Shown here: positions 1 through 18,811 of the stretch, in pieces
How positions within the stretch are numbered: position 1 is the first letter of the stretch
How the letters are laid out: each line of letters begins with the position of its first letter
From: a virus
Reading direction: 5' to 3' (one strand)
Length of the DNA stretch: 18,811 nucleotides
Virus genome (UHGV): UHGV-0168127
Notes under the pieces: model-generated
Databases searched by the model: none
Seen by the model: only the letters and a program-made list of their open reading frames with translations
What the model was told of the DNA's origin: nothing
Program-made: the position numbers and the translations under genes

Positions 1-57
1 TTGATTGGAATGATGTTTTTTAGATGTGAAAAATATTTTACCCGCTATTTTACCCAT
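1..57 (-). CDS. N-terminal fragment of an ORF running off the window start (MGKIAGKIFFTSKKHHSNQ...), identity unknown
   Basis: ATG at 57..55 on the - strand overlaps the stop of the excisionase-like gene (ATGGGTAA arrangement); open to position 1. An integrase would be expected here but the 19 visible residues are not diagnostic. Confidence 0.2.
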   Translation of the reverse strand, partial: MGKIAGKIFFTSKKHHSNQ

Positions 58-250
58 TGGCGCGGCTTAAGAGCTTATTTTTGAATTCACAATGGTCACG
101 ATATAACCATCTTGCTCGTCCGTGGATAACTTTGGCTTTTGGCAGGTCGCCGGACTTAATCCGGTCGTAGATGAAGGTTTTACCAAAGCCAGTATCGGCC
201 ATGATGAATTTCAAATCAACCAGTGAATCAGGCTGTAGTTCGTGTTGCAT
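50..250 (-). CDS. Excisionase-like small winged-helix DNA-binding protein (TorI/AlpA-type recombination directionality factor)
   Basis: 66-aa ORF from the track; size and basic helix-turn-wing region (GKTFIYDRIKSGDLPKAKVIHGRARWLYRDH) fit phage excisionases; sits at the distal end of the leftward operon after an intrinsic terminator. Family named from memory. Confidence 0.55.
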   Translation of the reverse strand: MQHELQPDSLVDLKFIMADTGFGKTFIYDRIKSGDLPKAKVIHGRARWLYRDHCEFKNKLLSRANG

Positions 251-292
251 GAGTGCTATCTCCGAATAGGGAATCGAACCTGCAAATCAGGC

Positions 293-320
293 AATAAAAA
301 ACCGCCATCAGACGGCTTGG
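293..320 (-). terminator. Intrinsic terminator-like hairpin plus T-run downstream of the left 55-aa gene
   Basis: On the - strand: GCCGTCTGATGGCGG hairpin (with G-U pairs) followed by TTTTTTATT; homologous position to the perfect hairpin at 17444..17468. Confidence 0.4.
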
Positions 321-475
321 TGTTCTTTCAGTTCTTCAATTCGAATATTGGTTACGTCTGCATGTGCTATCTGCGCCCACAGCATCCAGTGGTCATAGCA
401 GTCGTTGATGTTCTCTGCTTCGATAACTTTGTTGAATGGCTCTCCATTCCATTCACCTGTGACTCGGAAGTGCAT
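308..475 (-). CDS. Small conserved 55-aa lambdoid protein (left copy), function unknown
   Basis: Manual translation MHFRVTGEWNGEPFNKVIEAENINDCYDHWMLWAQIAHADVTNIRIEELKEHQAV; GGAG RBS 7 nt upstream of the ATG; about 90% identical to the 55-aa ORF at 17288..17455. Missed by the ORF track (below 60 aa); the track ORF 242..490 (+) is its antisense shadow. Confidence 0.6.
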   Translation of the reverse strand: MHFRVTGEWNGEPFNKVIEAENINDCYDHWMLWAQIAHADVTNIRIEELKEHQAV

Positions 476-485
476 TTATCATCTC

Positions 486-513
486 CATAAAACAAAACTC
501 GCCGTAGCGAGTT
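486..513 (-). terminator. Hairpin plus T-rich tract upstream of the 55-aa gene (terminator-like)
   Basis: On the - strand AACTCGC-TACG-GCGAGTT (7-bp stem) followed by TTGTTTTATGG; conserved in the right copy near 17250..17275. Confidence 0.35.
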
Positions 514-563
514 CAGATAAAAGAAATCCCCGCGAGTGCGAGGATAGTTACTTGTTCATATTA

Positions 564-845
564 TTAATCGTCAATATATTTTGAGCATTGTGGGCAATCA
601 TCAATCCCACAATACGATTCATATGCATCCTTTATTGCGTCGCGGGCTTCAGTAAGAGTATTGAATAAGTTGCAGCTATTATCTTTTTGATATAGGTAAG
701 TTCCTAATTTATAAGCAGAAGAAGCATCATTTCCGCTGTCTAAAATTACATCGTTATGGATTCTGCACCTTGCAAGAACTCCTGATCCCATAAGGGTCTG
801 CATAGCCCATTGCTCTTGATCTTCACACAAATCATGAATGCTCAT
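564..845 (-). CDS. Ea8.5-like protein (93 aa) with C-terminal CxxC pair
   Basis: Track ORF 564..863 trimmed to the ATG at 845, which has a GAGGTG RBS. MSIHDL...SGVL..CR.H...SAYK...CPQCSKYIDD pattern matches my recollection of lambda Ea8.5 (also 93 aa). Confidence 0.5.
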   Translation of the reverse strand: MSIHDLCEDQEQWAMQTLMGSGVLARCRIHNDVILDSGNDASSAYKLGTYLYQKDNSCNLFNTLTEARDAIKDAYESYCGIDDCPQCSKYIDD

Positions 846-1023
846 TTCAACACCTCTCTTCACGTTTCACACACGTTAAGATTAACAGTGTTTTTACATG
901 CTTTGGAAGATTTATTTTATAAAAACTCTTTTAATACAAATAGATATAATAGTTCACTATTATAGCTCCTTTAATCGAGGCGGTTCTGGTAGAGGCATCC
1001 AGTGGGTTACACCGCCAATTGGC

Positions 1024-1581
1024 TCATCGTCGTCGTACTCCAATGCGGCTATATAGACGAGAATAAGAAATCCCTGACATTACAATGCCATCCGAAACAA
1101 CAATAATGTCACCCGTTTCTTCCGGCATTCGCTCACTACAGCTTATCCAACCATCCGGAATTACCGGAGAGTTGCCGGGTTCTTTAATGTGCAAGCGAGG
1201 CTCACCATCTTTTGGCTCAGGCCACTGGCGCTCCATGTTGATCTTCAATTTATTTTCCATAGCAGCGGTAATTTCAGCATCACTGATACCAGCACGGCGC
1301 TGTGCATCCCACAACAGGAACTGCATATCAGCCCACTCGCTGAGATCGTCAGGTTCGGCTGCGGCTTCCAGTGCCTCTTTTGAGAGGTGTTTCAGTGGAC
1401 CAATGGGGCCAACGCAGCCAAATGTGGAGTCAGACCATTTGGCATGCTCGTGGCGAATCTGTTCGCGTTCCAGTGATGCCAGTGCAATTCGTGCCAGTTC
1501 CATTTGTTCGCCACGAGTAAGCCCGTTTTCAAGCGGATTTTTAATGAATAATTCGATACGTTCTTTGGTAATAGTGGTCAT
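1024..1581 (-). CDS. DUF551-like phage protein (185 aa)
   Basis: N-terminal ELARIALASLE region shared with the ORF at 15747..16454; C-terminal PDGWISCSERMPEE motif typical of the DUF551 family found in ea regions of enterobacterial prophages. Confidence 0.5.
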   Translation of the reverse strand: MTTITKERIELFIKNPLENGLTRGEQMELARIALASLEREQIRHEHAKWSDSTFGCVGPIGPLKHLSKEALEAAAEPDDLSEWADMQFLLWDAQRRAGISDAEITAAMENKLKINMERQWPEPKDGEPRLHIKEPGNSPVIPDGWISCSERMPEETGDIIVVSDGIVMSGISYSRLYSRIGVRRR

Positions 1582-1583
1582 AG

Positions 1584-1775
1584 CTATTTCACCTTAATCT
1601 CAACATTTCGCAGCTTTAGCTCTACTGGCAGGTCTGACTTTCCTGTTAATGCTAATGCGAGATTTTCTGGGGTAATGAGAGCAGTTATTGCTTTCCCCAT
1701 TGCCAGACGAATAATTATTCGTATTTCGCGATCGTCACATGCTCCTGGTCGAACGATTGATATTTGTCCGTCCAT
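1584..1775 (-). CDS. Hypothetical small protein (63 aa)
   Basis: Tightly packed: its start lies 2 nt from the upstream stop and its stop 2 nt from the downstream start, as expected for a real gene in this operon. Confidence 0.4.
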   Translation of the reverse strand: MDGQISIVRPGACDDREIRIIIRLAMGKAITALITPENLALALTGKSDLPVELKLRNVEIKVK

Positions 1776-1776
1776 C

Positions 1777-2493
1777 TCACTCTCCTTTGATGCGAATGCC
1801 AGCGGAGCGGATTGCAGCGATGACTTCAGAAACTTTGTATGCCATTACCGTTTGGTAATCCTCGTGGAAATCTGTTCGATGAAGCATGCTGCTACGTTCC
1901 GGGAGCAGTATTTCCCGCGCTTCCAGTTCTGCAATGCGCTTCTCTGCGGCTTCCAGCTTCTCGCGCATATCGTCAACGTACTCGACCAGAGAACCGCCAG
2001 CAGGAATTTCGCACTCATCGACCAGTTGGAAGTAGATATCAGCTGCGGCCCGTGTGTTGCTATGCCTAGCGTCGCCCATCTCACCTTCACGAAGAGCATC
2101 GCGTTCGGCGGTAAGATTGGCTATTTTGCTGTCTTTGCCTTCCAGCTCAACGCGCAGCTTCCCTACCGTTAGCGCAATATCCTCGTTCTCCTGGTCGCGT
2201 GATTTGATGTATTGCTGGTTTCTTTCCCGTTCATCCAGTAGTGCCAGCACGGTAGCCGGATTGGCTGCGGCGATGAATTCAGCATTGGCCTGCTGTTCTA
2301 TTTGGAAATCTTCATCGAAACCGCTTTCTGTATGCGCTCCTTCAATTCTGAAAATGGGAATATATCCAGCAGCCTCGCGATGAATTAGCACATCATCACC
2401 ATCAAATCGGCCCTCTCCATATTCGAGCGACCACACACCACACGTTGCTTTCTCTGCCTTTTCACGCAGTGCCTGATAGTCAATCTTGCTCAC
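1777..2493 (-). CDS. Ead/Ea22-like family protein (about 238 aa, GTG start overlapping the upstream stop)
   Basis: Track ORF trimmed to the GTG at 2493 (GTGA overlap with the stop of the 2490..3176 gene). N-terminal [15 protein letters not shown] and ANPATVLALLDE motifs are paralogous to the ORF at 15177..15545. Confidence 0.5.
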   Translation of the reverse strand: MSKIDYQALREKAEKATCGVWSLEYGEGRFDGDDVLIHREAAGYIPIFRIEGAHTESGFDEDFQIEQQANAEFIAAANPATVLALLDERERNQQYIKSRDQENEDIALTVGKLRVELEGKDSKIANLTAERDALREGEMGDARHSNTRAAADIYFQLVDECEIPAGGSLVEYVDDMREKLEAAEKRIAELEAREILLPERSSMLHRTDFHEDYQTVMAYKVSEVIAAIRSAGIRIKGE

Positions 2494-3176
2494 TGGTTGC
2501 CTCCTTTGCGAAGCTCTGCGGCGAAATATTCGGCTCTTTTTACGCATTCTTCATAAGCAGCTGCATCAGCAACATCCTCATCAATTAGAGTAAAATCTCG
2601 CTCACCTCTACACCACTGTGCAAACATCTCCACACCCTGCGACCGCACTTCAGCTAGGAAGGCGTCGGTGGCTGGGGTTTTGACAACAATGCTGTCACGC
2701 AGGATGAAGAAAGCATTGAGCATCCCTGTTTCCGGAATTTCAGCAGAATTAAAAGCATCTATCGCCAAGTCCATACTTGGACCAAGTGGCTGCGGATGTG
2801 CGCTTCGCAGAATCTCTTGCTCAGTGATTAGTGCTTGAATCTTTTCCACCAAGTCTGATGGCGAGACATCATCTGCGTCTTCCTGGAAGCCAAGCGCTGA
2901 ACGCACCGCCCGAGATTCAGACATTCTTTGGTATGCCTGTCCTGCTGACATGGAGTAGCGACCATTCTCCGCAGACAGCGCAGCGCACTTGGCCTCAAGG
3001 TTATCAATCGTGATTCCAGCAGAACGACACTCCAGCAACGCTGTTTCCAGTTTTGATTCGAGTTCACCGAACTTACGGACAAGATATTCAGCGTTTGTTT
3101 CGTTAACCTTTAAATCACTTGGGATGCATTTACCTTTAAGAAATCCATCCATCTCAATTAGTGACATTTGTTTCAT
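2490..3176 (-). CDS. Ea22-like protein (228 aa)
   Basis: Shares [11 protein letters not shown] and [12 protein letters not shown] motifs with the + strand ORF 13970..14584; position matches ea22 of lambdoid phages. Confidence 0.55.
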
Positions 3177-3337
3177 TTCTTCCCACTCCGCAACATCGCA
3201 TTCAGATATTTGTTTTGATTCACTGATGGAAAATAATTTCTCTTTAGCAATTCCTCTCTCGATGGCATTGGCTTTACGCGTTGGCGAATAATCATTTCTG
3301 CCGGAAGAATGCCGGGATTGTATGCAAGACCTCTCAT
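3173..3337 (-). CDS. Hypothetical small protein (54 aa)
   Basis: Manual [57 protein letters not shown]; AAAGAGGAA RBS; its stop overlaps the start of the Ea22-like gene (ATGA). Confidence 0.3.
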
Positions 3338-3353
3338 GGTAAATTCCTCTTTG

Positions 3354-3668
3354 TTAATTTATTCGTATGCCTGCTCTTTCTTCATCGAGTTTTTTTAGCT
3401 TGTATCGCATAGCTCTTACTGAATAAATTGAGCGGCAGGTTGCAATTGCTATTTCTTCTGCAGAGAACTTACCGAAAAGTGATACTTCGGCTCTTGTCCA
3501 TCGTCTTCCACGAAGTCGGCTAACAATGTCAGCTCCAATCCTTGTTGCTTTCGCCATTACTGCTTTTTCAGTCCTTTCCAGTTTTTCAGCGATAACTTCA
3601 ACTGGCATTGTTGCCGCTACTTCTCGCAAGAAATCGACTTCCCATTTCTCCCAAGGAGTCTTTTTCAT
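3354..3668 (-). CDS. Hypothetical protein (104 aa), possibly DNA-binding
   Basis: Track ORF with a two-fold internal repeat around conserved Trp/Arg positions; no confident family assignment. Confidence 0.4.
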
Positions 3669-3679
3669 AGGCGATACCG

Positions 3680-4168
3680 TTATTTGATAAGAAGTGAAGG
3701 TTTCCCAACTTTGAGTTGAGCGCCGGGGATATTTATTCCTGCTTTTAGTTGGTGTTTGATTGCCAGTTTGTCGGCTTTAATTGTCGTTTCAAACTCAACG
3801 TATTCAGGAGGAATGGCGCTTGCGTCGATGATTTCTACAATTTCTGACGGTTTGCGGATTGTTACCTGGTGAATACCTGCTCGAATATTTTTCTTGCCAA
3901 CCATTTCAAGCGATGACGCTATATATGATTTGATGCTGTCAATCTTATTTTGGATTACTGCGGCTCGCTCATTCAGTGACTTTGCCTCTTCCTTGAGGCG
4001 TTCAGCATAACCAGATTCATTTTTAATAATGGCAAGAAGTTGCTCTATTTTATCGGTAAATTCTCCTTCCATGCCTTCTATTGTGTCAGCAATCATCTCT
4101 GGTTCTAAATCTGAATCCATCAATTTTGCGTATTCATTGGCAATTTCATACAGTTTGCTCACTGGCAA
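3680..4168 (-). CDS. Siphovirus Gp157-family protein (162 aa)
   Basis: Length and acidic N-terminal helix followed by a K-rich coiled coil match the Gp157 family; overlaps and is co-oriented with the RecT gene as in other RecT modules. Confidence 0.65.
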   Translation of the reverse strand: MPVSKLYEIANEYAKLMDSDLEPEMIADTIEGMEGEFTDKIEQLLAIIKNESGYAERLKEEAKSLNERAAVIQNKIDSIKSYIASSLEMVGKKNIRAGIHQVTIRKPSEIVEIIDASAIPPEYVEFETTIKADKLAIKHQLKAGINIPGAQLKVGKPSLLIK

Positions 4169-5057
4169 CCTCCAGTTTCGCTTTGCATTCTATGTAAATG
4201 GCTTGTACGTTCTGCTGCAATTTCATTCCAGATGTCAGGCGATATGCTTCTGCAAAATATCGCTTCAAATCATCCATGTTTTCTGCCTGAGCCATTTCAT
4301 CGCAAAGAAGTTGTGCTTTATCCATTATTTCCTGCTGGCGTTTCCGTTCATCTTCGCGGATATCTTCCTCTGATTTGTGCGGCATAACTGGTTCGGTCCA
4401 CACGCCTTCTTCTTCGTTTAGTACGTGAATAGCACTATCAAGGCGTGATGCCTTAGGCCAATACTTGCTTGCACGCTTTACGACTGTCTTTCGCGCCATC
4501 TCATTCCAGTGATTTACCCATGGTCCTTTATCGCTGAATGCCGCCTTGCTTGTTTTCCTTACAGCCTCAATTTCAGCCAGACTCATCTCTTCCGTTAGAT
4601 AATCACCTGCTGGCGTCTTAACTGTGCAGTAAACGCCAACGATATCACCACGGTCACCGAAGGCGTTGTATTTATGGGTTGGTGCTTTATCAAGCCCGTT
4701 TGACTCATAGGTATCGTTAGCATGAACAAGTTTTGCCTGACCCCATGAGATAACACCAGACTCCATTGCAATATGGAGCAATCCCATATAGCTGATATCA
4801 AGGCACACCATGCCGTCGCGAGGAACCAGATAAGCCAGTTTGCTGGCCGGGTTTAAGGTGATGCCGATCGCCGCAACATTGATGATGGCGTTCTGTGCGC
4901 TGGTTGGATTTGCCAGTGCTGTTTTAGCCAGGTAATCGTTTTTCTGGAAATACTGAATTGCAAACTGGCTTTCCTTAGCCCATGTCACCGTCTGTTCAGT
5001 CAATGCTCCGCAGAATAACTGCTCCTGCTGTTTAACGAATTCAACGATATTGCTCAT
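4146..5057 (-). CDS. recT: RecT-family single-strand annealing recombinase (303 aa)
   Basis: GPWVNHWNEMARKTVVKRASKYWP closely resembles the conserved RecT segment GPWVTHWEEMAKKTAIRRLFKYLP; gene sits where lambda has bet. Confidence 0.8.
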   Translation of the reverse strand: MSNIVEFVKQQEQLFCGALTEQTVTWAKESQFAIQYFQKNDYLAKTALANPTSAQNAIINVAAIGITLNPASKLAYLVPRDGMVCLDISYMGLLHIAMESGVISWGQAKLVHANDTYESNGLDKAPTHKYNAFGDRGDIVGVYCTVKTPAGDYLTEEMSLAEIEAVRKTSKAAFSDKGPWVNHWNEMARKTVVKRASKYWPKASRLDSAIHVLNEEEGVWTEPVMPHKSEEDIREDERKRQQEIMDKAQLLCDEMAQAENMDDLKRYFAEAYRLTSGMKLQQNVQAIYIECKAKLEVASEQTV

Positions 5058-5365
5058 GCAGCTTCTCCAAAAATGTGTCTGCGTTTGAATATTGCGAAGG
5101 CATATTCAGCCTTAACTCTTTCGGTTATTGCATCCCAGAACCATTCAGCGGCTTTTTCCTGATAGTTACAGTCATCATCTTCCAGCCAGTCGATAGCGTC
5201 CTTAGTGTGTTCATCTGGTTTATATGAGCGAAGCATTTCGCTTATTGGGTCGCAACGTTTGCAGAGGCGATCAACTTCACTGTTGATTCGTTCGTAATCT
5301 TCATCAGTAAAACTTGCGATTATTTGCGATATTTCACGCTTATCATTCAGAGTCAGAATCATCAT
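5054..5365 (-). CDS. Hypothetical acidic protein (103 aa) at the gam position
   Basis: Start overlaps the small-ORF cluster upstream and its stop overlaps the recT start (ATGA); acidic C-terminal half; no family recognised. Confidence 0.45.
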   Translation of the reverse strand: MMILTLNDKREISQIIASFTDEDYERINSEVDRLCKRCDPISEMLRSYKPDEHTKDAIDWLEDDDCNYQEKAAEWFWDAITERVKAEYAFAIFKRRHIFGEAA

Positions 5366-5446
5366 CTTTCTCCTGTTCTTTGTGCTGATTGAGCATTTTG
5401 TTCATCTGACGAATGAATTCTTCGTCTGACCAGTTATCTGTAAAAC

Positions 5447-5599
5447 TCATTTCCTGCGATACCACGGAAGGTTGATAGCTGATTTCATCGCTTTATTTGC
5501 TTCAAGCCACATTTTTGAATCACCAATAAATCGGGCTATTACTGCTTTGTTCTGTGCTGCACGAAGCATCTGGTGATTGATGGCTATTTCATTGCGCAT
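5447..5599 (-). CDS. kil: Kil-like small protein (50 aa), putative host cell-division inhibitor
   Basis: Manual ORF MRNEIAINHQMLRAAQNKAVIARFIGDSKMWLEANKAMKSAINLPWYRRK; overlaps the 3' end of cIII as kil does in lambda; the IA.FIGD..M segment matches my recollection of lambda Kil (TIATFIGDEKMF). Confidence 0.45.
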   Translation of the reverse strand: MRNEIAINHQMLRAAQNKAVIARFIGDSKMWLEANKAMKSAINLPWYRRK

Positions 5600-5715
5600 A
5601 ATAAGACCTCAACTCTTTTCCATCCGTCACGTAATTTACGGGTGATTCGTTCAAGTAAAGATTCATTTAGTTGGAAGGCACCCATGCGAGCGCCTCCCGC
5701 GATTGCGTAAATCAT
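5584..5715 (-). CDS. cIII: CIII-like protein (43 aa), putative FtsH inhibitor
   Basis: Manual ORF MIYAIAGGARMGAFQLNESLLERITRKLRDGWKRVEVLLCAMK with AAGGAA RBS; ESLLERITRKLRDGWKR matches the conserved core of lambda CIII as I recall it. Confidence 0.65.
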   Translation of the reverse strand: MIYAIAGGARMGAFQLNESLLERITRKLRDGWKRVEVLLCAMK

Positions 5716-5739
5716 GGGTGGTTCCTTATGTTGGTTTTA

Positions 5740-6741
5740 TTAGTAGGTTATTTTTGTTGCGAATACTTCGCCTTTTACGATGGCTGTTATGATATTTTTA
5801 GCAACATCTTCTGATGCGCCAACCTTGATAAGGTCAGCAAGTATTTTGTTATTTACTTCTTTCCGGTGAGCTTTATCCTTTGCTCTACGCTCTTCTTCGT
5901 CCTTGATTCTTTTTTCTTCTGCTATTCTGGCTTGCTCTTTTGCTTCAGCCTCGCGCAGGATTCGTTCTGCCTCCTCCTGTGCTTTACGGCGTTCTGCTTC
6001 AATTGCCGCATGCTTTTCTCTTTCAGCTCGTTCTGCTGCCTCTTTTGCTTCGCGCTGTGCTCGTTGCTCGGCTTCAATGCGTTCACGCTCTGCACGTTCC
6101 GCTGCGGCCTTAGCTTCTGCTTCACGGCGCGCTGCGGCTTCAATCTCTGCTTTGTGCTTCGCTTCGGCATCGCGTCGGGCTTGCTCTGCCGCTTCACTCT
6201 TAATGCGCTCTTCATGCTCACGTTGAGCCTGTTCCGCCTGGCGGCGCTGCTCTTCGCGGTCACGGTCGAAATCCTTGTTCATCAGCAGAGCCATTTCGTG
6301 GTCTGCTTCGAACTTGGCCGCCAACTCCTGATCGAACTTGATGTTCATTTCCAGCGCTTCGGCGTGCAACGCGTTCATGGCTTCTTCAGCCTTAATGCGC
6401 TCCTGCTCGGCTTCCCATTCGGTGAGTGGGCGGCGGGTGGCATCACGTAGCTCGTCGCAGGCATCAACGAAACGCTTAATTTCCGCCTCAGCGGGGCGCA
6501 CAGCCTCTTTCAGGCGCTTCAGGTACTCACGCCCCGGCTTTTCGATTGCCGTCTTGCTGCGCGACACCTGCGCCGCCAGAGAGGCGACACGGTCACGGCC
6601 TTTCTTCGTTGACAGGTCCGGCACTTCGTTTACTGCCTGGCGGATTTGCTCGAGGTAAGCGTCAAGGCCGCCCGCTACGTAAAGCGCTGGCGCCTGCTCC
6701 GGCGTGATTTCGATGACAGTTAAGTCCATTACTTCGCTCAT
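5740..6741 (-). CDS. Coiled-coil protein (about 333 aa) with a long E/A/R/K-rich repetitive C-terminal half
   Basis: Track ORF 5740..6849 trimmed to the ATG at 6741 (AGGAGA RBS), because the upstream part is occupied by another small gene; low-complexity charged repeats generate the many shadow ORFs on both strands in 5866..6658. Confidence 0.55.
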   Translation of the reverse strand: MSEVMDLTVIEITPEQAPALYVAGGLDAYLEQIRQAVNEVPDLSTKKGRDRVASLAAQVSRSKTAIEKPGREYLKRLKEAVRPAEAEIKRFVDACDELRDATRRPLTEWEAEQERIKAEEAMNALHAEALEMNIKFDQELAAKFEADHEMALLMNKDFDRDREEQRRQAEQAQREHEERIKSEAAEQARRDAEAKHKAEIEAAARREAEAKAAAERAERERIEAEQRAQREAKEAAERAEREKHAAIEAERRKAQEEAERILREAEAKEQARIAEEKRIKDEEERRAKDKAHRKEVNNKILADLIKVGASEDVAKNIITAIVKGEVFATKITY

Positions 6742-6811
6742 GGTTTCTCCTGAAATTTGGATGTGCAGATCCCGCCCGCTTTTAGCCAGGCCGATCGGTT
6801 GAATAGGGGAA

Positions 6812-6952
6812 TTAGGCTGTTTTTCTATGCCACGGATAACCGATGGCAACCTTCATTTCGTCGTAGGCTGCCATCCACATGGCGCCATCACCGATAAACA
6901 GGGCAATGGCTGCTTTGCTCTGCGCGGCGCGCAGCAGGTGATGATTGATCAT
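6812..6952 (-). CDS. Kil-like paralog (46 aa)
   Basis: Manual ORF MINHHLLRAAQSKAAIALFIGDGAMWMAAYDEMKVAIGYPWHRKTA; start overlaps the upstream stop (ATGA); clearly paralogous to the ORF at 5447..5599. Confidence 0.4.
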   Translation of the reverse strand: MINHHLLRAAQSKAAIALFIGDGAMWMAAYDEMKVAIGYPWHRKTA

Positions 6953-7107
6953 ACCTTCACCTCAACCTGTTCCAGGAGGCCAGCGATATTCATCTGTTGG
7001 CGGTTCAGCGTCAGCTTGTCGCGCGGTGCCGATACCGACGTCAGCTGCCACTCGTTATCGTTGAGCTTTTTGTCGGTGTACTGCTTGCCGTTGTGGGTGA
7101 CTGTCAT
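6949..7107 (-). CDS. Hypothetical small protein (52 aa)
   Basis: Track ORF 6949..7149 trimmed to the ATG at 7107, which has an AGGTGG RBS. Confidence 0.35.
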   Translation of the reverse strand: MTVTHNGKQYTDKKLNDNEWQLTSVSAPRDKLTLNRQQMNIAGLLEQVEVKV

Positions 7108-7108
7108 C

Positions 7109-7318
7109 TCACACCACCTTGAATAAGAACCAGACCATACCGCACACAATCAGGCCCACAATGGTTATTGCGGAAGACATGCGTACATGGTCAATGGCTA
7201 GTTTTGAAATTGGCTGGCGATGTTCTTTTTTCGTCAGCGAGTTGATTGCTATGCCGAGCAGAAACGTCCCGACAAACCATAATGCGTATATCTTTAAGCC
7301 CAACTCCAAATCACTCAT
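7109..7318 (-). CDS. Small membrane protein (69 aa, two predicted transmembrane helices)
   Basis: Two hydrophobic stretches (IYALWFVGTFLLGIAI and AITIVGLIVCGMVWFLF) separated by a basic loop. Confidence 0.45.
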   Translation of the reverse strand: MSDLELGLKIYALWFVGTFLLGIAINSLTKKEHRQPISKLAIDHVRMSSAITIVGLIVCGMVWFLFKVV

Positions 7319-7453
7319 AAATCCTCTTGGCCTTATCGCGGCGAACGGAACGGTTAATACAAGACTTCAACGCATTTATTCAGTGTTTCAATGGGCGGTG
7401 GATGGCCGCCGGTTGTCATAACTAAGCCGCCTCGGTGAAGCGACTGAGGTATG

Positions 7454-7475
7454 AAAAAACCCGCCGTGGCGGGTC
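7454..7475 (-). terminator. Intrinsic terminator inside the leftward operon
   Basis: On the - strand GACCCGCC-AC-GGCGGGT hairpin directly followed by TTTTTTCAT, immediately after the stop of the 7477..7797 gene. Confidence 0.45.
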
Positions 7476-7476
7476 T

Positions 7477-7797
7477 TCAGAAATAGTCTTTATGGTCGTG
7501 CATCGCTTGCTGGAGGATCACCTTTGCATCTTCAAAGCTGGCAGATTCAAAAGCCTCTCTTATGGCCTTAGCCAGGCAAGTCGCATCGCTTTCATAGTCA
7601 TCAGCTCTGCTTTCCCAGTTTGATGCCTCTTCTTCAGCCTCATAAAGGCGATCGCCATACTCGCACTCGAGTTCCTGGCGCACTTCATCGCGAAGCTTCT
7701 CCTTGATGATTTCGGAGGCTTCTTCAATCGGCATTGTTTCCAGAATCGTCTCTGGCTGATGAGTGCCGTATTTCAGTGAGATGTCAGTAGCAAACAT
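7477..7797 (-). CDS. Hypothetical highly acidic protein (106 aa)
   Basis: Track ORF trimmed to the ATG at 7797 (GGAGGT RBS); roughly 30% Asp/Glu. Confidence 0.45.
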   Translation of the reverse strand: MFATDISLKYGTHQPETILETMPIEEASEIIKEKLRDEVRQELECEYGDRLYEAEEEASNWESRADDYESDATCLAKAIREAFESASFEDAKVILQQAMHDHKDYF

Positions 7798-7806
7798 GCA
7801 ACCTCC

Positions 7807-7835
7807 AAAAAAATTGCCCTCACACTGGAGGGCAA
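7807..7835 (-). terminator. Terminator-like hairpin plus T-run just upstream of the acidic-protein gene
   Basis: On the - strand TTGCCCTC-CAGTGT-GAGGGCAA (8-bp stem) followed by TTTTTTT. Confidence 0.35.
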
Positions 7836-7928
7836 AGAAGATTTCCAATAATCAGAACAAGTCGGCTCCTGTTTAGTTACGAGCGACATTGCTCCGTGTA
7901 TTCACTCGTTGGAATGAATACACAGTGC

Positions 7929-8141
7929 TTATTCGCGAGCTTTGAGCATGGCATCAGCAATAAAGTAGGCATCATCTGCTAATTCTTTGTACTGTGGTGA
8001 ATTCTGTCCACCACCAAAGGAATGTCCGTCCCATCTGCGCACTATTGCTGCCATAGCCTTAGCAGCGAAGTAATCACGTAATGTCGCATCACTTGCCATT
8101 TCTGGGCGTTTGATATCTTCTTCATAAAACTCGCACATCAT
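7929..8141 (-). CDS. Hypothetical protein (70 aa)
   Basis: Track ORF; its start overlaps the stop of the upstream gene. Confidence 0.4.
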   Translation of the reverse strand: MMCEFYEEDIKRPEMASDATLRDYFAAKAMAAIVRRWDGHSFGGGQNSPQYKELADDAYFIADAMLKARE

Positions 8142-8422
8142 TCACCTCCCAGAGCCTTGCTGATTGCTGCCTTGGCTCGTTTGTATTCGGTTAACTCTCT
8201 GCACCCTTCGTCATGCTCGTAAAGGAAGACAAGCTCTTGCAGTGCTTCAAGCAAATCAGGAGCTGCTGCTATCAGTAGCGCATCCTCCCTTTCATTTCTT
8301 GTTGCTGCTTCAATGTATGTGTCACCAATCGTCACACCATGGAACGTAGTCATCATCTCGTTGACGTTTCTAACCGTGTACTTCCATTTACCAGGCGTAC
8401 CCTTAAACTCTTTCATATCCAC
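8138..8422 (-). CDS. Hypothetical protein (94 aa)
   Basis: Track ORF; overlaps the downstream gene start by 4 nt. Confidence 0.4.
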   Translation of the reverse strand: MDMKEFKGTPGKWKYTVRNVNEMMTTFHGVTIGDTYIEAATRNEREDALLIAAAPDLLEALQELVFLYEHDEGCRELTEYKRAKAAISKALGGE

Positions 8423-8463
8423 CTCTGTTGTTTATGCCAAAAATAAAGGCCGACTATTCGGCC

Positions 8464-8631
8464 TTAAAATCCTGAATATTCGCGAAGAGATTCGATAATT
8501 TCCTCGCAGTCGATAAGTAGTTCGTCAGGTTCATCTTCTCGATTTTTAAGTGCCTCAATGTTCCCAGCTAACTGGCGAAGCATCATTGCTTGCCATTCAG
8601 GGTCGAAGCTGTCTGGTATTTCAATTTCCAT
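8464..8631 (-). CDS. Hypothetical acidic small protein (55 aa)
   Basis: Manual ORF MEIEIPDSFDPEWQAMMLRQLAGNIEALKNREDEPDELLIDCEEIIESLREYSGF with GAGGTG RBS; missed by the track (below 60 aa). Confidence 0.35.
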   Translation of the reverse strand: MEIEIPDSFDPEWQAMMLRQLAGNIEALKNREDEPDELLIDCEEIIESLREYSGF

Positions 8632-8693
8632 ATTTCACCTCAAATAAGTGGTTTGCTGCCAAAACAATGAACCATCAGGAAATTCCAGATAGT

Positions 8694-8918
8694 TCATAAT
8701 TCACTCTTCAATACTTCCAACTTACTAATCGCCGATAGATATCCGCGCTGATAGGGCATCATCATTCCTTCGAGCTTGCCACTTCTTAACTCCTCCCTGA
8801 GCAATTGTATTGCTTGATCAATAACCTCTGCCTTAGCGTCCTTTATGGCTTGCTTGCGGGGCTTTGCTTTCTGCTTTGGCAGATTTCTCAAGCATGATGG
8901 AATGTATGTCTGAGTCAT
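8694..8918 (-). CDS. First gene of the leftward operon: small basic protein (74 aa), candidate N-analogous antiterminator, function unproven
   Basis: AAGAGGA RBS upstream of the ATG at 8918; K/R-rich N-terminal stretch (LRNLPKQKAKPRKQAIKDAK); first ORF downstream of the OL region. No similarity to lambda or P22 N that I can recognise. Confidence 0.35.
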   Translation of the reverse strand: MTQTYIPSCLRNLPKQKAKPRKQAIKDAKAEVIDQAIQLLREELRSGKLEGMMMPYQRGYLSAISKLEVLKSEL

Positions 8919-9240
8919 AAAAAATCCTCTTGTGATTCAGCCCAGCCCACTCAACTTCGAATGGACTGGAATAAATCTGTTTGCGCTTCGCACCTCTCAT
9001 CCCGCCAGTGTTGCCCGTTCCCACGCCTTTATCGCTCTCGCGAGGGGGTAGCCTCACACCGACCGGATCGCGCCCGGTGCTGCGCCGAATTTGTACGTTG
9101 GGGTCTAAACAGGATTACTGAGTGCTGTTCCGACTTTGCATGTTGTTAAAAAGCAGGCGACTTGCTGTCCGCCGCTGGCTAACTTCGCTCAGCTGTCGAT
9201 GTTTCGTTTCGATGGATTGATAATAGCGATGAGTATTGTT

Positions 9241-9282
9241 TATAGCAATACGTATTGATATTAAATAATAGCAATTGCTATT
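9241..9282. promoter_or_regulatory. OL-like operator cluster (pL region)
   Basis: Perfect palindromes CAATACGTATTG (9246..9257) and AATAGCAATTGCTATT (9267..9282), built from the same half-sites as the operators between cI and cro. Confidence 0.5.
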
Positions 9283-9393
9283 AATGCGTTGATAGCTAAA
9301 GGAATTTATTTGGATATTTTTTCGCGGGATTGAGATTCAGATCGTTTTTTTACTGCGGCGGGTATTGCTGTGACGAATGGGCTGGCTGCGGGC

Positions 9394-9420
9394 AATAAAA
9401 AACCCAGCACTATGGCTGGG
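9394..9420 (-). terminator. Intrinsic terminator downstream of cI
   Basis: On the - strand CCCAGC-CATAGT-GCTGGG perfect hairpin followed by TTTTTTATT, about 22 nt after the cI stop. Confidence 0.55.
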
Positions 9421-9441
9421 CTTGATTCATAGCTGGGTTTG

Positions 9442-10146
9442 TTAACCGTGTTTTCTGTATGTCTGAGGCATGCTACCAATCACCTTGCCGAATATGAGTA
9501 TCCTGTTCATTTCTTCTTTTTCGATTGGCTCCCACGGGCGATAAGTCTGATTGTCGGAGATGACCAACAGCTTATCTTTCATCTTCTGGAGGCGTTTAAC
9601 GTGGGAAGTATCGTCGTAGATAAAGGCGTAGATCCCGTCACCATCAAAATGTTGGACGCTGATGTCGACGAACAATAAGTCGCCTGGTTCAATGGTCCCG
9701 GACATGCTGTCTCCGCGAACATTAATGATTCTGATCTGCTCAGCCTTCCTGCCATTAAACATCCGACGAGCATCTTCCACTGAGTATTCCACGGATCTAA
9801 GCACCTCTACAAATTCGCTGTTGATGGCTCCTGGCCCGGCGCTTACGTAAAAGTCTAGCGCCTCAATGCGGAATGTGTCAGTAGGGGCCAGCTCTGTTTT
9901 CGGCTGCGAAATTGCGGGCATTTGACCATCTTCACGCATTGGGCCAACTCCGGTTGAAAGCCACTCAGTGCGAACGCCAAGCGCATTGGCGATCTCAACG
10001 ATTTTAGTTGAGCCTCGGGCATTGCCACTGGTCAGCCTCCAGATGGTGGGTTGAGCAACGCCAGACGCCTTAGCTAAAGCGCCCTGAGACATGCCAGATA
10101 GTTCCATCGCCTGATTCAGGCGTTCTGCAAGAGTTTCTTTTTTCAT
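9442..10146 (-). CDS. cI: CI-type repressor: N-terminal HTH plus C-terminal S24 (LexA-like) autopeptidase domain
   Basis: Track ORF trimmed to the ATG at 10146 (MKKETLAERL...); HTH segment MSQGALAKASGVAQPTIWRL; GDSM and KRL motifs consistent with a Ser/Lys catalytic dyad; divergent from the cro-like gene across an operator region. Confidence 0.85.
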   Translation of the reverse strand: MKKETLAERLNQAMELSGMSQGALAKASGVAQPTIWRLTSGNARGSTKIVEIANALGVRTEWLSTGVGPMREDGQMPAISQPKTELAPTDTFRIEALDFYVSAGPGAINSEFVEVLRSVEYSVEDARRMFNGRKAEQIRIINVRGDSMSGTIEPGDLLFVDISVQHFDGDGIYAFIYDDTSHVKRLQKMKDKLLVISDNQTYRPWEPIEKEEMNRILIFGKVIGSMPQTYRKHG

Positions 10147-10154
10147 GAGTTTTA

Positions 10155-10226
10155 ATTTATACGCTTGCGTATTGATGGTCAAAACACGTTTAGCTATTGC
10201 CTAAATCAATACGCATTGCTATTATC
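10155..10226. promoter_or_regulatory. OR-like operator and divergent promoter region (candidate pRM leftward and pR rightward)
   Basis: Palindrome ATACGCTTGCGTAT (10159..10172) and a related site near 10207..10226. Rightward promoter candidate: -35 TTGCCT (10197..10202), 17-nt spacer, -10 TATTAT (10220..10225). Leftward candidate: -35 TTGACC (complement of 10177..10182), -10 ATAAAT (complement of 10155..10160), placing the start at or near the cI ATG (leaderless, as for lambda pRM). Confidence 0.5.
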
Positions 10227-10257
10227 AATTCACACCAATACTCATAGGAATTGGAAG

Positions 10258-10485
10258 ATGACGAACAAAACAATCCAGCGCGCCATTGATATCGCTGGTA
10301 GCCAGAAGAAATTAGCCGACCTTTGCGGCGTTGCTCAGCCGACGGTATGGCGCTGGTTGCACGGCGGCGGCATTGATGCCCGCTACGTAATGAAGATTGT
10401 CACTGCAACAAACGGCAAGCTAAAACCAGCAGATATCCGTCCAGACCTCGCCCAGCTGCTTGAGGCGAATAACACAGCCGCTTAA
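10258..10485 (+). CDS. cro: Cro-like HTH regulator (75 aa)
   Basis: Track ORF 10165..10485 trimmed to the ATG at 10258; HTH segment SQKKLADLCGVAQPTVWRWLHG; divergent from cI. Confidence 0.6.
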   Translation: MTNKTIQRAIDIAGSQKKLADLCGVAQPTVWRWLHGGGIDARYVMKIVTATNGKLKPADIRPDLAQLLEANNTAA

Positions 10486-10514
10486 TTGCGGCCCTAACCA
10501 CGAAAGGGAAAGCA

Positions 10515-11081
10515 ATGCATTCACTTGCGTATCAACAGAGTACCGGACTTGAACAACGTCCGTTGATTTCGATTTATCAAAGTGTTCCGCGTAATAACCG
10601 TAAGCTAATTCGAATACGGGATGCAGTTAAGGCCTGGCAAAAAGCTACGCCGGGCCAGTCTCAGGTTCACATTTCTCAGCTGGTTGCGAAAGAGTGGCTG
10701 GCGCGCGGCGGGAAGGGGTTGTTACTGGCAGGTTCTGAACACAACACGAAGCAGAACTTCTTCCGGATGATTAACGATCCGGGCCCGAAGAACGACAAGG
10801 GGTTGATGCTACTGATCCCCGTCATTATCGACGTGATGGCGCGGGATAACGAGAAAGTGGCGAGAGAGTTCGGTCTGGTCGCAAAGACTGAGGCCGAACT
10901 GATAGCCGAGGCCATGAAAGAGTGCACTGAAGCGCATCAGGCGAAGTTACTTGGTCAGCCGATACAACGCCTTGAGAAAGAGGTGAGAGAAGCTGCTGAA
11001 GCACTTCTGCGCTTTCTGCCCACTGAATCAATCGCCGCGGTGGTGACAAGTCTGGCCGCTATGGCGCCGGGAGTTATGTGA
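10515..11081 (+). CDS. Early regulator at the cII position (188 aa), possibly YdaT/CII-like; function unassigned
   Basis: Immediately follows cro in the rightward operon; far larger than lambda CII; no motif I can assign with confidence. Confidence 0.4.
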   Translation: MHSLAYQQSTGLEQRPLISIYQSVPRNNRKLIRIRDAVKAWQKATPGQSQVHISQLVAKEWLARGGKGLLLAGSEHNTKQNFFRMINDPGPKNDKGLMLLIPVIIDVMARDNEKVAREFGLVAKTEAELIAEAMKECTEAHQAKLLGQPIQRLEKEVREAAEALLRFLPTESIAAVVTSLAAMAPGVM

Positions 11082-11317
11082 TGGGAAGTATCAAAAATGG
11101 CGAAAGCCAGTCTGCGTCAACAGAACTGGCCTTCAGATGCAAATCGTGTGCACTCATTGCAGGAGGAATAATGGCAAAAAATCCACGCTATTACCATACC
11201 GCTGTACATAAAAACATAACCCGCGACCGCTTCATCCGCTCGGTTAATCCGATTGTGGCAGAGAAGATGCGCGCCATCCTGGAAGAACTGAAACGTAAGG
11301 AGAGTGGCCGTGGGTAA
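11078..11317 (+). CDS. Hypothetical small protein (79 aa, or 48 aa from the internal ATG at 11171)
   Basis: Track ORF; strong AGGAGG RBS precedes the internal ATG at 11171, so the shorter form may be the real product. Confidence 0.3.
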   Translation: MMGSIKNGESQSASTELAFRCKSCALIAGGIMAKNPRYYHTAVHKNITRDRFIRSVNPIVAEKMRAILEELKRKESGRG

Positions 11318-12209
11318 CGTATCCAATTTAGCCGAAGCCAGAGAGGCCAGAAGGCTCCAGAAACCGCGCACGAATGACGGTAAGGGGTTTGCCTTGCTGC
11401 ACCGTAAAATTATGGATGTGCCGTTCTACAAGGACGCTGAGGCGGCTCATTTATGGGTTCACTTGCTCCTGCGCGCTAATCACGAACAGACACTGGTATC
11501 TACTGATGTTGGCGATGTGATCTGCGAGCGCGGAGAGTTCATCACCGGGCGAAACACACTGGCAATGGAAACGGGTTTGACCGCTGATCGCGTTAAATCC
11601 CTTCTCCGTAAATTCCAGAATCTGGGCATGATCACCACCAAATCGAACAACCGTTTTACTGTTCTAAAAGTGGTCAAATATGACGAATATCAGTCAAATT
11701 TTTGTCCAGCAGATGTCCAGCCAGCGTCCAGCCCAAACATAGTCGTACCAATGCCTGCGGAGGTGGAGTGTCCAGCCGATGTCCAGCCAGTGTCCACAGA
11801 TAACAATATATTAAATAACTTACTACCTAACGGTAGTAAGTATGTCGCAAATGACCAGAAACCCGCTGAAGAGAAAAAGTCTCGTTTGTCATGCGATGAA
11901 GTATGGCAATGCCTGAAAGACGAACTGCCTGAAGCACGGGGATGGAGATGCCTCACTGATGAGCGACGCAATCTGATCCGCACATTCTGGGGTAAGGCTA
12001 ATAAGATTGCCCGCAACCTGGACGGCAAGCCGATGGATATGGACGGTTTCAGAAGCTATCTGCGTTACATCGCTCAGAACTGCCGCTGGATGCTTGAAGA
12101 CCGACCAGACCAGAAGTCTGGGAAGACCTGGCGCCGCATGAAATTCGATAAGTTCCTGACCGAAAAGCTCTACATCGAAGTGCGCGAGGGGGATCGTGAT
12201 GACCGCTGA
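11304..12209 (+). CDS. Replication initiator (lambda O-like in position; winged-helix N-terminal domain)
   Basis: Precedes and overlaps the DnaB-like helicase gene; contains iteron-like repeats internally, as lambda O contains ori. GTG start at 11304 or 11310. Confidence 0.6.
   Translation: MAVGNVSNLAEAREARRLQKPRTNDGKGFALLHRKIMDVPFYKDAEAAHLWVHLLLRANHEQTLVSTDVGDVICERGEFITGRNTLAMETGLTADRVKSLLRKFQNLGMITTKSNNRFTVLKVVKYDEYQSNFCPADVQPASSPNIVVPMPAEVECPADVQPVSTDNNILNNLLPNGSKYVANDQKPAEEKKSRLSCDEVWQCLKDELPEARGWRCLTDERRNLIRTFWGKANKIARNLDGKPMDMDGFRSYLRYIAQNCRWMLEDRPDQKSGKTWRRMKFDKFLTEKLYIEVREGDRDDR
11702..11799. repeat. Iteron cluster (putative origin of replication) inside the initiator gene
   Basis: Six copies of (A/G)TGTCCAGCC-like units in two groups of three with about 11-bp spacing (11704..11733 and 11768..11798), followed by an AT-rich stretch at 11800..11832. 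Confidence 0.55.
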
Positions 12210-13632
12210 TTTCATGGCTGTACCACAAAACCTCGAAGCAGAGCAGAGCGTTATCGGTGGCCTGCTGCTGGATGATGACAACAGCGAGCGAGTCCAGAAG
12301 GTTCTGGCGATGCTCAAGCCTGAATCGTTCTACAGCCGACCTCACCAGCTGATCTTTGCCGAGATGCGCCAGATGTTCCGCGACAACAAGCCAGTCGATG
12401 GTCTGACATTGTTCGACGCGCTCGAAAGCAAAGGGCTCGCGGAGCAGGTAGGTGGCTTTGCTTACCTGGCGGAGATCGCCAAGAACACTCCCAGCGCTGC
12501 AAACATCGTGGCATACGCTGCGTCAGTCCGGGAAGCCGCAATGGAGCGCTACGGTATCAGCCGCCTGACCGAAGCTACTGAGCTGCTGTATTCCCGCAAT
12601 GGCATGAGCGCCACGCAGAAGTACGAGGCCATTCAGGGTATTTTCACCCAGCTCGCAGACCATTCAAAAACCGGTAGTCGCCGTGGGTTGCGGTCGTTCG
12701 GCGAGGTTATGGATGACTGGGTAGCAGATCTGGAGAAACGCTTTGACCCTTCAGGCGAACAGCGCGGCATGAGCACCGGCATCCCGTCACTCGACCGGCT
12801 GCTGGCGCCGAAAGGTCTGGTTAAAGGCTCTCTGTTCGTGATTGGCGCAAGGCCAAAGATGGGCAAGACAACCCTGTACGGTCAGATGGCGATCAACTGC
12901 GCGGTTCGTGAGAAAAAGCCAGCGCTGATGTTCAGCCTCGAAATGCCGGGCGACCAGATCCTCGAAAAACTGGTTGGTCAGAAGTCTGGAGTTAACCCGA
13001 GCATTTTTTACATGCCAGCCACGGATGACGCCGATGACCAGTACCAGGGCGATTACGACGGCGACTTTAAGAAGGCGATCGCCACCGCCGGGCGATTGAG
13101 TGAAATCGACATGCTGTACATCGACGATACTCCTGGCCTGTCACTGGCGCACATCGTTAGCGAAAGCCGCCGAATCAAGCGCGAGAAGGGCTGCGTAGGA
13201 ATGATTTTGGTTGACTACCTGACTCTGATGACCGCCGAAAAAGCCGACCGTAATGACCTTGCCTACGGGATGATCACCAAAGGGTTGAAGAACCTCGCTA
13301 AAGAGCTTGGCTGCGTCGTCGTGCTGCTGACCCAGCTCAACCGCGAACTGGAGAAGCGAGTGAATAAACGCCCGTTACCGAGCGATTCCCGCGACACAGG
13401 ACAGATTGAGCAGGACTGCGACTACTGGGTTGGTATCCACCGGGAAGGTGCTTTCGATGACAGCGTGCCGCCGGGAGAAACCGAGTTAATCCTGCGACTC
13501 AATCGCCACGGCAGTACCGGAACGGTTTATTGCAATCAGATCAACGGGGCAATTTACGACACAGACCAGCAGGCCGCCGCCGCAGAACGACGCGGGCGTG
13601 AGCAGCAGCCGAAAAAGAAAGGGGGATTCTGA
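12199..13632 (+). CDS. DnaB-family replicative helicase
   Basis: N-terminal EAEQSVIGGLLLD motif and Walker A GARPKMGKT typical of DnaB; start overlaps the initiator stop. Confidence 0.9.
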   Translation: MTADFMAVPQNLEAEQSVIGGLLLDDDNSERVQKVLAMLKPESFYSRPHQLIFAEMRQMFRDNKPVDGLTLFDALESKGLAEQVGGFAYLAEIAKNTPSAANIVAYAASVREAAMERYGISRLTEATELLYSRNGMSATQKYEAIQGIFTQLADHSKTGSRRGLRSFGEVMDDWVADLEKRFDPSGEQRGMSTGIPSLDRLLAPKGLVKGSLFVIGARPKMGKTTLYGQMAINCAVREKKPALMFSLEMPGDQILEKLVGQKSGVNPSIFYMPATDDADDQYQGDYDGDFKKAIATAGRLSEIDMLYIDDTPGLSLAHIVSESRRIKREKGCVGMILVDYLTLMTAEKADRNDLAYGMITKGLKNLAKELGCVVVLLTQLNRELEKRVNKRPLPSDSRDTGQIEQDCDYWVGIHREGAFDDSVPPGETELILRLNRHGSTGTVYCNQINGAIYDTDQQAAAAERRGREQQPKKKGGF

Positions 13633-13973
13633 TGACCATAACAATCCGCGGGCAGATTCTTGCAGCCCTGCGTAACAACCAGGGCCTGAACAGTGCTCGT
13701 ATTGCCAGCATGATCGGCATGACCACCAAAAAGATTTCCGGCCCGTTAAGTACGTTGTTTGCAGATGGCCTGATCGAGTTCGAAGGCAAGCACGGACAGC
13801 GGCTTTATCGGCTGACCGATTACGGCATGAAATACGCACCAGAAACAATCCCGGCTATGCCGAAGGGAAATTCGAAGCTGGTGCAGCGTACAGAGGCAAA
13901 CGTGATCTGCCAGGAGTGCCGCAACAGCGCGGCGATGAGAAGAATTTTAAGCGTATACGGGGTGAGAGCATGA
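13632..13973 (+). CDS. Winged-helix (MarR-like) putative DNA-binding protein (113 aa)
   Basis: Start overlaps the helicase stop (TGATG); HTH-like segment LNSARIASMIGMTTKKISGPLSTL. Confidence 0.4.
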   Translation: MTITIRGQILAALRNNQGLNSARIASMIGMTTKKISGPLSTLFADGLIEFEGKHGQRLYRLTDYGMKYAPETIPAMPKGNSKLVQRTEANVICQECRNSAAMRRILSVYGVRA

Positions 13974-14584
13974 AAAATAATACACAGCCAGCACTGAAAG
14001 AACGAATCGAAAAGGCACTTGAAGACTTCACCAAAGGCCGCGCCAGCATGCATGTTCCTCCGCTTGATACCGATGTTGATGTGGTGCTGGCGGAATGCAG
14101 TGACCGATTATCAGAGCTTAAAGCCAGATGCGCGGCGCTGGCTGCGGAGAATGCGATGTTGAAGCAACGGACACAGCAACTTATCGACATCATTAGCAAT
14201 ACTGACAATGACTACTGCATGTGTGGTTCTGCTATGAAAGACCACGTGCACAGCGGATGTGGTTATCCTACTGGCATGTTCGATTATTACTACAACCAGT
14301 GGCTGGAGTCAGATAACAAAACCCCAGCCACCGATGCTTTCCTGGCTGAAGTGAAGACTGAAGCACGCAAGGAGGGAGCTTACTTTGTGGCGAACAGAAT
14401 GCTGGCTGCCTGGGAAGCTGGTTTTATTGATGATACTGCGAAGAACGCCGCGGATATTGCCAGGATGATTATTACCTCTACTGAGTTTATGGCTAATGCG
14501 CCGGAAGGCGATTTTGACCGCTCATTCTCTGATGGCGTTCTCGAAGATATCGCCGCCCAGCTTCGCAAAGGAGTGCAGTCATGA
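13970..14584 (+). CDS. Ea22-like protein (204 aa), paralog of 2490..3176
   Basis: Track ORF 13916..14584 trimmed to the ATG at 13970 (ATGA overlap with upstream stop); shares ARCAALAAENAMLKQ and [12 protein letters not shown] motifs with the left-arm copy. Confidence 0.55.
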   Translation: MKNNTQPALKERIEKALEDFTKGRASMHVPPLDTDVDVVLAECSDRLSELKARCAALAAENAMLKQRTQQLIDIISNTDNDYCMCGSAMKDHVHSGCGYPTGMFDYYYNQWLESDNKTPATDAFLAEVKTEARKEGAYFVANRMLAAWEAGFIDDTAKNAADIARMIITSTEFMANAPEGDFDRSFSDGVLEDIAAQLRKGVQS

Positions 14585-15180
14585 GCAACAACATTCAAGT
14601 GCTGAAAGCTTATTACGTGCAGGGTGATGAGTACGGGATTATCCGTTTCGCTACAAGTAACGTCGTGGCTCGCCGTGAGGGTGCGAACGAACTGGAAGAG
14701 GAATTCAACTGCGTATCATGCAAGCGCTTTCATGGTGCTGATAAATATGCAGAACTTGGTCGCGTTCCTTCTCGCGTTCTGGTTGAAGAGTTTGGCTTTT
14801 GGCAAGAGTGCACCTATTGCAGATGTCACGTTGATGAAGAAACAGAAGGGCGCGTGTGGGTTGGCGATTCTGTTTATTGCGATATGGAGTGCGAGGCGCG
14901 CTGGATTAATCATCGCCTTGATTGCGAAGCGGAACGCAAGCGTACTCATGAGGCAGAGCAGGCAGCAATTGCGGAAGCGGAAGCAAAGTTCCCTGGAATT
15001 ACAGACGTCACGGCCTACATCGGCCACAAGAAAGACATCACGGTTTATTTTAGATTCCCTGGTGGATTAGAAAAGGCATCATGGACTGTTGGCGAGAATC
15101 ATGCGGGTACTAGTCACGATGATGGAGAGGCGTTCAAATCGTACATCAACTCAATTCGTCAAGTGGAGGCAGCCCAATGA
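14581..15180 (+). CDS. Cysteine-rich hypothetical protein (199 aa), possible zinc-binding
   Basis: CxxC...CTYCRCH...CDMEC cysteine clusters; translationally coupled to both neighbours. Confidence 0.45.
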   Translation: MSNNIQVLKAYYVQGDEYGIIRFATSNVVARREGANELEEEFNCVSCKRFHGADKYAELGRVPSRVLVEEFGFWQECTYCRCHVDEETEGRVWVGDSVYCDMECEARWINHRLDCEAERKRTHEAEQAAIAEAEAKFPGITDVTAYIGHKKDITVYFRFPGGLEKASWTVGENHAGTSHDDGEAFKSYINSIRQVEAAQ

Positions 15181-15545
15181 GCAACATCGACAAACAGGCG
15201 CTGCGTGAAATCGCAGCGGCAGCAGTTGGCGCACATGAGCGCCTTAGTGTTATGCCGCCTGATGACATTTTCGATATCTCACTGGCAGAAGGAACTCAGC
15301 TTGATGCAGATATCACTGCCTTGAACGCGCTGAACTCCGCAGCAAACCCCACTACCGTGCTGGCGCTGCTGGATGAGCTGGAATCCAAAGACAGGCGCAA
15401 CGCTGAGCTGGAGGCGAAACTCCAAGCCACTGACAAATTGCATGATAGCGCGTTCCGTCATGGTCTCCAGCATGGTTTTAGTTACGGTCAGACAGATGAT
15501 CAAGCAGGATTTGAGAAAGCCATCCAAGCGTATGGGCAGCAGTGA
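15177..15545 (+). CDS. Ead/Ea22-like N-terminal-domain protein (122 aa), paralog of 1777..2493
   Basis: MSNIDKQALREIAAAA and ANPTTVLALLDELE motifs. Confidence 0.5.
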   Translation: MSNIDKQALREIAAAAVGAHERLSVMPPDDIFDISLAEGTQLDADITALNALNSAANPTTVLALLDELESKDRRNAELEAKLQATDKLHDSAFRHGLQHGFSYGQTDDQAGFEKAIQAYGQQ

Positions 15546-15559
15546 AAAGGAGAGTGAGT

Positions 15560-15736
15560 ATGAAATACGAAATCCCGGAATCAGAAGATATTGAATGGCA
15601 GCAGGCTATGCTCCGTGAAATAGACAGCGCCCTTGACGTCTTGCGTGATGAGCATGAGCACGCAGTGGTGGTAGAAGAAATCATCAATGATATCACCGCG
15701 AGAATAGCATCACTCCGCGCGTACTCTGGATACTGA
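15560..15736 (+). CDS. Hypothetical small acidic protein (58 aa)
   Basis: Track ORF 15542..15736 trimmed to the ATG at 15560 preceded by AAGGAG. Confidence 0.35.
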   Translation: MKYEIPESEDIEWQQAMLREIDSALDVLRDEHEHAVVVEEIINDITARIASLRAYSGY

Positions 15737-15746
15737 GGACTAACCC

Positions 15747-16454
15747 ATGAGCACCTTCACCAAAGAGCAGTTAATCGAAAAGCTTCAGCACAGAATTTCT
15801 GTCGCATCAAGATTTCCGGAGTCAGAAAAAACGCAAATGGATCTTGAACTGGCGCGTATCGCGCTGGCATCACTCGAAGCGGAGCCCTACGGATATGTCC
15901 ATAAAGCAGCTTATGAGCAAGCAGGAAGTTGTGGATTATCGGGCGACCATGAAGCCTATCGAGATAGCTCAACTCACATCGCCGTTTACACCGCCACGCC
16001 AGCGCCGGTATCTGTGCCCGCTGCGATGGAAATTGATGATGACTTTGACAGCGCGTTTGAACACGGAAAAGCTGTCGGCTGGAACGCCTATCGCGCCGCC
16101 ATGCTTCAGGCCGAACCTGTAAGTAATAGTGATGAGTTACCGCTGGACTATCTGCAAGGACACAAAGACGGCCTGGAGTGGGCTGCACAATTGGCAGAAG
16201 CCAATCATCCGCAAACAGGTGACTGGTTGTACGACGACCAAATCGATCTTGCCAGGGCGATTCGCAAAGGTCCGGATATGCCTACTGTTCAGGCTGGCAA
16301 CTCTCCGGTAACTCCGGATGGTTCAGCTAACATATTGCGGCGCTGGTTAGCATTTGGTCGCGCAATGCAAAGTTCTGGCAGTCAGTTACCTCGCCACCTG
16401 ATTGCAGAAACCGAGTCCATGCTCGCAGCAGCACCGCAGCAGGAGGTGAAGTGA
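15747..16454 (+). CDS. Protein with DUF551-associated N-terminal domain (235 aa), paralog of the N-terminus of 1024..1581
   Basis: ELARIALASLE and GNSPVTPDG motifs shared with the left-arm DUF551-like protein; C-terminus differs. Confidence 0.45.
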   Translation: MSTFTKEQLIEKLQHRISVASRFPESEKTQMDLELARIALASLEAEPYGYVHKAAYEQAGSCGLSGDHEAYRDSSTHIAVYTATPAPVSVPAAMEIDDDFDSAFEHGKAVGWNAYRAAMLQAEPVSNSDELPLDYLQGHKDGLEWAAQLAEANHPQTGDWLYDDQIDLARAIRKGPDMPTVQAGNSPVTPDGSANILRRWLAFGRAMQSSGSQLPRHLIAETESMLAAAPQQEVK

Positions 16455-16642
16455 GTATGAGTGCATCACTTATAACCGCCTTCAATCAAAGTGCAAATCC
16501 AAGCAATGAGCAGGTTGTTGTGTTCGGCTGGATTGCTGAGTATTTCGAAAGCATTTTCGACGATGAATCCGCTAGGTATTGCAGGAATATTTCTGAATCA
16601 CTCAAAAATCAGGTTTCTGCTCAACAGGAGGTGAAGTCGTGA
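16451..16642 (+). CDS. Hypothetical small protein (63 aa)
   Basis: Start embedded in the conserved junction CAGGAGGTGAAGTGA; may begin at the ATG at 16457 instead. Confidence 0.35.
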   Translation: MSMSASLITAFNQSANPSNEQVVVFGWIAEYFESIFDDESARYCRNISESLKNQVSAQQEVKS

Positions 16643-16851
16643 GCAAGCACATCATCAAATATGACTATCGAGAGGGAGTTAAACTCCCTAAGCACGAGAT
16701 TGAGACATGGTGCGGTCATCGGCCAGGGTCATTCGAATGGCTTTTTCAGGATGCTCAGCATGCGCTATTGAGCATTGAGCAGGGAACGCTGCTTGTTCCT
16801 TGCAAGAATTGTCTGGCAGCAATCATCAAAACGGCGCAGGTGGTGAAGTGA
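16639..16851 (+). CDS. Hypothetical small protein (70 aa) with CxxC and CxxC-like cysteines
   Basis: GTG start overlapping the upstream stop in the second copy of the junction motif. Confidence 0.35.
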   Translation: MSKHIIKYDYREGVKLPKHEIETWCGHRPGSFEWLFQDAQHALLSIEQGTLLVPCKNCLAAIIKTAQVVK

Positions 16852-17129
16852 TGGACTCCTTCGCGAAATATACGATCATTGACTGGATAGCATTCCTTCA
16901 GGTTTTGCTCATCTGGTTTTATATGGCTTACAGGAGTGGGCAGTGGATTGTCAGTGTAGCCTGTAGCAGGGGATGGCGTTGGTGGAACCGAAAGAATAAA
17001 AAAGCACTGGCATTGGATTCGTTTTACGAAGCATTCAATCTTAACAGCCTTCAGCCTGGTTCTGTCATTGTAGTCACCACTCAAAGCGGCATGACCATTC
17101 AGATTCATAAACCAAAAGAGGAAAAATGA
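16851..17129 (+). CDS. Small membrane protein (92 aa, one predicted transmembrane helix)
   Basis: Track ORF 16800..17129 trimmed to the ATG at 16851 (ATGA coupling in the third junction copy); hydrophobic segment IIDWIAFLQVLLIWFYMAY. Confidence 0.4.
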   Translation: MDSFAKYTIIDWIAFLQVLLIWFYMAYRSGQWIVSVACSRGWRWWNRKNKKALALDSFYEAFNLNSLQPGSVIVVTTQSGMTIQIHKPKEEK

Positions 17130-17215
17130 TGTGGCCTATATGTGTTAATTGCGGACGGATGTGCCTATCTGGATGGTGCCGAAAGTGCGACAAATGCACG
17201 AAGCAAAGACAATAA
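17126..17215 (+). CDS. Cysteine-rich 29-aa peptide (zinc-ribbon-like)
   Basis: Manual ORF MMWPICVNCGRMCLSGWCRKCDKCTKQRQ with six cysteines in CxxC-like spacing; ATGA overlap with the upstream stop. Confidence 0.3.
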   Translation: MMWPICVNCGRMCLSGWCRKCDKCTKQRQ

Positions 17216-17287
17216 CAATCCTCGCACTCGCGGGGATTTCTTTTATCTGAACTCGCTACGGCGGGTTTTGTTTTATGGAGATGATAA

Positions 17288-17455
17288 ATGCACTTTCGAG
17301 TCACAGGTGAATGGAATGGAGAACCATTCAACAGGGTTATCGAAGCAGAGGACTTCAACGACTGCTATGACCACTGGATGATATGGGCGCAGATAGCACA
17401 TGCAGACGTAACCAATATTCGAATTGAAGAACTGAAAGAACACAAAACCGCCTGA
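17288..17455 (+). CDS. Small conserved 55-aa lambdoid protein (right copy), function unknown
   Basis: Manual ORF MHFRVTGEWNGEPFNRVIEAEDFNDCYDHWMIWAQIAHADVTNIRIEELKEHKTA; GGAG RBS; lies inside the 255-bp inverted repeat. Confidence 0.6.
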   Translation: MHFRVTGEWNGEPFNRVIEAEDFNDCYDHWMIWAQIAHADVTNIRIEELKEHKTA

Positions 17456-17468
17456 TGGCGGTTTTTTC
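17444..17468 (+). terminator. Rho-independent terminator between the 55-aa gene and xis
   Basis: AAAACCGCC-TGAT-GGCGGTTTT perfect 9-bp stem followed by TTTTTTC. Confidence 0.6.
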
Positions 17469-17494
17469 TTGCGTGTAATTGCGGAGACTTTGCG

Positions 17495-17713
17495 ATGTAC
17501 TTAACACTTCAGGAGTGGAACGCACGCCAGCGGCGCCCAAGAAGCCTTGAAACAGTTCGTCGATGGGTACGCGAGTGCAGGATATTCCCTCCTCCGGTTA
17601 AGGATGGAAGAGAGTATCTGTTCCACGAATCAGCGGTAAAGGTTGACTTAAATCGACCAGTAACAGGTAGCCTTTTGAAGAGGATCAGAAATGGGAAGAA
17701 GGCGAAGTCATGA
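17495..17713 (+). CDS. xis: Lambda-type excisionase Xis (72 aa)
   Basis: Translation MYLTLQEWNARQRRPRSLETVRRWVRECRIFPPPVKDG... matches phage lambda Xis as I recall it; overlaps the int start as in lambda. Confidence 0.9.
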   Translation: MYLTLQEWNARQRRPRSLETVRRWVRECRIFPPPVKDGREYLFHESAVKVDLNRPVTGSLLKRIRNGKKAKS

Positions 17714-18761
17714 GCGCCGGGATTTACCCCCTAACCTTTATATAAGAAACAATGGATATTACTGCTACAGGGACCCAAGGACGGGTAAAGAGTTCGGATT
17801 AGGCAGAGACAGGAGGATAGCAATTACTGAAGCAATACAGGCAAACATTGAGTTATTTTCAGGACACAAACACAAGCCTCTGACAGCAAGAATCAACAGT
17901 GATAATTCTGTTACGTTACATTCATGGCTTGATCGCTACGAAAAAATCCTGGCCAGCAGAGGAATCAAGCAGAAGACACTCATAAATTACATGAGCAAAA
18001 TTAAAGCAATAAGGAGGGGTCTGCCTGATGCTCCACTTGAAGACATCACCACAAAAGAAATTGCGGCAATGCTCAATGGATACATAGACGAGGGCAAGGC
18101 GGCGTCAGCCAAGTTAATCAGATCAACACTGAGCGATGCATTCCGAGAGGCAATAGCTGAAGGCCATATAACAACAAACCCGGTCGCTGCCACTCGCGCA
18201 GCAAAATCAGAGGTAAGGAGATCAAGACTTACAGCTGACGAATACCTGAAAATTTATCAAGCAGCAGAATCATCACCATGTTGGCTCAGACTTGCAATGG
18301 AACTGGCTGTTGTTACCGGGCAACGAGTCGGTGATTTATGCGAAATGAAGTGGTCTGATATCGTAGATGGATATCTTTATGTCGAGCAAAGCAAAACAGG
18401 CGTAAAAATTGCCATCCCAACAGCATTGCATGTTGATGCTCTCGGGATATCAATGAAGGAAACACTTGATAAATGCAAAGAGATTCTTGGTGGAGAAACC
18501 ATAATTGCATCTACTCGTCGTGAACCGCTTTCATCCGGCACAGTATCAAGGTATTTTATGCGCGCACGAAAAGCATCAGGTCTTTCCTTCGAAGGGGATC
18601 CGCCTACCTTTCACGAGTTGCGCAGTTTGTCTGCAAGACTCTATGAGAAGCAGATAAGCGATAAGTTTGCTCAACATCTTCTCGGGCATAAGTCGGACAC
18701 CATGGCATCACAGTATCGTGATGACAGAGGCAGGGAGTGGGACAAAATTGAAATCAAATAA
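17691..18761 (+). CDS. int: Lambda-type tyrosine integrase Int (356 aa)
   Basis: Translation MGRRRSHERRDLPPNLYIRNNGYYCYRDPRTGKEFGLGRDRRIAITEAIQ... essentially matches lambda Int from memory, including the C-terminal catalytic region (HELRSLSARLY...LLGHKSDTMASQY). Confidence 0.95.
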   Translation: MGRRRSHERRDLPPNLYIRNNGYYCYRDPRTGKEFGLGRDRRIAITEAIQANIELFSGHKHKPLTARINSDNSVTLHSWLDRYEKILASRGIKQKTLINYMSKIKAIRRGLPDAPLEDITTKEIAAMLNGYIDEGKAASAKLIRSTLSDAFREAIAEGHITTNPVAATRAAKSEVRRSRLTADEYLKIYQAAESSPCWLRLAMELAVVTGQRVGDLCEMKWSDIVDGYLYVEQSKTGVKIAIPTALHVDALGISMKETLDKCKEILGGETIIASTRREPLSSGTVSRYFMRARKASGLSFEGDPPTFHELRSLSARLYEKQISDKFAQHLLGHKSDTMASQYRDDRGREWDKIEIK

Positions 18762-18811
18762 TGATTTTATTTTGACTGATAGTGACCTGTTCGTTGCAAC
18801 AAATTGATAAG
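18762..18811. other. attP P' arm with arm-type Int-binding sites; the core lies just beyond the window end
   Basis: TGATTTTATTTTGACTGATAGTGACCTGTTCGTTGCAACAAATTGATAAG matches the lambda attP P' arm; complement strand carries tandem arm-type sites CAGTCAAAAT (18769..18778) and AGGTCACTAT (18779..18788). Confidence 0.75.

What the first reader, a model, noticed from the sequence alone, without database searches (positions are those of the whole stretch)
3680..5365. Recombination module is Gp157 plus RecT with no exonuclease partner; an unassigned acidic 103-aa protein sits at the gam position
RecT-family annealases are usually paired with a RecE or YqaJ-type exonuclease in the same operon. No ORF of suitable size or motif is present here; RecT is flanked by a Gp157-family protein downstream and a 103-aa acidic protein upstream, in the slot that is gam in lambda, which may be a nuclease inhibitor or a new accessory factor.
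Basis: partly seen in the sequence, partly recalled or inferred. Interest (0 to 1): 0.5.

Follow-up and report, generated by a model that had tools for sequence, protein, structure and literature searches.

The report
Hidden Gam-like gene beside orphan RecT
A small unannotated prophage protein sitting just upstream of a RecT recombinase that has no exonuclease partner has the same predicted fold, size, charge and gene position as phage lambda's Gam, so it is probably an unrecognised inhibitor of the host RecBCD nuclease.

Summary
On the minus strand the order is cIII, kil, a 35-aa ORF, the 103-aa acidic protein (5054-5365), RecT (4146-5057) and Gp157 (3680-4162). No YqaJ, RecE or DUF3799 exonuclease is present in the window, or in the complete genome of phage mEpX1, which carries the same module.

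In all 95 contexts examined, the gene directly abuts the first recombination gene, whether that module is RecT+Gp157, RecT+YqaJ or RecE-like+RecT. In phage Dewey, lambda gam replaces it at exact gene borders. Five of six phages carrying it have no Chi sites (11.3 expected).

Most likely it is a divergent Gam-like RecBCD inhibitor; no experiment supports this yet. Calling Gp157 "Mu Gam-like" rests only on a PHROG label; my own tests were inconclusive. Exonuclease-less modules are already known (P22), and this one occurs in about 5% of complete E. coli genomes.

The parts
5584..5715 (-). cIII, the upstream landmark of the recombination locus
   Evidence: Pfam PF02061 Lambda_CIII, E 4e-15
5447..5599 (-). 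kil, inhibitor of septation
   Evidence: Pfam PF06301 E 1.7e-20; phrog_2055 E 1.2e-35
5343..5450 (-). 35-aa ORF (MSFTDNWSDEEFIRQM...). Its ATG overlaps the kil stop codon and its 3' end overlaps the start of the 103-aa gene.
   Evidence: Translation. The first 16 aa are identical to HK75 gp33, and SDEEFI is shared with P22 Arf. Annotated as a CDS in Kapi1. Homology to HK75 ends near 5401.
5054..5365 (-). 103-aa acidic protein, a proposed divergent lambda Gam-like RecBCD inhibitor (phrog_3486). Its stop codon overlaps the recT start (GCATGA), with GGAGAAG as the recT ribosome-binding site.
4146..5057 (-). RecT-family single-strand annealing protein, 303 aa
   Evidence: PF03837 E 3.7e-32; phrog_148 E 5.9e-92; NCBIfam TIGR00616 above its cut-off
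3680..4162 (-). Siphovirus Gp157-family protein, 160 aa from GTG 4162, in the slot that holds exo in lambda. Its role is unproven; PHROGs labels it 'Mu Gam-like end protection'.
   Evidence: PF05565 E 1.4e-37; phrog_253 E 1.5e-53; nearly all listed homologues are 160 aa; GGAGG lies 6 nt upstream of the GTG. The relation to Mu Gam is not above shuffles.
3354..3668 (-). 104-aa basic protein (pI 10) that travels with the module in 79 of 84 loci. It is related to phage Mu gp9 and is not P22 Abc1.
   Evidence: phrog_323 and phrog_11492. BLASTP to Mu gp9 E 5e-5. No similarity to P22 Abc1 or Abc2. Architecture counts.
3173..3337 (-). DUF2737 small protein at the conserved distal end of the cassette
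   Evidence: PF10930 E 6e-31; present in 78 of 84 loci

Best explanation
The locus is an exonuclease-less recombination cassette of a lambdoid prophage, transcribed from pL in the order cIII, kil, 35-aa ORF, 103-aa protein, RecT, Gp157, Mu-gp9-like protein, DUF2737. The 103-aa protein is a highly diverged relative of lambda Gam, recognisable by predicted fold but not by sequence models. I infer that it acts like Gam: a small acidic helical protein that blocks the DNA-end-binding site of RecBCD. That would protect linear phage DNA and rolling-circle tails and leave DNA ends to the phage pathway. It is translationally coupled to whichever recombination gene comes first. RecT then anneals single-stranded DNA. 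With no phage 5'-3' exonuclease present, that ssDNA would have to come from replication forks or from host resection such as RecJ with a helicase; this step is inference. Gp157 sits in the exo slot as a second accessory factor of unproven role, possibly end binding. What is shown: the gene content, the absence of an exonuclease, the fold match, the synteny, the cassette swap with lambda gam, and Chi avoidance. What is inferred: binding to RecBCD, dimer formation, and the source of ssDNA.
For: 2. Sequence. hhalign of the family against a lambda Gam alignment gives E 0.001, family columns 57-81 against GamS 58-82, with a shared motif [ST]K.AI....DDD..[YF]QE. The score of 22.9 compares with 10.9±2.0 (maximum 17.3) for 300 column shuffles and about 10.7 for reversed controls. 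Cross-controls (family against Mu Gam, Gp157 against lambda Gam) score 11-14. A forced global alignment is colinear over 94 columns.
3. Physical properties. Family members are about 102 aa, median pI 4.65, net charge -9. GamS-like proteins are 98 aa, pI 4.69, net charge -9.
4. Position. The gene sits directly downstream of cIII and kil and abuts the first recombination gene in all 11 diverse contexts and all 84 IMG/VR or genome loci. This holds with RecT+Gp157, RecT+YqaJ and DUF3799+RecT modules.
5. Cassette swap. Phage Dewey is 96.9% identical to the window up to the recT start (5059) and again from kil (5444). In between it carries lambda gam. None of 84 family loci has lambda Gam or Abc2 nearby.
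6. Chi sites. Gally, Kapi1, SEN22, ENT47670 and Midgardsormr38 have zero Chi sites against 11.3 expected (Poisson P about 1e-5). They share at most 17% of their 31-mers, and none encodes Abc2, lambda Gam or Mu Gam. Three of them also lack Gp157. Bobay et al. 2013 (PMC3784561) found Chi avoidance to be specific to lambdoid phages that encode a RecBCD inhibitor.
7. The cIII-flanked recombination locus of lambdoid phages has been proposed as a hotspot for RecBCD manipulators. HK75 gp33, encoded between kil and the annealase gene, triggers OLD as RecBCD inhibitors do (bioRxiv 10.64898/2026.07.10.737580).
Confidence: 0.6

Rival explanations
1. The 103-aa protein is an accessory factor of the recombinase, like P22 Arf, and not a RecBCD inhibitor. 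It would help load or stimulate the annealase or exonuclease encoded just downstream.
For: In P22-like phages it occupies the arf slot (kil, arf, erf). hhalign of the family against P22 Arf aligns family columns 14-45 with Arf residues 8-37. The score is 18.6 against 9.5±1.9 (maximum 17.6) for 300 shuffles. It is tightly translationally coupled to the first recombination gene.
Against: The downstream partner differs between loci: RecT in some and a DUF3799 exonuclease in others. A specific protein partner is therefore unlikely. The whole-protein fold matches GamS. Lambda gam, not arf, replaces it in Dewey. The mechanism of Arf itself is unknown, so the two readings may not be exclusive; Arf could be a shortened relative.
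Confidence: 0.15
2. The resemblance to Gam is convergence among small acidic helical proteins. The protein has some other target, such as another host nuclease (SbcCD, ExoI, a restriction or defence nuclease) or an anti-defence role. Gp157 would then be the end-protection factor of the module.
For: PHROGs labels Gp157 'Mu Gam-like end protection'. In Firmicutes phages, gp157-like and Mu gam-like genes alternate next to annealase genes (PMC8093625). Sequence models do not place the 103-aa family in the Gam family. mEpX1 keeps Chi sites. The locus has been proposed as a hotspot for anti-defence genes.
Against: GamS ranks first of 48,164 chains and is exactly the protein that synteny predicts. 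The in-register motif exceeds all shuffles. Three Chi-free phages carry the family but lack Gp157. Gp157 co-occurs with genuine lambda Gam in Dewey, so Gp157 does not simply substitute for Gam. My own tests of a Gp157 to Mu Gam relation did not exceed background (27 of 200 shuffles scored at least as high).
Confidence: 0.2
3. An exonuclease partner does exist but lies elsewhere in the element or is supplied by another prophage, so the module is not truly without an exonuclease.
For: The window is a rearranged element that lacks the nin, Q, lysis and structural genes, so its gene content is incomplete.
Against: The complete, viable phage genome of mEpX1 carries the same module and has no YqaJ, RecE or DUF3799 homologue by annotation or tblastn. 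No exonuclease is annotated in the Kapi1 or Gally records. 81 of 84 loci show the family gene followed by RecT and Gp157 with no exonuclease within 3 kb.
Confidence: 0.05

Closest known systems
Phage lambda Gam (GamS; Pfam PF06064; PDB 2uuz), inhibitor of RecBCD
   Different: Not detected by PF06064, by any PHROG Gam family or by HMMER. About 15% identity in the structural alignment. The N-terminal helix is predicted as two helices. Here it is associated with RecT and RecE-type modules, not with Bet and Exo. RecBCD inhibition has not been tested.
Phage P22 recombination module (arf, erf, abc1, abc2)
   Same: Exonuclease-less annealase module in the same pL position after kil. A small gene lies between kil and the annealase gene. 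The distal boundary is a DUF2737-type ORF. There is weak but above-background profile similarity between the family's N-terminal half and Arf.
   Different: The annealase is RecT, not Erf. There is no Abc2 or Abc1. Arf is 47 aa; this protein is 103 aa.
Rac RecET and lambda Red (annealase plus 5'-3' exonuclease)
   Same: RecT-family annealase. Relatives of the 103-aa gene head complete RecT+YqaJ and DUF3799+RecT modules.
   Different: The exonuclease is absent here and Gp157 fills its slot. RacC, the gene upstream of recE in Rac, is unrelated to the family.
Siphovirus Gp157 (PF05565) and Mu Gam (PF07352, phrog_491)
   Same: The window protein is a clear PF05565 member. Gp157-like and Mu gam-like genes occupy equivalent positions beside annealase genes in Firmicutes phages (PMC8093625). 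In Mu, gam lies next to gp9, a relative of the 104-aa protein that lies next to Gp157 here.
   Different: Mu Gam falls in phrog_491, not phrog_253. Direct BLASTP and hhalign comparisons are not above shuffled background.
HK75/HK446 gp33, an OLD trigger proposed to manipulate RecBCD (bioRxiv 10.64898/2026.07.10.737580)
   Same: Lies between kil and the annealase gene. The 35-aa ORF of the window shares its first 16 residues with gp33.
   Different: gp33 is 56 aa and is unrelated to the 103-aa family. The window copy diverges after residue 16, at a mosaic joint.

Membership tests
Lambda Gam family (PF06064) | Significant match to the family sequence model | tested here: not met
   No PF06064 hit for the window protein or for any of 34 family members, even at E up to 10. 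No Gam PHROG hit. The HMMER profile search of PDB sequences does not find Gam.
Lambda Gam family (PF06064) | GamS fold (all-helical monomer of about 98 aa) | tested here: met
Lambda Gam family (PF06064) | Remote sequence relationship detectable by profile-profile comparison | tested here: inconclusive
   hhalign probability 21%, E 0.001, in register. The score exceeds all 300 shuffles, but the global alignment is not significant.
Lambda Gam family (PF06064) | Homodimer that binds RecBCD and blocks DNA-end binding | not testable with these tools
   No multimer prediction or biochemistry was available.
Lambda Gam family (PF06064) | Gene immediately upstream of the annealase gene in the pL operon, downstream of cIII and kil | tested here: met
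   window; 95 contexts in all; precise swap with lambda gam in Dewey.
Lambda Gam family (PF06064) | Genomic signature of RecBCD inhibition: Chi avoidance in the carrier phage | tested here: inconclusive
   Five of six carrier genomes have 0 Chi sites (11.3 expected), but mEpX1 has 6. The criterion is from PMC3784561.
RecT family (PF03837) | Match to the RecT model above the curated cut-off | tested here: met
   PF03837 111.9 bits against a cut-off of 24. TIGR00616 82.4 bits against a cut-off of 52.65.
Two-component annealase-exonuclease recombinase (Red, RecET) | A 5'-3' dsDNA exonuclease (YqaJ/lambda Exo or RecE/DUF3799) encoded in the same operon | tested here: not met
   No such domain in any ORF. 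tblastn of the exonuclease queries gives E of at least 0.3 in the window and at least 0.19 in complete mEpX1.
Siphovirus Gp157 (PF05565) | Full-length match to the family model | tested here: met
   129.7 bits against a cut-off of 28.6, profile positions 1-162.
Mu Gam-like end-protection proteins (PF07352, phrog_491) | Detectable homology of Gp157 to Mu Gam | tested here: inconclusive
   The only support is the phrog_253 label. BLASTP E 0.54. hhalign E 0.06-0.12, and 27 of 200 shuffles score as high.
P22 Abc1 (as the Gally record annotates the 104-aa ORF) | Sequence similarity to P22 Abc1 | tested here: not met
   BLASTP finds no alignment at E up to 100 against Abc1 or Abc2.
P22 Arf | Sequence similarity to Arf | tested here: inconclusive
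   hhalign probability 13%, score 18.6 against 9.5±1.9 for shuffles, with no shuffle of 300 as high. This was a single-sequence template covering only 30 columns.

The most novel reading that the evidence does not exclude
phrog_3486 is an unrecognised, sequence-divergent branch of the lambda Gam fold. It would serve as the standard RecBCD inhibitor at the head of RecT and RecE-type recombination modules in prophages of Enterobacterales, about 5% of complete E. coli genomes. P22 Arf may be a shortened relative of its N-terminal half. If so, many lambdoid phages scored as 'recombinase-positive, inhibitor-negative' do encode an inhibitor. These proteins should then also trigger defences that guard RecBCD (retrons Ec48 and Se72, P2 OLD). 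The combination of a Gam-like protein, RecT and Gp157 would be a self-sufficient recombination system that needs no phage exonuclease.
Probability: 0.35. Interest if true: 0.6.

Novelty: new variant of a known kind. Interest (0 to 1): 0.5.

Why it matters
If the 103-aa family inhibits RecBCD, a widespread class of hypothetical prophage proteins gains a function. Surveys that classify phages by Pfam Gam or Abc2 hits (for example the Chi-avoidance analysis of Bobay et al. 2013) would be missing an inhibitor family. The family would be a new candidate trigger for defence systems that guard RecBCD. It would also offer a compact Gam alternative for recombineering alongside RecT-type annealases. The RecT+Gp157 arrangement without an exonuclease gives a tractable case for asking how annealases obtain ssDNA without a dedicated nuclease and what Gp157 does. 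None of this overturns current ideas; it extends a known strategy to a family that sequence searches had not recognised.

Tried and rejected
- Foldseek against the PDB with the first, low-confidence model found nothing below E 2.7.
- A HMMER profile of the family against PDB sequences gave only noise.
- Pfam and PHROG scans of all 34 family members at E up to 10 gave no consistent second family.
- RacC, the gene upstream of recE in Rac, is unrelated to the family.
- HK75 gp33 is unrelated to the 103-aa family.
- The annotation of the 104-aa ORF as P22 Abc1 was rejected.
- Gp157 against Mu Gam: BLASTP, hhalign with a 15-sequence Gp157 alignment and a 22-sequence Mu Gam alignment, and a PDB profile search were all at background.
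- The genome-contig scan returned one locus only, from Enterobacter adelaidei.
- An Arf query was too short for the search for related loci.
- Literature searches for mEpX1 with RecBCD, and for Gp157 with RecT, found no functional study of this module.
- The conserved C-terminal E-A-A of the family is explained by overlap with the ribosome-binding site and ATG of the downstream gene. I did not treat it as a functional protein motif.
Full report
**What is in the sequence.** The window is the early region of a lambdoid enterobacterial prophage. A leftward operon runs on the minus strand from about 9,000 down to 50. The repressor is at 9442..10182(-). A rightward operon (cro-like gene, CII-like gene, O-like gene, DnaB) starts at about 10,165. 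Within the finding's coordinates the gene calls are correct.
- Gp157: PF05565, E 1.4e-37.
- RecT: PF03837, E 3.7e-32.
- The 103-aa ORF has no Pfam hit and no NCBIfam hit. It belongs to phrog_3486, 'unknown function'.
- The 103-aa protein is acidic, pI 4.65.
- Upstream are kil and cIII.

The order is therefore cIII, kil, a 35-aa ORF, the 103-aa gene, recT, gp157. This parallels lambda's cIII, kil, gam, bet, exo. The 103-aa gene ends in GCATGA, which overlaps the recT ATG, and its last codons contain the recT ribosome-binding site. Gp157 most likely starts at GTG 4162 behind GGAGG, giving 160 aa, the length of nearly all listed homologues. Several public records annotate a shorter 146-aa form.

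**No exonuclease.** Pfam, PHROG and NCBIfam scans of about 40 ORFs on both strands found no YqaJ, RecE/DUF3799 or other PD-(D/E)xK nuclease. tblastn of four YqaJ proteins, three DUF3799 proteins, E. coli RecE and the 189-aa SEN22 protein encoded beside its exonuclease, against all six frames, gave nothing below E 0.3.

The window is not a complete phage, so I checked complete relatives. Phage mEpX1 carries the same four genes at 95-99% protein identity. It has no exonuclease by annotation or by tblastn. The Gally and Kapi1 records tell the same story by annotation. Among 84 IMG/VR and genome loci holding a family member, 81 show the family gene followed by RecT and Gp157 with no exonuclease within 3 kb. 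The three-gene block is present at 80% coverage or more in 264 of 5,426 complete E. coli genomes. P22 shows that an annealase module without an exonuclease is an established design.

**The 103-aa protein: family and context.** An exhaustive HMMER search of 1.84 billion cluster representatives found only 54 clusters. Those I checked come from Enterobacterales (Escherichia, Salmonella, Cronobacter, Erwinia, Enterobacter) or their phages. Most members are about 100-105 aa and acidic (median net charge -9).

In every context I could examine, the gene directly abuts the first gene of a recombination module, and the module type varies.
- RecT+Gp157: the window and L012.
- RecT+YqaJ exonuclease: ENT47670, Midgardsormr38, L008 and L011.
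- DUF3799 (RecE-like) exonuclease, with RecT following where the sequence extends that far: L007, L013 and L010. SEN22 has the exonuclease followed by a 189-aa protein of unknown function.

The gene behaves as an independent mosaic cassette. SEN22 shares window 5054-5450 at 97.5% identity and then switches, exactly at the recT start, to an exonuclease module. Phage Dewey is 96.9% identical to the window through recT up to position 5059 and again from kil at 5444. Between those points it carries a lambda-type gam plus one small ORF. None of the 84 loci has lambda Gam or Abc2 nearby.

**The 103-aa protein: fold and sequence.**
- A second model from 36 diverse family members, built without templates, is confident (pLDDT 91.2, pTM 0.77).
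- Profile-profile comparison with a lambda Gam alignment gave a local match at the same relative position in both proteins (family columns 57-81, GamS 58-82).
- The score of 22.9 exceeded all 300 column-shuffled controls (10.9±2.0, maximum 17.3) and the reversed controls. Unrelated cross-comparisons scored 11-14.
- A forced global alignment is colinear but not significant.
- Sequence models do not see the relationship: PF06064, the PHROG families and a HMMER search of PDB sequences all miss it.

I therefore treat the protein as a fold-level relative of Gam and not as a member of the Pfam family.

**An indirect functional test.** Bobay et al. 2013 reported that lambdoid phages encoding Gam or Abc2 avoid Chi (median O/E 0-0.3). 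Phages with a recombinase but no inhibitor over-represent it (about 2.5) (PMC3784561). I counted GCTGGTGG in six phages that carry the family.
- None of the six encodes Abc2, Abc1, lambda Gam or Mu Gam.
- Gally, Kapi1, SEN22, ENT47670 and 76% of the Midgardsormr38 genome have zero sites against 11.3 expected under a trinucleotide model (Poisson P about 1e-5).
- These genomes share at most 17% of their 31-mers.
- SEN22, ENT47670 and Midgardsormr38 also lack Gp157.
- mEpX1 is an exception, with six co-oriented sites, five of them in the structural-gene region and one at 40,060.

The result fits an inhibitor being present in most carriers. It is not clean, and it does not prove which gene is responsible.

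**Gp157 and the neighbouring genes.** PHROGs labels phrog_253 'Mu Gam-like end protection'. A survey of Firmicutes phages notes that gp157-like and Mu gam-like genes occupy equivalent positions beside annealase genes (PMC8093625). My own tests did not confirm homology. Mu Gam falls in phrog_491. BLASTP gives E 0.54. hhalign between a 15-sequence Gp157 alignment and a 22-sequence Mu Gam alignment was matched or beaten by 27 of 200 shuffles. The role of Gp157 is therefore open. It co-occurs with genuine lambda Gam in Dewey, so it is not simply a substitute for Gam.

The 104-aa basic protein downstream is called 'Abc1' in the Gally record, but it has no similarity to P22 Abc1 or Abc2. It is related to Mu gp9 (E 5e-5), which in Mu lies next to gam.

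**Most likely mechanism.** The 103-aa protein would neutralise RecBCD as Gam does. RecT would anneal ssDNA exposed at replication forks or by host resection. Gp157 would be a further accessory factor of unknown mechanism. The gene content, fold match, synteny, cassette swap and Chi pattern are shown. RecBCD binding, dimerisation and the source of ssDNA are inferred. My confidence that the protein inhibits RecBCD is about 0.6. My confidence that it shares the Gam fold is higher.

**Rivals.**
- An Arf-like accessory role (0.15). It is supported by the P22 slot and by an above-background profile match of the family's N-terminal half to P22 Arf (score 18.6 against 9.5±1.9). It is weakened by the variable downstream partner.
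- Convergence of fold with a different target, and Gp157 as the end protector (0.2).
- A hidden exonuclease elsewhere in the element (0.05), largely excluded by the complete mEpX1 genome.

**Comparison with what is known, and novelty.** The closest known systems are lambda Gam, the P22 arf-erf-abc module, RecET and Red, and the recently reported HK75 gp33. HK75 gp33 is an OLD trigger encoded between kil and the annealase gene and is proposed to manipulate RecBCD (bioRxiv 10.64898/2026.07.10.737580).

I found no paper or annotation that assigns a function to phrog_3486. RefSeq calls it 'hypothetical protein'. The finding is best described as a new variant of a known kind: a Gam-fold protein too diverged for sequence models, heading RecT and RecE-type modules, here in a version without an exonuclease. 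Interest is moderate. It is not surprising in principle, but it is widespread, testable in a day with standard RecBCD assays, and relevant to classifying phage inhibitors and to defence triggers.

Noticed in passing
window 5343-5450 (-): A 35-aa ORF lies between kil and the 103-aa gene, with its ATG overlapping the kil stop codon. Its first 16 residues (MSFTDNWSDEEFIRQM) are identical to HK75 gp33, a 56-aa protein recently reported to trigger the OLD defence as RecBCD inhibitors do. P22 Arf shares SDEEFI. Homology to HK75 stops near 5401, so a mosaic joint lies inside this small gene. It may be a remnant or a functional short variant.
   Followed up: partly
window 3354-3668 (-): The 104-aa basic protein next to Gp157 is annotated in the phage Gally record as 'Anti-RecBCD protein 1, similar to P22 Abc1', but it has no detectable similarity to P22 Abc1 or Abc2. 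It is instead related to phage Mu gp9 (BLASTP E 5e-5; both in phrog_323). In Mu, gp9 lies directly next to gam.
   Followed up: partly
window 4130-4185 (-): Gp157 most likely starts at GTG 4162, with GGAGG 6 nt upstream, giving 160 aa. The start overlaps the 3' end of recT by 17 nt. Nearly all listed homologues are 160 aa. The mEpX1, Gally and Dewey records annotate a 146-aa form starting at an internal ATG.
   Followed up: yes
window 1-550 and 13632-18811: The window has an odd architecture. Directly after dnaB, the plus strand carries ea-type genes (Ead/Ea22 at 15177, DUF4752 at 16800), a lambda-type Xis (17495-17713) and Int (17691-18761). There are no nin, Q, lysis or structural genes. The left end carries a Kapi1-type excisionase (50-250, minus strand). 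A 263-nt inverted repeat (288-550 and 17213-17475, 94% complementary) links the two ends. Paralogous ea genes (2490-3176 on the minus strand, 13916-14584 on the plus strand; both phrog_614) face each other. It looks like two integrase-proximal prophage arms joined head to head, which could be a recombinant or defective prophage or an assembly chimera. No complete E. coli genome holds the window as a whole.
   Followed up: partly
L181 (phage mEpX1, complete genome): mEpX1 has six Chi sites, all on one strand (positions 2050, 12134, 14142, 15729, 16824, 40060; O/E 2.1). Five other phages carrying the 103-aa family have none. This suggests that mEpX1's structural arm came from a lineage that uses Chi, or that RecBCD is not fully inhibited in this phage.
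   Followed up: partly
window 5740-6849 (-): A 369-aa protein (333 aa from the internal Met) lies just upstream of cIII. It is highly charged and rich in Ala, Glu, Lys and Arg, with predicted coiled-coil or repeat character, in a local G+C peak of 57%. It belongs to phrog_1376 (unknown function) and is annotated 'cell envelope biogenesis protein TolA' in E. coli genomes. Similar genes occupy the same slot in SEN22 and Midgardsormr38.
   Followed up: no
L002 (phage Dewey) 2881-4689: Phage Dewey combines a lambda-type Gam with the same RecT and Gp157. Gp157 therefore coexists with a genuine RecBCD inhibitor and probably has a different job.
   Followed up: partly

What the first reader, a model, noticed from the sequence alone, without database searches (positions are those of the whole stretch)
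5447..6952. cIII and two Kil-like paralogs in one operon
A CIII-like ORF (5584..5715) is followed by an overlapping Kil-like ORF (5447..5599), mirroring lambda cIII-kil. A second Kil-like paralog (6812..6952), sharing the LRAAQ.KA.IA.FIGD..MW core, lies about 1.2 kb upstream before the coiled-coil gene. Duplicated putative cell-division inhibitors are unusual and all three ORFs are below 60 aa, so are easy to miss.
Basis: partly seen in the sequence, partly recalled or inferred. Interest (0 to 1): 0.5.

Follow-up and report, generated by a model that had tools for sequence, protein, structure and literature searches.

The report
Prophage operon with two Kil genes
This is the early-left operon of an E. 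coli lambda-like prophage that carries the known lysogeny factor CIII and two different, already catalogued versions of the small cell-division blocker Kil; the pairing is rare, came from phage-phage recombination, and is a minor curiosity rather than a new kind of system.

Summary
Kil1 (5447-5599) and Kil2 (6812-6952) both pass Pfam's Lambda_Kil cut-off. CIII (5584-5715) passes Lambda_CIII and overlaps Kil1 as in lambda.

None of the three is new. Kil1 is identical to phage HK022 Kil. Kil2 is identical to a Kil that NCBI names in Enterobacter prophages. CIII is identical to an E. coli prophage CIII.

The two Kil genes are not a local duplication. They share 58-60% of residues and 64% of bases, and each belongs to a separate phage lineage. 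Kil2 fills the slot where phi80 and an E. coli G3/10 prophage carry the unrelated FtsZ inhibitor KilR, and the exchange runs from codon 4 to the stop codon.

Two Pfam-type Kil genes together are rare: none of 64 phage records, none of 80 Kil1 viral contigs, one of 80 Kil2 viral contigs with a different layout, and about ten contigs with this exact arrangement.

Most likely both peptides block FtsZ-ring assembly redundantly during early lytic transcription. That function is inferred, not tested. Interest is low to moderate.

The parts
5447..5599 (-). kil1: 50-aa Kil peptide, identical to phage HK022 Kil. It sits in the canonical position, overlapping the 3' end of cIII by 16 nt.
   Evidence: PF06301 72.6 bits. 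PHROG 2055. The exact sequence is UniProt VKIL_BPHK0 and NCBI 'host cell division inhibitory peptide Kil [E. coli]'. AF2 predicts a helical hairpin, H9-25 and H28-41, with a G-D turn, pLDDT 84. GAGG lies 8-11 nt before the ATG.
5584..5715 (-). cIII: 43-aa CIII lysogeny factor, a presumed FtsH inhibitor.
   Evidence: PF02061 56 bits. PHROG 550. 24/35 identical to lambda CIII, including the core ESLLERITRKLRDGWKR. The exact sequence is named 'protease FtsH-inhibitory lysogeny factor CIII [E. coli]'.
5740..6741 (-). 333-aa Glu/Ala/Arg/Lys-rich coiled-coil gene, variously annotated elsewhere as 'TolA', 'hypothetical' or phi80 'agt'. This hybrid gene is where the two parental operon types join.
   Evidence: PHROG 1376 E=6e-110. 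Positions 5001-6303 match phage Louie (HK022/Sf6-type) at 94.6%. Positions 5980-7107 match Enterobacter-type prophage L006 at 88.9%. The exact protein is WP_195466225.1 [E. coli], found on only about 10 contigs.
6812..6952 (-). kil2: 46-aa Kil peptide of the Enterobacter-prophage type. It occupies the slot that holds KilR in phi80 and in the E. coli G3/10 prophage.
   Evidence: PF06301 42.2 bits. PHROG 2055. The exact sequence is 'MULTISPECIES: host cell division inhibitory peptide Kil [Enterobacteriaceae]'. It is the sole Kil in its usual context. At least 10 DNA alleles with only silent changes encode the same peptide. AF2 predicts H4-20 and H23-37, pLDDT 87. The cassette boundaries are shown.
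6949..7107 (-). 52-aa ORF of unknown function. Its stop overlaps the kil2 start (ATGA), consistent with translational coupling, and it always precedes this slot.
   Evidence: PHROG 6396. Called as a gene upstream of Kil2 in all loci L006-L021. Conserved upstream of KilR in phi80 and G3/10.
5343..5450 (-). 35-aa acidic ORF coupled to the kil1 stop (ATGA overlap). Function unknown.
   Evidence: Called as a gene in L017-L021. PHROG 17766. Sequence.

Best explanation
The region is part of the leftward early operon of a lambdoid prophage of E. coli.

It carries the standard cIII-kil pair. CIII is a small inhibitor of the FtsH protease that favours lysogeny. Kil is a two-helix peptide that blocks FtsZ-ring assembly. 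Here the Kil of this pair is identical to that of phage HK022.

About 1.2 kb upstream lies a second Kil of a different lineage. That version is normally the only Kil of Enterobacter-type, phi80-like prophages, which show no recognisable cIII.

The pair arose by mosaic recombination between two operon architectures, not by local duplication. The architectures share the coiled-coil gene and differ in where the division inhibitor sits.

- Slot A lies upstream of the coiled-coil gene and holds either KilR or an Enterobacter-type Kil.
- Slot B lies after cIII and holds a lambda-, HK629- or HK022-type Kil.

On derepression, both peptides would be made from one transcript. Both would transiently stop host division through FtsZ, probably with ZipA. 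Their action would be redundant or additive.

What is shown: gene identities, gene order, mosaic origin, rarity, and persistence of the block in several prophage backgrounds. What is inferred: expression, FtsZ/ZipA targeting by either peptide, and redundancy.
For: - Family membership is above the curated cut-offs for all three ORFs, with concordant PHROGs.
- All three are identical to named proteins.
- The Kil copies share only 58% of residues and 64% of bases.
- The left part of the region matches E. coli HK022/Sf6-type phages. The right part matches Enterobacter-type prophages. The two matches overlap inside the coiled-coil gene.
- phi80 and E. coli G3/10 are collinear with the window on both sides of Kil2 but carry a KilR-family gene there (NCBIfam PRK11354, 117 bits). 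Homology ends after ATG-ATC-AAy-CA and resumes right after the stop codon.
- In 10 of 10 native loci and 78 of 80 viral contigs, Kil2-type is the only Kil and no cIII is detected.
- The dual block 3189-7461 recurs at 99.3-100% identity with at least three different immunity regions, and both ORFs are intact each time.
- Both peptides are predicted as helix-GD turn-helix. This matches the helix-turn-helix core shown to be essential for lambda Kil, and a 37-aa HK629 Kil was shown to act in a ZipA-dependent way (PMC11762379; PMC3961180).
Against: - No expression or phenotype data exist for either peptide of this window.
- As far as the papers I read show, neither HK022-type nor Enterobacter-type Kil has been tested experimentally. 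They share only 50-57% identity with lambda Kil over about 30 residues.
- The dual-Kil contigs are near-identical to each other, so the arrangement is recent. Their similarity says little about selection for keeping both copies.
- The silent-only variation in Kil2 was seen in loci retrieved by exact protein identity, so it is biased towards that result.
Confidence: 0.75

Rival explanations
1. The two Kil peptides are functionally differentiated. One is tuned to E. coli FtsZ/ZipA and the other to Enterobacter. Alternatively, they have different partner proteins, as KilR also acts on MreB. Carrying both would broaden host range or produce a stronger or two-pronged block.
For: - The two alleles come from phage lineages associated with different genera.
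- Slot A elsewhere holds KilR, which has a second target, MreB (PMC12482147).
- A KilR plus Kil combination exists in E. coli G3/10.
- A second, different two-Kil layout exists in L097.
Against: - No data show different specificities.
- All dual arrangements are very rare. KilR+cIII+Kil is in 1 of 5426 E. coli genomes at DNA level, and dual Kil is in 1 of 160 sampled viral contigs. This argues against a strong general advantage.
Confidence: 0.15
2. The second copy is a local tandem or segmental duplication of kil1 that has since diverged, making the two true paralogs born in this operon.
For: They belong to the same family, lie on the same strand, are 1.2 kb apart, and share a motif.
Against: - The copies are only 64% identical in bases.
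- Each copy is identical or nearly so to a widespread allele of a separate lineage that occurs alone.
- The flanks of Kil2 are homologous to phi80 and Enterobacter prophages, not to the kil1 flanks.
Confidence: 0.03
3. Kil2 is a chance ORF, or it is not expressed, and only the cIII-kil1 pair is real.
For: It is only 46 aa. A 99-aa antisense ORF overlaps it.
Against: - The Pfam score is above the cut-off.
- The exact peptide is indexed in 2805 blocks of the collection and is named by NCBI.
- Several DNA alleles carry only silent changes.
- A GAGGTGAAGG ribosome-binding site precedes it, and its start overlaps the upstream gene's stop as ATGA.
- AF2 gives a confident helical hairpin.
Confidence: 0.03
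4. Division-inhibitor slots are swapped and doubled under pressure from host defences that sense particular inhibitor-FtsZ complexes. A second, different inhibitor would serve as a back-up or as an evasion device.
For: - The CapRel system of Enterobacter senses the T7 Gp0.4-FtsZ complex (PMC13423816).
- Slot A shows a precise exchange of non-homologous inhibitors.
Against: - In that study lambda Kil and Rac KilR did not activate the defence.
- No defence is known to sense Kil.
- Cassette exchange at gene boundaries is general in lambdoid phages. That last point rests on established knowledge, not on a test here.
Confidence: 0.04

Closest known systems
Phage lambda cIII-kil pair in the pL operon (Kil: ZipA-dependent FtsZ inhibitor; CIII: FtsH inhibitor)
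   Same: - The same two Pfam families are present.
- Gene order is the same, cIII followed by an overlapping kil.
- The location is the same, in the early-left operon upstream of the recombination genes.
- The predicted helix-GD-helix core is conserved.
   Different: - Kil1 is the 50-aa HK022 allele and shares 17/30 residues with lambda Kil.
- CIII is shorter, 43 versus 54 aa.
- Lambda has one Kil, and this operon has a second one 1.2 kb upstream.
Phage HK022 / HK97 / Sf6 / CUS-3 early-left operon
   Same: Kil1 is identical to HK022 Kil. The segment 5001-6303 is about 95-96% identical to these phages.
   Different: Those phages have nothing Kil-like upstream of the coiled-coil gene. Every phage record has a single Kil place.
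Enterobacter-type phi80-like prophages (52-aa ORF, Kil, 323-aa coiled-coil protein, GamL, RecT, exonuclease)
   Same: They carry the identical Kil2 peptide, with the same upstream ORF and the same N-terminal part of the coiled-coil gene.
   Different: There Kil2 is the only Kil and no cIII is detectable.
Phage phi80 'kil' and Rac prophage KilR (NCBIfam PRK11354, an FtsZ and MreB inhibitor)
   Same: It occupies exactly the same slot as Kil2, with the same flanks and even the same first four codons, M-I-N-H. It has the same broad role as a division inhibitor (PMC12482147).
   Different: The protein is unrelated, and Kil2 does not match PRK11354. KilR acts independently of ZipA and also hits MreB.
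E. coli G3/10 prophage (KilR-type, coiled-coil gene, cIII, 37-aa HK629-type Kil)
   Same: It has the same two-slot architecture with both slots filled. It is about 94% identical to the window from cIII to upstream of slot A.
   Different: The inhibitors come from two different families (KilR plus Kil) rather than being two Kil peptides. This combination is found in 1 of 5426 complete E. coli genomes at DNA level.

Membership tests
Lambda_Kil (Pfam PF06301) | Profile score above Pfam's gathering threshold (27.6 bits) | tested here: met
   Kil1 scores 72.6 bits and Kil2 42.2 bits. Both also match PHROG 2055 'Kil protein for bacterial septation inhibition'.
Lambda_Kil (Pfam PF06301) | Helix-turn-helix hairpin core with a Gly-Asp turn, shown to be essential in lambda Kil (PMC11762379) | tested here: met
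   The FIGD motif is conserved in both. AF2 predicts Kil2 as H4-20, turn at 21-22, H23-37, pLDDT 87. It predicts Kil1 as H9-25, turn at 26-27, H28-41, pLDDT 84. These are predictions only.
Lambda_Kil (Pfam PF06301) | Canonical position immediately after, and overlapping, cIII in the early-left operon | tested here: met
   Met for Kil1, with a 16-nt overlap. Not met for Kil2, which lies upstream of the coiled-coil gene in the slot used by KilR in phi80. Kil2-type genes normally occur without cIII.
Lambda_Kil (Pfam PF06301) | Blocks FtsZ-ring assembly and cell division in a ZipA-dependent way | not testable with these tools
   This has been shown only for lambda Kil and HK629 Kil (PMC3961180; PMC11762379). 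It is inferred here by homology.
Lambda_CIII (Pfam PF02061) | Profile score above the gathering threshold (25.7 bits) and the conserved central amphipathic segment | tested here: met
   The score is 56 bits. ESLLERITRKLRDGWKR is identical to lambda CIII.
Lambda_CIII (Pfam PF02061) | Inhibits the FtsH protease and stabilises CII | not testable with these tools
   Inferred from homology. The operon's CII-like gene (10515..11081) is of the YdaT/PHROG 163 type, so the relevant FtsH substrate here is uncertain.
KilR / PRK11354 FtsZ inhibitor (Rac, phi80) | Sequence match to the NCBIfam model | tested here: not met
   phi80 'Kil' scores 117 bits. Kil1 and Kil2 give no NCBIfam hit. Kil2 only shares the slot and the first four codons.

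The most novel reading that the evidence does not exclude
Lambdoid early-left operons have two independent, exchangeable slots for division inhibitors. Rare phages that fill both, with two Kil alleles here and KilR plus Kil in G3/10, would gain something. The gain could be activity on the FtsZ/ZipA of more than one host genus, a two-target block, or insurance against host resistance to, or sensing of, one inhibitor. On this reading the pairing is adaptive rather than an accident of recombination.
Probability: 0.12. Interest if true: 0.5.

Novelty: new variant of a known kind. Interest (0 to 1): 0.25.

Why it matters
It matters only modestly. Each gene is already known and already annotated. 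The one point of interest is architectural. Unrelated (KilR) and related (Kil) FtsZ inhibitors are exchanged as precise cassettes at one slot, and a few recombinant prophages carry two inhibitors at once.

This provides natural pairs of Kil alleles, about 58% identical, in one genetic background. Such pairs could be used to map which residues determine FtsZ/ZipA targeting. They could also be used to ask whether phages benefit from redundant division blocks.

Tried and rejected
- **Local duplication.** Rejected on base identity and on the lineage of each copy.
- **Taking phi80's annotated 'kil' as a homologue of Kil2.** Rejected. It is a KilR-family protein, unrelated in sequence.
- **Curated RNA elements.** The Rfam scan of the whole window found none.
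- **NCBIfam.** It has no model that hits Kil or CIII peptides of this size, so that library is uninformative for them.
- **Species-representative genome scan with a Kil alignment.** It returned only 11 loci, all with a single Kil. That is too few for a frequency estimate, so viral contigs were used instead.
- **Single-protein locus search with Kil2.** An alignment was used in its place.
- **Literature searches.** They found no description of two Kil genes in one phage.
- **Host genus from the window itself.** The window is all prophage DNA, so the host could not be read from it. It was inferred as E. coli from the source names of the exact hybrid protein.

Full report
**Observation**

The three small ORFs exist on the minus strand exactly as described.

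- Kil1, 5447..5599, 50 aa: Pfam Lambda_Kil (PF06301) 72.6 bits against a cut-off of 27.6.
- Kil2, 6812..6952, 46 aa: 42.2 bits on the same model.
- CIII, 5584..5715, 43 aa: Lambda_CIII (PF02061) 56 bits against a cut-off of 25.7.

PHROGs agree: family 2055, 'Kil protein for bacterial septation inhibition', for both Kil peptides, and family 550 for CIII.

Direct BLASTP comparisons give:

- Kil1 versus lambda Kil: 17/30 identical.
- Kil2 versus lambda Kil: 14/28 identical.
- CIII versus lambda CIII: 24/35 identical, including the unbroken core ESLLERITRKLRDGWKR.
- Kil1 versus Kil2: 26/43 identical.

cIII and kil1 overlap by 16 nt, as cIII and kil do in lambda (32 nt). Each ORF has a Shine-Dalgarno-like sequence. 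The kil2 start overlaps the stop of the upstream 52-aa ORF as ATGA.

**Context**

The window is the early region of a lambdoid prophage.

- A CI-like repressor lies at 9442..10182 on the minus strand.
- Cro-like and YdaT/CII-like genes run rightward from about 10165.
- A long, tightly packed leftward operon runs through kil2, a 333-aa coiled-coil gene (5740..6741), cIII, kil1, a RecT recombinase (4146..5057) and a Mu-Gam-like gene.

No terminator-like hairpin was found on the minus strand between 7814 and 5447. Co-transcription of the two kil genes is therefore plausible, but it is not demonstrated.

**All three peptides are already catalogued**

- Kil1 is identical to HK022 Kil (UniProt VKIL_BPHK0).
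- Kil2 is identical to 'MULTISPECIES: host cell division inhibitory peptide Kil [Enterobacteriaceae]', found mostly in Enterobacter.
- CIII is identical to 'protease FtsH-inhibitory lysogeny factor CIII [Escherichia coli]'.

Each of the three is recorded on at least 1000 contigs. The statement that such ORFs are easy to miss is true in principle. In practice current pipelines name them.

**Origin of the pair**

The two kil genes share only 64% of bases over 45 aligned codons. The surrounding DNA is a mosaic.

- Window 5001-6303 (kil1, cIII and the C-terminal part of the coiled-coil gene) matches E. coli phages of the HK022/Sf6/Louie type at about 95%.
- Window 5980-7107 (the rest of the coiled-coil gene, kil2 and the 52-aa ORF) matches Enterobacter-type prophages at about 89%.

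In ten native loci that carry the exact Kil2, it is the only Kil and no cIII is detectable. There the downstream genes are typically the coiled-coil gene followed by recombination genes such as GamL, RecT and an exonuclease.

Phage phi80 and a prophage of E. coli G3/10 are collinear with the window on both sides of kil2. In precisely that place they carry a 69-aa protein of the KilR family (NCBIfam PRK11354, 117 bits). KilR is unrelated to lambda Kil (PMC12482147).

The DNA alignment shows that all four sequences share the upstream gene, the ribosome-binding site and the first codons, ATG-ATC-AAy-CA (M-I-N-H). They then diverge completely. In the window, L006 and G3/10, homology resumes directly after the stop codon. 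This is a gene-for-gene cassette exchange.

G3/10 also differs at the second slot, where a 37-aa HK629-type Kil follows cIII. I therefore describe two slots.

- Slot A lies upstream of the coiled-coil gene. It is empty, or holds KilR, or holds an Enterobacter-type Kil.
- Slot B lies after cIII. It holds a lambda-, HK629- or HK022-type Kil.

The window has both slots filled with Kil-family alleles.

**How unusual it is**

- In 50,697 phage records, 64 have a Kil2-like match, and each has exactly one place.
- Of 80 viral contigs with a Kil2-type gene, 78 have a single Kil and no cIII, one has Kil plus cIII, and one (L097) has two Kil genes.
- In L097 the layout is different. Both copies lie upstream of the coiled-coil gene, separated by 192-aa and 86-aa ORFs.
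- Of 80 viral contigs with the exact Kil1, none has a second Kil or a KilR within 4 kb.
- Kil2 DNA occurs in 2 of 5426 complete E. coli genomes, and is the sole Kil in the one examined.
- The KilR+cIII+Kil combination of G3/10 occurs in 1 of 5426 genomes at DNA level.
- The exact hybrid coiled-coil protein of the window is on about ten contigs, against 2805 index blocks for Kil2 alone.

Every one of those hybrid contigs that reaches far enough carries kil2, cIII and kil1, all intact. They include at least three different repressor and immunity regions. One of them (L018) shares only the block 3189-7461, at 99.3%. The block has therefore moved between prophage backgrounds, but it is young.

**Mechanism, inferred**

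Lambda Kil blocks Z-ring assembly in a ZipA-dependent way (PMC3961180). Its predicted core is essential: helix 1 at residues 4-18, a G19-D20 turn, and helix 2 at residues 21-38. A divergent 37-aa HK629 Kil works in the same way (PMC11762379).

Both peptides of the window keep the FIGD turn and are predicted as two-helix hairpins with good confidence.

The most likely reading is that both are active FtsZ inhibitors made together early after derepression. They would act redundantly or additively, while CIII inhibits FtsH.

Evidence that kil2 is a real gene includes several DNA alleles with only silent changes encoding the same peptide. That comparison is biased, because the loci were retrieved by exact protein identity.

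**Alternatives**

- Functional differentiation between the two alleles, such as host-genus tuning or a second target as in KilR, cannot be excluded. Nothing here supports it directly.
- Local duplication and a spurious ORF are both contradicted by the data above.
- A defence-evasion reading is speculative. In the one relevant study, lambda Kil and Rac KilR did not trigger the FtsZ-sensing CapRel system (PMC13423816).

**Verdict**

The observation and its family assignments are correct, and the pairing is rare. Every component is known, and the arrangement is explained by ordinary lambdoid mosaicism. It is a new architectural variant of a known operon and is of low to moderate interest.

Noticed in passing
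window 6808-6942; L001 5080-5289; L002 4696-4905: There is a precise cassette exchange between an unrelated KilR-family gene (phi80, E. coli G3/10) and the Kil-family kil2. The ribosome-binding site and the first four codons (M-I-N-H) are shared, and homology resumes right after the stop codon.
   Followed up: yes
L097 2648-2836 and 4001-4135 (IMGVR_UViG_2924896205_000007): This is an independent, different two-Kil layout. Both Kil-like ORFs lie upstream of the coiled-coil gene and are separated by 192-aa and 86-aa ORFs. The first copy (MTINHKLLIQAQQKARAARQNGDG...) is more divergent.
   Followed up: partly
L002 4696-4905 (NZ_CP060075.1, WP_000607101.1) and hits H27-H30: RefSeq names the 69-aa KilR-family FtsZ inhibitor 'cell division protein FtsZ'. 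This is a misleading product name that has been propagated over many E. coli genomes.
   Followed up: partly
window 5866-6450 (+), 5903-6226 (+), 5922-6263 (-): Long ORFs of 107-194 aa overlap the coiled-coil gene in other frames and on the other strand. They look like by-products of its repetitive Glu/Ala/Arg/Lys-rich coding sequence, not genes.
   Followed up: no
window 7797-10600: PHROGs did not recognise an N-type antiterminator among the ORFs scanned between the repressor and kil2. The immunity region is of the Rac/YdaS-YdaT type. Terminator-like hairpins lie on the minus strand at 8465-8446 and 7835-7814, so how early-left transcription reaches the kil genes is unclear.
   Followed up: partly
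L024 (MAG 'Actinomycetes bacterium') and L025 (MAG 'Oxalobacter sp.'); P0010 ('Enterococcus faecium'): Short contigs in metagenome-assembled genomes of unrelated phyla carry the exact E. coli HK022-type cIII-kil pair. A fragment of the coiled-coil protein is filed under Enterococcus. These probably reflect binning or contamination errors in public records.
   Followed up: no
window 5740-6741 vs L001 3160-4128 (phi80 agt): The coiled-coil gene is partly homologous to phi80 'agt', annotated as an antitoxin for GamL. The window has no GamL and instead carries a Mu-Gam-like gene at 3680-4168. The role of the coiled-coil protein here is therefore open.
   Followed up: no

Follow-up and report, generated by a model that had tools for sequence, protein, structure and literature searches.

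The window analysed here is the whole 18,811-nt stretch of the UHGV virus genome UHGV-0168127, presented on one strand. The gene under study lies on the minus strand, and the genes around it follow the order kil-like, Agt-like, cIII, kil, 103-aa ORF, RecT and Gp157. The features of this region are as follows.

6812..6952, minus strand: Kil-family ORF of 46 aa, the upstream neighbour (phrog_2055, E 7e-22; PF06301 Lambda_Kil in identical public loci)
6747..6751, minus strand: AGGAG ribosome-binding site, 5 nt ahead of the ATG at 6741 (read in the sequence)
5740..6741, minus strand: Agt-family gene, 333 aa, with its TAA stop at 5740-5742
6379..6741, minus strand: conserved N-terminal domain, aa 1-121 (alignments and AlphaFold2 model)
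6247..6378, minus strand: amphipathic extension of the long helix, aa 122-165 (alignment and model)
5866..6246, minus strand: charged helix of the ER/K type (aa 166-292), putatively a spacer formed by a single alpha-helix
5743..5865, minus strand: C-terminal domain of aa 293-333, basic with a pI of 9.2 (conserved across 62 diverse members)
6090..6170, minus strand: mosaic crossover zone (sliding-window nucleotide identity and protein alignment)
5866..6450 (plus), 5903..6226 (plus), 5922..6263 (minus) and 5940..6113 (plus): shadow ORFs over the Agt-like gene (ORF list)
5584..5715, minus strand: cIII, the downstream neighbour (phrog_550, E 2e-20; PF02061)
5447..5599, minus strand: second kil gene, 50 aa (phrog_2055, E 1e-35; PF06301)
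5054..5365, minus strand: acidic 103-aa ORF of the u101/u103 family (phrog_3486)
4146..5057, minus strand: RecT single-strand annealing protein, core of the recombination module (Pfam RecT, E 4e-32)
3680..4168, minus strand: Siphovirus Gp157-family protein downstream of recT (Pfam PF05565, E 1e-37)

The 333-aa product upstream of cIII in the initial annotation was borne out. Its gene is an intact ORF with an ATG preceded by AGGAG, and cIII lies directly downstream. An extension of the ORF to a TTG at 6849 would run into the kil-like ORF upstream, and this start is unlikely. Beside the gene, promoter and terminator signals did not exceed chance. The gene order in lambda is N-sieB-ral-ea10-cIII-kil-gam-bet-exo, and the Agt-like gene fills the ea10 slot of the early-left operon, which agrees with the lambda region to which it had been assigned. 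Despite this common slot, kinship to lambda Ea10 was rejected (hhalign probability 0.05%). Between the Agt-like gene and the 103-aa ORF lie cIII, kil and a 40-aa ORF, and a tblastn search with GamL detected no gamL in the window. The identical 333-aa protein is encoded on at least 10 public contigs, the immunity regions of which differ from one another.

The DNA of the charged stretch had been described as GC-rich and repetitive at about 5870..6250 and as the source of several shadow ORFs. Its GC content is indeed high, but this is not confined to the stretch, as GC is 52-61% throughout the gene including the part for the N-terminal domain. The description as repetitive did not hold: Tandem Repeats Finder reported nothing beyond a 21-nt trifle, and the direct repeats of 20-37 nt have only 64-82% matches. 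The DNA of the charged stretch is biased in composition without being built of repeat units. The shadow ORFs themselves were borne out, with four overlapping frames. The coding strand of the ER/K stretch contains just 7% T and 70% purine, and therefore stop codons are scarce in all six frames.

Kinship to phi80 Agt and Sf6 gp33

The profile of PHROG 1376 aligned residues 1-333 of the protein to its positions 1-362 (E 4e-110). This family also covers gp33 of Shigella phage Sf6, its equivalents in mEp043, mEp213, mEp234, HK544, HK633, CUS-3 and HF4s (P22-like/HK97-like) and Orf53 of Pseudomonas phage D3. By tblastn, PHI80_40 of phage phi80, also named Lula (AFV29176; Agt / Mog), is 98% identical to aa 1-158; in the full alignment, identity to phi80 Agt is ~98% for the first ~205 aa and 83% overall. 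On these alignments, the 333-aa protein belongs to the Agt family of phage phi80. The family is large, comprising 1,095 clusters at 50% identity with E<=1e-10 and 4,158 with E<=1e-3. There is no model for it in Pfam, NCBIfam or PADLOC; no domain was matched in a Pfam scan of the window protein and 62 members, nor in an NCBIfam scan of the Agt-like protein.

PHI80_40 is annotated in GenBank as 'agt: anti-toxin for Gam; Mog (modifier of Gam)', and the annotation of phi80 GamL includes SbcCD inhibition. In phi80, agt sits immediately upstream of gamL-recT-exo. Rotman et al. are said to have found in 2012 that gamL is toxic to E. coli, that agt is its antidote and apparent modifier, and that phi80 lysogens resemble recD and sbcCD mutants. 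The family appears to be backed by this one genetic study; a literature search on Agt, GamL and TolA-like prophage genes, with the phi80 genome paper outside its scope, found no functional study. With a homologue that carries both a gene name and a genetic phenotype, the earlier verdict of 'function unknown' is too strong. The initial annotation had named clear homology to a characterised family, such as a scaffold or SMC-like protein, as what would refute it; phi80 Agt provides this in part. No sign of an SMC or scaffold family was seen: Pfam detected no SMC domains, and the structural matches were generic helical bundles.

The gene is a mosaic of two lineages. Sf6 gp33 is 69% identical to the whole 333-aa protein, with the N-terminal domain only ~40% identical to the Sf6 type while aa ~210-333 equal Sf6 gp33 barring a few substitutions, so that the last ~130 aa are of the Sf6 gp33 type. 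At the nucleotide level, the 5′ side of the crossover zone at 6090..6170 is phi80-like (85-100% identity) and the 3′ side is Sf6-like (95-100%), and the DNA from there through cIII and kil remains 95-100% identical to Sf6. The crossover falls inside ER/K-coding DNA common to both parents. These comparisons show that the gene, as judged from its alignments, is a recombinant of a phi80-type 5′ part and an Sf6-type 3′ part. The parental-type genes encode 322 aa in both phi80 and Sf6.

The protein shares with phi80 Agt the three-part architecture and a similar length (333 vs 322 aa), and both genes are read leftward from pL, downstream of a kil-type gene and ahead of recT. It differs in its C-terminal third, which, C-terminal domain included, is of the Sf6 gp33 type, and in its ER/K stretch, which is 11 aa longer. 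The next gene also differs: gamL follows immediately in phi80, whereas here the gene is succeeded by cIII, kil and the 103-aa ORF, which belongs to another family. The slot directly before cIII is the one occupied by gp33 in Sf6 and by its equivalents in enteric phages, whereas Orf53 of D3 is located directly before ERF. The recombinases downstream are Erf with SSB and Abc2 in Sf6, ERF with YqaJ in D3, and RecT with Gp157 here.

Two end domains and a charged helical linker

HMM boundaries place the end of the N-terminal domain at aa 121 and the beginning of the C-terminal domain at aa 290, leaving a linker of 168 aa, in line with the 'about 170' charged residues counted before. Among 313 unique family members, this linker varies from 5 to 280 aa (median 168) and consists of E/A/R/K/Q/D at 76%. 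The AlphaFold2 model of the 333-aa protein is all helical with a mean pLDDT of 84. In the model, the N-terminal domain folds into a helical hairpin, the helices of which are H46-76 and H82 onward; its sequence motif is VPD..T.KGR..S.A...SK...G..LK...D...P..WE. Its second helix extends over aa 82-165 in the model, and the segment of aa 122-165 is 29% hydrophobic, contains the conserved motif ADHEMALLMN.FDR and is nearly invariant in 23 aligned close relatives (21 of them full length there).

The initial annotation had proposed a coiled coil with extreme E/A/R/K-rich repeats. The richness was confirmed, with E/A/R/K making up 81% of aa 166-292, or 90% when Q and D are added, but the coiled coil is doubtful. 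A canonical coiled coil is not supported, as the charged stretch lacks heptad hydrophobic periodicity: only 6% of the residues in aa 166-292 are hydrophobic, and the periodicity power is ~0 at 3.5 and 7 residues. In contrast, opposite charges are paired at i,i+4 43 times vs 20 +/- 3.4 in shuffled sequences, none of 2000 shuffles reaching 43. AlphaFold2 predicts a single unbroken helix over aa 174-306 (pLDDT 93-98), the length of which is estimated at ~20 nm. The linker is nearly neutral with a net charge of -2. Composition and model suggest that the charged stretch fits an ER/K single alpha-helix (SAH) better than a coiled coil.

Such ER/K linkers occur in myosin VI and X and in caldesmon; to our knowledge, SAH spacers are seldom described in phage proteins. 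The stretch resembles them in the dominance of E, R, K and A, in the doubling of i,i+4 opposite-charge pairs over chance, in a near-absent hydrophobic seam and in the placement of one predicted helix between two small domains. It is more Ala-rich than the classic SAH, and its monomeric state is a prediction.

The earlier description as a globular N-terminal region with a charged tail captured the charged helical stretch but missed the conserved C-terminal domain at aa 293-333. This domain follows the pattern H(R/K)..(V/I)N...L...G.....A..i.aI..G.....I.Y, and the protein terminates at the Y. Across the family, the C-terminal domain spans ~40 aa and ends in I-x-Y/F, and its HMM matched 321 of 475 family sequences. 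In Pfam scans of the isolated C-terminal domains of 10 members, no consistent match was obtained, and a suspected likeness to a UBA or RuvA-domain-III fold gained no support from these 10. The 333-aa protein contains no transmembrane segment or signal peptide; its Kyte-Doolittle hydropathy over 19 aa peaks at 1.03, in aa 304-322, with no such peak at the N-terminus.

Structure prediction combined with a fold search, as had been proposed, thus yielded an all-helical model, but the matches were generic helical bundles only. Foldseek of the model against the PDB returned nothing at E<=1e-3, a profile search of PDB sequences returned nothing below E 0.1, and a search of BFVD gave just two matches, which are likely family members.

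Position of the family in recombination modules

We compared the genes downstream of Agt-like genes in two sets of loci. In IMG/VR, the loci were retrieved by a degenerate DNA pattern for KTAVEKPGR, which biases the sample to one sub-branch of the family; in 75 of these 79 viral loci, ERF, RecT, YqaJ or DUF3799 exonuclease is encoded within the first three downstream ORFs. The recombination gene is directly adjacent in 42 of the 79, and the ORF that comes next downstream is separated by a median of 7 nt. Among 50 loci from species-representative genomes, 39 carry RecT, ERF, Rad52 or a Sak4-like AAA_24 protein downstream, while the 11 with no recognisable recombination gene nearby mostly belong to distant members (35-48% identity). 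The same synteny is seen in D3, Vibrio 1.036.O, Yersinia vB_YenM_06.16-1 and Sf6. In enteric phages, the recombination genes are separated from the Agt-like gene by cIII and kil, whereas phages of Pseudomonas and Vibrio have no cIII or kil and yet the Agt-like gene abuts ERF or an exonuclease. These results show that, with any type of recombinase, Agt-family genes are transcribed at the head of homologous-recombination modules in phages, and almost always as the first gene of the module. N-terminal domains that are 97-98% identical precede GamL-RecT, Rad52, ERF or Sak4 modules, and thus a specific phage partner is not evident.

Between the Agt-like gene and the exonuclease, the slot is filled by homologues of GamL or by the u101/u103 family; members of the latter lie elsewhere directly between the two genes, which is the GamL slot of phi80. 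GamL itself is just an occasional neighbour across the family. Homology of the 103-aa ORF to Gam or GamL was considered on the basis of two BLASTP matches, one to GamL at E 0.1 and one to lambda Gam at E 0.004 that covers a patch of 21 aa. It was left unsupported by an alignment of the u103 family with GamL/Gam (hhalign probability 3%), and a single-sequence AlphaFold2 model of the 103-aa ORF reached a pLDDT of just 52, which is too low for a fold search. Equivalence of the genomic slot is all that remains between the two.

A comparable position is known from Firmicutes phages, in which Mu Gam, DUF2483, DUF1351 or Gp157 is encoded upstream of erf or sak4, and the authors of that study consider that the shared position upstream of the recombinase implies an analogous function (PMC8093625). 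Mu Gam-like proteins, DUF1351, DUF2483 and Sipho_Gp157 share with the Agt-like protein a position before ERF, Sak4 or RecT. In Lactobacillus phage A2, Mu Gam is present in place of DUF1351. DUF1351 (PF07083) resembles the Agt-like protein in being largely helical and charged, but no homology was detectable. Neither the window protein nor the 62 members matched it at the gathering score, and the best sub-threshold match among 10 diverse N-terminal domains had an E of 0.05 and 13.8 bits against a cut-off of 27.8. The hhalign probability was 1.5% against a narrow alignment that holds Enterococcus-phage sequences only, having been built from an Enterococcus phage protein reached via PMC12590732 and OP018674. 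As for Sipho_Gp157, the window already carries a true Gp157 downstream of recT. The Agt-like protein is not named among the lambdoid Rec-module proteins in the available portion of Zheng et al., 2025 (PMC12315714), a study that includes roughly 72 Chi-rich phages lacking a Rec module.

Proposed role and alternatives

The family identity of the protein is established by the alignments above, and from it we infer a mechanism. The protein would be an elongated accessory to the module for recombination and nuclease inhibition, encoded at the module head, and would adjust how the phage handles the host double-strand-end nucleases RecBCD and SbcCD. To this end, it could bind an inhibitor made by the phage, or it could act directly on a host target or a DNA end. 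The linker, as an ER/K single alpha-helix, would serve as a semi-rigid spacer of ~20 nm, and the two end domains would do the work. In phi80, this role would be manifested in the relief by Agt of the toxicity of the inhibitor GamL. In the window, where gamL is absent, the likeliest partners may be the host machinery and/or the 103-aa protein in the GamL slot before recT. We tentatively favour this reading, a cytoplasmic Agt-family member that serves as an accessory protein of the recombination module and tunes host DNA-end nucleases, at a probability of about 0.45.

A wider version, which we regard as doubtful, would make the family a general, unrecognised part of the recombination modules of temperate Proteobacteria phages. 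Its members would be two-headed adaptors on an ER/K 'ruler' helix, by which phage end-processing with any recombinase (RecT, ERF, Rad52 or Sak4) is coupled to a target in the host, be it RecBCD, SbcCD, SSB, the replisome or DNA ends; the antidote effect on phi80 GamL would be one manifestation, and u101/u103 proteins, including the 103-aa ORF, would form a new class of Gam-like nuclease inhibitors.

The annotation of PHI80_40, and the fact that agt adjoins gamL in phi80, would also fit a protein devoted to a single cognate partner, a small nuclease inhibitor of which it would be the antitoxin or modifier; the partner here would be the 103-aa ORF, partly neutralised so that RecBCD and SbcCD are modified and not abolished. 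GamL is encoded right downstream, after a 7-nt gap, in 8 of 17 genome loci with N-terminal domains at least 89% identical, a u101 or u103 protein lies directly downstream in 24 of the 79 viral loci, and u103, u101 and GamL have one slot in common. Nevertheless, this is unlikely in our estimation: in about half of the viral loci, ERF or RecT is the very next gene after the Agt-like one and no small protein is interposed, and a 94%-identical copy in E. coli G3/10 is accompanied by Rad52, SSB and Abc2 but by neither GamL nor u103. Conversely, the TL-2011c locus has GamL without any Agt-family gene. The same is suggested for at least 62 Stx2a-phage records that hold GamL, because no Stx2a record is found among the Agt matches. 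In the window itself, cIII, kil and the 40-aa ORF separate the supposed pair, and the alignment of u103 with GamL/Gam speaks against their homology. Improbable, in turn, is an anti-defence protein or decoy against host immunity that senses recombination intermediates or DNA ends, the long helix possibly disturbing an SMC- or Rad50-like coiled-coil nuclease. The gene lies in the early-left accessory region, the home of ral and anti-RecBCD genes, the protein is highly mosaic and variable in length, the annotation of phi80 GamL mentions inhibition of SbcCD, and the N-terminal domain varies independently of the recombinase of the phage, an indication that its target is in the host. The linker is nevertheless too close to neutral for a DNA mimic, and members with essentially no linker exist, so that the helix cannot be the active part; PADLOC gave no match, and no link to defence was found in the literature.

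Somewhat less probable again is a host-takeover factor apart from recombination that acts on the envelope, cell division or proteolysis alongside kil and cIII. Its flanking genes (kil-like, cIII and kil) would suit such a factor, as would the names given to homologues, which RefSeq and several phage records label TolA ('cell envelope biogenesis protein TolA' in RefSeq). Domain II of TolA is likewise long and helical and has a high content of Ala, Glu and Lys, and this likeness accounts for the labels; on sequence grounds, the RefSeq label reflects composition only. TolA itself was rejected, since the protein has no N-terminal membrane anchor, no C-terminal domain III and no TolA match in Pfam or NCBIfam, and it differs from TolA in its phage context and cytoplasmic nature. 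The absence of a transmembrane segment or signal peptide and of any other Pfam or NCBIfam domain also opposes this explanation, as does the retention of the gene beside ERF or an exonuclease in the Pseudomonas and Vibrio phages. Finally, a chimera with its junction in low-complexity DNA and several overlapping shadow ORFs might be a non-functional low-complexity frame or a decaying recombination fusion. We consider this very improbable indeed, given the intact frame with its ribosome-binding site, the exact protein on contigs with differing immunity regions, the near-equal length of the parental-type genes and the conservation of both end domains in hundreds of diverse members.

The gene in the window is an ordinary member of the Agt family, and its value is in the lead that it gives at the family level and not in the locus. 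Two points concern the DNA itself: purine-rich, T-poor coding DNA of this kind gives rise to misleading shadow ORFs, and ER/K-coding DNA common to different lineages can serve as a recombination joint at which the halves of a protein are shuffled. The family keeps its head-of-module position with RecT, ERF, Rad52 and Sak4-like proteins, and thus with four named families of recombinase. This constancy makes the Agt family a testable and concrete candidate for a means by which temperate phages tune, and do not simply block, host RecBCD and SbcCD; such tuning would bear on phage replication, on prophage-mediated lysogenic conversion and on recombineering tools.

Identity and architecture of the Agt-like protein

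The 333-aa ORF proposed in the initial annotation is real, and the longer TTG-initiated form in the mechanical ORF list runs into the upstream gene.

5740..6741, minus strand: Agt-like ORF, 333 aa, with its ATG start five bases past AGGAG

The function of the product had been regarded as unknown, but a tblastn search of phage genomes showed that aa 1-158 are 98% identical to phi80 PHI80_40. In phi80 this gene, annotated as 'agt: anti-toxin for Gam; Mog (modifier of Gam)', precedes gamL ('host RecBCD/SbcCD enzymes inhibitor; toxic without Mog'), recT and exo. Full-length alignment of the window protein gave identities of 83% with Agt and 69% with the Sf6 gene 33 protein, and PHROG 1376, a family with no assigned function, covers it from end to end (E 4e-110). 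By sequence, architecture and location, the protein belongs to the Agt/PHROG 1376 family.

A search with the N-terminal domain alone yielded 4,158 clusters (50% identity) at a cut-off of E<=1e-3, and 1,095 at E<=1e-10. The matches in cultured phages (166-184 records) are nearly all temperate phages of Proteobacteria, with Pseudomonas, Vibrio, Escherichia, Klebsiella, Erwinia, Yersinia and others as host genera. None of the Pfam, NCBIfam and PADLOC models matched the window protein, no consistent Pfam family was found among 62 diverse family members, and NCBIfam holds a GamL model and none for Agt. Names in databases such as 'TolA', 'cell envelope biogenesis protein', 'fibrinogen binding protein' and 'ribosome recycling factor' are artefacts of composition. 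TolA is characterized by a membrane anchor and domain III, whereas the window protein has neither of these (highest 19-aa hydropathy 1.03, no hydrophobic segment) nor any other TolA domain. A relation to DUF1351 was not demonstrable. The gene does hold the slot of lambda ea10, as had been noted, but is unrelated to Ea10 in sequence.

Alignments of the window protein with 22 close relatives and with 61 diverse ones both revealed three parts, namely an N-terminal domain, a helical linker and a basic C-terminal domain.

aa 1-~121: N-terminal domain; near-invariant D42, T45, G48, R49, S54, K63, G70, K78, D96, R103 and P105
Linker, first part: amphipathic, with the conserved motif ADHEMALLMN.FDR at aa 145-160
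Linker, second part: E/A/R/K stretch after the amphipathic segment
aa 293-333: C-terminal domain, basic (pI 9.2); H(R/K)..(V/I)N...L...G.....A..i.aI..G.....I.Y, the terminal Y being the protein end

The strongly charged stretch described initially was recovered at aa 166-292 (81% E/A/R/K, 6% hydrophobic residues, net charge -2). Its designation as a coiled coil was not borne out: no periodicity of hydrophobic residues at 3.5 or 7 residues was seen in the stretch, and opposite-charge i,i+4 pairs numbered 43 versus 20 ± 3.4 expected from 2000 shuffles. This pattern is characteristic of an ER/K single alpha-helix, and we regard the stretch as a putative single helix. The AlphaFold2 model (mean pLDDT 84) is all-helical, with a hairpin of H46-76 and H82-165 and one unbroken helix at aa 174-306 (pLDDT 93-98), which would be about 20 nm long, taking 0.15 nm for each residue.

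We searched 475 family sequences with HMMs for the end domains and measured the linker in the 313 unique proteins that have both. It ranges from 5 to 280 aa with a median of 168 aa, exactly the length in the window protein, and consists of 76% E/A/R/K/Q/D. Since the linker varies so widely between end domains that are kept, the conserved core resides in the end domains, with the helix as a spacer of variable length.

Composition and mosaic origin of the gene

The DNA encoding the ER/K stretch is compositionally biased (70% purine and 7% T on the coding strand). It had been described as repetitive, but Tandem Repeats Finder and a direct-repeat search detected no repeat array, only short, imperfect similarities. 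The elevated GC content noted at 5870..6250 was confirmed, but it extends over the entire gene (52-61%) and not the charged part alone. Four shadow ORFs of 57-194 aa, on both strands within 5866..6450, overlap this stretch as claimed. They arise because any stop codon on either strand requires T in the coding strand, so that stop codons are scarce in all six frames, and gene callers may be misled here.

Sliding-window comparison revealed 85-100% nucleotide identity to phi80 from the RBS to about nt 630 of the gene, and 95-100% identity to Sf6 from there through cIII and kil. The switch is located at ~6090-6170 (minus strand), within the ER/K-coding segment common to both parents. These identities show that the gene is a recombinant of a phi80-type 5′ part and an Sf6-type 3′ part. 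As the switch falls in shared low-complexity DNA, the segment serves as a recombination site that swaps N- and C-terminal domains between phage lineages. The crossover inside the gene would also account for Kil-family genes on both of its flanks.

6812..6952, minus strand: Kil-family gene (phrog_2055, E 7e-22; PF06301 in identical public loci)
5447..5599, minus strand: Kil-family gene (phrog_2055, E 1e-35; PF06301 in identical public loci)

At least 10 public contigs encode an identical 333-aa protein. All five public loci examined share one order (kil-like, Agt-like gene, cIII, kil, 102-103-aa ORF, RecT, Gp157), in agreement with the initial placement upstream of cIII, and differ in their immunity regions. 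A full-length copy (94% identical) is found in just one complete E. coli genome, that of strain G3/10. The window gene is a new member, mosaic in origin, of a known family that has barely been studied.

Association with recombination genes and GamL

With the motif KTAVEKPGR as a degenerate pattern, we recovered 120 stretches from IMG/VR, called and clustered the downstream same-strand ORFs, and identified cluster representatives by Pfam. Downstream sequence of 2.5 kb or more was available for 79 loci, of which 75 encode ERF, RecT, YqaJ exonuclease or DUF3799/PDDEXK exonuclease within the first three downstream ORFs. At 42 of these loci, such a gene directly adjoins the Agt-like gene. The first downstream ORF follows at a median distance of 7 nt. 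A second set of 55 loci from species-representative genomes was wider in sequence and host. RecT, ERF, Rad52 or Sak4-like AAA_24 is present in 39 of the 50 with enough flank, usually with an exonuclease or SSB, and the remaining 11 mostly come from distant members (35-48% identity) in metagenome-assembled genomes of non-enteric origin. The orders in annotated phages are as follows.

Phage D3: Orf53, ERF, YqaJ
Vibrio 1.036.O: Agt-like, RecE-like exonuclease, unnamed ORF, SSB
Yersinia vB_YenM_06.16-1: Agt-like, cIII, Erf, SSB
Sf6: gp33, cIII, kil, Erf, SSB, Abc2

Both sets and these phages thus identify the Agt-like gene as the usual head gene of the recombination module, whatever the recombinase or exonuclease family. 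In Firmicutes phages, Mu Gam, DUF2483, DUF1351 or Gp157 occupies the equivalent position, and analogy of function has been deduced from this (PMC8093625). The components named in the sections consulted of a recent lambdoid Rec-module survey do not include an Agt-like protein (PMC12315714).

The window module (3680..5057) seemingly has no exonuclease, while most related loci pair the recombinase with a YqaJ, DUF3799 or lambda-Exo-type nuclease.

5054..5365, minus strand: 103-aa acidic ORF (phrog_3486; u103 branch, see below)
4146..5057, minus strand: recT
3680..4168, minus strand: Sipho_Gp157 protein, followed by small unknown ORFs
1777..2547, minus strand: Ead/Ea22-like protein, early-left operon
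1024..1581, minus strand: dATP/dGTP pyrophosphohydrolase with DUF551 fragment, further along this operon

No gamL was found in the window, and an adjacent gamL is not a family-wide feature. Among 17 genome loci with an N-terminal domain at least 89% identical to that of the window, GamL is directly downstream in eight; in the others, the Agt-like gene leads into Rad52, ERF or Sak4 modules. The G3/10 copy is accompanied by Rad52, HNH, SSB and Abc2. Conversely, GamL was found in 129 phage records, 62 of which are Stx2a phages, and no Stx2a record is among the Agt matches. Phage TL-2011c encodes a GamL 74% identical to the phi80 protein (3259..3782 of its stretch, L187), preceded by kil and an unrelated 73-aa ORF, with no Agt-family gene at the locus. 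These results argue against an obligate Agt-GamL pair, so the phi80-type pairing is optional in both directions. If GamL is toxic alone, phages with GamL and no Agt must control it otherwise.

Where a small gene lies between the Agt-like gene and the exonuclease, it encodes either a GamL homologue (blastp 4e-10 to phi80 GamL) or a ~100-aa acidic protein of two homologous branches, u101 and u103 (hhalign probability 95%). The latter is directly in this slot in 24 of the 79 viral loci. No homology of u101/u103 to GamL or lambda Gam was detectable (hhalign probability 3%), and by position this family, with the 103-aa ORF, is a candidate alternative nuclease inhibitor. A neighboring 40-aa ORF (5343..5465, minus strand) has profile matches to phrog_17766 and phrog_2123 ('recombinase') that cover no more than their first 20-32 positions. 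It may be a remnant of HK97 gp42/42.1 or a related small gene; in public gene calls, a 35-aa ORF is placed at roughly this position.

A possible adaptor of the recombination and anti-nuclease module

We propose, at a probability of roughly 0.45, that the Agt-like protein acts in the cytoplasm as an elongated adaptor. Its end domains would bind two things and would be held apart by the semi-rigid ER/K helix. The protein would be functionally part of the recombination and anti-nuclease module and would modulate the handling of host double-strand-end nucleases. Rotman and colleagues (2012) reportedly could not clone gamL owing to its toxicity, the nearby agt being its antidote and apparent modifier, and phi80 lysogens are said to behave as recD and sbcCD phenocopies. 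These phenotypes fit a modulator better than a simple inhibitor.

The phi80 annotation invites a strict antitoxin model, in which the 103-aa ORF would be the cognate partner in the window; given the optional pairing with GamL, we consider this unlikely. The N-terminal domain does not co-vary with any phage partner, which favours a host target or DNA, or mere modular shuffling. A role in host takeover unrelated to recombination is improbable, and an anti-defence role, for which no PADLOC model matched the protein, is equally so. That the gene is non-functional is very improbable.

So far, none of these findings is a surprise in terms of mechanism. At the level of the family, specialists in phage recombination may be interested in the position at the head of the module, near-constant across four named recombinase families, the spacer of 5-280 aa, the optional link to GamL, and the second small-protein family in the GamL slot.

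Follow-up and report, generated by a model that had tools for sequence, protein, structure and literature searches.

The small-gene cluster at 7477-8631 of viral genome UHGV-0168127 as a counterpart of the lambda ral–ea10 accessory region with a PreS sRNA homolog

Four small genes (orf55, orf92, orf70 and orf106) lie on the minus strand downstream of the leftward promoter pL in the 18,811-nucleotide stretch of viral DNA analyzed here (UHGV virus genome UHGV-0168127; hereafter, the window). The question raised by this locus is whether its short products, two of which are strongly acidic, are anti-defence or host-takeover proteins, as the first-pass annotation had proposed as a candidate reading, and to what known region of the lambdoid phages the cluster corresponds. 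The four consecutive ORFs were all recovered where that annotation had placed them, on the minus strand between 7477 and 8631, and the one reported as 94 aa (8138-8422, GTG start) is better called 92 aa. The features discussed below are the following.

9213-9285, minus strand: oL/pL region driving the operon, with a promoter-like site at 9248-9220 and operator repeats
8694-8918, minus strand: orf74, 74 aa, basic; first ORF downstream of the pL leader (phrog_5305, E 7e-38)
8464-8631, minus strand: orf55, 55 aa, with an ATG start and the ribosome-binding site GAGGTG
8438-8465, minus strand: intrinsic terminator after orf55 (stem 8446-8465, T-rich tail; -12.5 kcal/mol, z -4.45)
8138-8416, minus strand: orf92, 92 aa from the ATG at 8416
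7929-8141, minus strand: orf70, with a start that shares 4 nt (ATGA) with the end of orf92
7807-7928, minus strand: homolog of the lambda ral–ea10 spacer with the PreS/LPR1 sRNA gene, recognized by identity to lambda and by predicted folds
7477-7797, minus strand: orf106, 106 aa, its ribosome-binding site right after the T run of the PreS terminator
7454-7473, minus strand: intrinsic terminator (CCCGCC-ACG-GCGGG, then T6) immediately 3' of the orf106 stop codon

The promoter-proximal place in a leftward operon that had been claimed for these genes is borne out by a cI-like repressor at 9442-10182, by operator repeats common to 9213-9285 and 10195-10250, and by the pL-like promoter at 9248-9220. 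Directly downstream of oL/pL, at approximately 9000-9215, lies a leader homologous to the phi80 pL leader with nutL boxA, and the operon neighbours of the cluster are Kil, CIII, RecT and Gp157. We looked for an N gene between pL and orf74 and found none, so that this phage differs from lambda upstream of the cluster. An HK022-type put RNA was considered as the missing antiterminator and rejected, as no similarity was seen. The orf74 gene lies outside 7477-8631 yet is part of the same gene string; in mEp213 and in E. coli prophages it is found directly 3' of the N gene.

The noncoding parts of the cluster connect it to lambda. Over 121 nt, positions 7808-7928 of the window share 99.2% identity with lambda 33925-34045, the spacer between ral and ea10, and 34 nt at 8424-8457 correspond at 94% identity to lambda 34055-34087, just downstream of ral. 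The strand and order of the lambda ral–PreS(LPR1)/tL2a–ea10 segment are the same as here, and in both phages the downstream gene starts right after the T run of the PreS terminator. Since these noncoding flanks match lambda, orf55 occupies the ral slot and orf106 the ea10 slot, and orf92 and orf70 form an extra cassette of 490 bp that is absent from lambda, which has only about 10 nt at the place where the pair is inserted here. The protein genes, in contrast, all differ, with no detectable similarity between orf55 and ral or between orf106 and ea10. Comparison at the nucleotide level thus identifies the 1.15-kb stretch as the equivalent, in the early pL operon of this phage, of the lambda ral–ea10 accessory region, and the earlier proposal of a lambdoid ral-type position holds.

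The contents of the slot were compared among lambda, HK225, mEp213, Bas106 and Sf101 and among prophages of E. coli, Salmonella and Enterobacter. Related phages were found to differ in the genes that the conserved flanks enclose, as is characteristic of an accessory region; the neighbours of the conserved modules included ral, a Zn-ribbon protein, orf184, DUF7446, a 156-aa protein and a 322-aa protein. The same variable slot has been described in other phages as holding ral, P22 gene 17 and mEp213 orf184, the last of which triggers the gop-beta-cII abortive-infection system (bioRxiv 10.1101/2023.04.06.535777).

The spacer carries an sRNA gene. The describers of lambda LPR1 took at least 92% nucleotide identity as their criterion of conservation (bioRxiv 10.1101/2024.10.31.621285), and the 99.2% over 121 nt found here lies above it. 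The element belongs to the pL operon, lies on its transcribed strand between the ral and ea10 slots, and here has orf70, not ral, as its upstream neighbour. It ends in a GC-rich 3' hairpin and poly-U tail of the Hfq-type sRNA terminator; this tL2a terminator has its stem at 7814-7835 and a U tail of 7 U (the T run at 7807-7813), and its differences from lambda are confined to the stem base and tail. Assuming a length of 88 nt, the body of the sRNA spans approximately 7807-7894, and a perfect 14-bp hairpin is present within the spacer at 7894-7925. A search of Rfam gave no match, even at E ≤1. The module occurs in 327 phage records, with identities of 95-100% in nearly all of them, and approximately 3,700 E. 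coli genomes have short stretches that match a wider query of 2.7 kb. The orf106 homologs are preceded by a diverged PreS-like copy, which has a compensatory change from U-A to G-C in the terminator stem. In lambda, PreS is an Hfq-binding sRNA of the lytic cycle that pairs with the host dnaN mRNA, raises translation of the beta clamp and represses alaS (bioRxiv 10.1101/2024.10.31.621285). From the 99% identity we infer that Hfq binding, the dnaN target and lytic-cycle specificity would hold in this phage as well. By this analogy PreS is the only element of the span with a host-takeover function that is experimentally supported, the experiments being those in lambda.

Three intrinsic terminators are found in the region, with stems at 8446-8465, 7814-7835 and 7460-7473. 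The 3' half of the one after orf55, together with the GGCATAAACAACAGA that follows, corresponds to the bases that immediately follow lambda ral, and in L023 the orf55 homolog is also followed by a terminator. The one after orf106 (stem 7460-7473, T run 7454-7459; -15 kcal/mol, z -3.35) is identical in HK225, whereas L005 and L009 have a different terminator in this position. No promoter was predicted inside the four-gene cluster. The four proteins would be dispensable delayed-early accessory proteins, transcribed from pL only if RNA polymerase reads through the three terminators.

All four ORFs match PHROG families of unknown function (E 1e-20 to 1e-52). The strong acidity reported for the 55- and 106-aa products was confirmed, as orf55 (pI 4.05, net charge -12) and orf106 (pI 4.33, net charge -17) are the two most acidic of the 37 putative proteins in the window, with 26-29% acidic residues, whereas orf92 and orf70, each with a pI of about 5 and a net charge of -4, are unexceptional. 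The orf55 protein (phrog_7393, E 5e-24) has 18 homolog clusters in Enterobacteriaceae, all of 55-59 aa except one 72-aa call, a dN/dS of 0.08, and a position that is always pL-proximal in the Salmonella prophages examined. By eye, its alignment looks like two helices with an acidic loop between them. No Pfam or PDB match was found for it, including Ral (PF11058), and BLASTP gave no similarity to lambda Ral. T7 gp5.9 was also tried against orf55 and dropped, as no alignment resulted.

The orf106 protein (phrog_13002, E 1e-52) has 24 homologs in Enterobacter and E. coli, as well as HK225 gp38 at 99%, with dN/dS of 0.13-0.24; the homologs all lie within the pL operon, immediately downstream of a PreS-like terminator. 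Its 123-aa form starting at TTG and the 145-184-aa forms in databases are over-extensions through the upstream terminator. The AF2 model (pLDDT 80) consists of one long helix (residues 24-84) with short helices, which suggests that the protein is probably a coiled-coil oligomer. Foldseek searches of PDB and BFVD with this model at E ≤0.001 gave no match, Ocr and ArdA included. The idea that orf106 is a relative of orf184 or of lambda Ea10 was rejected, since no similarity was seen.

The earlier statement that none of the four belongs to a family that can be named stands for orf55, orf70 and orf106, which have no Pfam match, and fails for orf92, which belongs to Pfam PF27050 (Phage_P22_Y8K6), itself a family of no known function, and to phrog_1273. 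Our local Pfam copy does not hold the PF27050 model and so gave no match to orf92; a precomputed match is carried by all 120 listed homologs of orf92, including the 92-aa database form P0043, which is 100% identical to orf92 and for which the contig collection has 666 indexed blocks. In orf92, codons 1-60 are invariant, codons from approximately 61 to 83 form a hypervariable segment that is swapped, and the last 12 aa are conserved (alignment A3). There were 42 distinct variable segments among 91 parsed homologs, and the mosaic boundary is sharp at the DNA level. The AF2 model of orf92 is of low confidence (pLDDT 64), with a low-confidence beta N-terminus, and gave no fold match to PDB by Foldseek. 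A kinship to the Ea22-like protein of the window, suggested by the motif IAAAP..LLEAL, was dropped, as neither BLASTP nor hhalign gave a significant match.

The stop of orf92 overlaps the start of orf70, so the two are probably translationally coupled. The orf70 protein (phrog_2201, E 6e-20) belongs to a broad family of phage proteins of approximately 70-90 aa, with 242 representative clusters at E ≤1e-3 and the consensus GGPAFP…GMTLRDYFAAKAM…AY..ADAMLKAR (alignment A2); two members are fused to a domain like RNA_pol_A_CTD. Cassette swapping within the gene is seen in both orf92 and orf70. Co-variation of their variable segments was sought as a sign of interaction and was not seen in the few loci available, the Sf101 pair included. 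The two genes of that pair, AII27858/AII27857 (named orf123/orf57 in the Silas screen), are arranged in the same way; identity between orf57 and orf70 is 61%, and the C-terminal half AAPDLLEALQ…SAISKALGGE is common to orf123 and orf92. The Sf101 alleles differ from those in the window in the N-terminal domain of orf123 and in the middle segment of orf57. These relatives were included in a 200-gene screen of accessory genes and were not among the genes reported with phenotypes, the alleles tested being different from those in the window (bioRxiv 10.1101/2023.04.06.535777).

Searches for function were made with eight small ORFs against Pfam, NCBIfam and PADLOC, and nothing exceeded the threshold. 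PDB searches by sequence and profile with all four families returned only compositional coiled-coil noise, BLASTP against Ocr, Arn, Ral, Gam, Abc2, gp17 and orf184 gave no similarity, and a literature search by accession and family name found nothing on these proteins. Occupants of the slot resemble one another in size and charge without similarity in sequence: the net charge is -14 for Ea10 and -17 for each of gp17, orf184 and orf106. P22 gp17 and mEp213 orf184, which come from the same ral-containing accessory region, are like orf106 in length as well (approximately 104-107 aa), but neither has BLASTP similarity to orf106 or orf55, and their phenotypes are not transferable.

Could some of these ORFs be non-functional, as annotation noise or decaying remnants? 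They are short, they have no domain match in the local Pfam copy, and the start of orf106 is inconsistent among database versions. We give this reading almost no weight, since all four are conserved at the family level, as the PHROG matches, the 514 orf92 homologs and the 242 orf70 clusters indicate, and the ribosome-binding sites are strong. For orf55 and orf106, the dN/dS of 0.08-0.24, at dS up to 1.4, argues that both are real genes under purifying selection and not chance ORFs. A different suggestion is that orf106 is an autonomous moron-type cassette of promoter, gene and terminator, whose expression would not depend on pL and could come, for instance, from the prophage. The first-pass annotation had described the 106-aa gene as bracketed by hairpins like an independently regulated cassette. 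There are hairpins on both sides, the downstream terminator at 7454-7473 belongs to orf106 and has counterparts in the homologs, and a mosaic joint coincides exactly with the point at which the upstream T run ends. The upstream terminator, however, is the PreS tL2a, part of a module conserved across lambdoid phages, and lambda ea10 is preceded by the same layout of terminator, ribosome-binding site and gene. A consensus scan found no sigma-70-like promoter between the PreS terminator and the orf106 ribosome-binding site, either here or in HK225 and L009. Because the upstream hairpin is the PreS terminator and no promoter is predicted, orf106 does not qualify as an autonomous cassette, and we consider this explanation very unlikely.

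The acidity of orf55 and orf106 also invites comparison with DNA mimics of the Ocr, ArdA or gp5.9 kind, which would block type I restriction, BREX or RecBCD by taking up the DNA-binding site. T7 Ocr, plasmid ArdA and T7 gp5.9 are, like these proteins, small, strongly acidic, helical and expressed early; the acidic residue content is close to that of Ocr (29%), the two proteins occupy exactly the ral and ea10 slots, and the long helix modeled for orf106 would fit an elongated dimer. The charge expected of a mimic is present in orf55 (-12 over 55 aa) and orf106 (-17 over 106 aa) and is lacking in orf92 and orf70. Against this, acidity by itself is common among small early phage proteins, and Ral, the known anti-restriction gene product of the slot, is basic and no mimic. 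Homology to a mimic was not found in Pfam, in NCBIfam, in PDB by sequence and profile, or by BLASTP against Ocr, Arn and Gam, and the profile and fold comparisons that had been proposed as a check gave nothing (all four proteins by profile; the orf106 model by fold, against Ocr, ArdA, Gam and other structures). The anti-restriction reading has therefore lost ground, and we regard it as distinctly unlikely for either protein. Service in phage development (replication, recombination, lysogeny or cell division), in the manner of CIII, Kil and Gam-type neighbours, is unlikely too, if somewhat less so. The operon neighbours given above are of this kind, the adjoining PreS boosts replication, the two fusions in the orf70 family are to an alpha-CTD-like helix-hairpin-helix domain and hint at DNA or transcription machinery, and the screened relatives have no reported defence phenotype. 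Nevertheless, the patchy distribution of these genes and their free swapping between otherwise similar phages fit accessory roles, and no homology to any such developmental regulator was seen.

The explanation we prefer, with moderate confidence in it as a whole, is that of a ral–ea10-type accessory region containing PreS and accessory proteins that act by stoichiometric binding. The proteins appear too small and, from two AF2 models and the sequence pattern, too largely helical to be enzymes, and the most likely action would be stoichiometric binding to proteins of the host or of rival phages. In such a scheme, orf55 and orf106 would work as acidic helical oligomers, and orf92 and orf70, with their combination of conserved and recombinationally swapped variable segments, would be suited to targets that change. 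The likeliest theme, by analogy, is counter-defence or competition between phages, because the known occupants of the slot (Ral, P22 gp17 and orf184) do that. Position predicts function only weakly, since the slot also holds genes of unrelated or unknown role (that of ea10 is "not fully understood"), and an anti-defence role for these four proteins is a positional guess. It is possible to speculate further, in what we think improbable, that orf55 and/or orf106 found new families of acidic helical decoys, directed from the ral and ea10 slots against restriction-modification, RecBCD, BREX or an Abi sensor, and that the swapped segments, at the hairpin tip in orf92 (PF27050) and in the middle in orf70, are specificity determinants that track variable targets.

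This analysis is useful mainly as a correction, in that the span proves to be the lambda ral–ea10 accessory region, which is well known, and the terminators that seemed to bracket an independent cassette are terminators of the operon. A reading of the proteins only had missed the PreS sRNA, the one functionally documented host-takeover element of the span. HK225 (for orf106) and Bas106 (for orf92-orf70) are cultured phages in which function is testable, and if one of the acidic proteins were a counter-defence factor, it would represent a new inhibitor family in the slot of ral, gp17 and orf184.

The window is a lambdoid phage early region, in which a cro-like gene lies opposite an S24/HTH repressor gene and operator repeats are common to 9213-9285 and 10195-10250. 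Left of the repressor/pL region is a single minus-strand operon encoding orf74 (a basic 74-aa protein), the four small ORFs analyzed here, a small membrane protein, Kil, a 369-aa coiled-coil protein, a CIII-like segment, RecT, Gp157, an Ea22-like protein and others. The features that concern us are:

9442-10182, minus strand, S24/HTH repressor
9248-9220, pL-like promoter
8919-9220, minus strand, pL leader, by homology to the phi80 leader
8694-8918, minus strand, orf74, the first ORF after the pL leader
8464-8631, minus strand, orf55
8138-8416, minus strand, orf92
7929-8141, minus strand, orf70
7807-7928, minus strand, homolog of the lambda ral-ea10 spacer, which encodes the sRNA PreS
7477-7797, minus strand, orf106

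The 300 nt between pL and orf74 retain nutL boxA (TGCTTTTTA) and a conserved GC-rich block of ~100 nt that is also present in Stx2a phages at ~78% identity. No N ORF was found between pL and orf74, and HK225 likewise has none after its pL leader. An HK022-type put RNA was ruled out for this leader by comparison with HK022 put. Further along, the operon may contain two kil-type genes, 6812-6952 and a 50-aa ORF (listed ORF coordinates 6812-6952, 5584-5715 and 5447-5599). For 6812-6952, the 46-aa product has an identical counterpart in the homologous locus L009, a PF06301 Lambda_Kil protein. The 50-aa ORF adjoins a cIII-like ORF containing 48 nt identical to lambda cIII; between the two candidate kil-type genes sits the Glu/Ala/Arg-rich 369-aa protein (5740-6849).

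All four small ORFs were confirmed where the first-pass annotation had placed them, and each matches a PHROG family of unknown function. The gene described there as encoding 94 aa exists, but its product is almost certainly 92 aa long from the ATG at 8416, since 666 contig-collection blocks index a 92-aa protein identical to it. For orf106 the conserved start is that at 7797; database forms of 145-184 aa were rejected as over-extensions that read back through the terminator and ribosome-binding site. Low dN/dS values for orf106 (0.13-0.24) and orf55 (0.08 at dS 1.3) indicate that both are under purifying selection. These two products, reported earlier as strongly acidic, are indeed the most acidic of 37 putative products of the window (orf55, pI 4.05, net charge -12; orf106, pI 4.33, net charge -17), and orf92 and orf70 are of ordinary charge. 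Three intrinsic terminators were found, one following orf55 and one on each side of orf106, so the hairpins said to flank the 106-aa gene are indeed present; a perfect 14-bp hairpin lies 3' of orf70.

The proposal that the cluster occupies the position of ral-type genes was borne out by noncoding matches to lambda. The ral-ea10 spacer of lambda (33925-34045) is matched at 99.2% identity by window 7808-7928, and 8424-8457 matches the 33 nt immediately 3' of the ral stop codon. At the lambda junction GGCATAAATAACAGA is followed directly by ATAAACACTGCACTG, and it is between these two that the window carries the 490-bp orf92-orf70 pair. From the shared noncoding flanks and junctions it follows that orf55 takes the place of ral and orf106 that of ea10, and that lambda lacks the orf92-orf70 cassette. 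Phage records with the 121-nt module number 327, and almost all of the copies are 95-100% identical; the module also accounts for most of the short matches to ~3,700 E. coli genomes. The slot of orf55 and ral is filled in HK225 (L003 3141-3329) by an unrelated 62-aa Cys-rich (CxxC...CxxC) protein. In HK022 an IS903 insertion (L020 4602-5658) lies immediately next to the module (4494-4601), which there shows 96% identity to the window copy.

In lambda this spacer specifies PreS (first named LPR1), an Hfq-dependent sRNA of ~88 nt that is produced in the lytic cycle, is processed to ~68 nt and has the terminator tL2a as its 3' end; it opens the dnaN ribosome-binding site, increasing beta-clamp translation, and represses alaS (bioRxiv 10.1101/2024.10.31.621285). 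The window copy is 99% identical to lambda PreS, above the >=92% identity that those authors took as conservation, and folds as expected, with a seed-bearing body, a GC hairpin (7814-7835) and a U7 tail. PreS is absent from Rfam 15. Given this identity, the hairpin upstream of the 106-aa gene is the PreS/tL2a terminator. A consensus scan found no promoter-like site between terminator and ribosome-binding site in the window, HK225 or the Enterobacter-type loci, and the earlier suggestion that the 106-aa gene is an independently regulated cassette is thus unsupported. The orf106 ribosome-binding site begins directly after the T run, just as lambda ea10 does, and orf106 would be a delayed-early gene whose expression depends on terminator read-through.

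Homologs of orf106 are scarce: 24 were counted, from Enterobacter and E. coli, to which come HK225 gp38 and 40%-identical genes of some Klebsiella phages; every homolog lies in a pL operon. In HK225 (L003 ~2976-3145) and the Enterobacter-type loci (L005 and L009, ~4830-5000) a diverged PreS-like element lies in front of the gene, and a terminator again follows it. The element can be aligned with lambda PreS over its 3' half, and in its terminator stem a U-A pair has become G-C, a compensatory change; this suggests a second class of PreS variants. AF2 models orf106 (pLDDT 80, pTM 0.42) as a single 61-residue helix with additional short ones, suggestive of a coiled-coil oligomer; Foldseek returned no match to this model in PDB or BFVD at E<=0.001. 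Directly after the orf106 terminator lies a 69-aa basic protein (phrog_25975, 7109-7318) with two apparent hydrophobic segments, judged by eye. The orf55 family is also small, with 18 clusters, nearly all of 55-59 aa, from Salmonella, Kluyvera and Leclercia, and 24 invariant positions; by eye, two helices appear to flank an acidic loop. Its homologs are also pL-proximal and followed by a terminator, and neither sequence nor profile searches found Pfam or PDB relatives.

The cassette genes are mosaic within the coding sequence. In the alignment of orf92, a member of Pfam PF27050 (Phage_P22_Y8K6, function unknown), residues 1-60 are nearly invariant and the last 12 are conserved, while residues ~61-83 are wholly different in sequence and length between homologs, and the 91 homologs parsed carry 42 distinct segments, of which roughly 15 are unrelated types. 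At the DNA level, loci that have the window's segment are essentially identical from end to end; in L001, whose segment is different, a near-identical first part gives way abruptly to unrelated DNA. The changes are recombinational swaps of an intragenic cassette, not point-mutation drift. In a low-confidence model the variable part forms the tip of a helical hairpin. The start of orf70 and the stop of orf92 overlap by 4 nt (ATGA), which makes translational coupling of the two probable. The orf70 family is broad (242 clusters); its terminal helices are conserved and its middle is variable, and in one locus the middle is swapped too. Two distant members (P0211, P0271) are fused to an RNA_pol_A_CTD-like helix-hairpin-helix domain, C-terminal in one and N-terminal in the other.

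Do these genes act against host defenses? This region carries gene 17 in P22, ral in lambda and orf184 in mEp213; the last of these sets off the gop-beta-cII abortive system (Silas et al., bioRxiv 10.1101/2023.04.06.535777), so that by analogy the positional prior for counter-defense is real. Ea10, gp17, orf184 and orf106, which are analogs by position, resemble one another in size (104-122 aa) and net charge (-14 to -17), with no detectable sequence similarity among them. None of the four proteins could be linked to the Ocr, ArdA, Arn, Ral, Gam, Abc2, gp17, orf184 or PADLOC families. Among the accessory genes screened by Silas et al. were two neighbors from Sf101, orf123, which has its C-terminal half in common with orf92, and orf57, with 61% identity to orf70; neither is among the phenotype-giving genes listed (bioRxiv 10.1101/2023.04.06.535777). 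Weighing the positional prior against the lack of family links and the absence of the Sf101 pair from that list, we regard it as plausible, if rather doubtful, that at least one of the four is a counter-defense or defense-triggering protein. DNA mimicry specifically, which the first-pass annotation had raised, is unlikely on the same grounds, there being no link to Ocr or ArdA and no Foldseek match to the orf106 model. That annotation was right about place and charge, and its mimicry and independent cassette are unsupported; the span represents a known accessory region with a new set of alleles, and it also carries a known sRNA.

Follow-up and report, generated by a model that had tools for sequence, protein, structure and literature searches.

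The untranslated leader of the leftward early operon in a lambdoid Escherichia coli prophage was found to be a conserved non-coding RNA and not a collection of chance hairpins. It combines a boxA of the rrn type with a folded domain of 113 nt. Judged by its sequence and its position, the leader appears to be a cis-acting processive antitermination module doing the job of nutL in this phage, a reading which we hold with somewhat more belief than doubt. Two mechanisms of early antitermination have been described for lambdoid phages, one based on the N protein and nut sites, the other on the put RNA of HK022 and its relatives, which acts without a protein. The element described here probably adds a third kind of phage read-through signal, one not yet described.

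The DNA analysed, a stretch of 18,811 nt designated the window, comprises the immunity and early region of the prophage. A gene for a cI-like repressor with HTH and S24 peptidase domains is located on the minus strand (9442-10146), and genes for a YdaS-type Cro (10258-10485) and a YdaT-like protein in the position of CII (10515-11081) on the plus strand. A terminator 3' of the cI-like gene (9400..9423, minus) bounds the immunity transcript upstream of OL/pL. The leftward promoter is contained in an AT-rich operator region that separates this terminator from the leader. A consensus scan placed a pL-like promoter within the OL operator repeats (9220..9248, minus), with a -35 region TTGCTA at 9248..9243, a -10 region TATTAT at 9225..9220, and a spacer of 17 nt. 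The start of transcription is predicted around 9213 (minus), by register with pL as annotated in phi80; the same AUCGAAACGAAAC... opens both transcripts. From there an untranslated leader of about 295 nt extends to the first gene of the operon, a 74-aa ORF starting with MTQTYIPSCLRNLPKQKAKPRKQ... (8694-8918, minus). This leader had been described in the first-pass annotation as unusually long and GC-rich. Its G+C content is indeed elevated, 53.9% in the leader and 58% in the core (8989-9162) versus 48.4% in the window, but its length is normal for a lambdoid pL operon, since the N leader of lambda, with about 220 nt, is similar. The 5' part of the leader (9156..9213, minus) is the same in alignments with phi80, HK225, and KO-TP1. 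Further downstream, the leftward operon consists of small ORFs without assigned function, followed by RecT-like (4146-5057), Mu-Gam-like (3680-4168) and, at its end, excisionase-like (50-250) genes.

This operon is interspersed with terminators. At least three good intrinsic-terminator-like hairpins are present on the minus strand within 1.8 kb, with energies from -12.5 to -15 kcal/mol and a U run after each. Two had been listed in the first-pass annotation and were upheld, 7476..7454 (-15 kcal/mol, z = -4.3, followed by U6) and 7835..7814 (-13.2 kcal/mol, followed by U7). The third, located between the second and third ORFs of the operon and not listed before, is found at 8465..8446 (-12.5 kcal/mol, z = -3.5, followed by UAUUUUU). 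Terminators before each excisionase gene, as had also been proposed, are present as well: three such hairpins (545..526, 514..495, and 318..299, minus) precede the excisionase-like gene at 50-250, and mirror copies (17217-17268, plus) precede a second one at 17495-17713. When enrichment of terminators 3' of the element was searched in 95 loci with an in-house finder, more calls were obtained on the opposite strand, and the terminator tL1A of phi80 was missed.

A search for boxA-like elements, suggested along with the first reading but without a candidate at that time, revealed the sequence TGCTTTTTAACAA at 9155..9143 (minus), which matches the E. coli rrn boxA TGCTCTTTAACAA in 12 of 13 positions. 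It is the sole match in the window of 18.8 kb with no more than one mismatch. The boxA sequences of APSE-1 and P13374 agree with that of rrn in all 13 positions, and GCUCUUUAACAA is kept in the boxA of relatives from Xenorhabdus, Arsenophonus, and Enterobacter. The rrn consensus is UGCUCUUUAACAA, and the window boxA has this form, in contrast to the weaker CGCUCUUA of lambda nut. On its 5' side, boxA is abutted by a hairpin, GGCGGACAGCAAGUCGCC (9173..9156, minus), detected in the hairpin list and by folding. According to the printed sequences, a hairpin just 5' of boxA is also present in APSE-1, Edno5, and probably P13374. Binding of NusB:NusE is about 10-fold tighter to rrn boxA (Kd of about 5-8 nM) than to lambda boxA (80-90 nM; PMC2800207).

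About 30 nt after boxA, the RNAalifold consensus defines a structured core of 113 nt (9113..9001, minus). Two helices, P1 (CCUGUU with GGCRGG, 9113..9108 with 9006..9001) and P2 (CCC with GGG, 9102..9100 with 9016..9014), close a junction bearing three hairpins: P3 (9097..9086), P4 with an invariant CGAUC in its loop (9085..9051), and P5, usually with a GAGA tetraloop (9048..9021), all on the minus strand. The leader alone folds only modestly better than shuffled sequences (z = -2.1, with 8 of 200 shuffles as good), so that a single sequence does not prove the structure; it is the comparative evidence that makes the stem-loops real. In a MAFFT alignment of 32 representatives, not fitted to any structure, 95.4% of the cells were paired, compared to 32-43% in slid controls. 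Compensatory changes were detected in 23 of 33 pairs, and on four of five measures none of 500 shuffles was as good. When 100 matches, 72 of them distinct, were aligned to a covariance model, 97.2% of the cells were paired (slid controls, 35-42%), 23 of 33 pairs were again compensatory, and for the 72 distinct sequences none of 500 shuffles did as well on the same number of measures, four of five. Variable positions of the conserved block change in pairs. The stem-loops suspected in the leader, for which covariance analysis had been recommended, have thereby become a conserved and covarying RNA.

Protein coding as the cause of conservation was rejected, as stop codons occur in all six frames in 26 of the 32 sequences and insertions/deletions of 1, 2, and 5 nt are found. 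A local hairpin, AACAG/CUGUU, was considered in place of P1 and also rejected: Edno5 keeps the long-range helix through four compensatory changes and loses the local one. A switch between these two pairings may occur. The outer limits of the domain are 8989..9124 (minus), including a candidate extension of P1 (GCAC.. with ..GUGC). Duplex energies compared with shuffles showed a strong extension for the phi80 type (CAGCGUCAAU with GUUGGCGCUG, z of about -4), a weak one for the window type (z of about -0.6), and a broken one for the chimeric HK225 (z of 0); it was therefore not counted as part of the core. A second conserved hairpin (8977..8934, minus; -25.4 kcal/mol, z = -5.2) is located immediately 5' of the ribosome-binding site for the 74-aa ORF. 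In a consensus fold of nine relatives, drawn from several lineages, 9 of its 17 pairs are compensatory, and it is absent from phi80-type leaders.

Blast searches with the leader against phage genomes yielded matches that, without exception, head the leftward early operon, in intergenic DNA lacking annotation and after the repressor gene or promoter. Relatives were detected in phi80 (84% identity), HK225, the Klebsiella phages KO-TP1 and ST13-OXA48phi12.2, Providencia phage PSTCR7lys, Edwardsiella phage Edno5, the APSE phages of the aphid symbiont Hamiltonella, and about 100 Stx2a-type phages of the TL-2011c/P13374 kind (O104:H4-type). Further members were retrieved with a DNA pattern composed of conserved bases of the domain that are unpaired, and not including boxA. 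At least 120 loci in viral contigs match this pattern. Among genomes, one per species, 24 of 57 matches were genuine, all from Enterobacterales (Escherichia, Enterobacter, Kosakonia, Kluyvera, Huaxiibacter, Xenorhabdus, Arsenophonus, and Phlomobacter). Every true element found in this way carries a boxA 32-37 nt upstream of GACCC, while none of the chance matches, which came from GC-rich genomes, has one; boxA and the folded domain therefore constitute one unit. Because the pattern fixes some of the unpaired bases, their invariance in the loci derived from it is partly by construction; the same bases are invariant in eight aligned Blast matches, which were retrieved independently.

A covariance model of boxA and P1 to P5 (R1) matches the window at 8989..9162 (minus) over model positions 1-173 with 177 bits (E of about 1e-38), a match that is by construction, since the window sequence is contained in the seed alignment. 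Equally good matches were obtained with loci not contained in the seed, such as L045, L148, L175, and L182. With filters off, one match was obtained in the window and one per related phage region, and none of these is in the rightward operon. Exactly 100 matches were found in 100 loci (0.95 Mb in total, about 2-15 kb per locus), indicating a single copy. A second copy in the pR operon, which was also considered, is present neither in the window nor in these loci. No Rfam family was matched at gathering thresholds in the whole window, and permissive filters applied to 8850-9300 yielded only noise with E above 2 and no riboswitch family. Among 5426 complete RefSeq genomes of E. coli, 126 carry the element, including DH5alpha-type strains through their phi80 segment, and nothing is annotated by PGAP over identical copies in E. 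coli genomes.

The first-pass annotation had found no recognisable N antiterminator, and this holds. Pfam gave no match for the first five ORFs of the pL operon, including the 74-aa ORF, no N-like match was obtained among the six pL-operon ORFs compared with PHROG, and tblastn with lambda N and the N-like protein of mEpX2 detected nothing in the window. The 74-aa protein, which is lysine-rich in its N-terminal half, belongs to phrog_5305, a family without assigned function. Genes of this family, with 91-99% DNA identity, are found in other phages behind different leaders. In mEpX2, pL is followed by a boxA, a classical boxB hairpin, the gene for an 87-aa N-like protein, and the 74-aa gene. The 87-aa protein has an arginine-rich motif, belongs to phrog_271, and is related to N of HK620 and gp24 of P22. 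In APC_JM3.2, an HK022-type putL comes after pL, and a scar left by the 3' end of an N gene separates it from the 74-aa gene. In the window, the boxA-linked RNA stands between pL and the 74-aa gene. The slot before this gene is thus filled by three different modules, of which two have an established function in antitermination. This exchange is the strongest argument for an antitermination role of the boxA-linked RNA. It also disposes of the 74-aa protein as an analogue of N, as its gene comes second in mEpX2, behind a genuine N-like gene, and is preceded by putL in APC_JM3.2. Of the routes proposed earlier for expression of the operon, the cis-acting RNA is favoured by the conserved, covarying leader in the slot of N/nutL or putL, and the part assigning an N-like role to the 74-aa protein does not stand; internal promoters, the remaining route, may contribute.

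Comparison with known systems places the element between several of them. Like the nut sites of lambda, P22, HK620, and mEpX2, it is located just after pL, with boxA first and terminators downstream, and it fills the slot of N and nutL in mEpX2. In lambda nut, a boxB of 15 nt, a hairpin with a conserved purine-rich loop matched to N, follows a few bases past boxA, whereas in the window a multi-helix domain of 113 nt follows about 30 nt later. P3, the first hairpin of this domain, lies about 45 nt after boxA, has a variable loop, and is not boxB-like. Lambda has paired nutL and nutR sites, the window a single boxA in 18.8 kb and no copy at the position of nutR. True boxB sequences are present in the nutR sites of mEpX2 and Edno5. 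Nut sites of the mEp021 type are of the classical boxA-boxB kind.

The put RNA of HK022 is about 70 nt long, consists of two stems at the very 5' end of the transcript, has no boxA, and requires no Nus factors; it acts in cis without a phage protein by binding the beta-prime zinc-binding domain (PMC9378689). The element of the window is likewise a folded RNA early in the pL transcript without a recognisable dedicated protein, and putL of APC_JM3.2 is positionally interchangeable with it before the same gene family. HK022 has two put copies, the window one copy of its element. The first-pass annotation had cited HK022 put as a model for a cis-acting RNA, but homology was not detected. With the covariance model, the best match in the HK022 immunity region had an E of 4.4 (7.7 bits), and the put-like search that had been suggested, with the conserved motifs GAACGGC and GGAUGA, gave no match in the window with up to three mismatches. 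Element-bearing phages were not among the Blast relatives of putL. A resemblance seen by eye, GAACGG..CAA..CUG, was dropped after failing in both model and motif searches, and the window RNA carries an rrn-type boxA.

The rrn leader signal has the order boxB-boxA-boxC, with a hairpin preceding boxA, and acts with Nus factors, SuhB, and S4 (PMC8632103). In common with it, the window leader has a consensus-type boxA, a predicted hairpin placed before boxA, which is not the order of lambda, and no evident dedicated phage protein. In rrn only a short linker separates boxA from boxC, in contrast to the large conserved junction RNA after boxA in the window, and a GU-rich, GUGUGC-like stretch resembling boxC follows the domain in only some relatives. 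The setting also differs from rrn, being a phage early operon with intrinsic terminators. Among processive antitermination RNAs, EAR of the Bacillus eps operons is comparable in being a structured RNA of more than 100 nt, proposed to influence elongation in cis, for which no dedicated protein is known. It is unrelated to the window element in sequence, fold, and host range, and no Rfam family, EAR included, was matched. On sequence grounds, the element of the window is set apart from put and from classical nut sites, with no N, no boxB, no nutR, and no put fold.

One member of the family has an annotation. In phi80, the corresponding stretch is termed 'nutL regulatory signal' (661-938) in M11919, and 'nutL boxA' and 'nutL core' in JX871397; in both GenBank records a 98-aa ORF about 200 nt further on is annotated as N. 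The phi80 sequence is homologous to the window element, with 84% identity over about 210 nt, the same boxA, all helices in common, and the first 55 nt of the transcript identical. It scores 183 bits with the covariance model that gives 177 bits for the window. The phi80 leader differs in being about 200 nt longer before the 98-aa 'N', which is without homologue in the window, in a P1 extension unlike that of the window, and in the missing second hairpin (8977..8934 type). The annotations cover only boxA and a 12-nt 'core' corresponding to P3, not the folded domain of 113 nt or the family. No description of this RNA was found in the literature within reach of the search, which did not extend to the original phi80 reports.

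These records raise the alternative of an elaborate protein-dependent nut site, at which a phage antiterminator unrelated to lambda N would bind the RNA, for example at P3, together with Nus factors on boxA. The phi80 'N' or a small protein from the pL operon of the window would be candidate binders, in the manner of lambda N at boxB. A boxA with hairpins after it resembles the arrangement of nut, and in Edno5 an N-like gene is contained in the same operon. In this phage, the element is found at pL and the N-like gene two ORFs further along, and the interval from cro to cII holds a nutR of the classical boxA-boxB type. Coexistence with N is therefore possible, and the element is not strictly an alternative to it. 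However, the boxB of the Edno5 nutR was not found on the pL side of this phage, and the window has no nutR partner. The loops of P3 vary among relatives (UAAA, AAAA, CAAAU, AUAAAA, AUGAAA), unlike a sequence-specific boxB, and the phi80 N lacks an arginine-rich motif, a Pfam match, and a wider family.

The genes following the element speak against this alternative as well. First ORFs after the element were compared in the 88 loci with sufficient sequence; they belong to more than 25 unrelated families, at distances from about 16 to more than 450 nt. Among 151 element-bearing loci, the 74-aa family is present in eight and the phi80 'N' only in phi80 copies and one close relative, counts that rule out either one as a constant partner; homologues of lambda N or P22-type N were detected only in the Edno5 type. 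True N/boxB pairs diverge together and co-vary in specificity, whereas the boxA-linked RNA is nearly constant and the proteins encoded after it are unrelated. This opposite pattern points to conserved host partners, so that the RNA is most likely served by host proteins and not by a dedicated phage N protein. A protein-dependent nut site is thus regarded as rather unlikely. If the N-dependence of the phi80 nutL is real, a phage protein, different from one phage to another, may be required by the RNA.

The diversity of downstream genes bears also on a role of the leader in expression or stability, by RNase III or translational control, or as precursor of a 5'UTR-derived sRNA or sponge, in which case boxA would serve as a Rho shield for the 295 nt. 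There are reasons to consider it: the lambda N leader is a textbook precedent, P1 with its extension and the hairpin 8934-8977 by the ribosome-binding site are plausible RNase III substrates, and boxA alone shields untranslated RNAs from Rho (PMC7665894). Gene-specific translational control is made improbable, however, by the variety of first genes and their distances, there is no terminator after the domain to free an sRNA, and the highly conserved unpaired nucleotides of the junction are more in keeping with a binding surface than with a simple duplex. Taken together, such a function appears quite improbable. The same invariant unpaired nucleotides in a multi-helix junction are aptamer-like, and in P13374 a terminator is present between the element and the first gene; both features would suit a sensor gating the leftward operon, either a riboswitch or an attenuator responding to a host factor or to temperature. 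Yet no conserved alternative pairing with a terminator or ribosome-binding site was recognised, downstream terminators are located at variable and often long distances, an obligatory boxA is not a feature of riboswitches, and no riboswitch of Rfam was matched. A sensor is accordingly very improbable.

For the preferred reading, a cis-acting antitermination module, the following course of events may be envisaged. Transcription from pL would first yield the small hairpin and the rrn-type boxA, to which, we infer, host NusB-S10 would be recruited with NusA, NusG, and possibly SuhB. The junction RNA of 113 nt, P1 to P5, would be made next and would stay on the elongating polymerase, in contact with it either directly, as HK022 put, or via Nus factors (NusA/NusG/SuhB). 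The polymerase modified in this way would read through Rho-dependent sites and the terminators at 8446-8465, 7814-7835, 7454-7476, and 299-545, and this read-through along the operon would lead to expression of recT, gam, and xis. Complexes of boxA with Nus factors are documented mainly against Rho and not against intrinsic terminators (PMC7665894); if intrinsic terminators are handled by the module, the junction domain must therefore supply an extra activity. As there is no rightward copy, transcription from pR must manage otherwise, unlike in lambda and HK022. A more far-reaching version, proposed here tentatively and with more doubt than confidence, is that the element represents a third class of phage processive antiterminator that works without a phage protein, using the rrn machinery through boxA and a junction domain that would bind polymerase or Nus factors, and that covers intrinsic terminators as well.

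If this is true, the element would explain how recombination and excision genes are expressed in phages without N, and it would provide a natural hybrid of the rrn and put mechanisms for structural study and a compact read-through part for synthetic biology. Phage phi80 is a frequent contaminant in laboratories and is present, as a segment, in DH5alpha-type strains. The finding would bear on early-left expression in this phage, in O104:H4-type Stx2a phages, and in the aphid-protecting APSE phages, and the class would be spread over temperate phages of the Enterobacterales, among them APSE and the Stx2a phages from the outbreaks of O104:H4 and O103:H25. Whatever its mechanism, the element represents a widespread family of phage RNAs of about 170 nt with strong covariation, which is contained neither in Rfam nor in genome annotation.

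At the Cro position of the window, a gene on the plus strand (10258-10485) encodes a protein clearly matching the Pfam YdaS 'toxin' family, while the protein at the CII position (10515-11081, plus strand) matches the YdaT 'toxin' family below the cut-off. In this arrangement the window resembles phi80. Farther right on the plus strand, beyond O, DnaB, and ren, Ea22-like genes are followed by xis and int, an order differing from that of canonical lambdoid phages. A 263-nt inverted repeat is also present, the arms of which (288-550 and 17213-17475) are 94% complementary. The repeat carries paired terminator-like hairpins, and each arm is located in front of a different excisionase gene, at 50-250 on the minus strand and at 17495-17713 on the plus strand, the latter followed by the gene at the right end (17691-18761, plus strand). 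This arrangement may indicate a junction or an inversion between two prophage arms.

The surroundings of the element, the boxA and folded RNA domain of the pL leader, were compared among related phage and prophage loci. In five of them (L056, L143, L163, L171, and L173), a recurrent non-coding motif, made up of AAAGCGGATAGACCGC and a downstream hairpin (for example GCAGCAGTAATGATGCTGCCCTGAGTC), is located about 40-120 nt past the element. These leaders lack the second hairpin of the window (8934-8977, minus strand), from which the motif is distinct. In phage P13374 (L010), the Stx2a phage of the O104:H4 outbreak, a promoter-like site (2691-2719), followed by a strong terminator (2781-2796; AGACGCGCCAGCGTCT, then T7), lies between element and first gene. 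Edwardsiella phage Edno5 (L009) combines a boxA-linked RNA at pL (2501-2673) with an N-like protein, gp49 (3243-3563), containing an arginine-rich motif, and with a classical boxA-boxB nutR (756-790) between cro and cII. A boxB matching that of nutR is absent from its pL side.

In APC_JM3.2 (L191, about 1892-1970), the last ~75 nt of an N gene, judged against mEpX2 (L192, 1920-1997), remain between an HK022-type putL and the 74-aa ORF. This remnant looks like a recombination scar, suggesting that putL took the place of an N/nutL module. The HK225 element (L002, 2560-2728) is chimeric, joining a phi80-type 5' half to a window-type 3' half, and therefore the outer P1 extension is unable to form (duplex z = 0). 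In E. coli O19:H7 730V1 (L194), a 296-nt leader (11001-11296), over which there is no PGAP annotation, is 100% identical to that of the window. Its prophage has a phi80-like immunity region, and the downstream genes (Nmad5, kil, RecE, RecT) are very unlike those of the window. The leader evidently moves as a separate mosaic module.

Follow-up and report, generated by a model that had tools for sequence, protein, structure and literature searches.

The window analyzed here, an 18,811-nucleotide stretch of the virus genome UHGV-0168127, contains an operon with the standard lambdoid early-right gene order (CI, Cro, CII-like, orf48-like, initiator, DnaB helicase and Ren-like). The ORF that starts at 11304 or 11310 and ends at 12209 matches phrog_345, 'replication initiation O-like' (E=6e-68), which bears out the earlier placement of a candidate origin inside the initiator gene. 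The encoded protein is 98.7% identical to gp58 of Enterobacter phage CobraSix and aligns in tblastn searches with HK022 O, VT2-Sakai O, ST64T gp18 and Sf6 gp43 at 42-54% identity over 91-100% of the protein (E 1e-63 to 1e-106). The initiator gene, the elements located within it and the overlapping helicase gene are listed in Table 1.

Table 1. The initiator gene, elements of the putative origin and the downstream helicase gene (positions in the window)
Feature	Position	Strand	Remarks
O-like / phage L gp18-type replication initiator gene	11310..12209	+	phrog_345; alternative GTG start 11304
N-terminal winged-helix domain coding region	11436..11672	+	aa 43-121; predicted recognition helix aa 92-104, ADRVKSLLRKFQN
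Iteron triplet 1	11703..11735	+	three 11-bp units: 11703 TGTCCAGCAGA, 11714 TGTCCAGCCAG, 11725 CGTCCAGCCCA
Inter-triplet spacer	11736..11768	+	33 bp; sequence hypervariable, length fixed
Iteron triplet 2	11769..11801	+	three units: 11769 TGTCCAGCCGA, 11780 TGTCCAGCCAG, 11791 TGTCCACAGAT
AT-rich stretch, candidate DNA-unwinding element	11797..11825		encodes Asn/Ile-rich peptide DNNILNN
Perfect palindrome ACTTACTACC-TAAC-GGTAGTAAGT	11818..11841		10+10 arms, 4-nt loop; right edge of AT-rich stretch
DnaB-family replicative helicase gene	12196..13632	+	overlaps initiator gene end; Pfam DnaB_C E=7e-58, DnaB N-terminal domain E=1e-31; phrog_19 E=1e-131

Domain architecture of the initiator

The AlphaFold2 model of the initiator, for which the underlying alignment was shallow and the confidence is medium (mean pLDDT 65), includes an N-terminal domain with the H-beta-H-H-wing succession of elements (pLDDT about 70-84). 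The putative origin DNA encodes amino acids 129-191, a segment that is predicted to be disordered (pLDDT about 30) and is located between the winged-helix domain and a helical C-terminal domain (amino acids 195-299). The top Foldseek matches of the N-terminal domain in the PDB are all winged-helix DNA-binding proteins, but these matches are weak (E>=0.013; none at or below 0.001) and were used as consistency only. The same domain matches two PHROG families labeled 'DnaD-like helicase loader', phrog_2514 (E=2e-23) and phrog_186 (E=7e-15), and amino acids 25-145 align in tblastn searches with proteins of Staphylococcus and Lactobacillus phages at about 30% identity. A sequence search of PDB chains with the family profile gave no meaningful match, the NCBIfam search gave none, and no Rfam family was matched anywhere in the window. 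The N-terminal winged-helix domain is presumed to be the iteron binder, and the DnaB-type helicase is the presumed partner of the C-terminal domain.

Organization of the repeats

A repeat search of the window located six 11-bp units in exact phase between 11703 and 11801; these units form two triplets, which are placed 66 bp (6 x 11) apart and share 93% identity over 28 nt. The preliminary description, which reported six repeats with a TCCAGCC core at a spacing of about 11 bp in two clusters, is thus confirmed with respect to the number of units, their clustering and the spacing, which is exactly 11 bp. The core itself has to be amended: TCCAGCC is exact in four units only, and the common core is GTCCAGC (TGTCCAGC), which is exact in five of the six units, the core of the sixth being truncated (GTCCAC). 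Five of the six copies of GTCCAGC in the window are found inside 84 bp, the expectation for the whole 18.8-kb window being 2.1 copies. A 7-mer with five copies in 100 nt was never reached in 300 dinucleotide-preserving shuffles (at most four copies, in 2 shuffles).

There is no second cluster of the iteron motif in the window, the origin region does not contain GCTGGAC, which is the core in reverse complement, and neither an inverted repeat nor a hidden dyad symmetry was found inside the 11-bp or 22-bp units. DnaA boxes were considered as well: TTATCCACA with up to 2 mismatches has 45 matches in the window versus 49 expected, so that no DnaA role is supported, and the sole match in the origin region is iteron unit 6 (GTGTCCACA), at chance level.

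The AT-rich stretch and the palindrome

As the preliminary description had it, the repeats are followed by an AT-rich stretch: the GC content is 22.5% at 11800-11839 versus 48% for the whole window, and the 25-mer at 11801-11825 is the second least stable of the window by nearest-neighbor energy. The AT-rich stretch is found at the same position in all relatives. Its right edge is part of a palindrome that is the only perfect inverted repeat of the window with arms of at least 10 bp (0.14 expected) and that, as single-stranded DNA, folds into a hairpin of -8.6 kcal/mol (z=-4.7). Among 22 distinct versions of this palindrome, all 10 pairs are altered on both sides and none on one side only, and no G-T (wobble) pair is present among the nine inner pairs, a pattern that points to constrained pairing of the DNA itself and not of an RNA. 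The palindrome is the third conserved element of the putative origin. The extent initially given for the origin, 11690-11835, covers the repeats and the AT-rich stretch but cuts off the end of the palindrome at 11841.

Conservation and selection at the DNA level

The entire arrangement, that is, 3+3 units with an 11-bp period, 66 bp between the triplets, then the AT-rich stretch and then the palindrome, is present in all 128 alignable homologous loci (128/128). Accordingly, the objection formulated beforehand, that the repeats might not be conserved in homologous initiator genes, fails for every homolog examined. In the 54 distinct sequences of the clade, only 6 of the 42 core sites vary (2 of 14 third codon positions), compared with 31 of the 33 sites of the inter-triplet spacer (all 11 third codon positions), and unit 6 is identical in 54/54. 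The heptamer is translated in each of the three frames, with successive units beginning at codon positions 1, 3 and 2. Together, the use of three frames, the near-invariant cores and the hypervariable spacer imply that selection acts on the DNA rather than on a repeated peptide. In units 2 and 5, position 7 is the third base of a glutamine codon (CAG/CAA), where a change would be synonymous; G is nevertheless found there in 53/53 sequences of this clade and A in 15/15 sequences of the TGTCCAAC clade.

Across the family, the repeats follow the pattern N-N-N-CCA-R-C with a truncated sixth unit, which the core described here fits; the cores of relatives are TGTCCAAC, TTACCAGC, TTACCAAC, GTGCCAAC and AATCCAA. 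The sixth unit nearly always ends in CCAC or CCAT; L127, a Morganella locus, and L135 are the exceptions. Some natural variants have a single triplet, one of 277 aa lacking triplet 1, so that six units are perhaps not required, and a 66-bp deletion between the two triplets is also found in nature.

Comparison with characterized phage origins

The ori-lambda is likewise located centrally in its initiator gene, where the linker that joins the N-terminal origin-binding and C-terminal recruitment domains is encoded, and has the same order of elements, namely iterons, AT-rich stretch and palindrome (in lambda, with 12-bp arms and a 4-nt loop). Lambda O binds the iterons, and the resulting O-some opens the AT-rich tract (PMC7466680). 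The likening of the locus to lambda ori inside O is therefore apt with respect to the location and the order of elements; it does not extend to the homology of the DNA-binding domain or to the kind of iteron. Lambda has four iterons of ~18-19 bp with internal dyad symmetry, which are spaced 20-24 bp apart and pair mutually as inverted repeats, whereas the six 11-bp units described here are direct repeats; the two sets of iterons differ in kind. The initiator has no detectable protein similarity to lambda O (BLASTP E=12) and no match to Pfam family PF04492, to which both lambda O (E=6e-36) and P22 gp18 (E=7e-38) belong; it is not a lambda O homolog in its DNA-binding domain. Furthermore, lambda O recruits the host DnaB via the P protein, whereas the phage analyzed here carries its own DnaB-type helicase gene and no P-type loader downstream.

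The comparison with P22 yields a similarly mixed picture. The origin of P22 is located inside the initiator gene 18, where it is annotated as rep_origin, the partner is the phage DnaB-type helicase gp12, and the C-terminal domain of gp18 is weakly similar to that of the initiator described here (E=6e-4, amino acids 184-294). In P22, as in lambda, an AT-rich stretch is followed by a palindrome, here a short one (CCCCCT-AA-AGGGGG, read by eye). In contrast, the N-terminal domain of gp18 is of the lambda type (PF04492), and the four ~20-bp repeats of P22 have dyad symmetry (TTTACC...GGTAAA).

A further system of interest is Bacillus phage SPP1, in which the origin-binding protein gp38 binds direct repeats within its own coding sequence, at oriL, and which, like the phage analyzed here, has its own DnaB-family helicase (PMC6316719). 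The 'DnaD-like helicase loader' PHROGs matched by the N-terminal domain are common in phages of Gram-positive hosts; the likeness to SPP1 gp38 may be no closer than an analogy. SPP1 differs in using a separate helicase loader, gp39, and a second origin, oriR.

The phage L gp18, HK022 O and Sf6 gp43 group

The initiator belongs to the phage L gp18 / HK022 O / Sf6 gp43 group. In phages L, ST64T (gp18), Sf6 (gp43), HK620 (O), HK022 (O) and VT2-Sakai (O), the 3+3 11-bp repeats with the 66-bp phasing, the AT-rich stretch and the palindrome are found at the same position in the gene, and a DnaB-type helicase gene follows the initiator gene as it does here. L, ST64T and Sf6 share the core TGTCCAAC, whereas HK022 and VT2-Sakai have TTACCAGC, and the palindrome arm sequence of the window differs from those of these phages. 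The first ~55 residues of the N-terminal domain resemble HK022 O, whereas the remainder is only about half identical to the other types.

For Salmonella phage L, six 11-bp repeats (TGTCCAACGGA) have been called 'likely the origin' (PMC8022706); the evidence from phage L is genetic only and concerns its replication region as a whole (Hilliker 1981, cited in PMC8022706). The GenBank record of Sf6 has a rep_origin annotation for its own repeats. Both statements are themselves predictions, and in the open literature on HK022-, HK620-, Sf6- or L-type origins we found predictions only and no experimental work, be it a binding assay, a footprint or an autonomous-replication test. The accessible text of PMC8022706 and the Sf6 annotation describe the repeats only, without the palindrome or the fixed phasing. 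The current understanding is unchanged by the present analysis: an arrangement of this kind is to be expected in a lambdoid phage and is already on record for phage L; what is new here is a sequence variant of the six-repeat, initiator-embedded origin.

Modular inheritance of the iterons and the N-terminal domain

Among the relatives, the iteron core type changes with the N-terminal winged-helix domain rather than with the C-terminal one. Eight or more core variants occur in the family, and each of them goes with an N-terminal domain of its own; in natural chimeras (L072-L084, L114 and P0012) the N-terminal domain and the iterons stay together while the palindrome and the C-terminal domain are swapped. 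In Erwinia phage Eho59, the N-terminal domain and iterons of the present type are joined to a C-terminal domain that is 70% identical to that of lambda O, and the initiator gene adjoins a lambda-P-like gene; such P-like genes are found only in relatives with a lambda-type C-terminal domain, Eho59 being an example. The C-terminal domain is exchanged to match the helicase partner. The co-inheritance of the iterons and the N-terminal domain could partly reflect their adjacency (27 bp apart) rather than function.

The preliminary description suggested that the difference of the iteron sequence from that of lambda indicated a distinct initiator-origin specificity pair. The difference is real, and the specificity pair is plausible given that, among the mosaic relatives, iteron type and N-terminal DNA-binding domain go together. 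Alignment columns with the highest mutual information with respect to the iteron type include positions of the predicted recognition helix and wing (A92, S97, R100, N104, T110 and K111). A recognition code cannot be claimed from this result because many other columns score equally, there being only five iteron classes, each of which is essentially one lineage, so that the covariation is inseparable from phylogeny.

Nature of the putative origin and alternative explanations

From the observed anatomy, its conservation, the selection at the DNA level and the inheritance of the iteron type with the N-terminal domain, we conclude that the region 11703-11841 is very probably the phage origin of theta replication, located in the part of the initiator gene that encodes the predicted disordered linker between the two domains. 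Alternatively, the repeats might be accounted for by a duplicated peptide motif (CPADVQP...S, twice) under protein-level selection, for example a linker motif, instead of a DNA site, as the preliminary description had itself allowed. The 33-bp triplets are indeed mutually in frame, encoding the peptides CPADVQPASSP and CPADVQPVSTD, and a comparable duplicated peptide is present in all homologs. However, a peptide motif cannot produce an 11-bp period in which the heptamer occupies frames 1, 3 and 2 within each triplet, even synonymous third positions are conserved within the cores, next to codons that vary freely, the encoded segment is predicted to be disordered and, between clades, the peptide differs exactly as the DNA core does; this explanation is close to refuted. 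Only a very slight chance can be given to the possibility that the AT-rich stretch, together with the sequence on either side, is chiefly a mosaic joint between gene modules, with the repeats persisting by recombination or slippage and not because of a function. Recombinant genes with a junction in or near the AT-rich stretch and the natural 66-bp deletion between the triplets fit such a joint, whereas recombination leaves unexplained the invariance of the cores beside a hypervariable spacer, the 66-bp phasing fixed in 128/128 loci and the strict compensation in the palindrome arms.

Another possibility is that the repeats are initiator sites that serve mainly for control (autoregulation, titration, handcuffing or exclusion of related phages), with the true start of replication elsewhere. 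Plasmid iterons serve in both initiation and control, and the natural single-triplet variants are compatible with such a role. Furthermore, the ori-lambda iterons, when cloned, inhibit lambda-type phages (PMC3349717). Nevertheless, a mainly regulatory role appears improbable: the repeats always directly precede an AT-rich stretch of very low stability and a palindrome, which amounts to the full anatomy of an origin, the proven ori-lambda has the same order of elements, and the window is devoid of a second motif cluster. A separate proposal concerns the palindrome alone, which, read as a hairpin from 11841 to 11818 followed by the T-rich run of the minus strand, could be an intrinsic terminator of leftward (antisense) transcription rather than a part of the origin. 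A terminator scan does report it on the minus strand, with a stem of 10 pairs, a loop of 4 nt and TATTTAATAT as the tail. Such sites, however, are no more common in the window than in shuffled sequence (4 vs 3.4), the stem is AT-rich with only 4 of 10 pairs being G-C, the tail is a poor U-tract, and no promoter-like site facing the palindrome is found within 9300-12400. Considering also that lambda and, by eye, P22 have a palindrome at the equivalent position of the origin and that the strictly compensated arms without wobble in the nine inner pairs are indicative of DNA pairing, the terminator is quite unlikely.

Proposed mechanism and implications

With the origin as the preferred interpretation, initiator binding, unwinding and helicase loading can be tentatively outlined by analogy with lambda O and ori-lambda and with SPP1 gp38 and oriL. 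The N-terminal winged-helix domain of the initiator would bind the six 11-bp units. Given that these units are directly repeated, lack dyad symmetry and recur about once per helical turn, with the triplets exactly 66 bp apart, the bound proteins are likely to be monomers lined up head to tail along one face of the DNA. The nucleoprotein complex would then open the adjoining AT-rich stretch, and the C-terminal domain would recruit the DnaB-type helicase that the phage itself encodes in the next gene downstream. The 24-bp palindrome may form a hairpin or cruciform after unwinding or, alternatively, may be a symmetric binding site.

A bolder interpretation, which we regard as possible but on the whole doubtful, is that this is a distinct class of origin and not a lambda look-alike, in which winged-helix monomers are arrayed head-to-tail on 11-bp direct repeats with triplets six repeat lengths apart, the strictly paired palindrome is an obligatory third element and a few recognition-helix residues re-target the initiator. 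The candidates for re-targeting would be positions 96/97, with Lys-Ser or Lys-Ala accompanying GTCC, Lys-Tyr accompanying TGCC and Gln-Tyr accompanying TACC. If so, the natural variants would be a ready-made set of orthogonal initiator/origin pairs. More generally, the family is a clear natural example of modular initiator-origin specificity, and its modules could supply orthogonal replication units or explain the replication-level compatibility of co-resident prophages.

The analysis fixes the probable origin for widespread temperate phages and prophages of Enterobacter, Klebsiella, Salmonella and relatives. In the closest sequenced phages, CobraSix and Chronis, the initiator gene carries no label beyond 'hypothetical protein' and 'putative DNA replication protein', respectively.

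Initiator gene and its context

The putative origin lies inside the replication initiator gene, and a Ren-like gene is found downstream of the initiator and helicase genes; the gene order is that of the standard lambdoid early-right operon (see table). The CI-type, Cro-like and CII-like genes make up the immunity region (9442-11081), which identifies the source of the window as a temperate phage or prophage of the lambdoid group. Among sequenced phages, Enterobacter phage CobraSix is closest at the DNA level (98% identity), followed by Klebsiella phage Chronis (93%); their records list the initiator gene as encoding a hypothetical protein or a putative replication protein. RefSeq homologues of the orf48-like ORF (HK620, P22 orf48 and others) likewise carry the label 'tail protein'; given the fixed position of this ORF in the early-right operon, the label is almost certainly a spreading annotation error.

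Genes and sequence elements of the window and predicted domains of the initiator
Feature	Position	Strand	Remarks
CI-type repressor	9442-10182	minus	phrog_4
Cro-like gene	about 10258-10485	divergent from CI-type repressor	phrog_35
CII-like activator	10515-11081		188 aa; phrog_163; no Pfam match
orf48-like small ORF	11078-11317		between CII-like gene and initiator; phrog_1913 'tail protein' (E=9e-26); weak Pfam DUF2740
Replication initiator	11310-12209 (alternative start 11304)	+	PHROG 345 'replication initiation O-like' (E=6e-68)
Six 11-bp units	11703-11801		triplet 1: TGTCCAGCAGA, TGTCCAGCCAG, CGTCCAGCCCA; triplet 2: TGTCCAGCCGA, TGTCCAGCCAG, TGTCCACAGAT
AT-rich stretch	11797-11825		22.5% GC at 11800-11839
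Palindrome	11818-11841		ACTTACTACC-TAAC-GGTAGTAAGT
DnaB-family helicase	12196-13632	+	next gene; overlaps initiator stop codon
Winged-helix-like domain	aa 43-121		AlphaFold2, pLDDT about 70-84
Disordered segment	aa 129-191		AlphaFold2, pLDDT about 30
Helical C-terminal domain	aa 195-293		AlphaFold2

The AlphaFold2 model of the initiator was built on a shallow alignment (mean pLDDT 65); the putative origin DNA encodes aa 132-178, within the predicted disordered segment. The top hits of a Foldseek search of the PDB, although weak (E at least 0.013), are without exception winged-helix DNA binders (CodY, CRP, SmtB and MarR). The first ~150 nt of the gene (11311-11464) share 85-86% DNA identity with gene O of HK022, HK620, VT2-Sakai and numerous Stx phages, and the remainder has no megablast match to these genes. 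A mosaic boundary is thus placed around residue 55, still within the N-terminal region and ahead of the helix-wing segment that tracks the iteron type.

Repeat array and constraint on DNA

The six units lie in exact phase as a triplet, a 33-bp spacer and a second triplet, and the start-to-start distance of the triplets is 66 bp, that is, six unit lengths. The common core, GTCCAGC, is exact in five of the six units and reads GTCCAC in the sixth. Altogether six copies of GTCCAGC occur in the 18.8-kb window, five of them within 84 bp, with 2.1 expected window-wide, and no 7-mer reached five copies per 100 nt in 300 dinucleotide-preserving shuffles; the clustering is not due to chance. The AT-rich stretch follows directly, and 11801-11825 ranks second among the least stable 25-mers of the window. 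The preliminary description had correctly placed two clusters at about 11-bp spacing, followed by an AT-rich stretch, inside the initiator coding sequence, but its core, TCCAGCC, is exact in only four units, and its limits (11690-11835) slice through the palindrome.

A repeated peptide motif, which the preliminary description had named as an alternative source of the repeats, can be excluded. Because the unit length is not divisible by 3, successive units begin at codon positions 1, 3 and 2, so that one heptamer contributes to the coding of Cys-Pro-Ala, of Val-Gln-Pro and of Ser-Ser, a pattern that selection at the peptide level cannot produce. Synonymous sites are conserved as well. Among 54 distinct sequences with the core of the window, obtained from 80 loci in viral and bacterial genome collections, 6 of 42 core sites vary (2 of 14 at third codon positions), compared with 31 of 33 sites in the spacer between the triplets (11 of 11 at third positions). 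At position 7 in units 2 and 5, a synonymous third position within a Gln codon, G is found in 53 of 53 distinct sequences of the window's clade and A in 15 of 15 of the TGTCCAAC clade; neither clade is mixed. Furthermore, the 66-bp distance is kept in 128/128 alignable loci while other parts of the linker differ in length, which, together with the invariant cores and the synonymous conservation, indicates constraint on the DNA and its geometry.

Core types and modularity of the family

Over its full length, the initiator is 42-54% identical to HK022 O, VT2-Sakai O, ST64T gp18, Sf6 gp43 and proteins of Pantoea, Cronobacter and Klebsiella phages. As to conservation in homologous initiator genes, a point raised in the preliminary description, the six-repeat layout is present at the same gene position in every family member examined, and it is the core that varies: TGTCCAGC in the window's clade; TGTCCAAC in ST64T, Sf6, HK629 and ENT47670; TTACCAGC in HK022 and VT2-Sakai; TTACCAAC in Pantoea PA-1; GTGCCAAC in Klebsiella ST512, Raoultella, Yersinia and Erwinia; AATCCAA in Ewingella and Biostraticola; and TGTCCG in Morganella. 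Most types retain CCA at core positions 4-6; the Morganella type lacks it.

When the N- and C-domains were clustered at 75% identity, core mixing within N-domain clusters was limited to cores differing at positions 7-8, and 8 of the 16 C-domain clusters held more than one core type, most of these 8 mixing cores that differ at positions 1-3. In these sequences the core type follows the N-domain, and natural chimeras bear this out. Loci L072-L084 join a window-type N-domain and iterons to an ENT47670-type palindrome and C-domain, L114 is the opposite chimera, and in protein P0012 the first 55 residues and the C-domain of the window initiator flank an HK022-type helix-wing segment and HK022-type repeats. 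Recombination junctions in these genes map to the conserved AT-rich stretch or its vicinity, and the palindrome is inherited with the C-terminal half instead of with the iterons. In Erwinia phage vB_EhrS_59 (Eho59; L012 229-1179), the N-domain, 11-bp iterons and palindrome of the family are combined with a lambda-O-like C-domain (70% identity to lambda O aa 178-299, E=6e-63), and a lambda-P-like gene follows in place of the DnaB-type helicase gene; the same combination of initiator parts occurs in L130-L133 and L136. Taken together, the clusters and chimeras show the N-domain and iterons acting as one exchangeable recognition module, although linkage alone contributes to their co-inheritance given that the iterons begin 27 bp after the N-domain coding region. 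The C-domain is swapped to suit the partner in helicase recruitment.

Palindrome

The palindrome overlaps the right edge of the AT-rich stretch. No second perfect inverted repeat with arms of 10 bp and a short loop exists in the window, where 0.14 would be expected in total, and as single-stranded DNA the palindrome folds with -8.6 kcal/mol (z=-4.7). In 128/128 loci, arms of 9-10 bp pair perfectly around a 4-nt loop, T(A/G)A(C/A), at a near-constant position. The 22 distinct versions show two-sided changes at all 10 pairs and one-sided changes at none; paired cells amount to 96.8%, compared with 62% after shuffling and 28-46% with the partner slid by 1-3 columns, in an alignment that favours pairing because it was anchored on the best inverted repeat per locus. 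Despite this anchoring, chance is very unlikely to yield, within a 90-nt span, a 9-bp repeat that is perfect and has a fixed loop. No G-T intermediates occur in the nine inner pairs, which favours a constraint on pairing at the DNA level over one on RNA structure.

Lambda has a palindrome just to the right of its AT-rich tract (39162-39189; L143 563-590), with 12-bp arms including one mismatch and the 4-nt loop TGGC, and in P22 CCCCCT-AA-AGGGGG, read by eye, occupies the equivalent place (L014 about 2465-2482). Since neither lambda nor P22 has an initiator N-domain related to that of the window, the palindrome is common to otherwise differing origins. This dyad symmetry was reportedly noted in early comparisons of lambdoid origins, by Grosschedl and Hobom in 1979 and by Moore et al. 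in 1981.

Probable origin and proposed mechanism

The repeats, the AT-rich stretch, the family-wide layout and the DNA-level constraint support the earlier reading of an origin inside the initiator gene, and the segment is very probably the origin, recognised by its own initiator; we have much less confidence in the details of binding geometry. The proposed likeness to the lambda origin stands as regards iterons followed by an AT-rich stretch within the initiator gene and does not extend to the protein, which is not a lambda O homologue: BLASTP gave no match between the two (E=12), and lambda O and P22 gp18 belong to Pfam PF04492, whereas the window initiator and HK022 O do not. Between the window initiator and P22 gp18, similarity is confined to the C-domains and is weak (E=6e-4). 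The preliminary description had noted that the iterons differ from those of lambda in sequence; the difference is one of kind. Each of the four lambda or P22 units is 18-20 bp long and has internal dyad symmetry; the phage L/HK022/Sf6-type family, including the window, has six 11-bp direct repeats without dyad.

In the inferred mechanism, the winged-helix domain would bind the six units. Direct repetition at a spacing of roughly one helical turn makes head-to-tail monomers on one DNA face the likely mode; winged-helix response regulators such as PhoB, which bind 11-bp direct repeats in that manner, offer an analogy. The fixed 66-bp distance would keep both triplets in phase, the nucleoprotein complex would open the AT-rich stretch, the C-domain would deliver the DnaB-type helicase of the phage, and the palindrome may mark the far edge of the opened region, as a hairpin or a symmetric binding site. 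Comparable steps are described for lambda O, which binds its iterons and then opens the AT-rich tract (PMC7466680), and SPP1 gp38, which binds oriL direct repeats within its own gene adjoining an unwinding element (PMC6316719).

It is possible that the repeats serve control only, but the constant presence of the AT-rich stretch and palindrome makes this a poor fit. A pure recombination joint leaves the invariant cores, the fixed phasing and the compensated palindrome arms unexplained, and a minus-strand terminator scan called the palindrome no better than chance. DnaA box matches are at chance level, and an Rfam search of the window matched no family.

The six-repeat architecture has been reported before (Zaworski et al.), the six 11-bp repeats of phage L being described as 'likely the origin' (PMC8022706). 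The GenBank record of Sf6 places a rep_origin across its repeats, 'reminiscent of the phage lambda origin; similar to phage HK620'. In the open literature searched, no family member was found whose origin had been tested biochemically or genetically. The evidence supports the window element as a TGTCCAGC-core variant of the putative origin type already described for phage L, Sf6, HK620 and HK022. To this we add four modest points for which we found no earlier statement: the palindrome is conserved and its arms are compensated, the 66-bp phasing is invariant, a variety of cores is linked to the N-domain, and natural deletion variants with one triplet exist.

These variants are initiators of 277 aa, 22 residues (66 bp) shorter (L144 3001-3834 on Salmonella enterica contig AAPTRA010000044.1; proteins P0002-P0008, P0008 being found on 20 contigs). 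One triplet and the spacer are absent, and what remains is TGTCCAGCCGA TGTCCAGCCGG TGTCCACAGAT together with the AT-rich stretch and palindrome; the reading frame is preserved, and an intact DnaB-type helicase gene comes next. Either three units suffice or the carrier prophages are unable to replicate. Finally, enterobacterial-type initiator genes occur in two assemblies labelled as non-enterobacterial, Chryseobacterium sp. 18061 (L123, 799-kb contig; Sf6-type TGTCCAAC iterons and palindrome) and Xanthomonas pisi (L134, 386-bp contig), which could reflect contamination or mixed cultures rather than true host range.

Follow-up and report, generated by a model that had tools for sequence, protein, structure and literature searches.

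The stretch of DNA analysed here (the window; 18,811 nucleotides, UHGV virus genome UHGV-0168127) makes up the phage-derived part (bases about 2507-21317) of the ENA metagenome contig ERZ843187 NODE_279_length_46930, a contig with a SPAdes-style name from a short-read metagenome assembly with a coverage of about 15x. It carries the following features:

1-49: start of the torI-dsdC spacer (KplE1/CPS-53-type attR region), near-identical to the K-12 spacer
50-250, minus strand: torI, KplE1-type excisionase (recombination directionality factor, RDF) of 66 aa, identical to E. coli K-12 TorI at 66/66 residues
288-3337, minus strand: left (argW-prophage) ea arm of seven genes
308-475, minus strand: orf55 of the left ea arm
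564-845, minus strand: ea8.5-like gene of the left ea arm
1024-1581, minus strand: 185-aa dATP/dGTP-pyrophosphohydrolase+DUF551 protein of the left ea arm
Listed between the 185-aa and Ead_Ea22 genes, minus strand: 63-aa protein of the left ea arm
1777-2493, minus strand: 238-aa Ead_Ea22 protein of the left ea arm
2490-3176, minus strand: 228-aa protein of the left ea arm
3173-3337, minus strand: DUF2737 protein of the left ea arm
3354-8918, minus strand: pL-type early-left operon (Pfam families) with a 104-aa protein, Gp157 (3680-4162), RecT (4146-5057), Kil, cIII, a 333-aa protein (5740-6741) and small ORFs
9442-10146, minus strand: cI-type repressor (HTH and Peptidase_S24 by Pfam)
10258-13632, plus strand: rightward early operon (Pfam, phrog_345)
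10258-10485, plus strand: YdaS/Cro-like gene
10515-11081, plus strand: YdaT
Listed between YdaT and the O-like initiator, plus strand: 78-aa protein of the rightward operon
11310-12209, plus strand: O-like initiator with iterons (phrog_345, replication initiation O-like; repeats D2 at 11703-11796)
12199-13632, plus strand: DnaB-type helicase (Pfam DnaB/DnaB_C)
13632-13973, plus strand: winged-helix or Ren-like gene of 113 aa (PHROG 142 "Ren-like exclusion protein", 5.7e-28; weak wHTH Pfam matches)
13970-17455, plus strand: ea-type genes downstream of the winged-helix gene
13970-14584, plus strand: 204-aa ea-type gene in which the changeover falls (aligned relatives have alternative C-termini)
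14198-14573: crossover interval of 376 nt without differences between the two parental types (comparison of L013 and L007)
14581-16454, plus strand: ea cassette of four genes
14581-15180, plus strand: 199-aa protein of the ea cassette
15177-15545, plus strand: 122-aa Ead_Ea22 protein (PF13935, 3.7e-20)
15560-15736, plus strand: 58-aa protein of the ea cassette
15747-16454, plus strand: 235-aa DUF551-like protein of the ea cassette
15991-16293: second possible switch segment, with at most one difference among nin-type (L013, L016) and pL-type relatives
16457-17455, plus strand: int-proximal small genes (61-aa protein, 70-aa protein, DUF4752 at 16851-17129, orf55 at 17288-17455)
17495-17713, plus strand: lambda-type xis of 72 aa (PF07825 (Exc), 3.9e-41)
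17691-18761, plus strand: lambda-type int of 356 aa (PF09003 Arm-DNA-bind_1, PF02899 Phage_int_SAM_1, PF00589 Phage_integrase)
18762-18811: P' arm of lambda attL (comparison with lambda)

At the left end, the preliminary description had correctly placed a TorI-type excisionase. The argW-derived 16-nt core CTGCAGGGGACACCA lies just outside the window within the torI-dsdC spacer, which in NODE_279 is nearly identical to that of K-12 including the core, and the TorI-family RDF thus stands at an attR beside the duplicated argW core and dsdC as in KplE1/HK620-type modules. In many E. coli torI adjoins dsdC (or csc), and a 385-aa integrase is found at the other prophage end. The lack of an integrase next to torI, which had been taken as an oddity, is real but not anomalous, because the integrase of KplE1/HK620/Sf6-type modules sits at the opposite prophage end beside argW (Panis et al. 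2010, PMC2951348). This IntS-bearing end near argW is not on NODE_279 and is present in relatives such as L026. Compared to the KplE1 (CPS-53)/HK620/Sf6-type IntS-TorI module at argW, the window shares an identical TorI, the torI-dsdC spacer and the 16-nt core, but K-12 KplE1 is a 10-kb remnant without repressor, whereas the TorI end of the window is joined to a full pL-cI-pR early region. The pL-type operon of this region shows 97-99% DNA identity to pL regions of many E. coli prophages, and operator-like inverted repeats (I6; 9213-9250 and 10195-10232) flank the cI-type gene. The left and right arms of the window share mirror-image inverted repeats (I1-I5 and I7; e.g., 288-550 versus 17213-17475 with 94% identity).

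The right end is of lambda type: a tyrosine-family integrase with an N-terminal arm-binding domain, matching lambda Int in its domains, and an Exc-family Xis are encoded by genes overlapping at 17691-17713, and window positions 17212-18811 (orf55, xis, int and P' arm) share 97.8% DNA identity with the int-xis module of phage lambda at the E. coli gal-bio site (J02459 27762-29361). The P' arm beside int, previously interpreted as part of an attP, is indeed present and leads to the lambda core TTAGTATAAAAAAGC 24 nt past the window end, with its 15-bp core GCTTTTTTATACTAA. However, an attP (P-O-P') would continue into the phage P arm beyond the core. At this junction the core (at position 14255 of L002) is followed by the reverse complement of the K-12 attB left flank and then by ybhC, so that the right end reads lambda P'-core-B with a B arm identical to K-12 attB. 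Unlike the attP of lambda, the site is therefore an attL (B-O-P') and a host-prophage junction.

No late genes were found just outside the window, where host DNA and two unrelated att sites lie instead. Both window ends are true host-prophage junctions that belong to different recombination systems, with dsdC-dsdX (KplE1/CPS-53 attR at argW) flanking the window to the left in NODE_279 and ybhC-ybhJ-ybhI-ybhH (lambda attL) to the right. The corresponding K-12 loci run ybhH+ ybhI+ ybhJ+ ybhC- at 0.80-0.807 Mb and torI+ dsdC- dsdX+ at 2.476 Mb, and the reverse of NODE_279 reads ybhH..ybhC-window-dsdC-dsdX with both flanks oriented as in K-12, where they are 1.67 Mb apart (0.807 versus 2.476 Mb). 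Since the flanks are co-oriented, the contig at face value needs a deletion and not an inversion; taken literally, it would be a co-linear deletion-type join losing 1.67 Mb including the terminus, which would be lethal. As would be expected of an assembly chimera, the contig brings together flanks that are not adjacent in real genomes and implies a genome that is implausible. Among the explanations offered by the preliminary description, a fusion or inversion between two inverted prophages holds insofar as ends of two different prophages are combined, but its inversion geometry is contradicted by the deletion-type order from 0.807 to 2.476 Mb; an assembly artefact gains support from the two unrelated att sites with host DNA on both sides.

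These ends also weigh against a true mobile element, defective or satellite-like, that would combine immunity, replication and two recombination modules and would have lost, or never had, late genes. The cI, O, DnaB, xis and int ORFs do look intact and structural genes are absent, but an attR of the IntS/TorI system and an attL of lambda Int are unable to recombine together, IntS is absent, and the flanks lie as far apart as noted above. P4-like or PICI-like satellites have a cognate att pair with their own integrase and hijacking or capsid-redirection genes, whereas no satellite hallmark genes were seen here: all genes match ordinary lambdoid early genes, and for every segment there are ordinary full-size lambdoid prophages with late genes that match it at 97-100% identity. 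With its non-cognate ends and lack of hallmark genes, the satellite-like reading finds no support and seems extremely improbable.

The unusual layout itself, with replication genes leading into lambda xis-int, is really present in the window sequence. Downstream of the helicase, the same strand carries the winged-helix gene, ea-type genes, lambda xis-int and the P' arm just as had been described, and the reported absence of late, lysis or structural genes holds for the window and for contig NODE_279. Whereas the int-xis module of lambda closes the pL operon, that of the window follows a replication operon and nin-type genes on the same strand. The canonical lambdoid order, in which nin, Q, lysis and structural genes come after the replication genes, is not found here but is present in a 100%-identical relative, the JGI contig L013. 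Enterobacter phage CobraSix, the prophages of E. coli TC24 and NCTC9040, and L013 share with the window the order of helicase, Ren-like wHTH, 204-aa-type gene and Ead_Ea22/DUF551 at 95-100% DNA identity, but there the next genes are NinB/NinE/NinG, RusA, Q, lysis and terminase, while the window continues into xis-int. In these relatives the winged-helix gene directly follows the helicase (at 100% identity in L013, and in the same synteny in CobraSix, TC24 and NCTC9040), and the 5' part of the next gene shares this arrangement in each case. The junction that the preliminary description had suspected within 13632-13973 is thus not there, and the changeover lies in 14198-14573 instead; the winged-helix gene is the first nin-region gene of the replication-side phage and not a junction.

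Ea-type genes after the helicase had likewise been counted as a departure from canonical order; they are present, but such genes are common right after the helicase/P gene in normal lambdoid prophages and phages. This could suggest that the passage from replication operon through ea genes to xis-int is the ordinary architecture of some lambdoid lineage with nothing joined. Yet what comes after the cassette in every such normal case is Nin genes, Q, lysis or terminase and never xis-int, no phage record covering the join was found, and none of 5426 complete E. coli genomes contains positions 13500-15300 contiguously or reaches at least 80% window coverage. We consider an ordinary architecture hardly credible.

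What connects both halves is the ea cassette (204/236-aa gene, Ead_Ea22, 58-aa gene, DUF551-like gene and others), which is promiscuous and occurs either after replication genes or at the int-proximal end of pL with 98-100% DNA identity. Exact copies of the 58-aa, 122-aa and 61-aa proteins are found in both contexts, after replication genes (L036, L041, L042, L063-L065, L067-L070, L051, L054 and L060) and beside xis/int (L034-L040, L062 and L052-L059). The segment encoding the 122-aa, 58-aa and DUF551-like proteins (about 15165-16323) shows 98-99.8% DNA identity when copies from the two contexts are compared, and up to 6 copies of the cassette occur per genome. The 204-aa gene combines a nin-type 5' part with 441 nt at its 3' end that are common to the 236/265-aa gene of lambda-site pL arms, and its last three codons are of the lambda-site type.

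Direct comparison with the two parental types delimits the switch. L013 is 100% identical to the window over 11742-14573 and beyond this point follows the normal phage order with NinE, NinG, Q, lysis and terminase genes. On the other side L007, a lambda-site prophage arm ending in int-ybhC, is identical to the window over 14198-18811 and differs left of 14198 only at positions 14143 and 14197; an E. coli isolate locus (L005) is also 100% identical to the window from 16092 onward. Each side thus matches a different natural sequence, and the switch falls inside a shared repeat with an overlap of 376 nt. Chimeric contigs are known to arise in short-read metagenome assembly at intragenomic or inter-strain repeats, and the window likewise switches perfectly between two natural sequences inside an identical repeat with non-adjacent flanks. 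In contrast to a typical chimeric contig, part of its path is backed by a second assembler: the MEGAHIT contig L014 (ERZ27274209 k141_35115) extends without a break from the O gene across 14198-14573 as far as 16234 with a single difference at 16093. The adjacency of the 204-aa and 199-aa genes is probably real DNA in the sample of L014, since two parental forms of similar depth would be expected to interrupt a k=141 graph within the 376-nt repeat. A mis-join is still to be suspected, but this continuity places it to the right of 15991. L014 ends at 16234, exactly 141 nt after its difference at 16093, a spacing that suggests a branch in the assembly graph along this path, and MEGAHIT contigs identical or near-identical to the window break at 3528, 11724 and 16234, indicating by these breaks at neighbouring repeat edges that several related sequences were in the sample.

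In E. coli O157 and other bacteria, recombination between prophages is known to rearrange chromosomes. If two ea cassettes, one in the nin region of an argW prophage and the other in the pL arm of a lambda-site prophage, had really undergone homologous recombination inside a cell, perhaps with the aid of RecT/Gp157, a hybrid devoid of late genes would be left between KplE1 attR and lambda attL. The 100% identity of both sides to natural sequences and the 376-nt identical overlap would also be the signature of a very recent crossover, L014 reproduces the adjacency of the 204-aa and 199-aa genes, and three Logan contigs encode a near-identical 204-aa protein (P0011) that likewise ends in "KGVQS", which hints at the same adjacency elsewhere. 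However, the repeats are in direct orientation on a K-12-like chromosome, giving the 1.67-Mb deletion over the terminus and many essential genes, and a viable version would need a prior asymmetric inversion plus a second inversion. In addition, L014 stops before any continuity to xis-int, and the structure is absent from the isolates and complete genomes searched. The exact junction-spanning 204-aa protein occurs in only 2 contigs among 153 billion gene positions, the contig of the window and one MEGAHIT contig, neither of them an isolate, and the bridging DNA pattern has no match in IMG/VR, JGI metagenomes or GTDB genomes. We thus regard recombination in a cell as unlikely, and slightly more doubtful still that a gut E. 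coli truly carries the 18.8-kb hybrid through a RecT/RecA-mediated crossover in a pre-rearranged chromosome with a viable terminus-spanning inversion.

It seems likely, with a probability of roughly three in four, that the window does not represent a new type of element but ends of two ordinary E. coli prophages combined into an assembler chimera, which may begin only after an ordinary nin-region cassette. Its first part would come from a lambdoid prophage inserted at argW beside dsdC, whose TorI/attR end with a KplE1/HK620-type module would supply the pL operon, the cI immunity region, the YdaS/YdaT-O-DnaB operon and the first nin-region genes. The second part would be the attL-int-xis-ea end of a lambda-site prophage beside ybhC, and the promiscuous ea cassette carried by both would link the two. 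Judged from contigs, the join most likely arose during assembly rather than in a cell, through a mis-join inside the ea-cassette repeat. Candidate sites are the identical stretch at 14198-14573 and, further right, the region around 15991-16293; in the latter case, the genes for the 204-aa, 199-aa, 122-aa and 58-aa proteins would be the argW prophage's own nin-region cassette.

Ea/Ead_Ea22/DUF551 cassettes, being 98-100% identical in both positions, are predictable mis-join points in short-read metagenome contigs, and "proviruses" cut from chimeric contigs may resemble novel satellite-like elements. Asking whether both host flanks are neighbours in a reference genome would quickly expose such chimeras. 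If the hybrid did exist in a cell, the ea cassette would be a portable homology patch through which two prophages reshape the chromosome, and recombination between them would create a trapped double-ended remnant together with a megabase rearrangement. Left with an attR of KplE1 and an attL of lambda, which are non-cognate, the two prophages would then be locked in by each other.

The window is best read as an assembly chimera in which two ordinary prophage ends were joined through a promiscuous cassette of ea-type genes (probability roughly three in four), and the architecture noted in the preliminary description is then probably not a real feature. All genes of that description were recovered, and the window holds no late genes and, by tRNA scan, no tRNA genes:

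50-250, minus strand: torI-like excisionase gene (xis)
288-3337, minus strand: left ea arm
3354-8918, minus strand: pL-type operon with Gp157, RecT, Kil, cIII, and a 333-aa protein
9442-10146, minus strand: cI-type repressor
up to 13632 (end of the helicase gene), plus strand: YdaS/Cro-like, YdaT, O-like initiator with iterons, DnaB helicase
13632-13973, plus strand: winged-helix/Ren-like gene
13970-17455, plus strand: ea-type genes
17495-17713, plus strand: lambda xis (PF07825, 3.9e-41)
17691-18761, plus strand: lambda int
last 50 nt of the window, 3' of int: P' arm

The left and right ea arms are mirror images of each other, with inverted repeats I1-I5 and I7 in co-linear inverted order (the longest 263 nt, 94%). 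A 38-nt inverted repeat (82%) on both sides of cI (9213-9250 and 10195-10232) resembles a pair of related OL and OR operators, and 28-nt iteron-like direct repeats within the O-like initiator gene (93% identical; 11703-11730 and 11769-11796) are probably the phage origin. Two of the related contigs discussed below, L014 (11724) and L013 (11742), both end within approximately 40 nt of these repeats. No N-type antiterminator gene was recognized in 8919-9441, between cI and the first called pL gene, where relatives such as L010 and L003 carry an N_peptide gene at the corresponding position; the ORF at 8833-9057 (minus strand) has no PHROG match. The 333-aa ORF (5740-6741, minus strand) has a high G+C content of about 57% and an internal direct repeat spaced 105 nt (5910-6051), matches phrog_1376 (function unknown), and is probably the gene named "cell envelope biogenesis protein TolA" by RefSeq in matching E. 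coli prophages.

Exact protein matches locate the window at roughly bases 2507-21317 of NODE_279_length_46930_cov_15.1, a short-read metagenome contig (ENA ERZ843187) that continues into dsdC and a cut dsdX on the left and into ybhC, ybhJ, ybhI, and ybhH on the right. The 66-aa product of 50-250 is 100% identical to TorI of E. coli K-12, and the torI-dsdC spacer matches K-12 and contains the argW-derived core CTGCAGGGGACACCA. Many E. coli carry an identical TorI beside dsdC or csc genes, and in these a 385-aa integrase occupies the other prophage end by yfdC/argW. The left end without an integrase, pointed out in the preliminary description, is thus normal for the KplE1/HK620/Sf6-type TorI-integrase module (PMC2951348), whose integrase lies at the opposite prophage end. 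The right-end site had been called attP and is instead attL, given that the lambda core TTAGTATAAAAAAGC, 24 nt past the window, leads into the K-12 attB left arm (as its reverse complement), beyond which lies ybhC. These ends speak strongly against a satellite-like element, which we consider very improbable, as they are non-cognate half-sites belonging to two separate recombination systems; in addition, IntS is missing and all segments match full-size lambdoid prophages. The lambda xis ORF (17495-17713) is intact yet absent from the stored gene calls of NODE_279, L006, and L007, while it is called in L003-L005.

At 0.807 Mb beside att-lambda, the K-12 order is ybhH+ ybhI+ ybhJ+ ybhC-, and at 2.476 Mb it is torI+ dsdC- dsdX+. 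Read in reverse, NODE_279 runs ybhH..ybhC-int...torI-dsdC-dsdX, with each flank oriented as in K-12; the two cassette copies are therefore direct repeats. This co-orientation contradicts the suggested inversion between two inverted prophages. The contig corresponds instead to a deletion product lacking 1.67 Mb including the terminus, a chromosome that is not viable. Real recombination in a cell is accordingly unlikely, since the resulting deletion would be lethal in any strain that did not already carry an unusual inversion. Models in which one pL arm inverts against the other, or in which the inversion stays inside a single prophage, also fail to give TorI-dsdC on one arm and int-ybhC on the other. 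Had a circular phage genome entered a second prophage via the cassette by Campbell-type insertion, torI would be followed by attP-intS and not by dsdC, and this model too was rejected.

Winged-helix and ea-like genes between the helicase and Nin/Q/lysis genes are the ordinary arrangement in prophages of E. coli NCTC9040 and TC24 and likewise in Enterobacter phage CobraSix. The same holds for L013, a JGI contig of a normal phage, where the cassette is followed by NinE, NinG, Q, lysis, and terminase genes. Exact copies of the 58-, 122-, and 61-aa right-arm proteins occur both in nin or post-replication positions (L036, L041, L042, L063-L065, L067-L070, L051, L054, L060) and in int-proximal pL arms at several att sites (L034-L040, L052-L059, L062), and the segment encoding the 122-aa, 58-aa, and DUF551-like proteins shares 98-99.8% DNA identity between the two settings. 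The one unusual trait of the window is that its ea genes run on into xis-int. The exact pair of 122-aa Ead_Ea22 and 58-aa proteins was also seen in another prophage type (YfdP, DUF2303, PyocinActivator; L061 and L066, 10001-10560) near the dinF-lexA-dgkA-plsB locus, and the cassette was found across at least 4 integration sites.

Across 11742-14573, L013 agrees with the window at 100% identity, and the divergence begins 11 nt short of the stop codon of the 204-aa gene (13970-14584). L007, an arm of a prophage at the lambda site with the gene order 236-199-122-58-235-61-70-92-55-int-ybhC (product lengths in aa), matches 14133-18811 except at two positions, 14143 and 14197. The changeover between these parental types therefore falls within 14198-14573, 376 nt identical in both and located in the 3' part of the 204-aa gene. 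The junction had been thought likely to lie at 13632-13973, a stretch that adjoins the helicase without a break in L013 (100%), CobraSix, TC24, and NCTC9040 and that lies well to the left of the observed interval. A second shared stretch at 15991-16293 is identical or differs at no more than one position between nin-type (L013, L016) and pL-type sequences.

Within the whole collection, just two contigs encode the 204-aa protein that spans the junction: NODE_279 and L014, a 4.5-kb MEGAHIT contig (ERZ27274209 k141_35115). L014 equals window 11726-16234 except for T instead of G at 16093 and crosses 14198-14573 unbroken, which argues that the adjacency of the 204- and 199-aa genes is real DNA in its sample, with no second repeat copy at comparable depth. 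The contig stops one k-mer length, exactly 141 nt, past the difference at 16093. This stop marks a branch and shows that another sequence converges at 16094; contig ends do not assign the continuations to either prophage. Breaks at 3528 and 11724 occur in other MEGAHIT contigs that match the window exactly or almost exactly, and every assembly breaks in dsdX; together, these breaks indicate that several related prophages or strains were present. Two assemblies have dsdX truncated to 395 aa by the contig end (L027, 12869-14056; L030, 4816-6003), and in other strains csc sucrose genes replace dsdC-dsdX beside torI (L023, L025, L052, L056), suggesting a multi-strain branch point. A 204-aa Logan protein (P0011; 3 contigs, the longest 10.2 kb) differs by one residue from the hybrid protein of the window, shares its nin-type N-terminus and "KGVQS" end, and may, judged by sequence, be an independent case of the same adjacency.

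No contiguous match to the whole window or to 13500-15300 was found among 5426 complete E. coli genomes and 50,697 phage records, and a bridging DNA pattern gave 0 matches in IMG/VR, JGI metagenomes, and GTDB genomes; single anchors of the join matched 4 and 1 IMG/VR contigs, none of them bridging. That replication genes leading through ea genes into xis-int are an ordinary architecture is thus most improbable, being shown by none of the phage records or genomes searched. With host flanks at 0.807 versus 2.476 Mb and the join on two contigs only, the assembly artefact, one of the options raised initially, is favored. On a coherent reading of such a chimera, the nin region of the argW prophage (KplE1/HK620-type) would itself start with the winged-helix gene followed by the 204-, 199-, 122-, 58-aa, and DUF551-like genes, the last three of which are common in nin regions. 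The SPAdes contig would then have moved onto the arm of the lambda-site prophage, either within the DUF551-like segment common to both or to the right of it, or possibly within 14198-14573. Ea cassettes are predictable mis-join points in assemblies, and testing whether the two host flanks of a provirus are neighbors exposes chimeras of this sort.

Follow-up and report, generated by a model that had tools for sequence, protein, structure and literature searches.

This locus raises the question of why three consecutive boundaries between small genes, whose upstream proteins are mutually unrelated by blastp, should carry one and the same short stretch of DNA. The window (the whole 18,811-nucleotide stretch of virus genome UHGV-0168127 that was analysed) includes the exo-xis ("ea") region of a lambda-type prophage, a mosaic accessory region in which the three copies lie; the first-pass annotation had located the copies and read them as a conserved linker that permits gene cassettes to be swapped while translational coupling is kept. 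The coordinates and sequences of the copies, CAGGAGGTGAAGTGA, CAGGAGGTGAAGTCGTGA and CAGGTGGTGAAGTGA, were confirmed exactly in the window. The features concerned are listed below.

15747..16454, plus strand: EaA-like gene of 235 aa, upstream of junction 1, with two modules (PHROG 60/5117/660) and the tail MLAAAPQQEVK before the stop
16419..16439, plus strand: conserved tail ATGCTCGCAGCAGCACCGCAG (MLAAAPQ), directly 5' of junction copy 1
16440..16454, plus strand: junction copy 1, CAGGAGGTGAAGTGA, encoding QEVK and the stop TGA (16452-16454), with the extended Shine-Dalgarno (SD) sequence AGGAGGTGA at 16441-16449
16451..16642, plus strand: cassette A, a 63-aa ORF (phrog_23654, E=7e-47), or 61 aa if the start is the ATG at 16457
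16625..16642, plus strand: junction copy 2, CAGGAGGTGAAGTCGTGA, encoding QEVKS and the stop (16640-16642), with the SD at 16626-16634 and a GTG start at 16639-16641 in a GTGA overlap
16639..16851, plus strand: cassette B, a 70-aa ORF with motif copies on both sides (phrog_4090, E=5e-42)
16837..16851, plus strand: junction copy 3, CAGGTGGTGAAGTGA, encoding QVVK and the stop (16849-16851), with a weakened SD and an ATG at 16851-16853 in a TGATG overlap
16851..17129, plus strand: DUF4752 gene of 92 aa, downstream partner of junction 3 (PF15944, E=1.3e-35)
4146..5057, minus strand: RecT-family single-strand annealing protein (PF03837, E=3.7e-32)
17691-18761: lambda-type Int, the only integrase in the window

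The 235-aa EaA-like protein gave no Pfam match; its C-terminal module is common to mEp043 EaA from window position 16112 on. None of the three upstream genes of the window matched DUF551 (PF04448), although many carriers of the junction elsewhere do. The start of cassette A can be read in two ways: mEp043 gp33 is annotated from the ATG and the phrog_23654 profile begins at residue 3, the alternative being the overlapping GTG at 16451. At none of the three copies was a promoter-like or terminator-like site found, which indicates that the small genes are co-transcribed.

The sequence CAGGAGGTGAAGT is present exactly at 16440 and 16625, and the copy at 16837 departs from it by one change; no further copies in coding orientation were found in the window, and none of 200 shuffles matched the observed count. 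When CAGGWGGTGAAGT was searched for in the window with up to two mismatches, five matches were obtained where 0.54 were expected; no dinucleotide-preserving shuffle out of 200 gave as many as five. Of the five, the three on the plus strand were each free of mismatches. The same three-copy family, with spacings of 185 and 212 nt, was recovered by an independent repeat search. When 34 gene-start regions of the window were compared in pairs, the longest common word was a 13-mer shared by junctions 1 and 2; junctions 1 and 3 make up one of two pairs with 10 nt in common, and seven nt or fewer are shared in 541 of the 561 pairs. The frame of the upstream ORF is identical at all three copies, CAG GAG/GTG GTG AAG (TCG) TGA, and the encoded C-termini are QEVK, QEVKS and QVVK for copies 1, 2 and 3, each followed by the stop. 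The reading frames hence bear out the proposal that each copy encodes a C-terminal Q-E/V-V-K of the upstream gene. Programmed frameshifting that would fuse adjacent ORFs was discarded, as inspection by eye revealed no slippery heptamer in the motif.

Within the motif, AGGAGGUGA is perfectly complementary over 9 nt to the 3' end of 16S rRNA. The SD:anti-SD duplex amounts to -16.2 kcal/mol over 9 bp at junctions 1 and 2 and to -11.8 kcal/mol at junction 3; 12 other plus-strand gene starts tested range from -2.7 to -11.1 kcal/mol, leaving junctions 1 and 2 as the strongest in the operon. The GGAGG-to-start distance is 7 nt at junctions 2 and 3. The SD is located within the upstream ORF, and the last residues of that protein are thereby fixed as Q-E-V-K. 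At all junctions stop and start overlap or abut: (i) junction 1 has either GTGA or an ATG 2 nt past the stop, (ii) junction 2 has GTGA, and (iii) junction 3 has TGATG. Since the next start lies 7 nt past GGAGG, on or beside the upstream UGA, ribosomes that finish the upstream gene should be able to initiate downstream; those ending one small gene could start the next, or new 30S subunits could be recruited efficiently. This geometry suggests that the genes are translationally coupled at the junctions. An overlapping stop-start at every copy, as originally proposed, holds for copies 2 and 3 but less surely for copy 1, where the next gene may start at the ATG at 16457. Likewise, the assignment of each copy as the ribosome-binding site of the next gene stands at full strength for copies 1 and 2 and in weakened form for copy 3, which has GGTGG (-11.8 vs -16.2 kcal/mol). 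GGTGG is a minority form, seen in 7 of 213 junction-like matches in one scan of loci selected independently of the motif. Chi-like activity of copy 3 was considered and set aside, as its CAGGTGG has one mismatch in 7 bases to GCTGGTGG and is confined to this minority form. No SD-sequestering structure was predicted with significance around the copies, and the segment at 16388-16400, which is partly complementary to copy 1, was rejected as an RNA partner, its similarity being within chance expectation for matches with two mismatches. It is worth noting that 9 of the 15 motif bases are dictated by 16S rRNA complementarity and three more by the stop codon, so that selection alone could maintain much of the motif.

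A scan of IMG/VR for the exact 15-mer yielded at least 120 loci. Among the matches listed, the 15-mer is an in-frame gene end in 110 of 121, and in 90 of 121 an ORF of 40 codons or more comes after it. Its joints connect at least 78 upstream with at least 66 downstream sequence clusters in at least 95 distinct pairs, and the upstream families among the matches listed comprise DUF551, dATP/dGTP pyrophosphohydrolase, DUF1627 and several without a Pfam match. At the IMG/VR junctions listed, positional conservation runs about 12 nt 5' of the 15-mer (consensus GCAGCACCGCAG) and stops right after the ATG, the conserved block being limited to about 27 nt that end at this codon. Many unrelated proteins are closed by an MLAAAPQ-type tail, and the tails form two large classes, ...AAAPQQEVK and ...PLPEPPQEVK. 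A 49-nt query made up of a DUF551 tail and the motif matched 855 phage records; in 405 of these the match spans at least 80% of the query.

Neighbours were also compared around three genes, in loci whose selection did not depend on the motif. At 50 IMG/VR homolog loci of the 70-aa gene, the motif was found at both ends in most, down to about 73% amino-acid identity; the gene has at least 12 different neighbours upstream and at least 9 downstream, and the 18-mer form of copy 2 precedes it behind at least 12 different upstream genes. In loci selected in this motif-independent way, the junction-like matches, 213 in number, are all on the coding strand, with none on the opposite strand. The motif precedes DUF4752 at all 70 distinct loci examined, in 8 sequence variants, and all 19 types of upstream gene are joined to it via the motif. 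Nearly all joints of the 70-aa gene and of DUF4752 pass through the motif in the same frame. Homologous regions elsewhere thus retain the motif, at most homologs of the 70-aa gene and at every DUF4752 locus examined, and the varied neighbours of these two genes contradict the idea, raised in the first-pass annotation, that the three ORFs might be inherited as one block; the partial exception is the 63-aa gene, which has at least four upstream types and is always followed by the 70-aa gene (32 of 32 loci found). States with 0, 1 and 2 cassettes were all found between an EaA/DUF551 gene and DUF4752. P22 eaA and HK620 hkaE, both DUF551 genes followed by a gap, end in ...PLPEPPL and the stop, without the motif. 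Of 753 distinct coupled junctions in the sampled loci, 60 contain the motif. In a single-gene comparison of turnover at a motif and a non-motif junction, DUF4752 had 8 upstream types (motif side) vs about 3-4 distinct downstream ones (7 clusters by the same clustering).

The ends of sequence similarity fall at the same places. Phage matches to the window begin at 16426/16433 and at 16835/16836, and of the megablast matches at DUF4752 that come from lambdoid phages, Stx phages among them, most begin at the latter position, i.e. at the motif. Among 1081 pairs sharing DUF4752, similarity never stops before the motif, and in 431 it stops exactly at the motif 5' edge, 14-17 nt upstream of the ATG. 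Comparison of junction variants with upstream types at the DUF4752 loci gave 12 four-gamete incompatibilities. Linkage (r2 = 0.61) was seen between the GAGATG variant and a SNP at +38 of DUF4752, yet this variant is found behind 7 different upstream genes, which places crossovers 5' of motif position 7. The four-gamete and variant linkage patterns thus argue for crossovers in the tail or in the 5' half of the motif and, together with the shared joints and the breakpoint positions, suggest that recombination has taken place within the motif. Phage Rad52-like recombinases recombine short, diverged sequences, and the minimal pairing segment has been given as 23-27 bp in the case of Red-beta and 31-34 bp in that of RecA (PMC3945230). 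The bare 15-18-bp copies and the 13-nt identity between junctions 1 and 2 are below these lengths, which only the extended tails (27-45 bp) reach.

Our preferred explanation, to which we assign a probability of roughly 0.6, views the motif as a translational-coupling junction that has turned into a shared seam of the mosaic exo-xis region in enterobacterial lambdoid and P22-like prophages. The motif DNA would act as an identity patch of 15-18 bases between otherwise unrelated genes, lengthened in many of them by a conserved 12-30-nt tail (...AAPQ or ...HWMPLPEPP). Through exchange inside the patch, any upstream gene could be linked in frame to any gene downstream while the ribosome-binding site and the stop/start geometry were preserved, so that the 63-aa and 70-aa genes, for instance, could be gained, lost or replaced as cassettes. 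We infer that such crossovers occur by homology-dependent recombination, the enzymes presumably being phage annealing proteins of the RecT/Erf/Red-beta type or RecA; the RecT of the window is a candidate for short-homology exchange here. The original swap-linker reading is hence supported by shared joints with reassorting neighbours, from which crossovers in the motif appear probable. We think it likelier that the seam arose opportunistically, as a side effect of a conserved expression signal, than that it was selected as a device for swapping or evolvability. We regard as tentative, and on balance improbable, the further proposal that junction and tail form a standardised plug, i.e. a homology-based exchange system of the exo-xis region which is kept partly because RecT, Erf or Red-beta can swap, insert and delete small genes with it, and even fuse or split protein modules, while expression is retained. 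In functional terms, such a system would parallel integron cassettes and the PeSLs of T4 while being recombinase-independent.

The alternative with most to be said for it, though we consider it doubtful, is that the motif is an expression signal only: a near-optimal coupled start (perfect extended SD, 7-nt spacing, UGA/AUG overlap) would have been reached or kept by selection gene by gene, and the shuffling would be due to illegitimate recombination plus selection, as in the Hendrix model, with no recombination role for the motif. The 9-bp anti-SD match of AGGAGGUGA is what such an account expects, as are the absence of the motif where no coupled gene follows and a length of 15 bp that is below the minimal pairing length. 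As a convergence control, genome contigs were scanned for the exact 17-mer CAGGAGGTGAAGTGATG, and the matches listed were mostly from unrelated MAGs, with one enterobacterium. An ORF of at least 40 codons follows in 110 of the 120 matches listed, the 17-mer serving as SD plus ATG in unrelated phyla; the core can therefore arise independently. Independent GGAGGTGA-type junctions occur in the window (minus strand, 8141) and at the lambda M/L junction, a look-alike with two mismatches. Moreover, homologous domains (DUF551, the ...AMLAAAP module) form the ends of many upstream genes, so that tail conservation is in part ordinary protein homology. However, illegitimate joints should vary, whereas at least 95 gene pairs here share one joint, one register and one frame. 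The non-SD positions and about 12 nt upstream (AAPQ) are conserved as well, and this tail is not enriched in unrelated genomes. Other junctions of the same operon have other, weaker SDs, and the junction variants reassort among upstream genes while remaining linked to the downstream allele; these findings speak against the expression-only account.

The tail on many proteins and its two large classes, ...AAAPQQEVK and ...PLPEPPQEVK, might also be taken to mean that a C-terminal (A)APQQEVK is a functional tag of exo-xis proteins (for stability, localisation or partner binding) and the DNA motif its by-product. This seems improbable to us: the residues vary (QEMK, QEAK, QEVN, QVVK, QELK, QGVR, QEVKS/P) whereas GGAGG-like bases persist, as does the arrangement of stop and start, QEVK is missing from DUF551 proteins without a coupled downstream gene, and conservation ends exactly at the next start codon. 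It is slightly harder still to accept a structured RNA or regulatory site, targeted by an sRNA, an RNA-binding protein or a site-specific recombinase or nuclease in the manner of integron attC sites or PeSLs. A short repeat does flank small cassettes, and there is the partial complementarity of 16388-16400 to copy 1, but no Rfam family matches the window, the folds at the three copies are no better than those of shuffled sequences (z = -1.27, -0.43 and +0.10), palindrome, promoter and terminator are all missing at the copies, and the only nearby site-specific recombinase is the lambda-type Int, which has its own att site. Least credible of all is local duplication, by which the three genes would be diverged tandem paralogs with 3' ends kept. 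The short, regular intervals between the three copies (185 and 212 nt) would fit, but protein similarity is lacking past the tail (the best blastp match, in a 4-sequence database, covered 57 aa at 23% identity with E = 0.02-0.075), the genes belong to different PHROGs, and each is found elsewhere with other neighbours.

A close precedent is provided by the modular theory (Susskind and Botstein, 1978) and the "boundary" or "linker" sequences of lambdoid phages (HK620; Clark et al., 2001, J Mol Biol 311:657), as cited in PMC3029335. Those sequences and the motif are alike in being short, in being conserved between dissimilar genomes, and in marking the limits of exchangeable units, where homologous recombination is proposed to concentrate and to give rise to mosaicism. 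Of the properties of boundary sequences, dissimilar flanks, independently assorting units and coincident similarity breakpoints are all found at the motif. Unlike them, it bounds single small genes in one accessory region, and it combines a coding tail, a perfect extended SD and a stop/start overlap. Clark et al. in 2001 reportedly described seven sequences bounding functional modules in HK620. The motif (up to two mismatches) was not found in HK620, in P22 or in the exo-xis region of lambda, and it is therefore probably not one of the seven.

Overlapping stops and starts (UGAUG, AUGA, GUGA; e.g. in the trp operon) with an SD within the upstream ORF are classical features of translational coupling. 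Ordinary coupled junctions are gene-specific, whereas the motif is one identical 15-17-mer across dozens of unrelated gene pairs. The SAS of Cluster K mycobacteriophages are a conserved 13-bp motif that includes the ribosome-binding site and is reused just upstream of some gene starts; to our knowledge they have not been reported as coding tails or mosaic joints, and both sequence and host differ from those of our motif. Integron attC cassettes resemble the present ones in being small promoterless ORFs with a repeated boundary element and independent assortment; unlike at attC, no dedicated integrase, imperfect palindrome or folded single-strand site was found here, and any exchange would be homology-based. 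The PeSL cassettes of T4-type phages consist of a promoter and a terminator stem-loop and are intergenic (Arbiol et al., 2010, PMC2839356). As with the motif, repeated short expression signals surround small non-essential ORFs in hyperplastic regions, and recombination between PeSL copies shuffles, deletes and inserts genes. In contrast, the motif lies within genes and its signals, an SD and a stop/start, are translational; it lacks a promoter, a terminator and a stable hairpin. Rad52-like relaxed recombination is a demonstrated mosaic-forming mechanism in lambdoid phages, and the window encodes a RecT; however, the substrates were hundreds of bp long and minimal efficient pairing required 23-27 bp (De Paepe et al., 2014, PMC3945230), which is more than the bare motif offers. 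A search of the available literature did not find the motif in a phage context. The concept of boundary sequences is known; the motif itself appears to be undescribed.

Since 1978, the debate on phage mosaicism has set homologous exchange at short linkers against random illegitimate joints followed by selection. The motif supplies this debate with a concrete and abundant joint of exactly defined limits: the same 15-17 bases, the same frame and nested cassette states. Linkers are usually called undetectable at most mosaic joints (PMC3029335). The motif is also a directly testable substrate, and synonymous recoding could separate its translational role from its recombinational one. For annotators, it carries the warning that C-terminal QEVK tails are junction-encoded. 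Genes of the exo-xis region influence the lysis-lysogeny decision, Stx phages included, and the region is poorly understood (PMC10834534); the motif explains why comparisons of exo-xis gene content break exactly at gene ends.

All three copies of the junction motif (J1, J2 and J3) reported by the first-pass annotation were confirmed in the window sequence at the positions claimed, and the upstream ORF passes through each in an identical frame, ending in QEVK*, QEVKS* and QVVK*, respectively, which bears out the proposed C-terminal Q-E/V-V-K. The copies, read from the sequence, and the other features of the window are:

~1775–1805, minus strand: AGIRIKGE* junction, behind the Ea22-like gene at 1777–2547
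9442–10182, minus: cI
10165–10485, plus: cro
11304–12209, plus: O-like gene
12196–13632, plus: DnaB helicase gene
13916–15545, plus: Ea22-like genes
15747–16454, plus: two-module EaA-like gene (PHROG matches only)
16440–16454, plus: J1, CAGGAGGTGAAGTGA
16451/16457–16642, plus: 63/61-aa gene (phrog_23654)
16625–16642, plus: J2, CAGGAGGTGAAGTCGTGA
16639–16851, plus: 70-aa gene (phrog_4090)
16837–16851, plus: J3, CAGGTGGTGAAGTGA
16851–17129, plus: DUF4752 gene (PF15944, 1e-35)
17129–17215, plus: unannotated 28-aa Cys-rich mini-ORF, MWPICVNCGRMCLSGWCRKCDKCTKQRQ (ORF only)
17495–17713, plus: xis
17691–18761, plus: int

A search of the window with the degenerate form CAGGWGGTGAAGT returned J1, J2 and J3 without mismatch and two further opposite-strand matches with two mismatches; these five matches compare with 0.54 expected, and none of 200 shuffles reached five. 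The three-copy family, its members spaced 185 and 212 nt apart, was also recovered by an independent repeat search. When the start regions of 34 window ORFs were compared, the longest common word was 13 nt (J1/J2), J1/J3 was one of two pairs with 10 nt in common, and 541 of the 561 pairs had at most 7 nt in common. The three tail-bearing upstream proteins are mutually unrelated.

That the motif holds the ribosome-binding site of the next gene was upheld: AGGAGGUGA is a perfect complement to 9 nt of the 16S rRNA 3' end, and the Shine-Dalgarno (SD) duplex has a predicted energy of −16.2 kcal/mol at both J1 and J2, −11.8 kcal/mol at J3, and −2.7 to −11.1 kcal/mol at the 12 other plus-strand gene starts tested. 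The start codon lies 7 nt past GGAGG and overlaps the stop, as claimed, at J2 (GTGA) and J3 (TGATG), but at J1 it may be either an overlapping GTG (16451) or a non-overlapping ATG (16457) 2 nt past the stop, the latter being the annotated start in mEp043 and the beginning of the PHROG profile. No promoter or terminator was found at any copy, an Rfam search gave no family match, and none of the RNA folds at the copies beat shuffled controls. The segment 16388–16400 (ACCTCGCCACCTG) matches the complement of J1 (16440–16452) in 11 of 13 nt, and the two are base-paired in the MFE fold, which is no better than shuffles (z = −1.27); one such two-mismatch match is expected by chance.

Since the right end (17212–18811) is 97.75% identical to lambda xis-int, reaching ~24 nt from the attP core, the motif sits in the accessory exo-xis ("ea") region upstream of xis, published as mosaic and largely uncharacterised (PMC10834534). 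The closest phage match, mEp043/mEp213, has the EaA-gp33-gp32-DUF4752 order and all three junctions as in the window. The 28-aa mini-ORF is coupled to DUF4752 by TGATG, and at locus L235 it stands directly behind the 70-aa gene, joined via the motif; it is followed in the window by two terminator-like hairpins, a 55-aa gene, xis and int. The overall architecture is unusual, in that a rightward cro-O-helicase operon leads directly into an exo-xis-type region ending in lambda-type xis-int, and on the other strand there is another complete pL-type operon, directed leftward (with RecT, an Ea22-like gene and an xis-like ORF near 50–250), in which no motif copies were found. No complete E. coli genome covered at least 80% of 12800–17600. 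The EaA-like gene contains an internal mosaic joint at 16089–16121, behind the peptide NAYRAAMLQ, and mEp043 EaA similarity begins at 16112; in IMG/VR loci, over 20 different downstream modules occur as in-frame fusions to its N-terminal module. Segments related to ...AAMLAAAP are inter-domain linkers in some cases and gene ends in others, suggesting gene fusion and fission at such seams.

Loci of the 70-aa, 63-aa and DUF4752 genes were sampled without using the motif. Most of the 70-aa homologs (50 loci), down to ~73% amino acid identity, carried the motif or a 1–2-nt variant at both ends, so that it is indeed present at gene junctions of related prophages; in the most distant homologs it was weaker or missing. 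The ORFs between copies are not inherited as a single block: the 70-aa gene had 12 or more different neighbours upstream and nine or more downstream, and DUF4752 had 19 upstream gene types, with the motif at the joint every time. The 63-aa gene, however, had at least four upstream types and in every case was followed by the 70-aa gene. Zero-cassette (DUF551-motif-DUF4752, in many Stx phages), one-cassette (DUF551-motif-70 aa-motif-DUF4752) and two-cassette (the window) states were observed. In two IMG/VR loci (L214, L101) the 70-aa cassette has a premature stop (...WCGHRPWSFE*) between intact motif copies. In these loci, once oriented, all 213 junction-like matches fell on the coding strand; the motif occupied 60 of 753 distinct coupled junctions, marking one specific joint family and not a universal one.

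An IMG/VR scan for the exact 15-mer (the J1 form) found at least 120 loci. Among the matches listed, 110 of 121 occurrences lay at the end of an ORF (40 codons or longer) read in the QEVK* frame, and TG followed, giving the TGATG overlap, in 75 of 94 distinct downstream contexts. Clustering of the 150-nt flanks of 115 instances among these matches yielded at least 78 upstream and at least 66 downstream clusters in at least 95 distinct pairs. Conservation in them extends ~12 nt upstream of the 15-mer (consensus GCAGCACCGCAG, encoding AAPQ) and ends right past the ATG; among the upstream proteins are DUF551, dATP/dGTP pyrophosphohydrolase and DUF1627 as well as several EaA-like proteins with multiple modules and no Pfam match. 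A 49-nt query of DUF551 tail plus motif matched 855 phage records, mainly of Salmonella, Escherichia (Stx phages too) and Klebsiella. Five IMG/VR loci (L017, L045, L092, L116, L027) have other 41–140-aa ORFs, unrelated to those of the window, between motif copies (two mismatches or fewer).

Many phages' megablast matches to the window start at 16835/16836 (J3) or 16426/16433 (J1). Among 1081 DUF4752-sharing locus pairs, upstream similarity ended before the motif in none and 14–17 nt before the ATG, i.e., at the 5' edge of the motif, in 431; in the rest it ran on into common DUF551 tails or whole genes. Junction variants common to different upstream gene types gave 12 four-gamete incompatibilities. 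The double variant GAGATGAAGTAA is joined to six or seven different genes on its upstream side, and its GAGATG change is linked to a SNP at +38 of DUF4752 (r2 = 0.61). Crossovers are thereby located in the conserved tail, past the variable body of the upstream gene but short of motif position 7.

We favor, at a probability of roughly 0.6, a coupling signal under strong selection which, being shared, doubles as a homology patch: selection would keep the motif for coupling, and the common sequence would be where cassettes get joined. The alternative that it is an expression signal alone, with no part in recombination, we consider rather unlikely, even though the anti-SD sequence and the stop/start overlap account for most of the core and another window junction has GGAGGTGA without the remaining motif. 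MAGs from a wide range of unrelated phyla (L263–L382) contain the exact 17-mer CAGGAGGTGAAGTGATG; in 110 of 120 genome_contigs matches listed it stands ahead of an ORF with 40 codons or more, and it often closes an ORF too, which makes it an independently recurring "ideal" coupled junction. The lambda M/L tail-gene junction (L385, 13415–13431; CAGGTGGTGAACTGATG) is a two-mismatch look-alike with the same overlap, probably convergent. The DUF551 genes P22 eaA (L384, 23758–24711) and HK620 hkaE (L383, 2065–2598) end in ...HWM(P/Q)LP(E/D)PPL* without the motif and have a non-coding gap, not a coupled gene, behind them; the QEVK/SD motif is thus missing exactly where the coupled gene is, and goes with the downstream start. 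Yet APQ/EPP tails were not enriched at the 17-mer in the listed MAG matches, and convergence fails to account for the conservation of non-SD bases, the upstream tail or the reassortment of variants.

Illegitimate recombination is not an easy source of one joint, register and frame across at least 95 gene pairs. Minimal efficient pairing segments are 23–27 bp for Red-beta and 31–34 bp for RecA (PMC3945230); the bare 15–18-bp copies are too short, which favors a purely translational role, whereas the 27–45-bp extended tails are long enough. A RecT gene is encoded in the window and relaxed specificity is known for phage annealing proteins, making exchange at the motif by such proteins plausible. 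The annotation's linker for cassette swapping is therefore supported as regards reuse among many gene pairs and reassortment, while the recombination mechanism itself is one we infer.

The idea is classical for lambdoid phages, as the linker or boundary-sequence hypothesis (Susskind and Botstein, 1978; Clark et al., 2001, as cited in PMC3029335), and T4 PeSLs are analogous in function (PMC2839356). As the motif was not found in the literature searched, and neither HK620 nor P22 nor the lambda exo-xis region has it at two mismatches or fewer, we count it as a new instance of that idea. A second conserved junction family, an Ea22-type tail ...AGIRIKGE* (encoded by GCTGGCATTCGCATCAAAGGAGAGTGA) followed by GATG, is present in the window, at the HK620 hkaG/hkaF junction and at the end of lambda ea22, with a related form in P22 eaD, which suggests that standardised joints may be a general feature of the exo-xis region.
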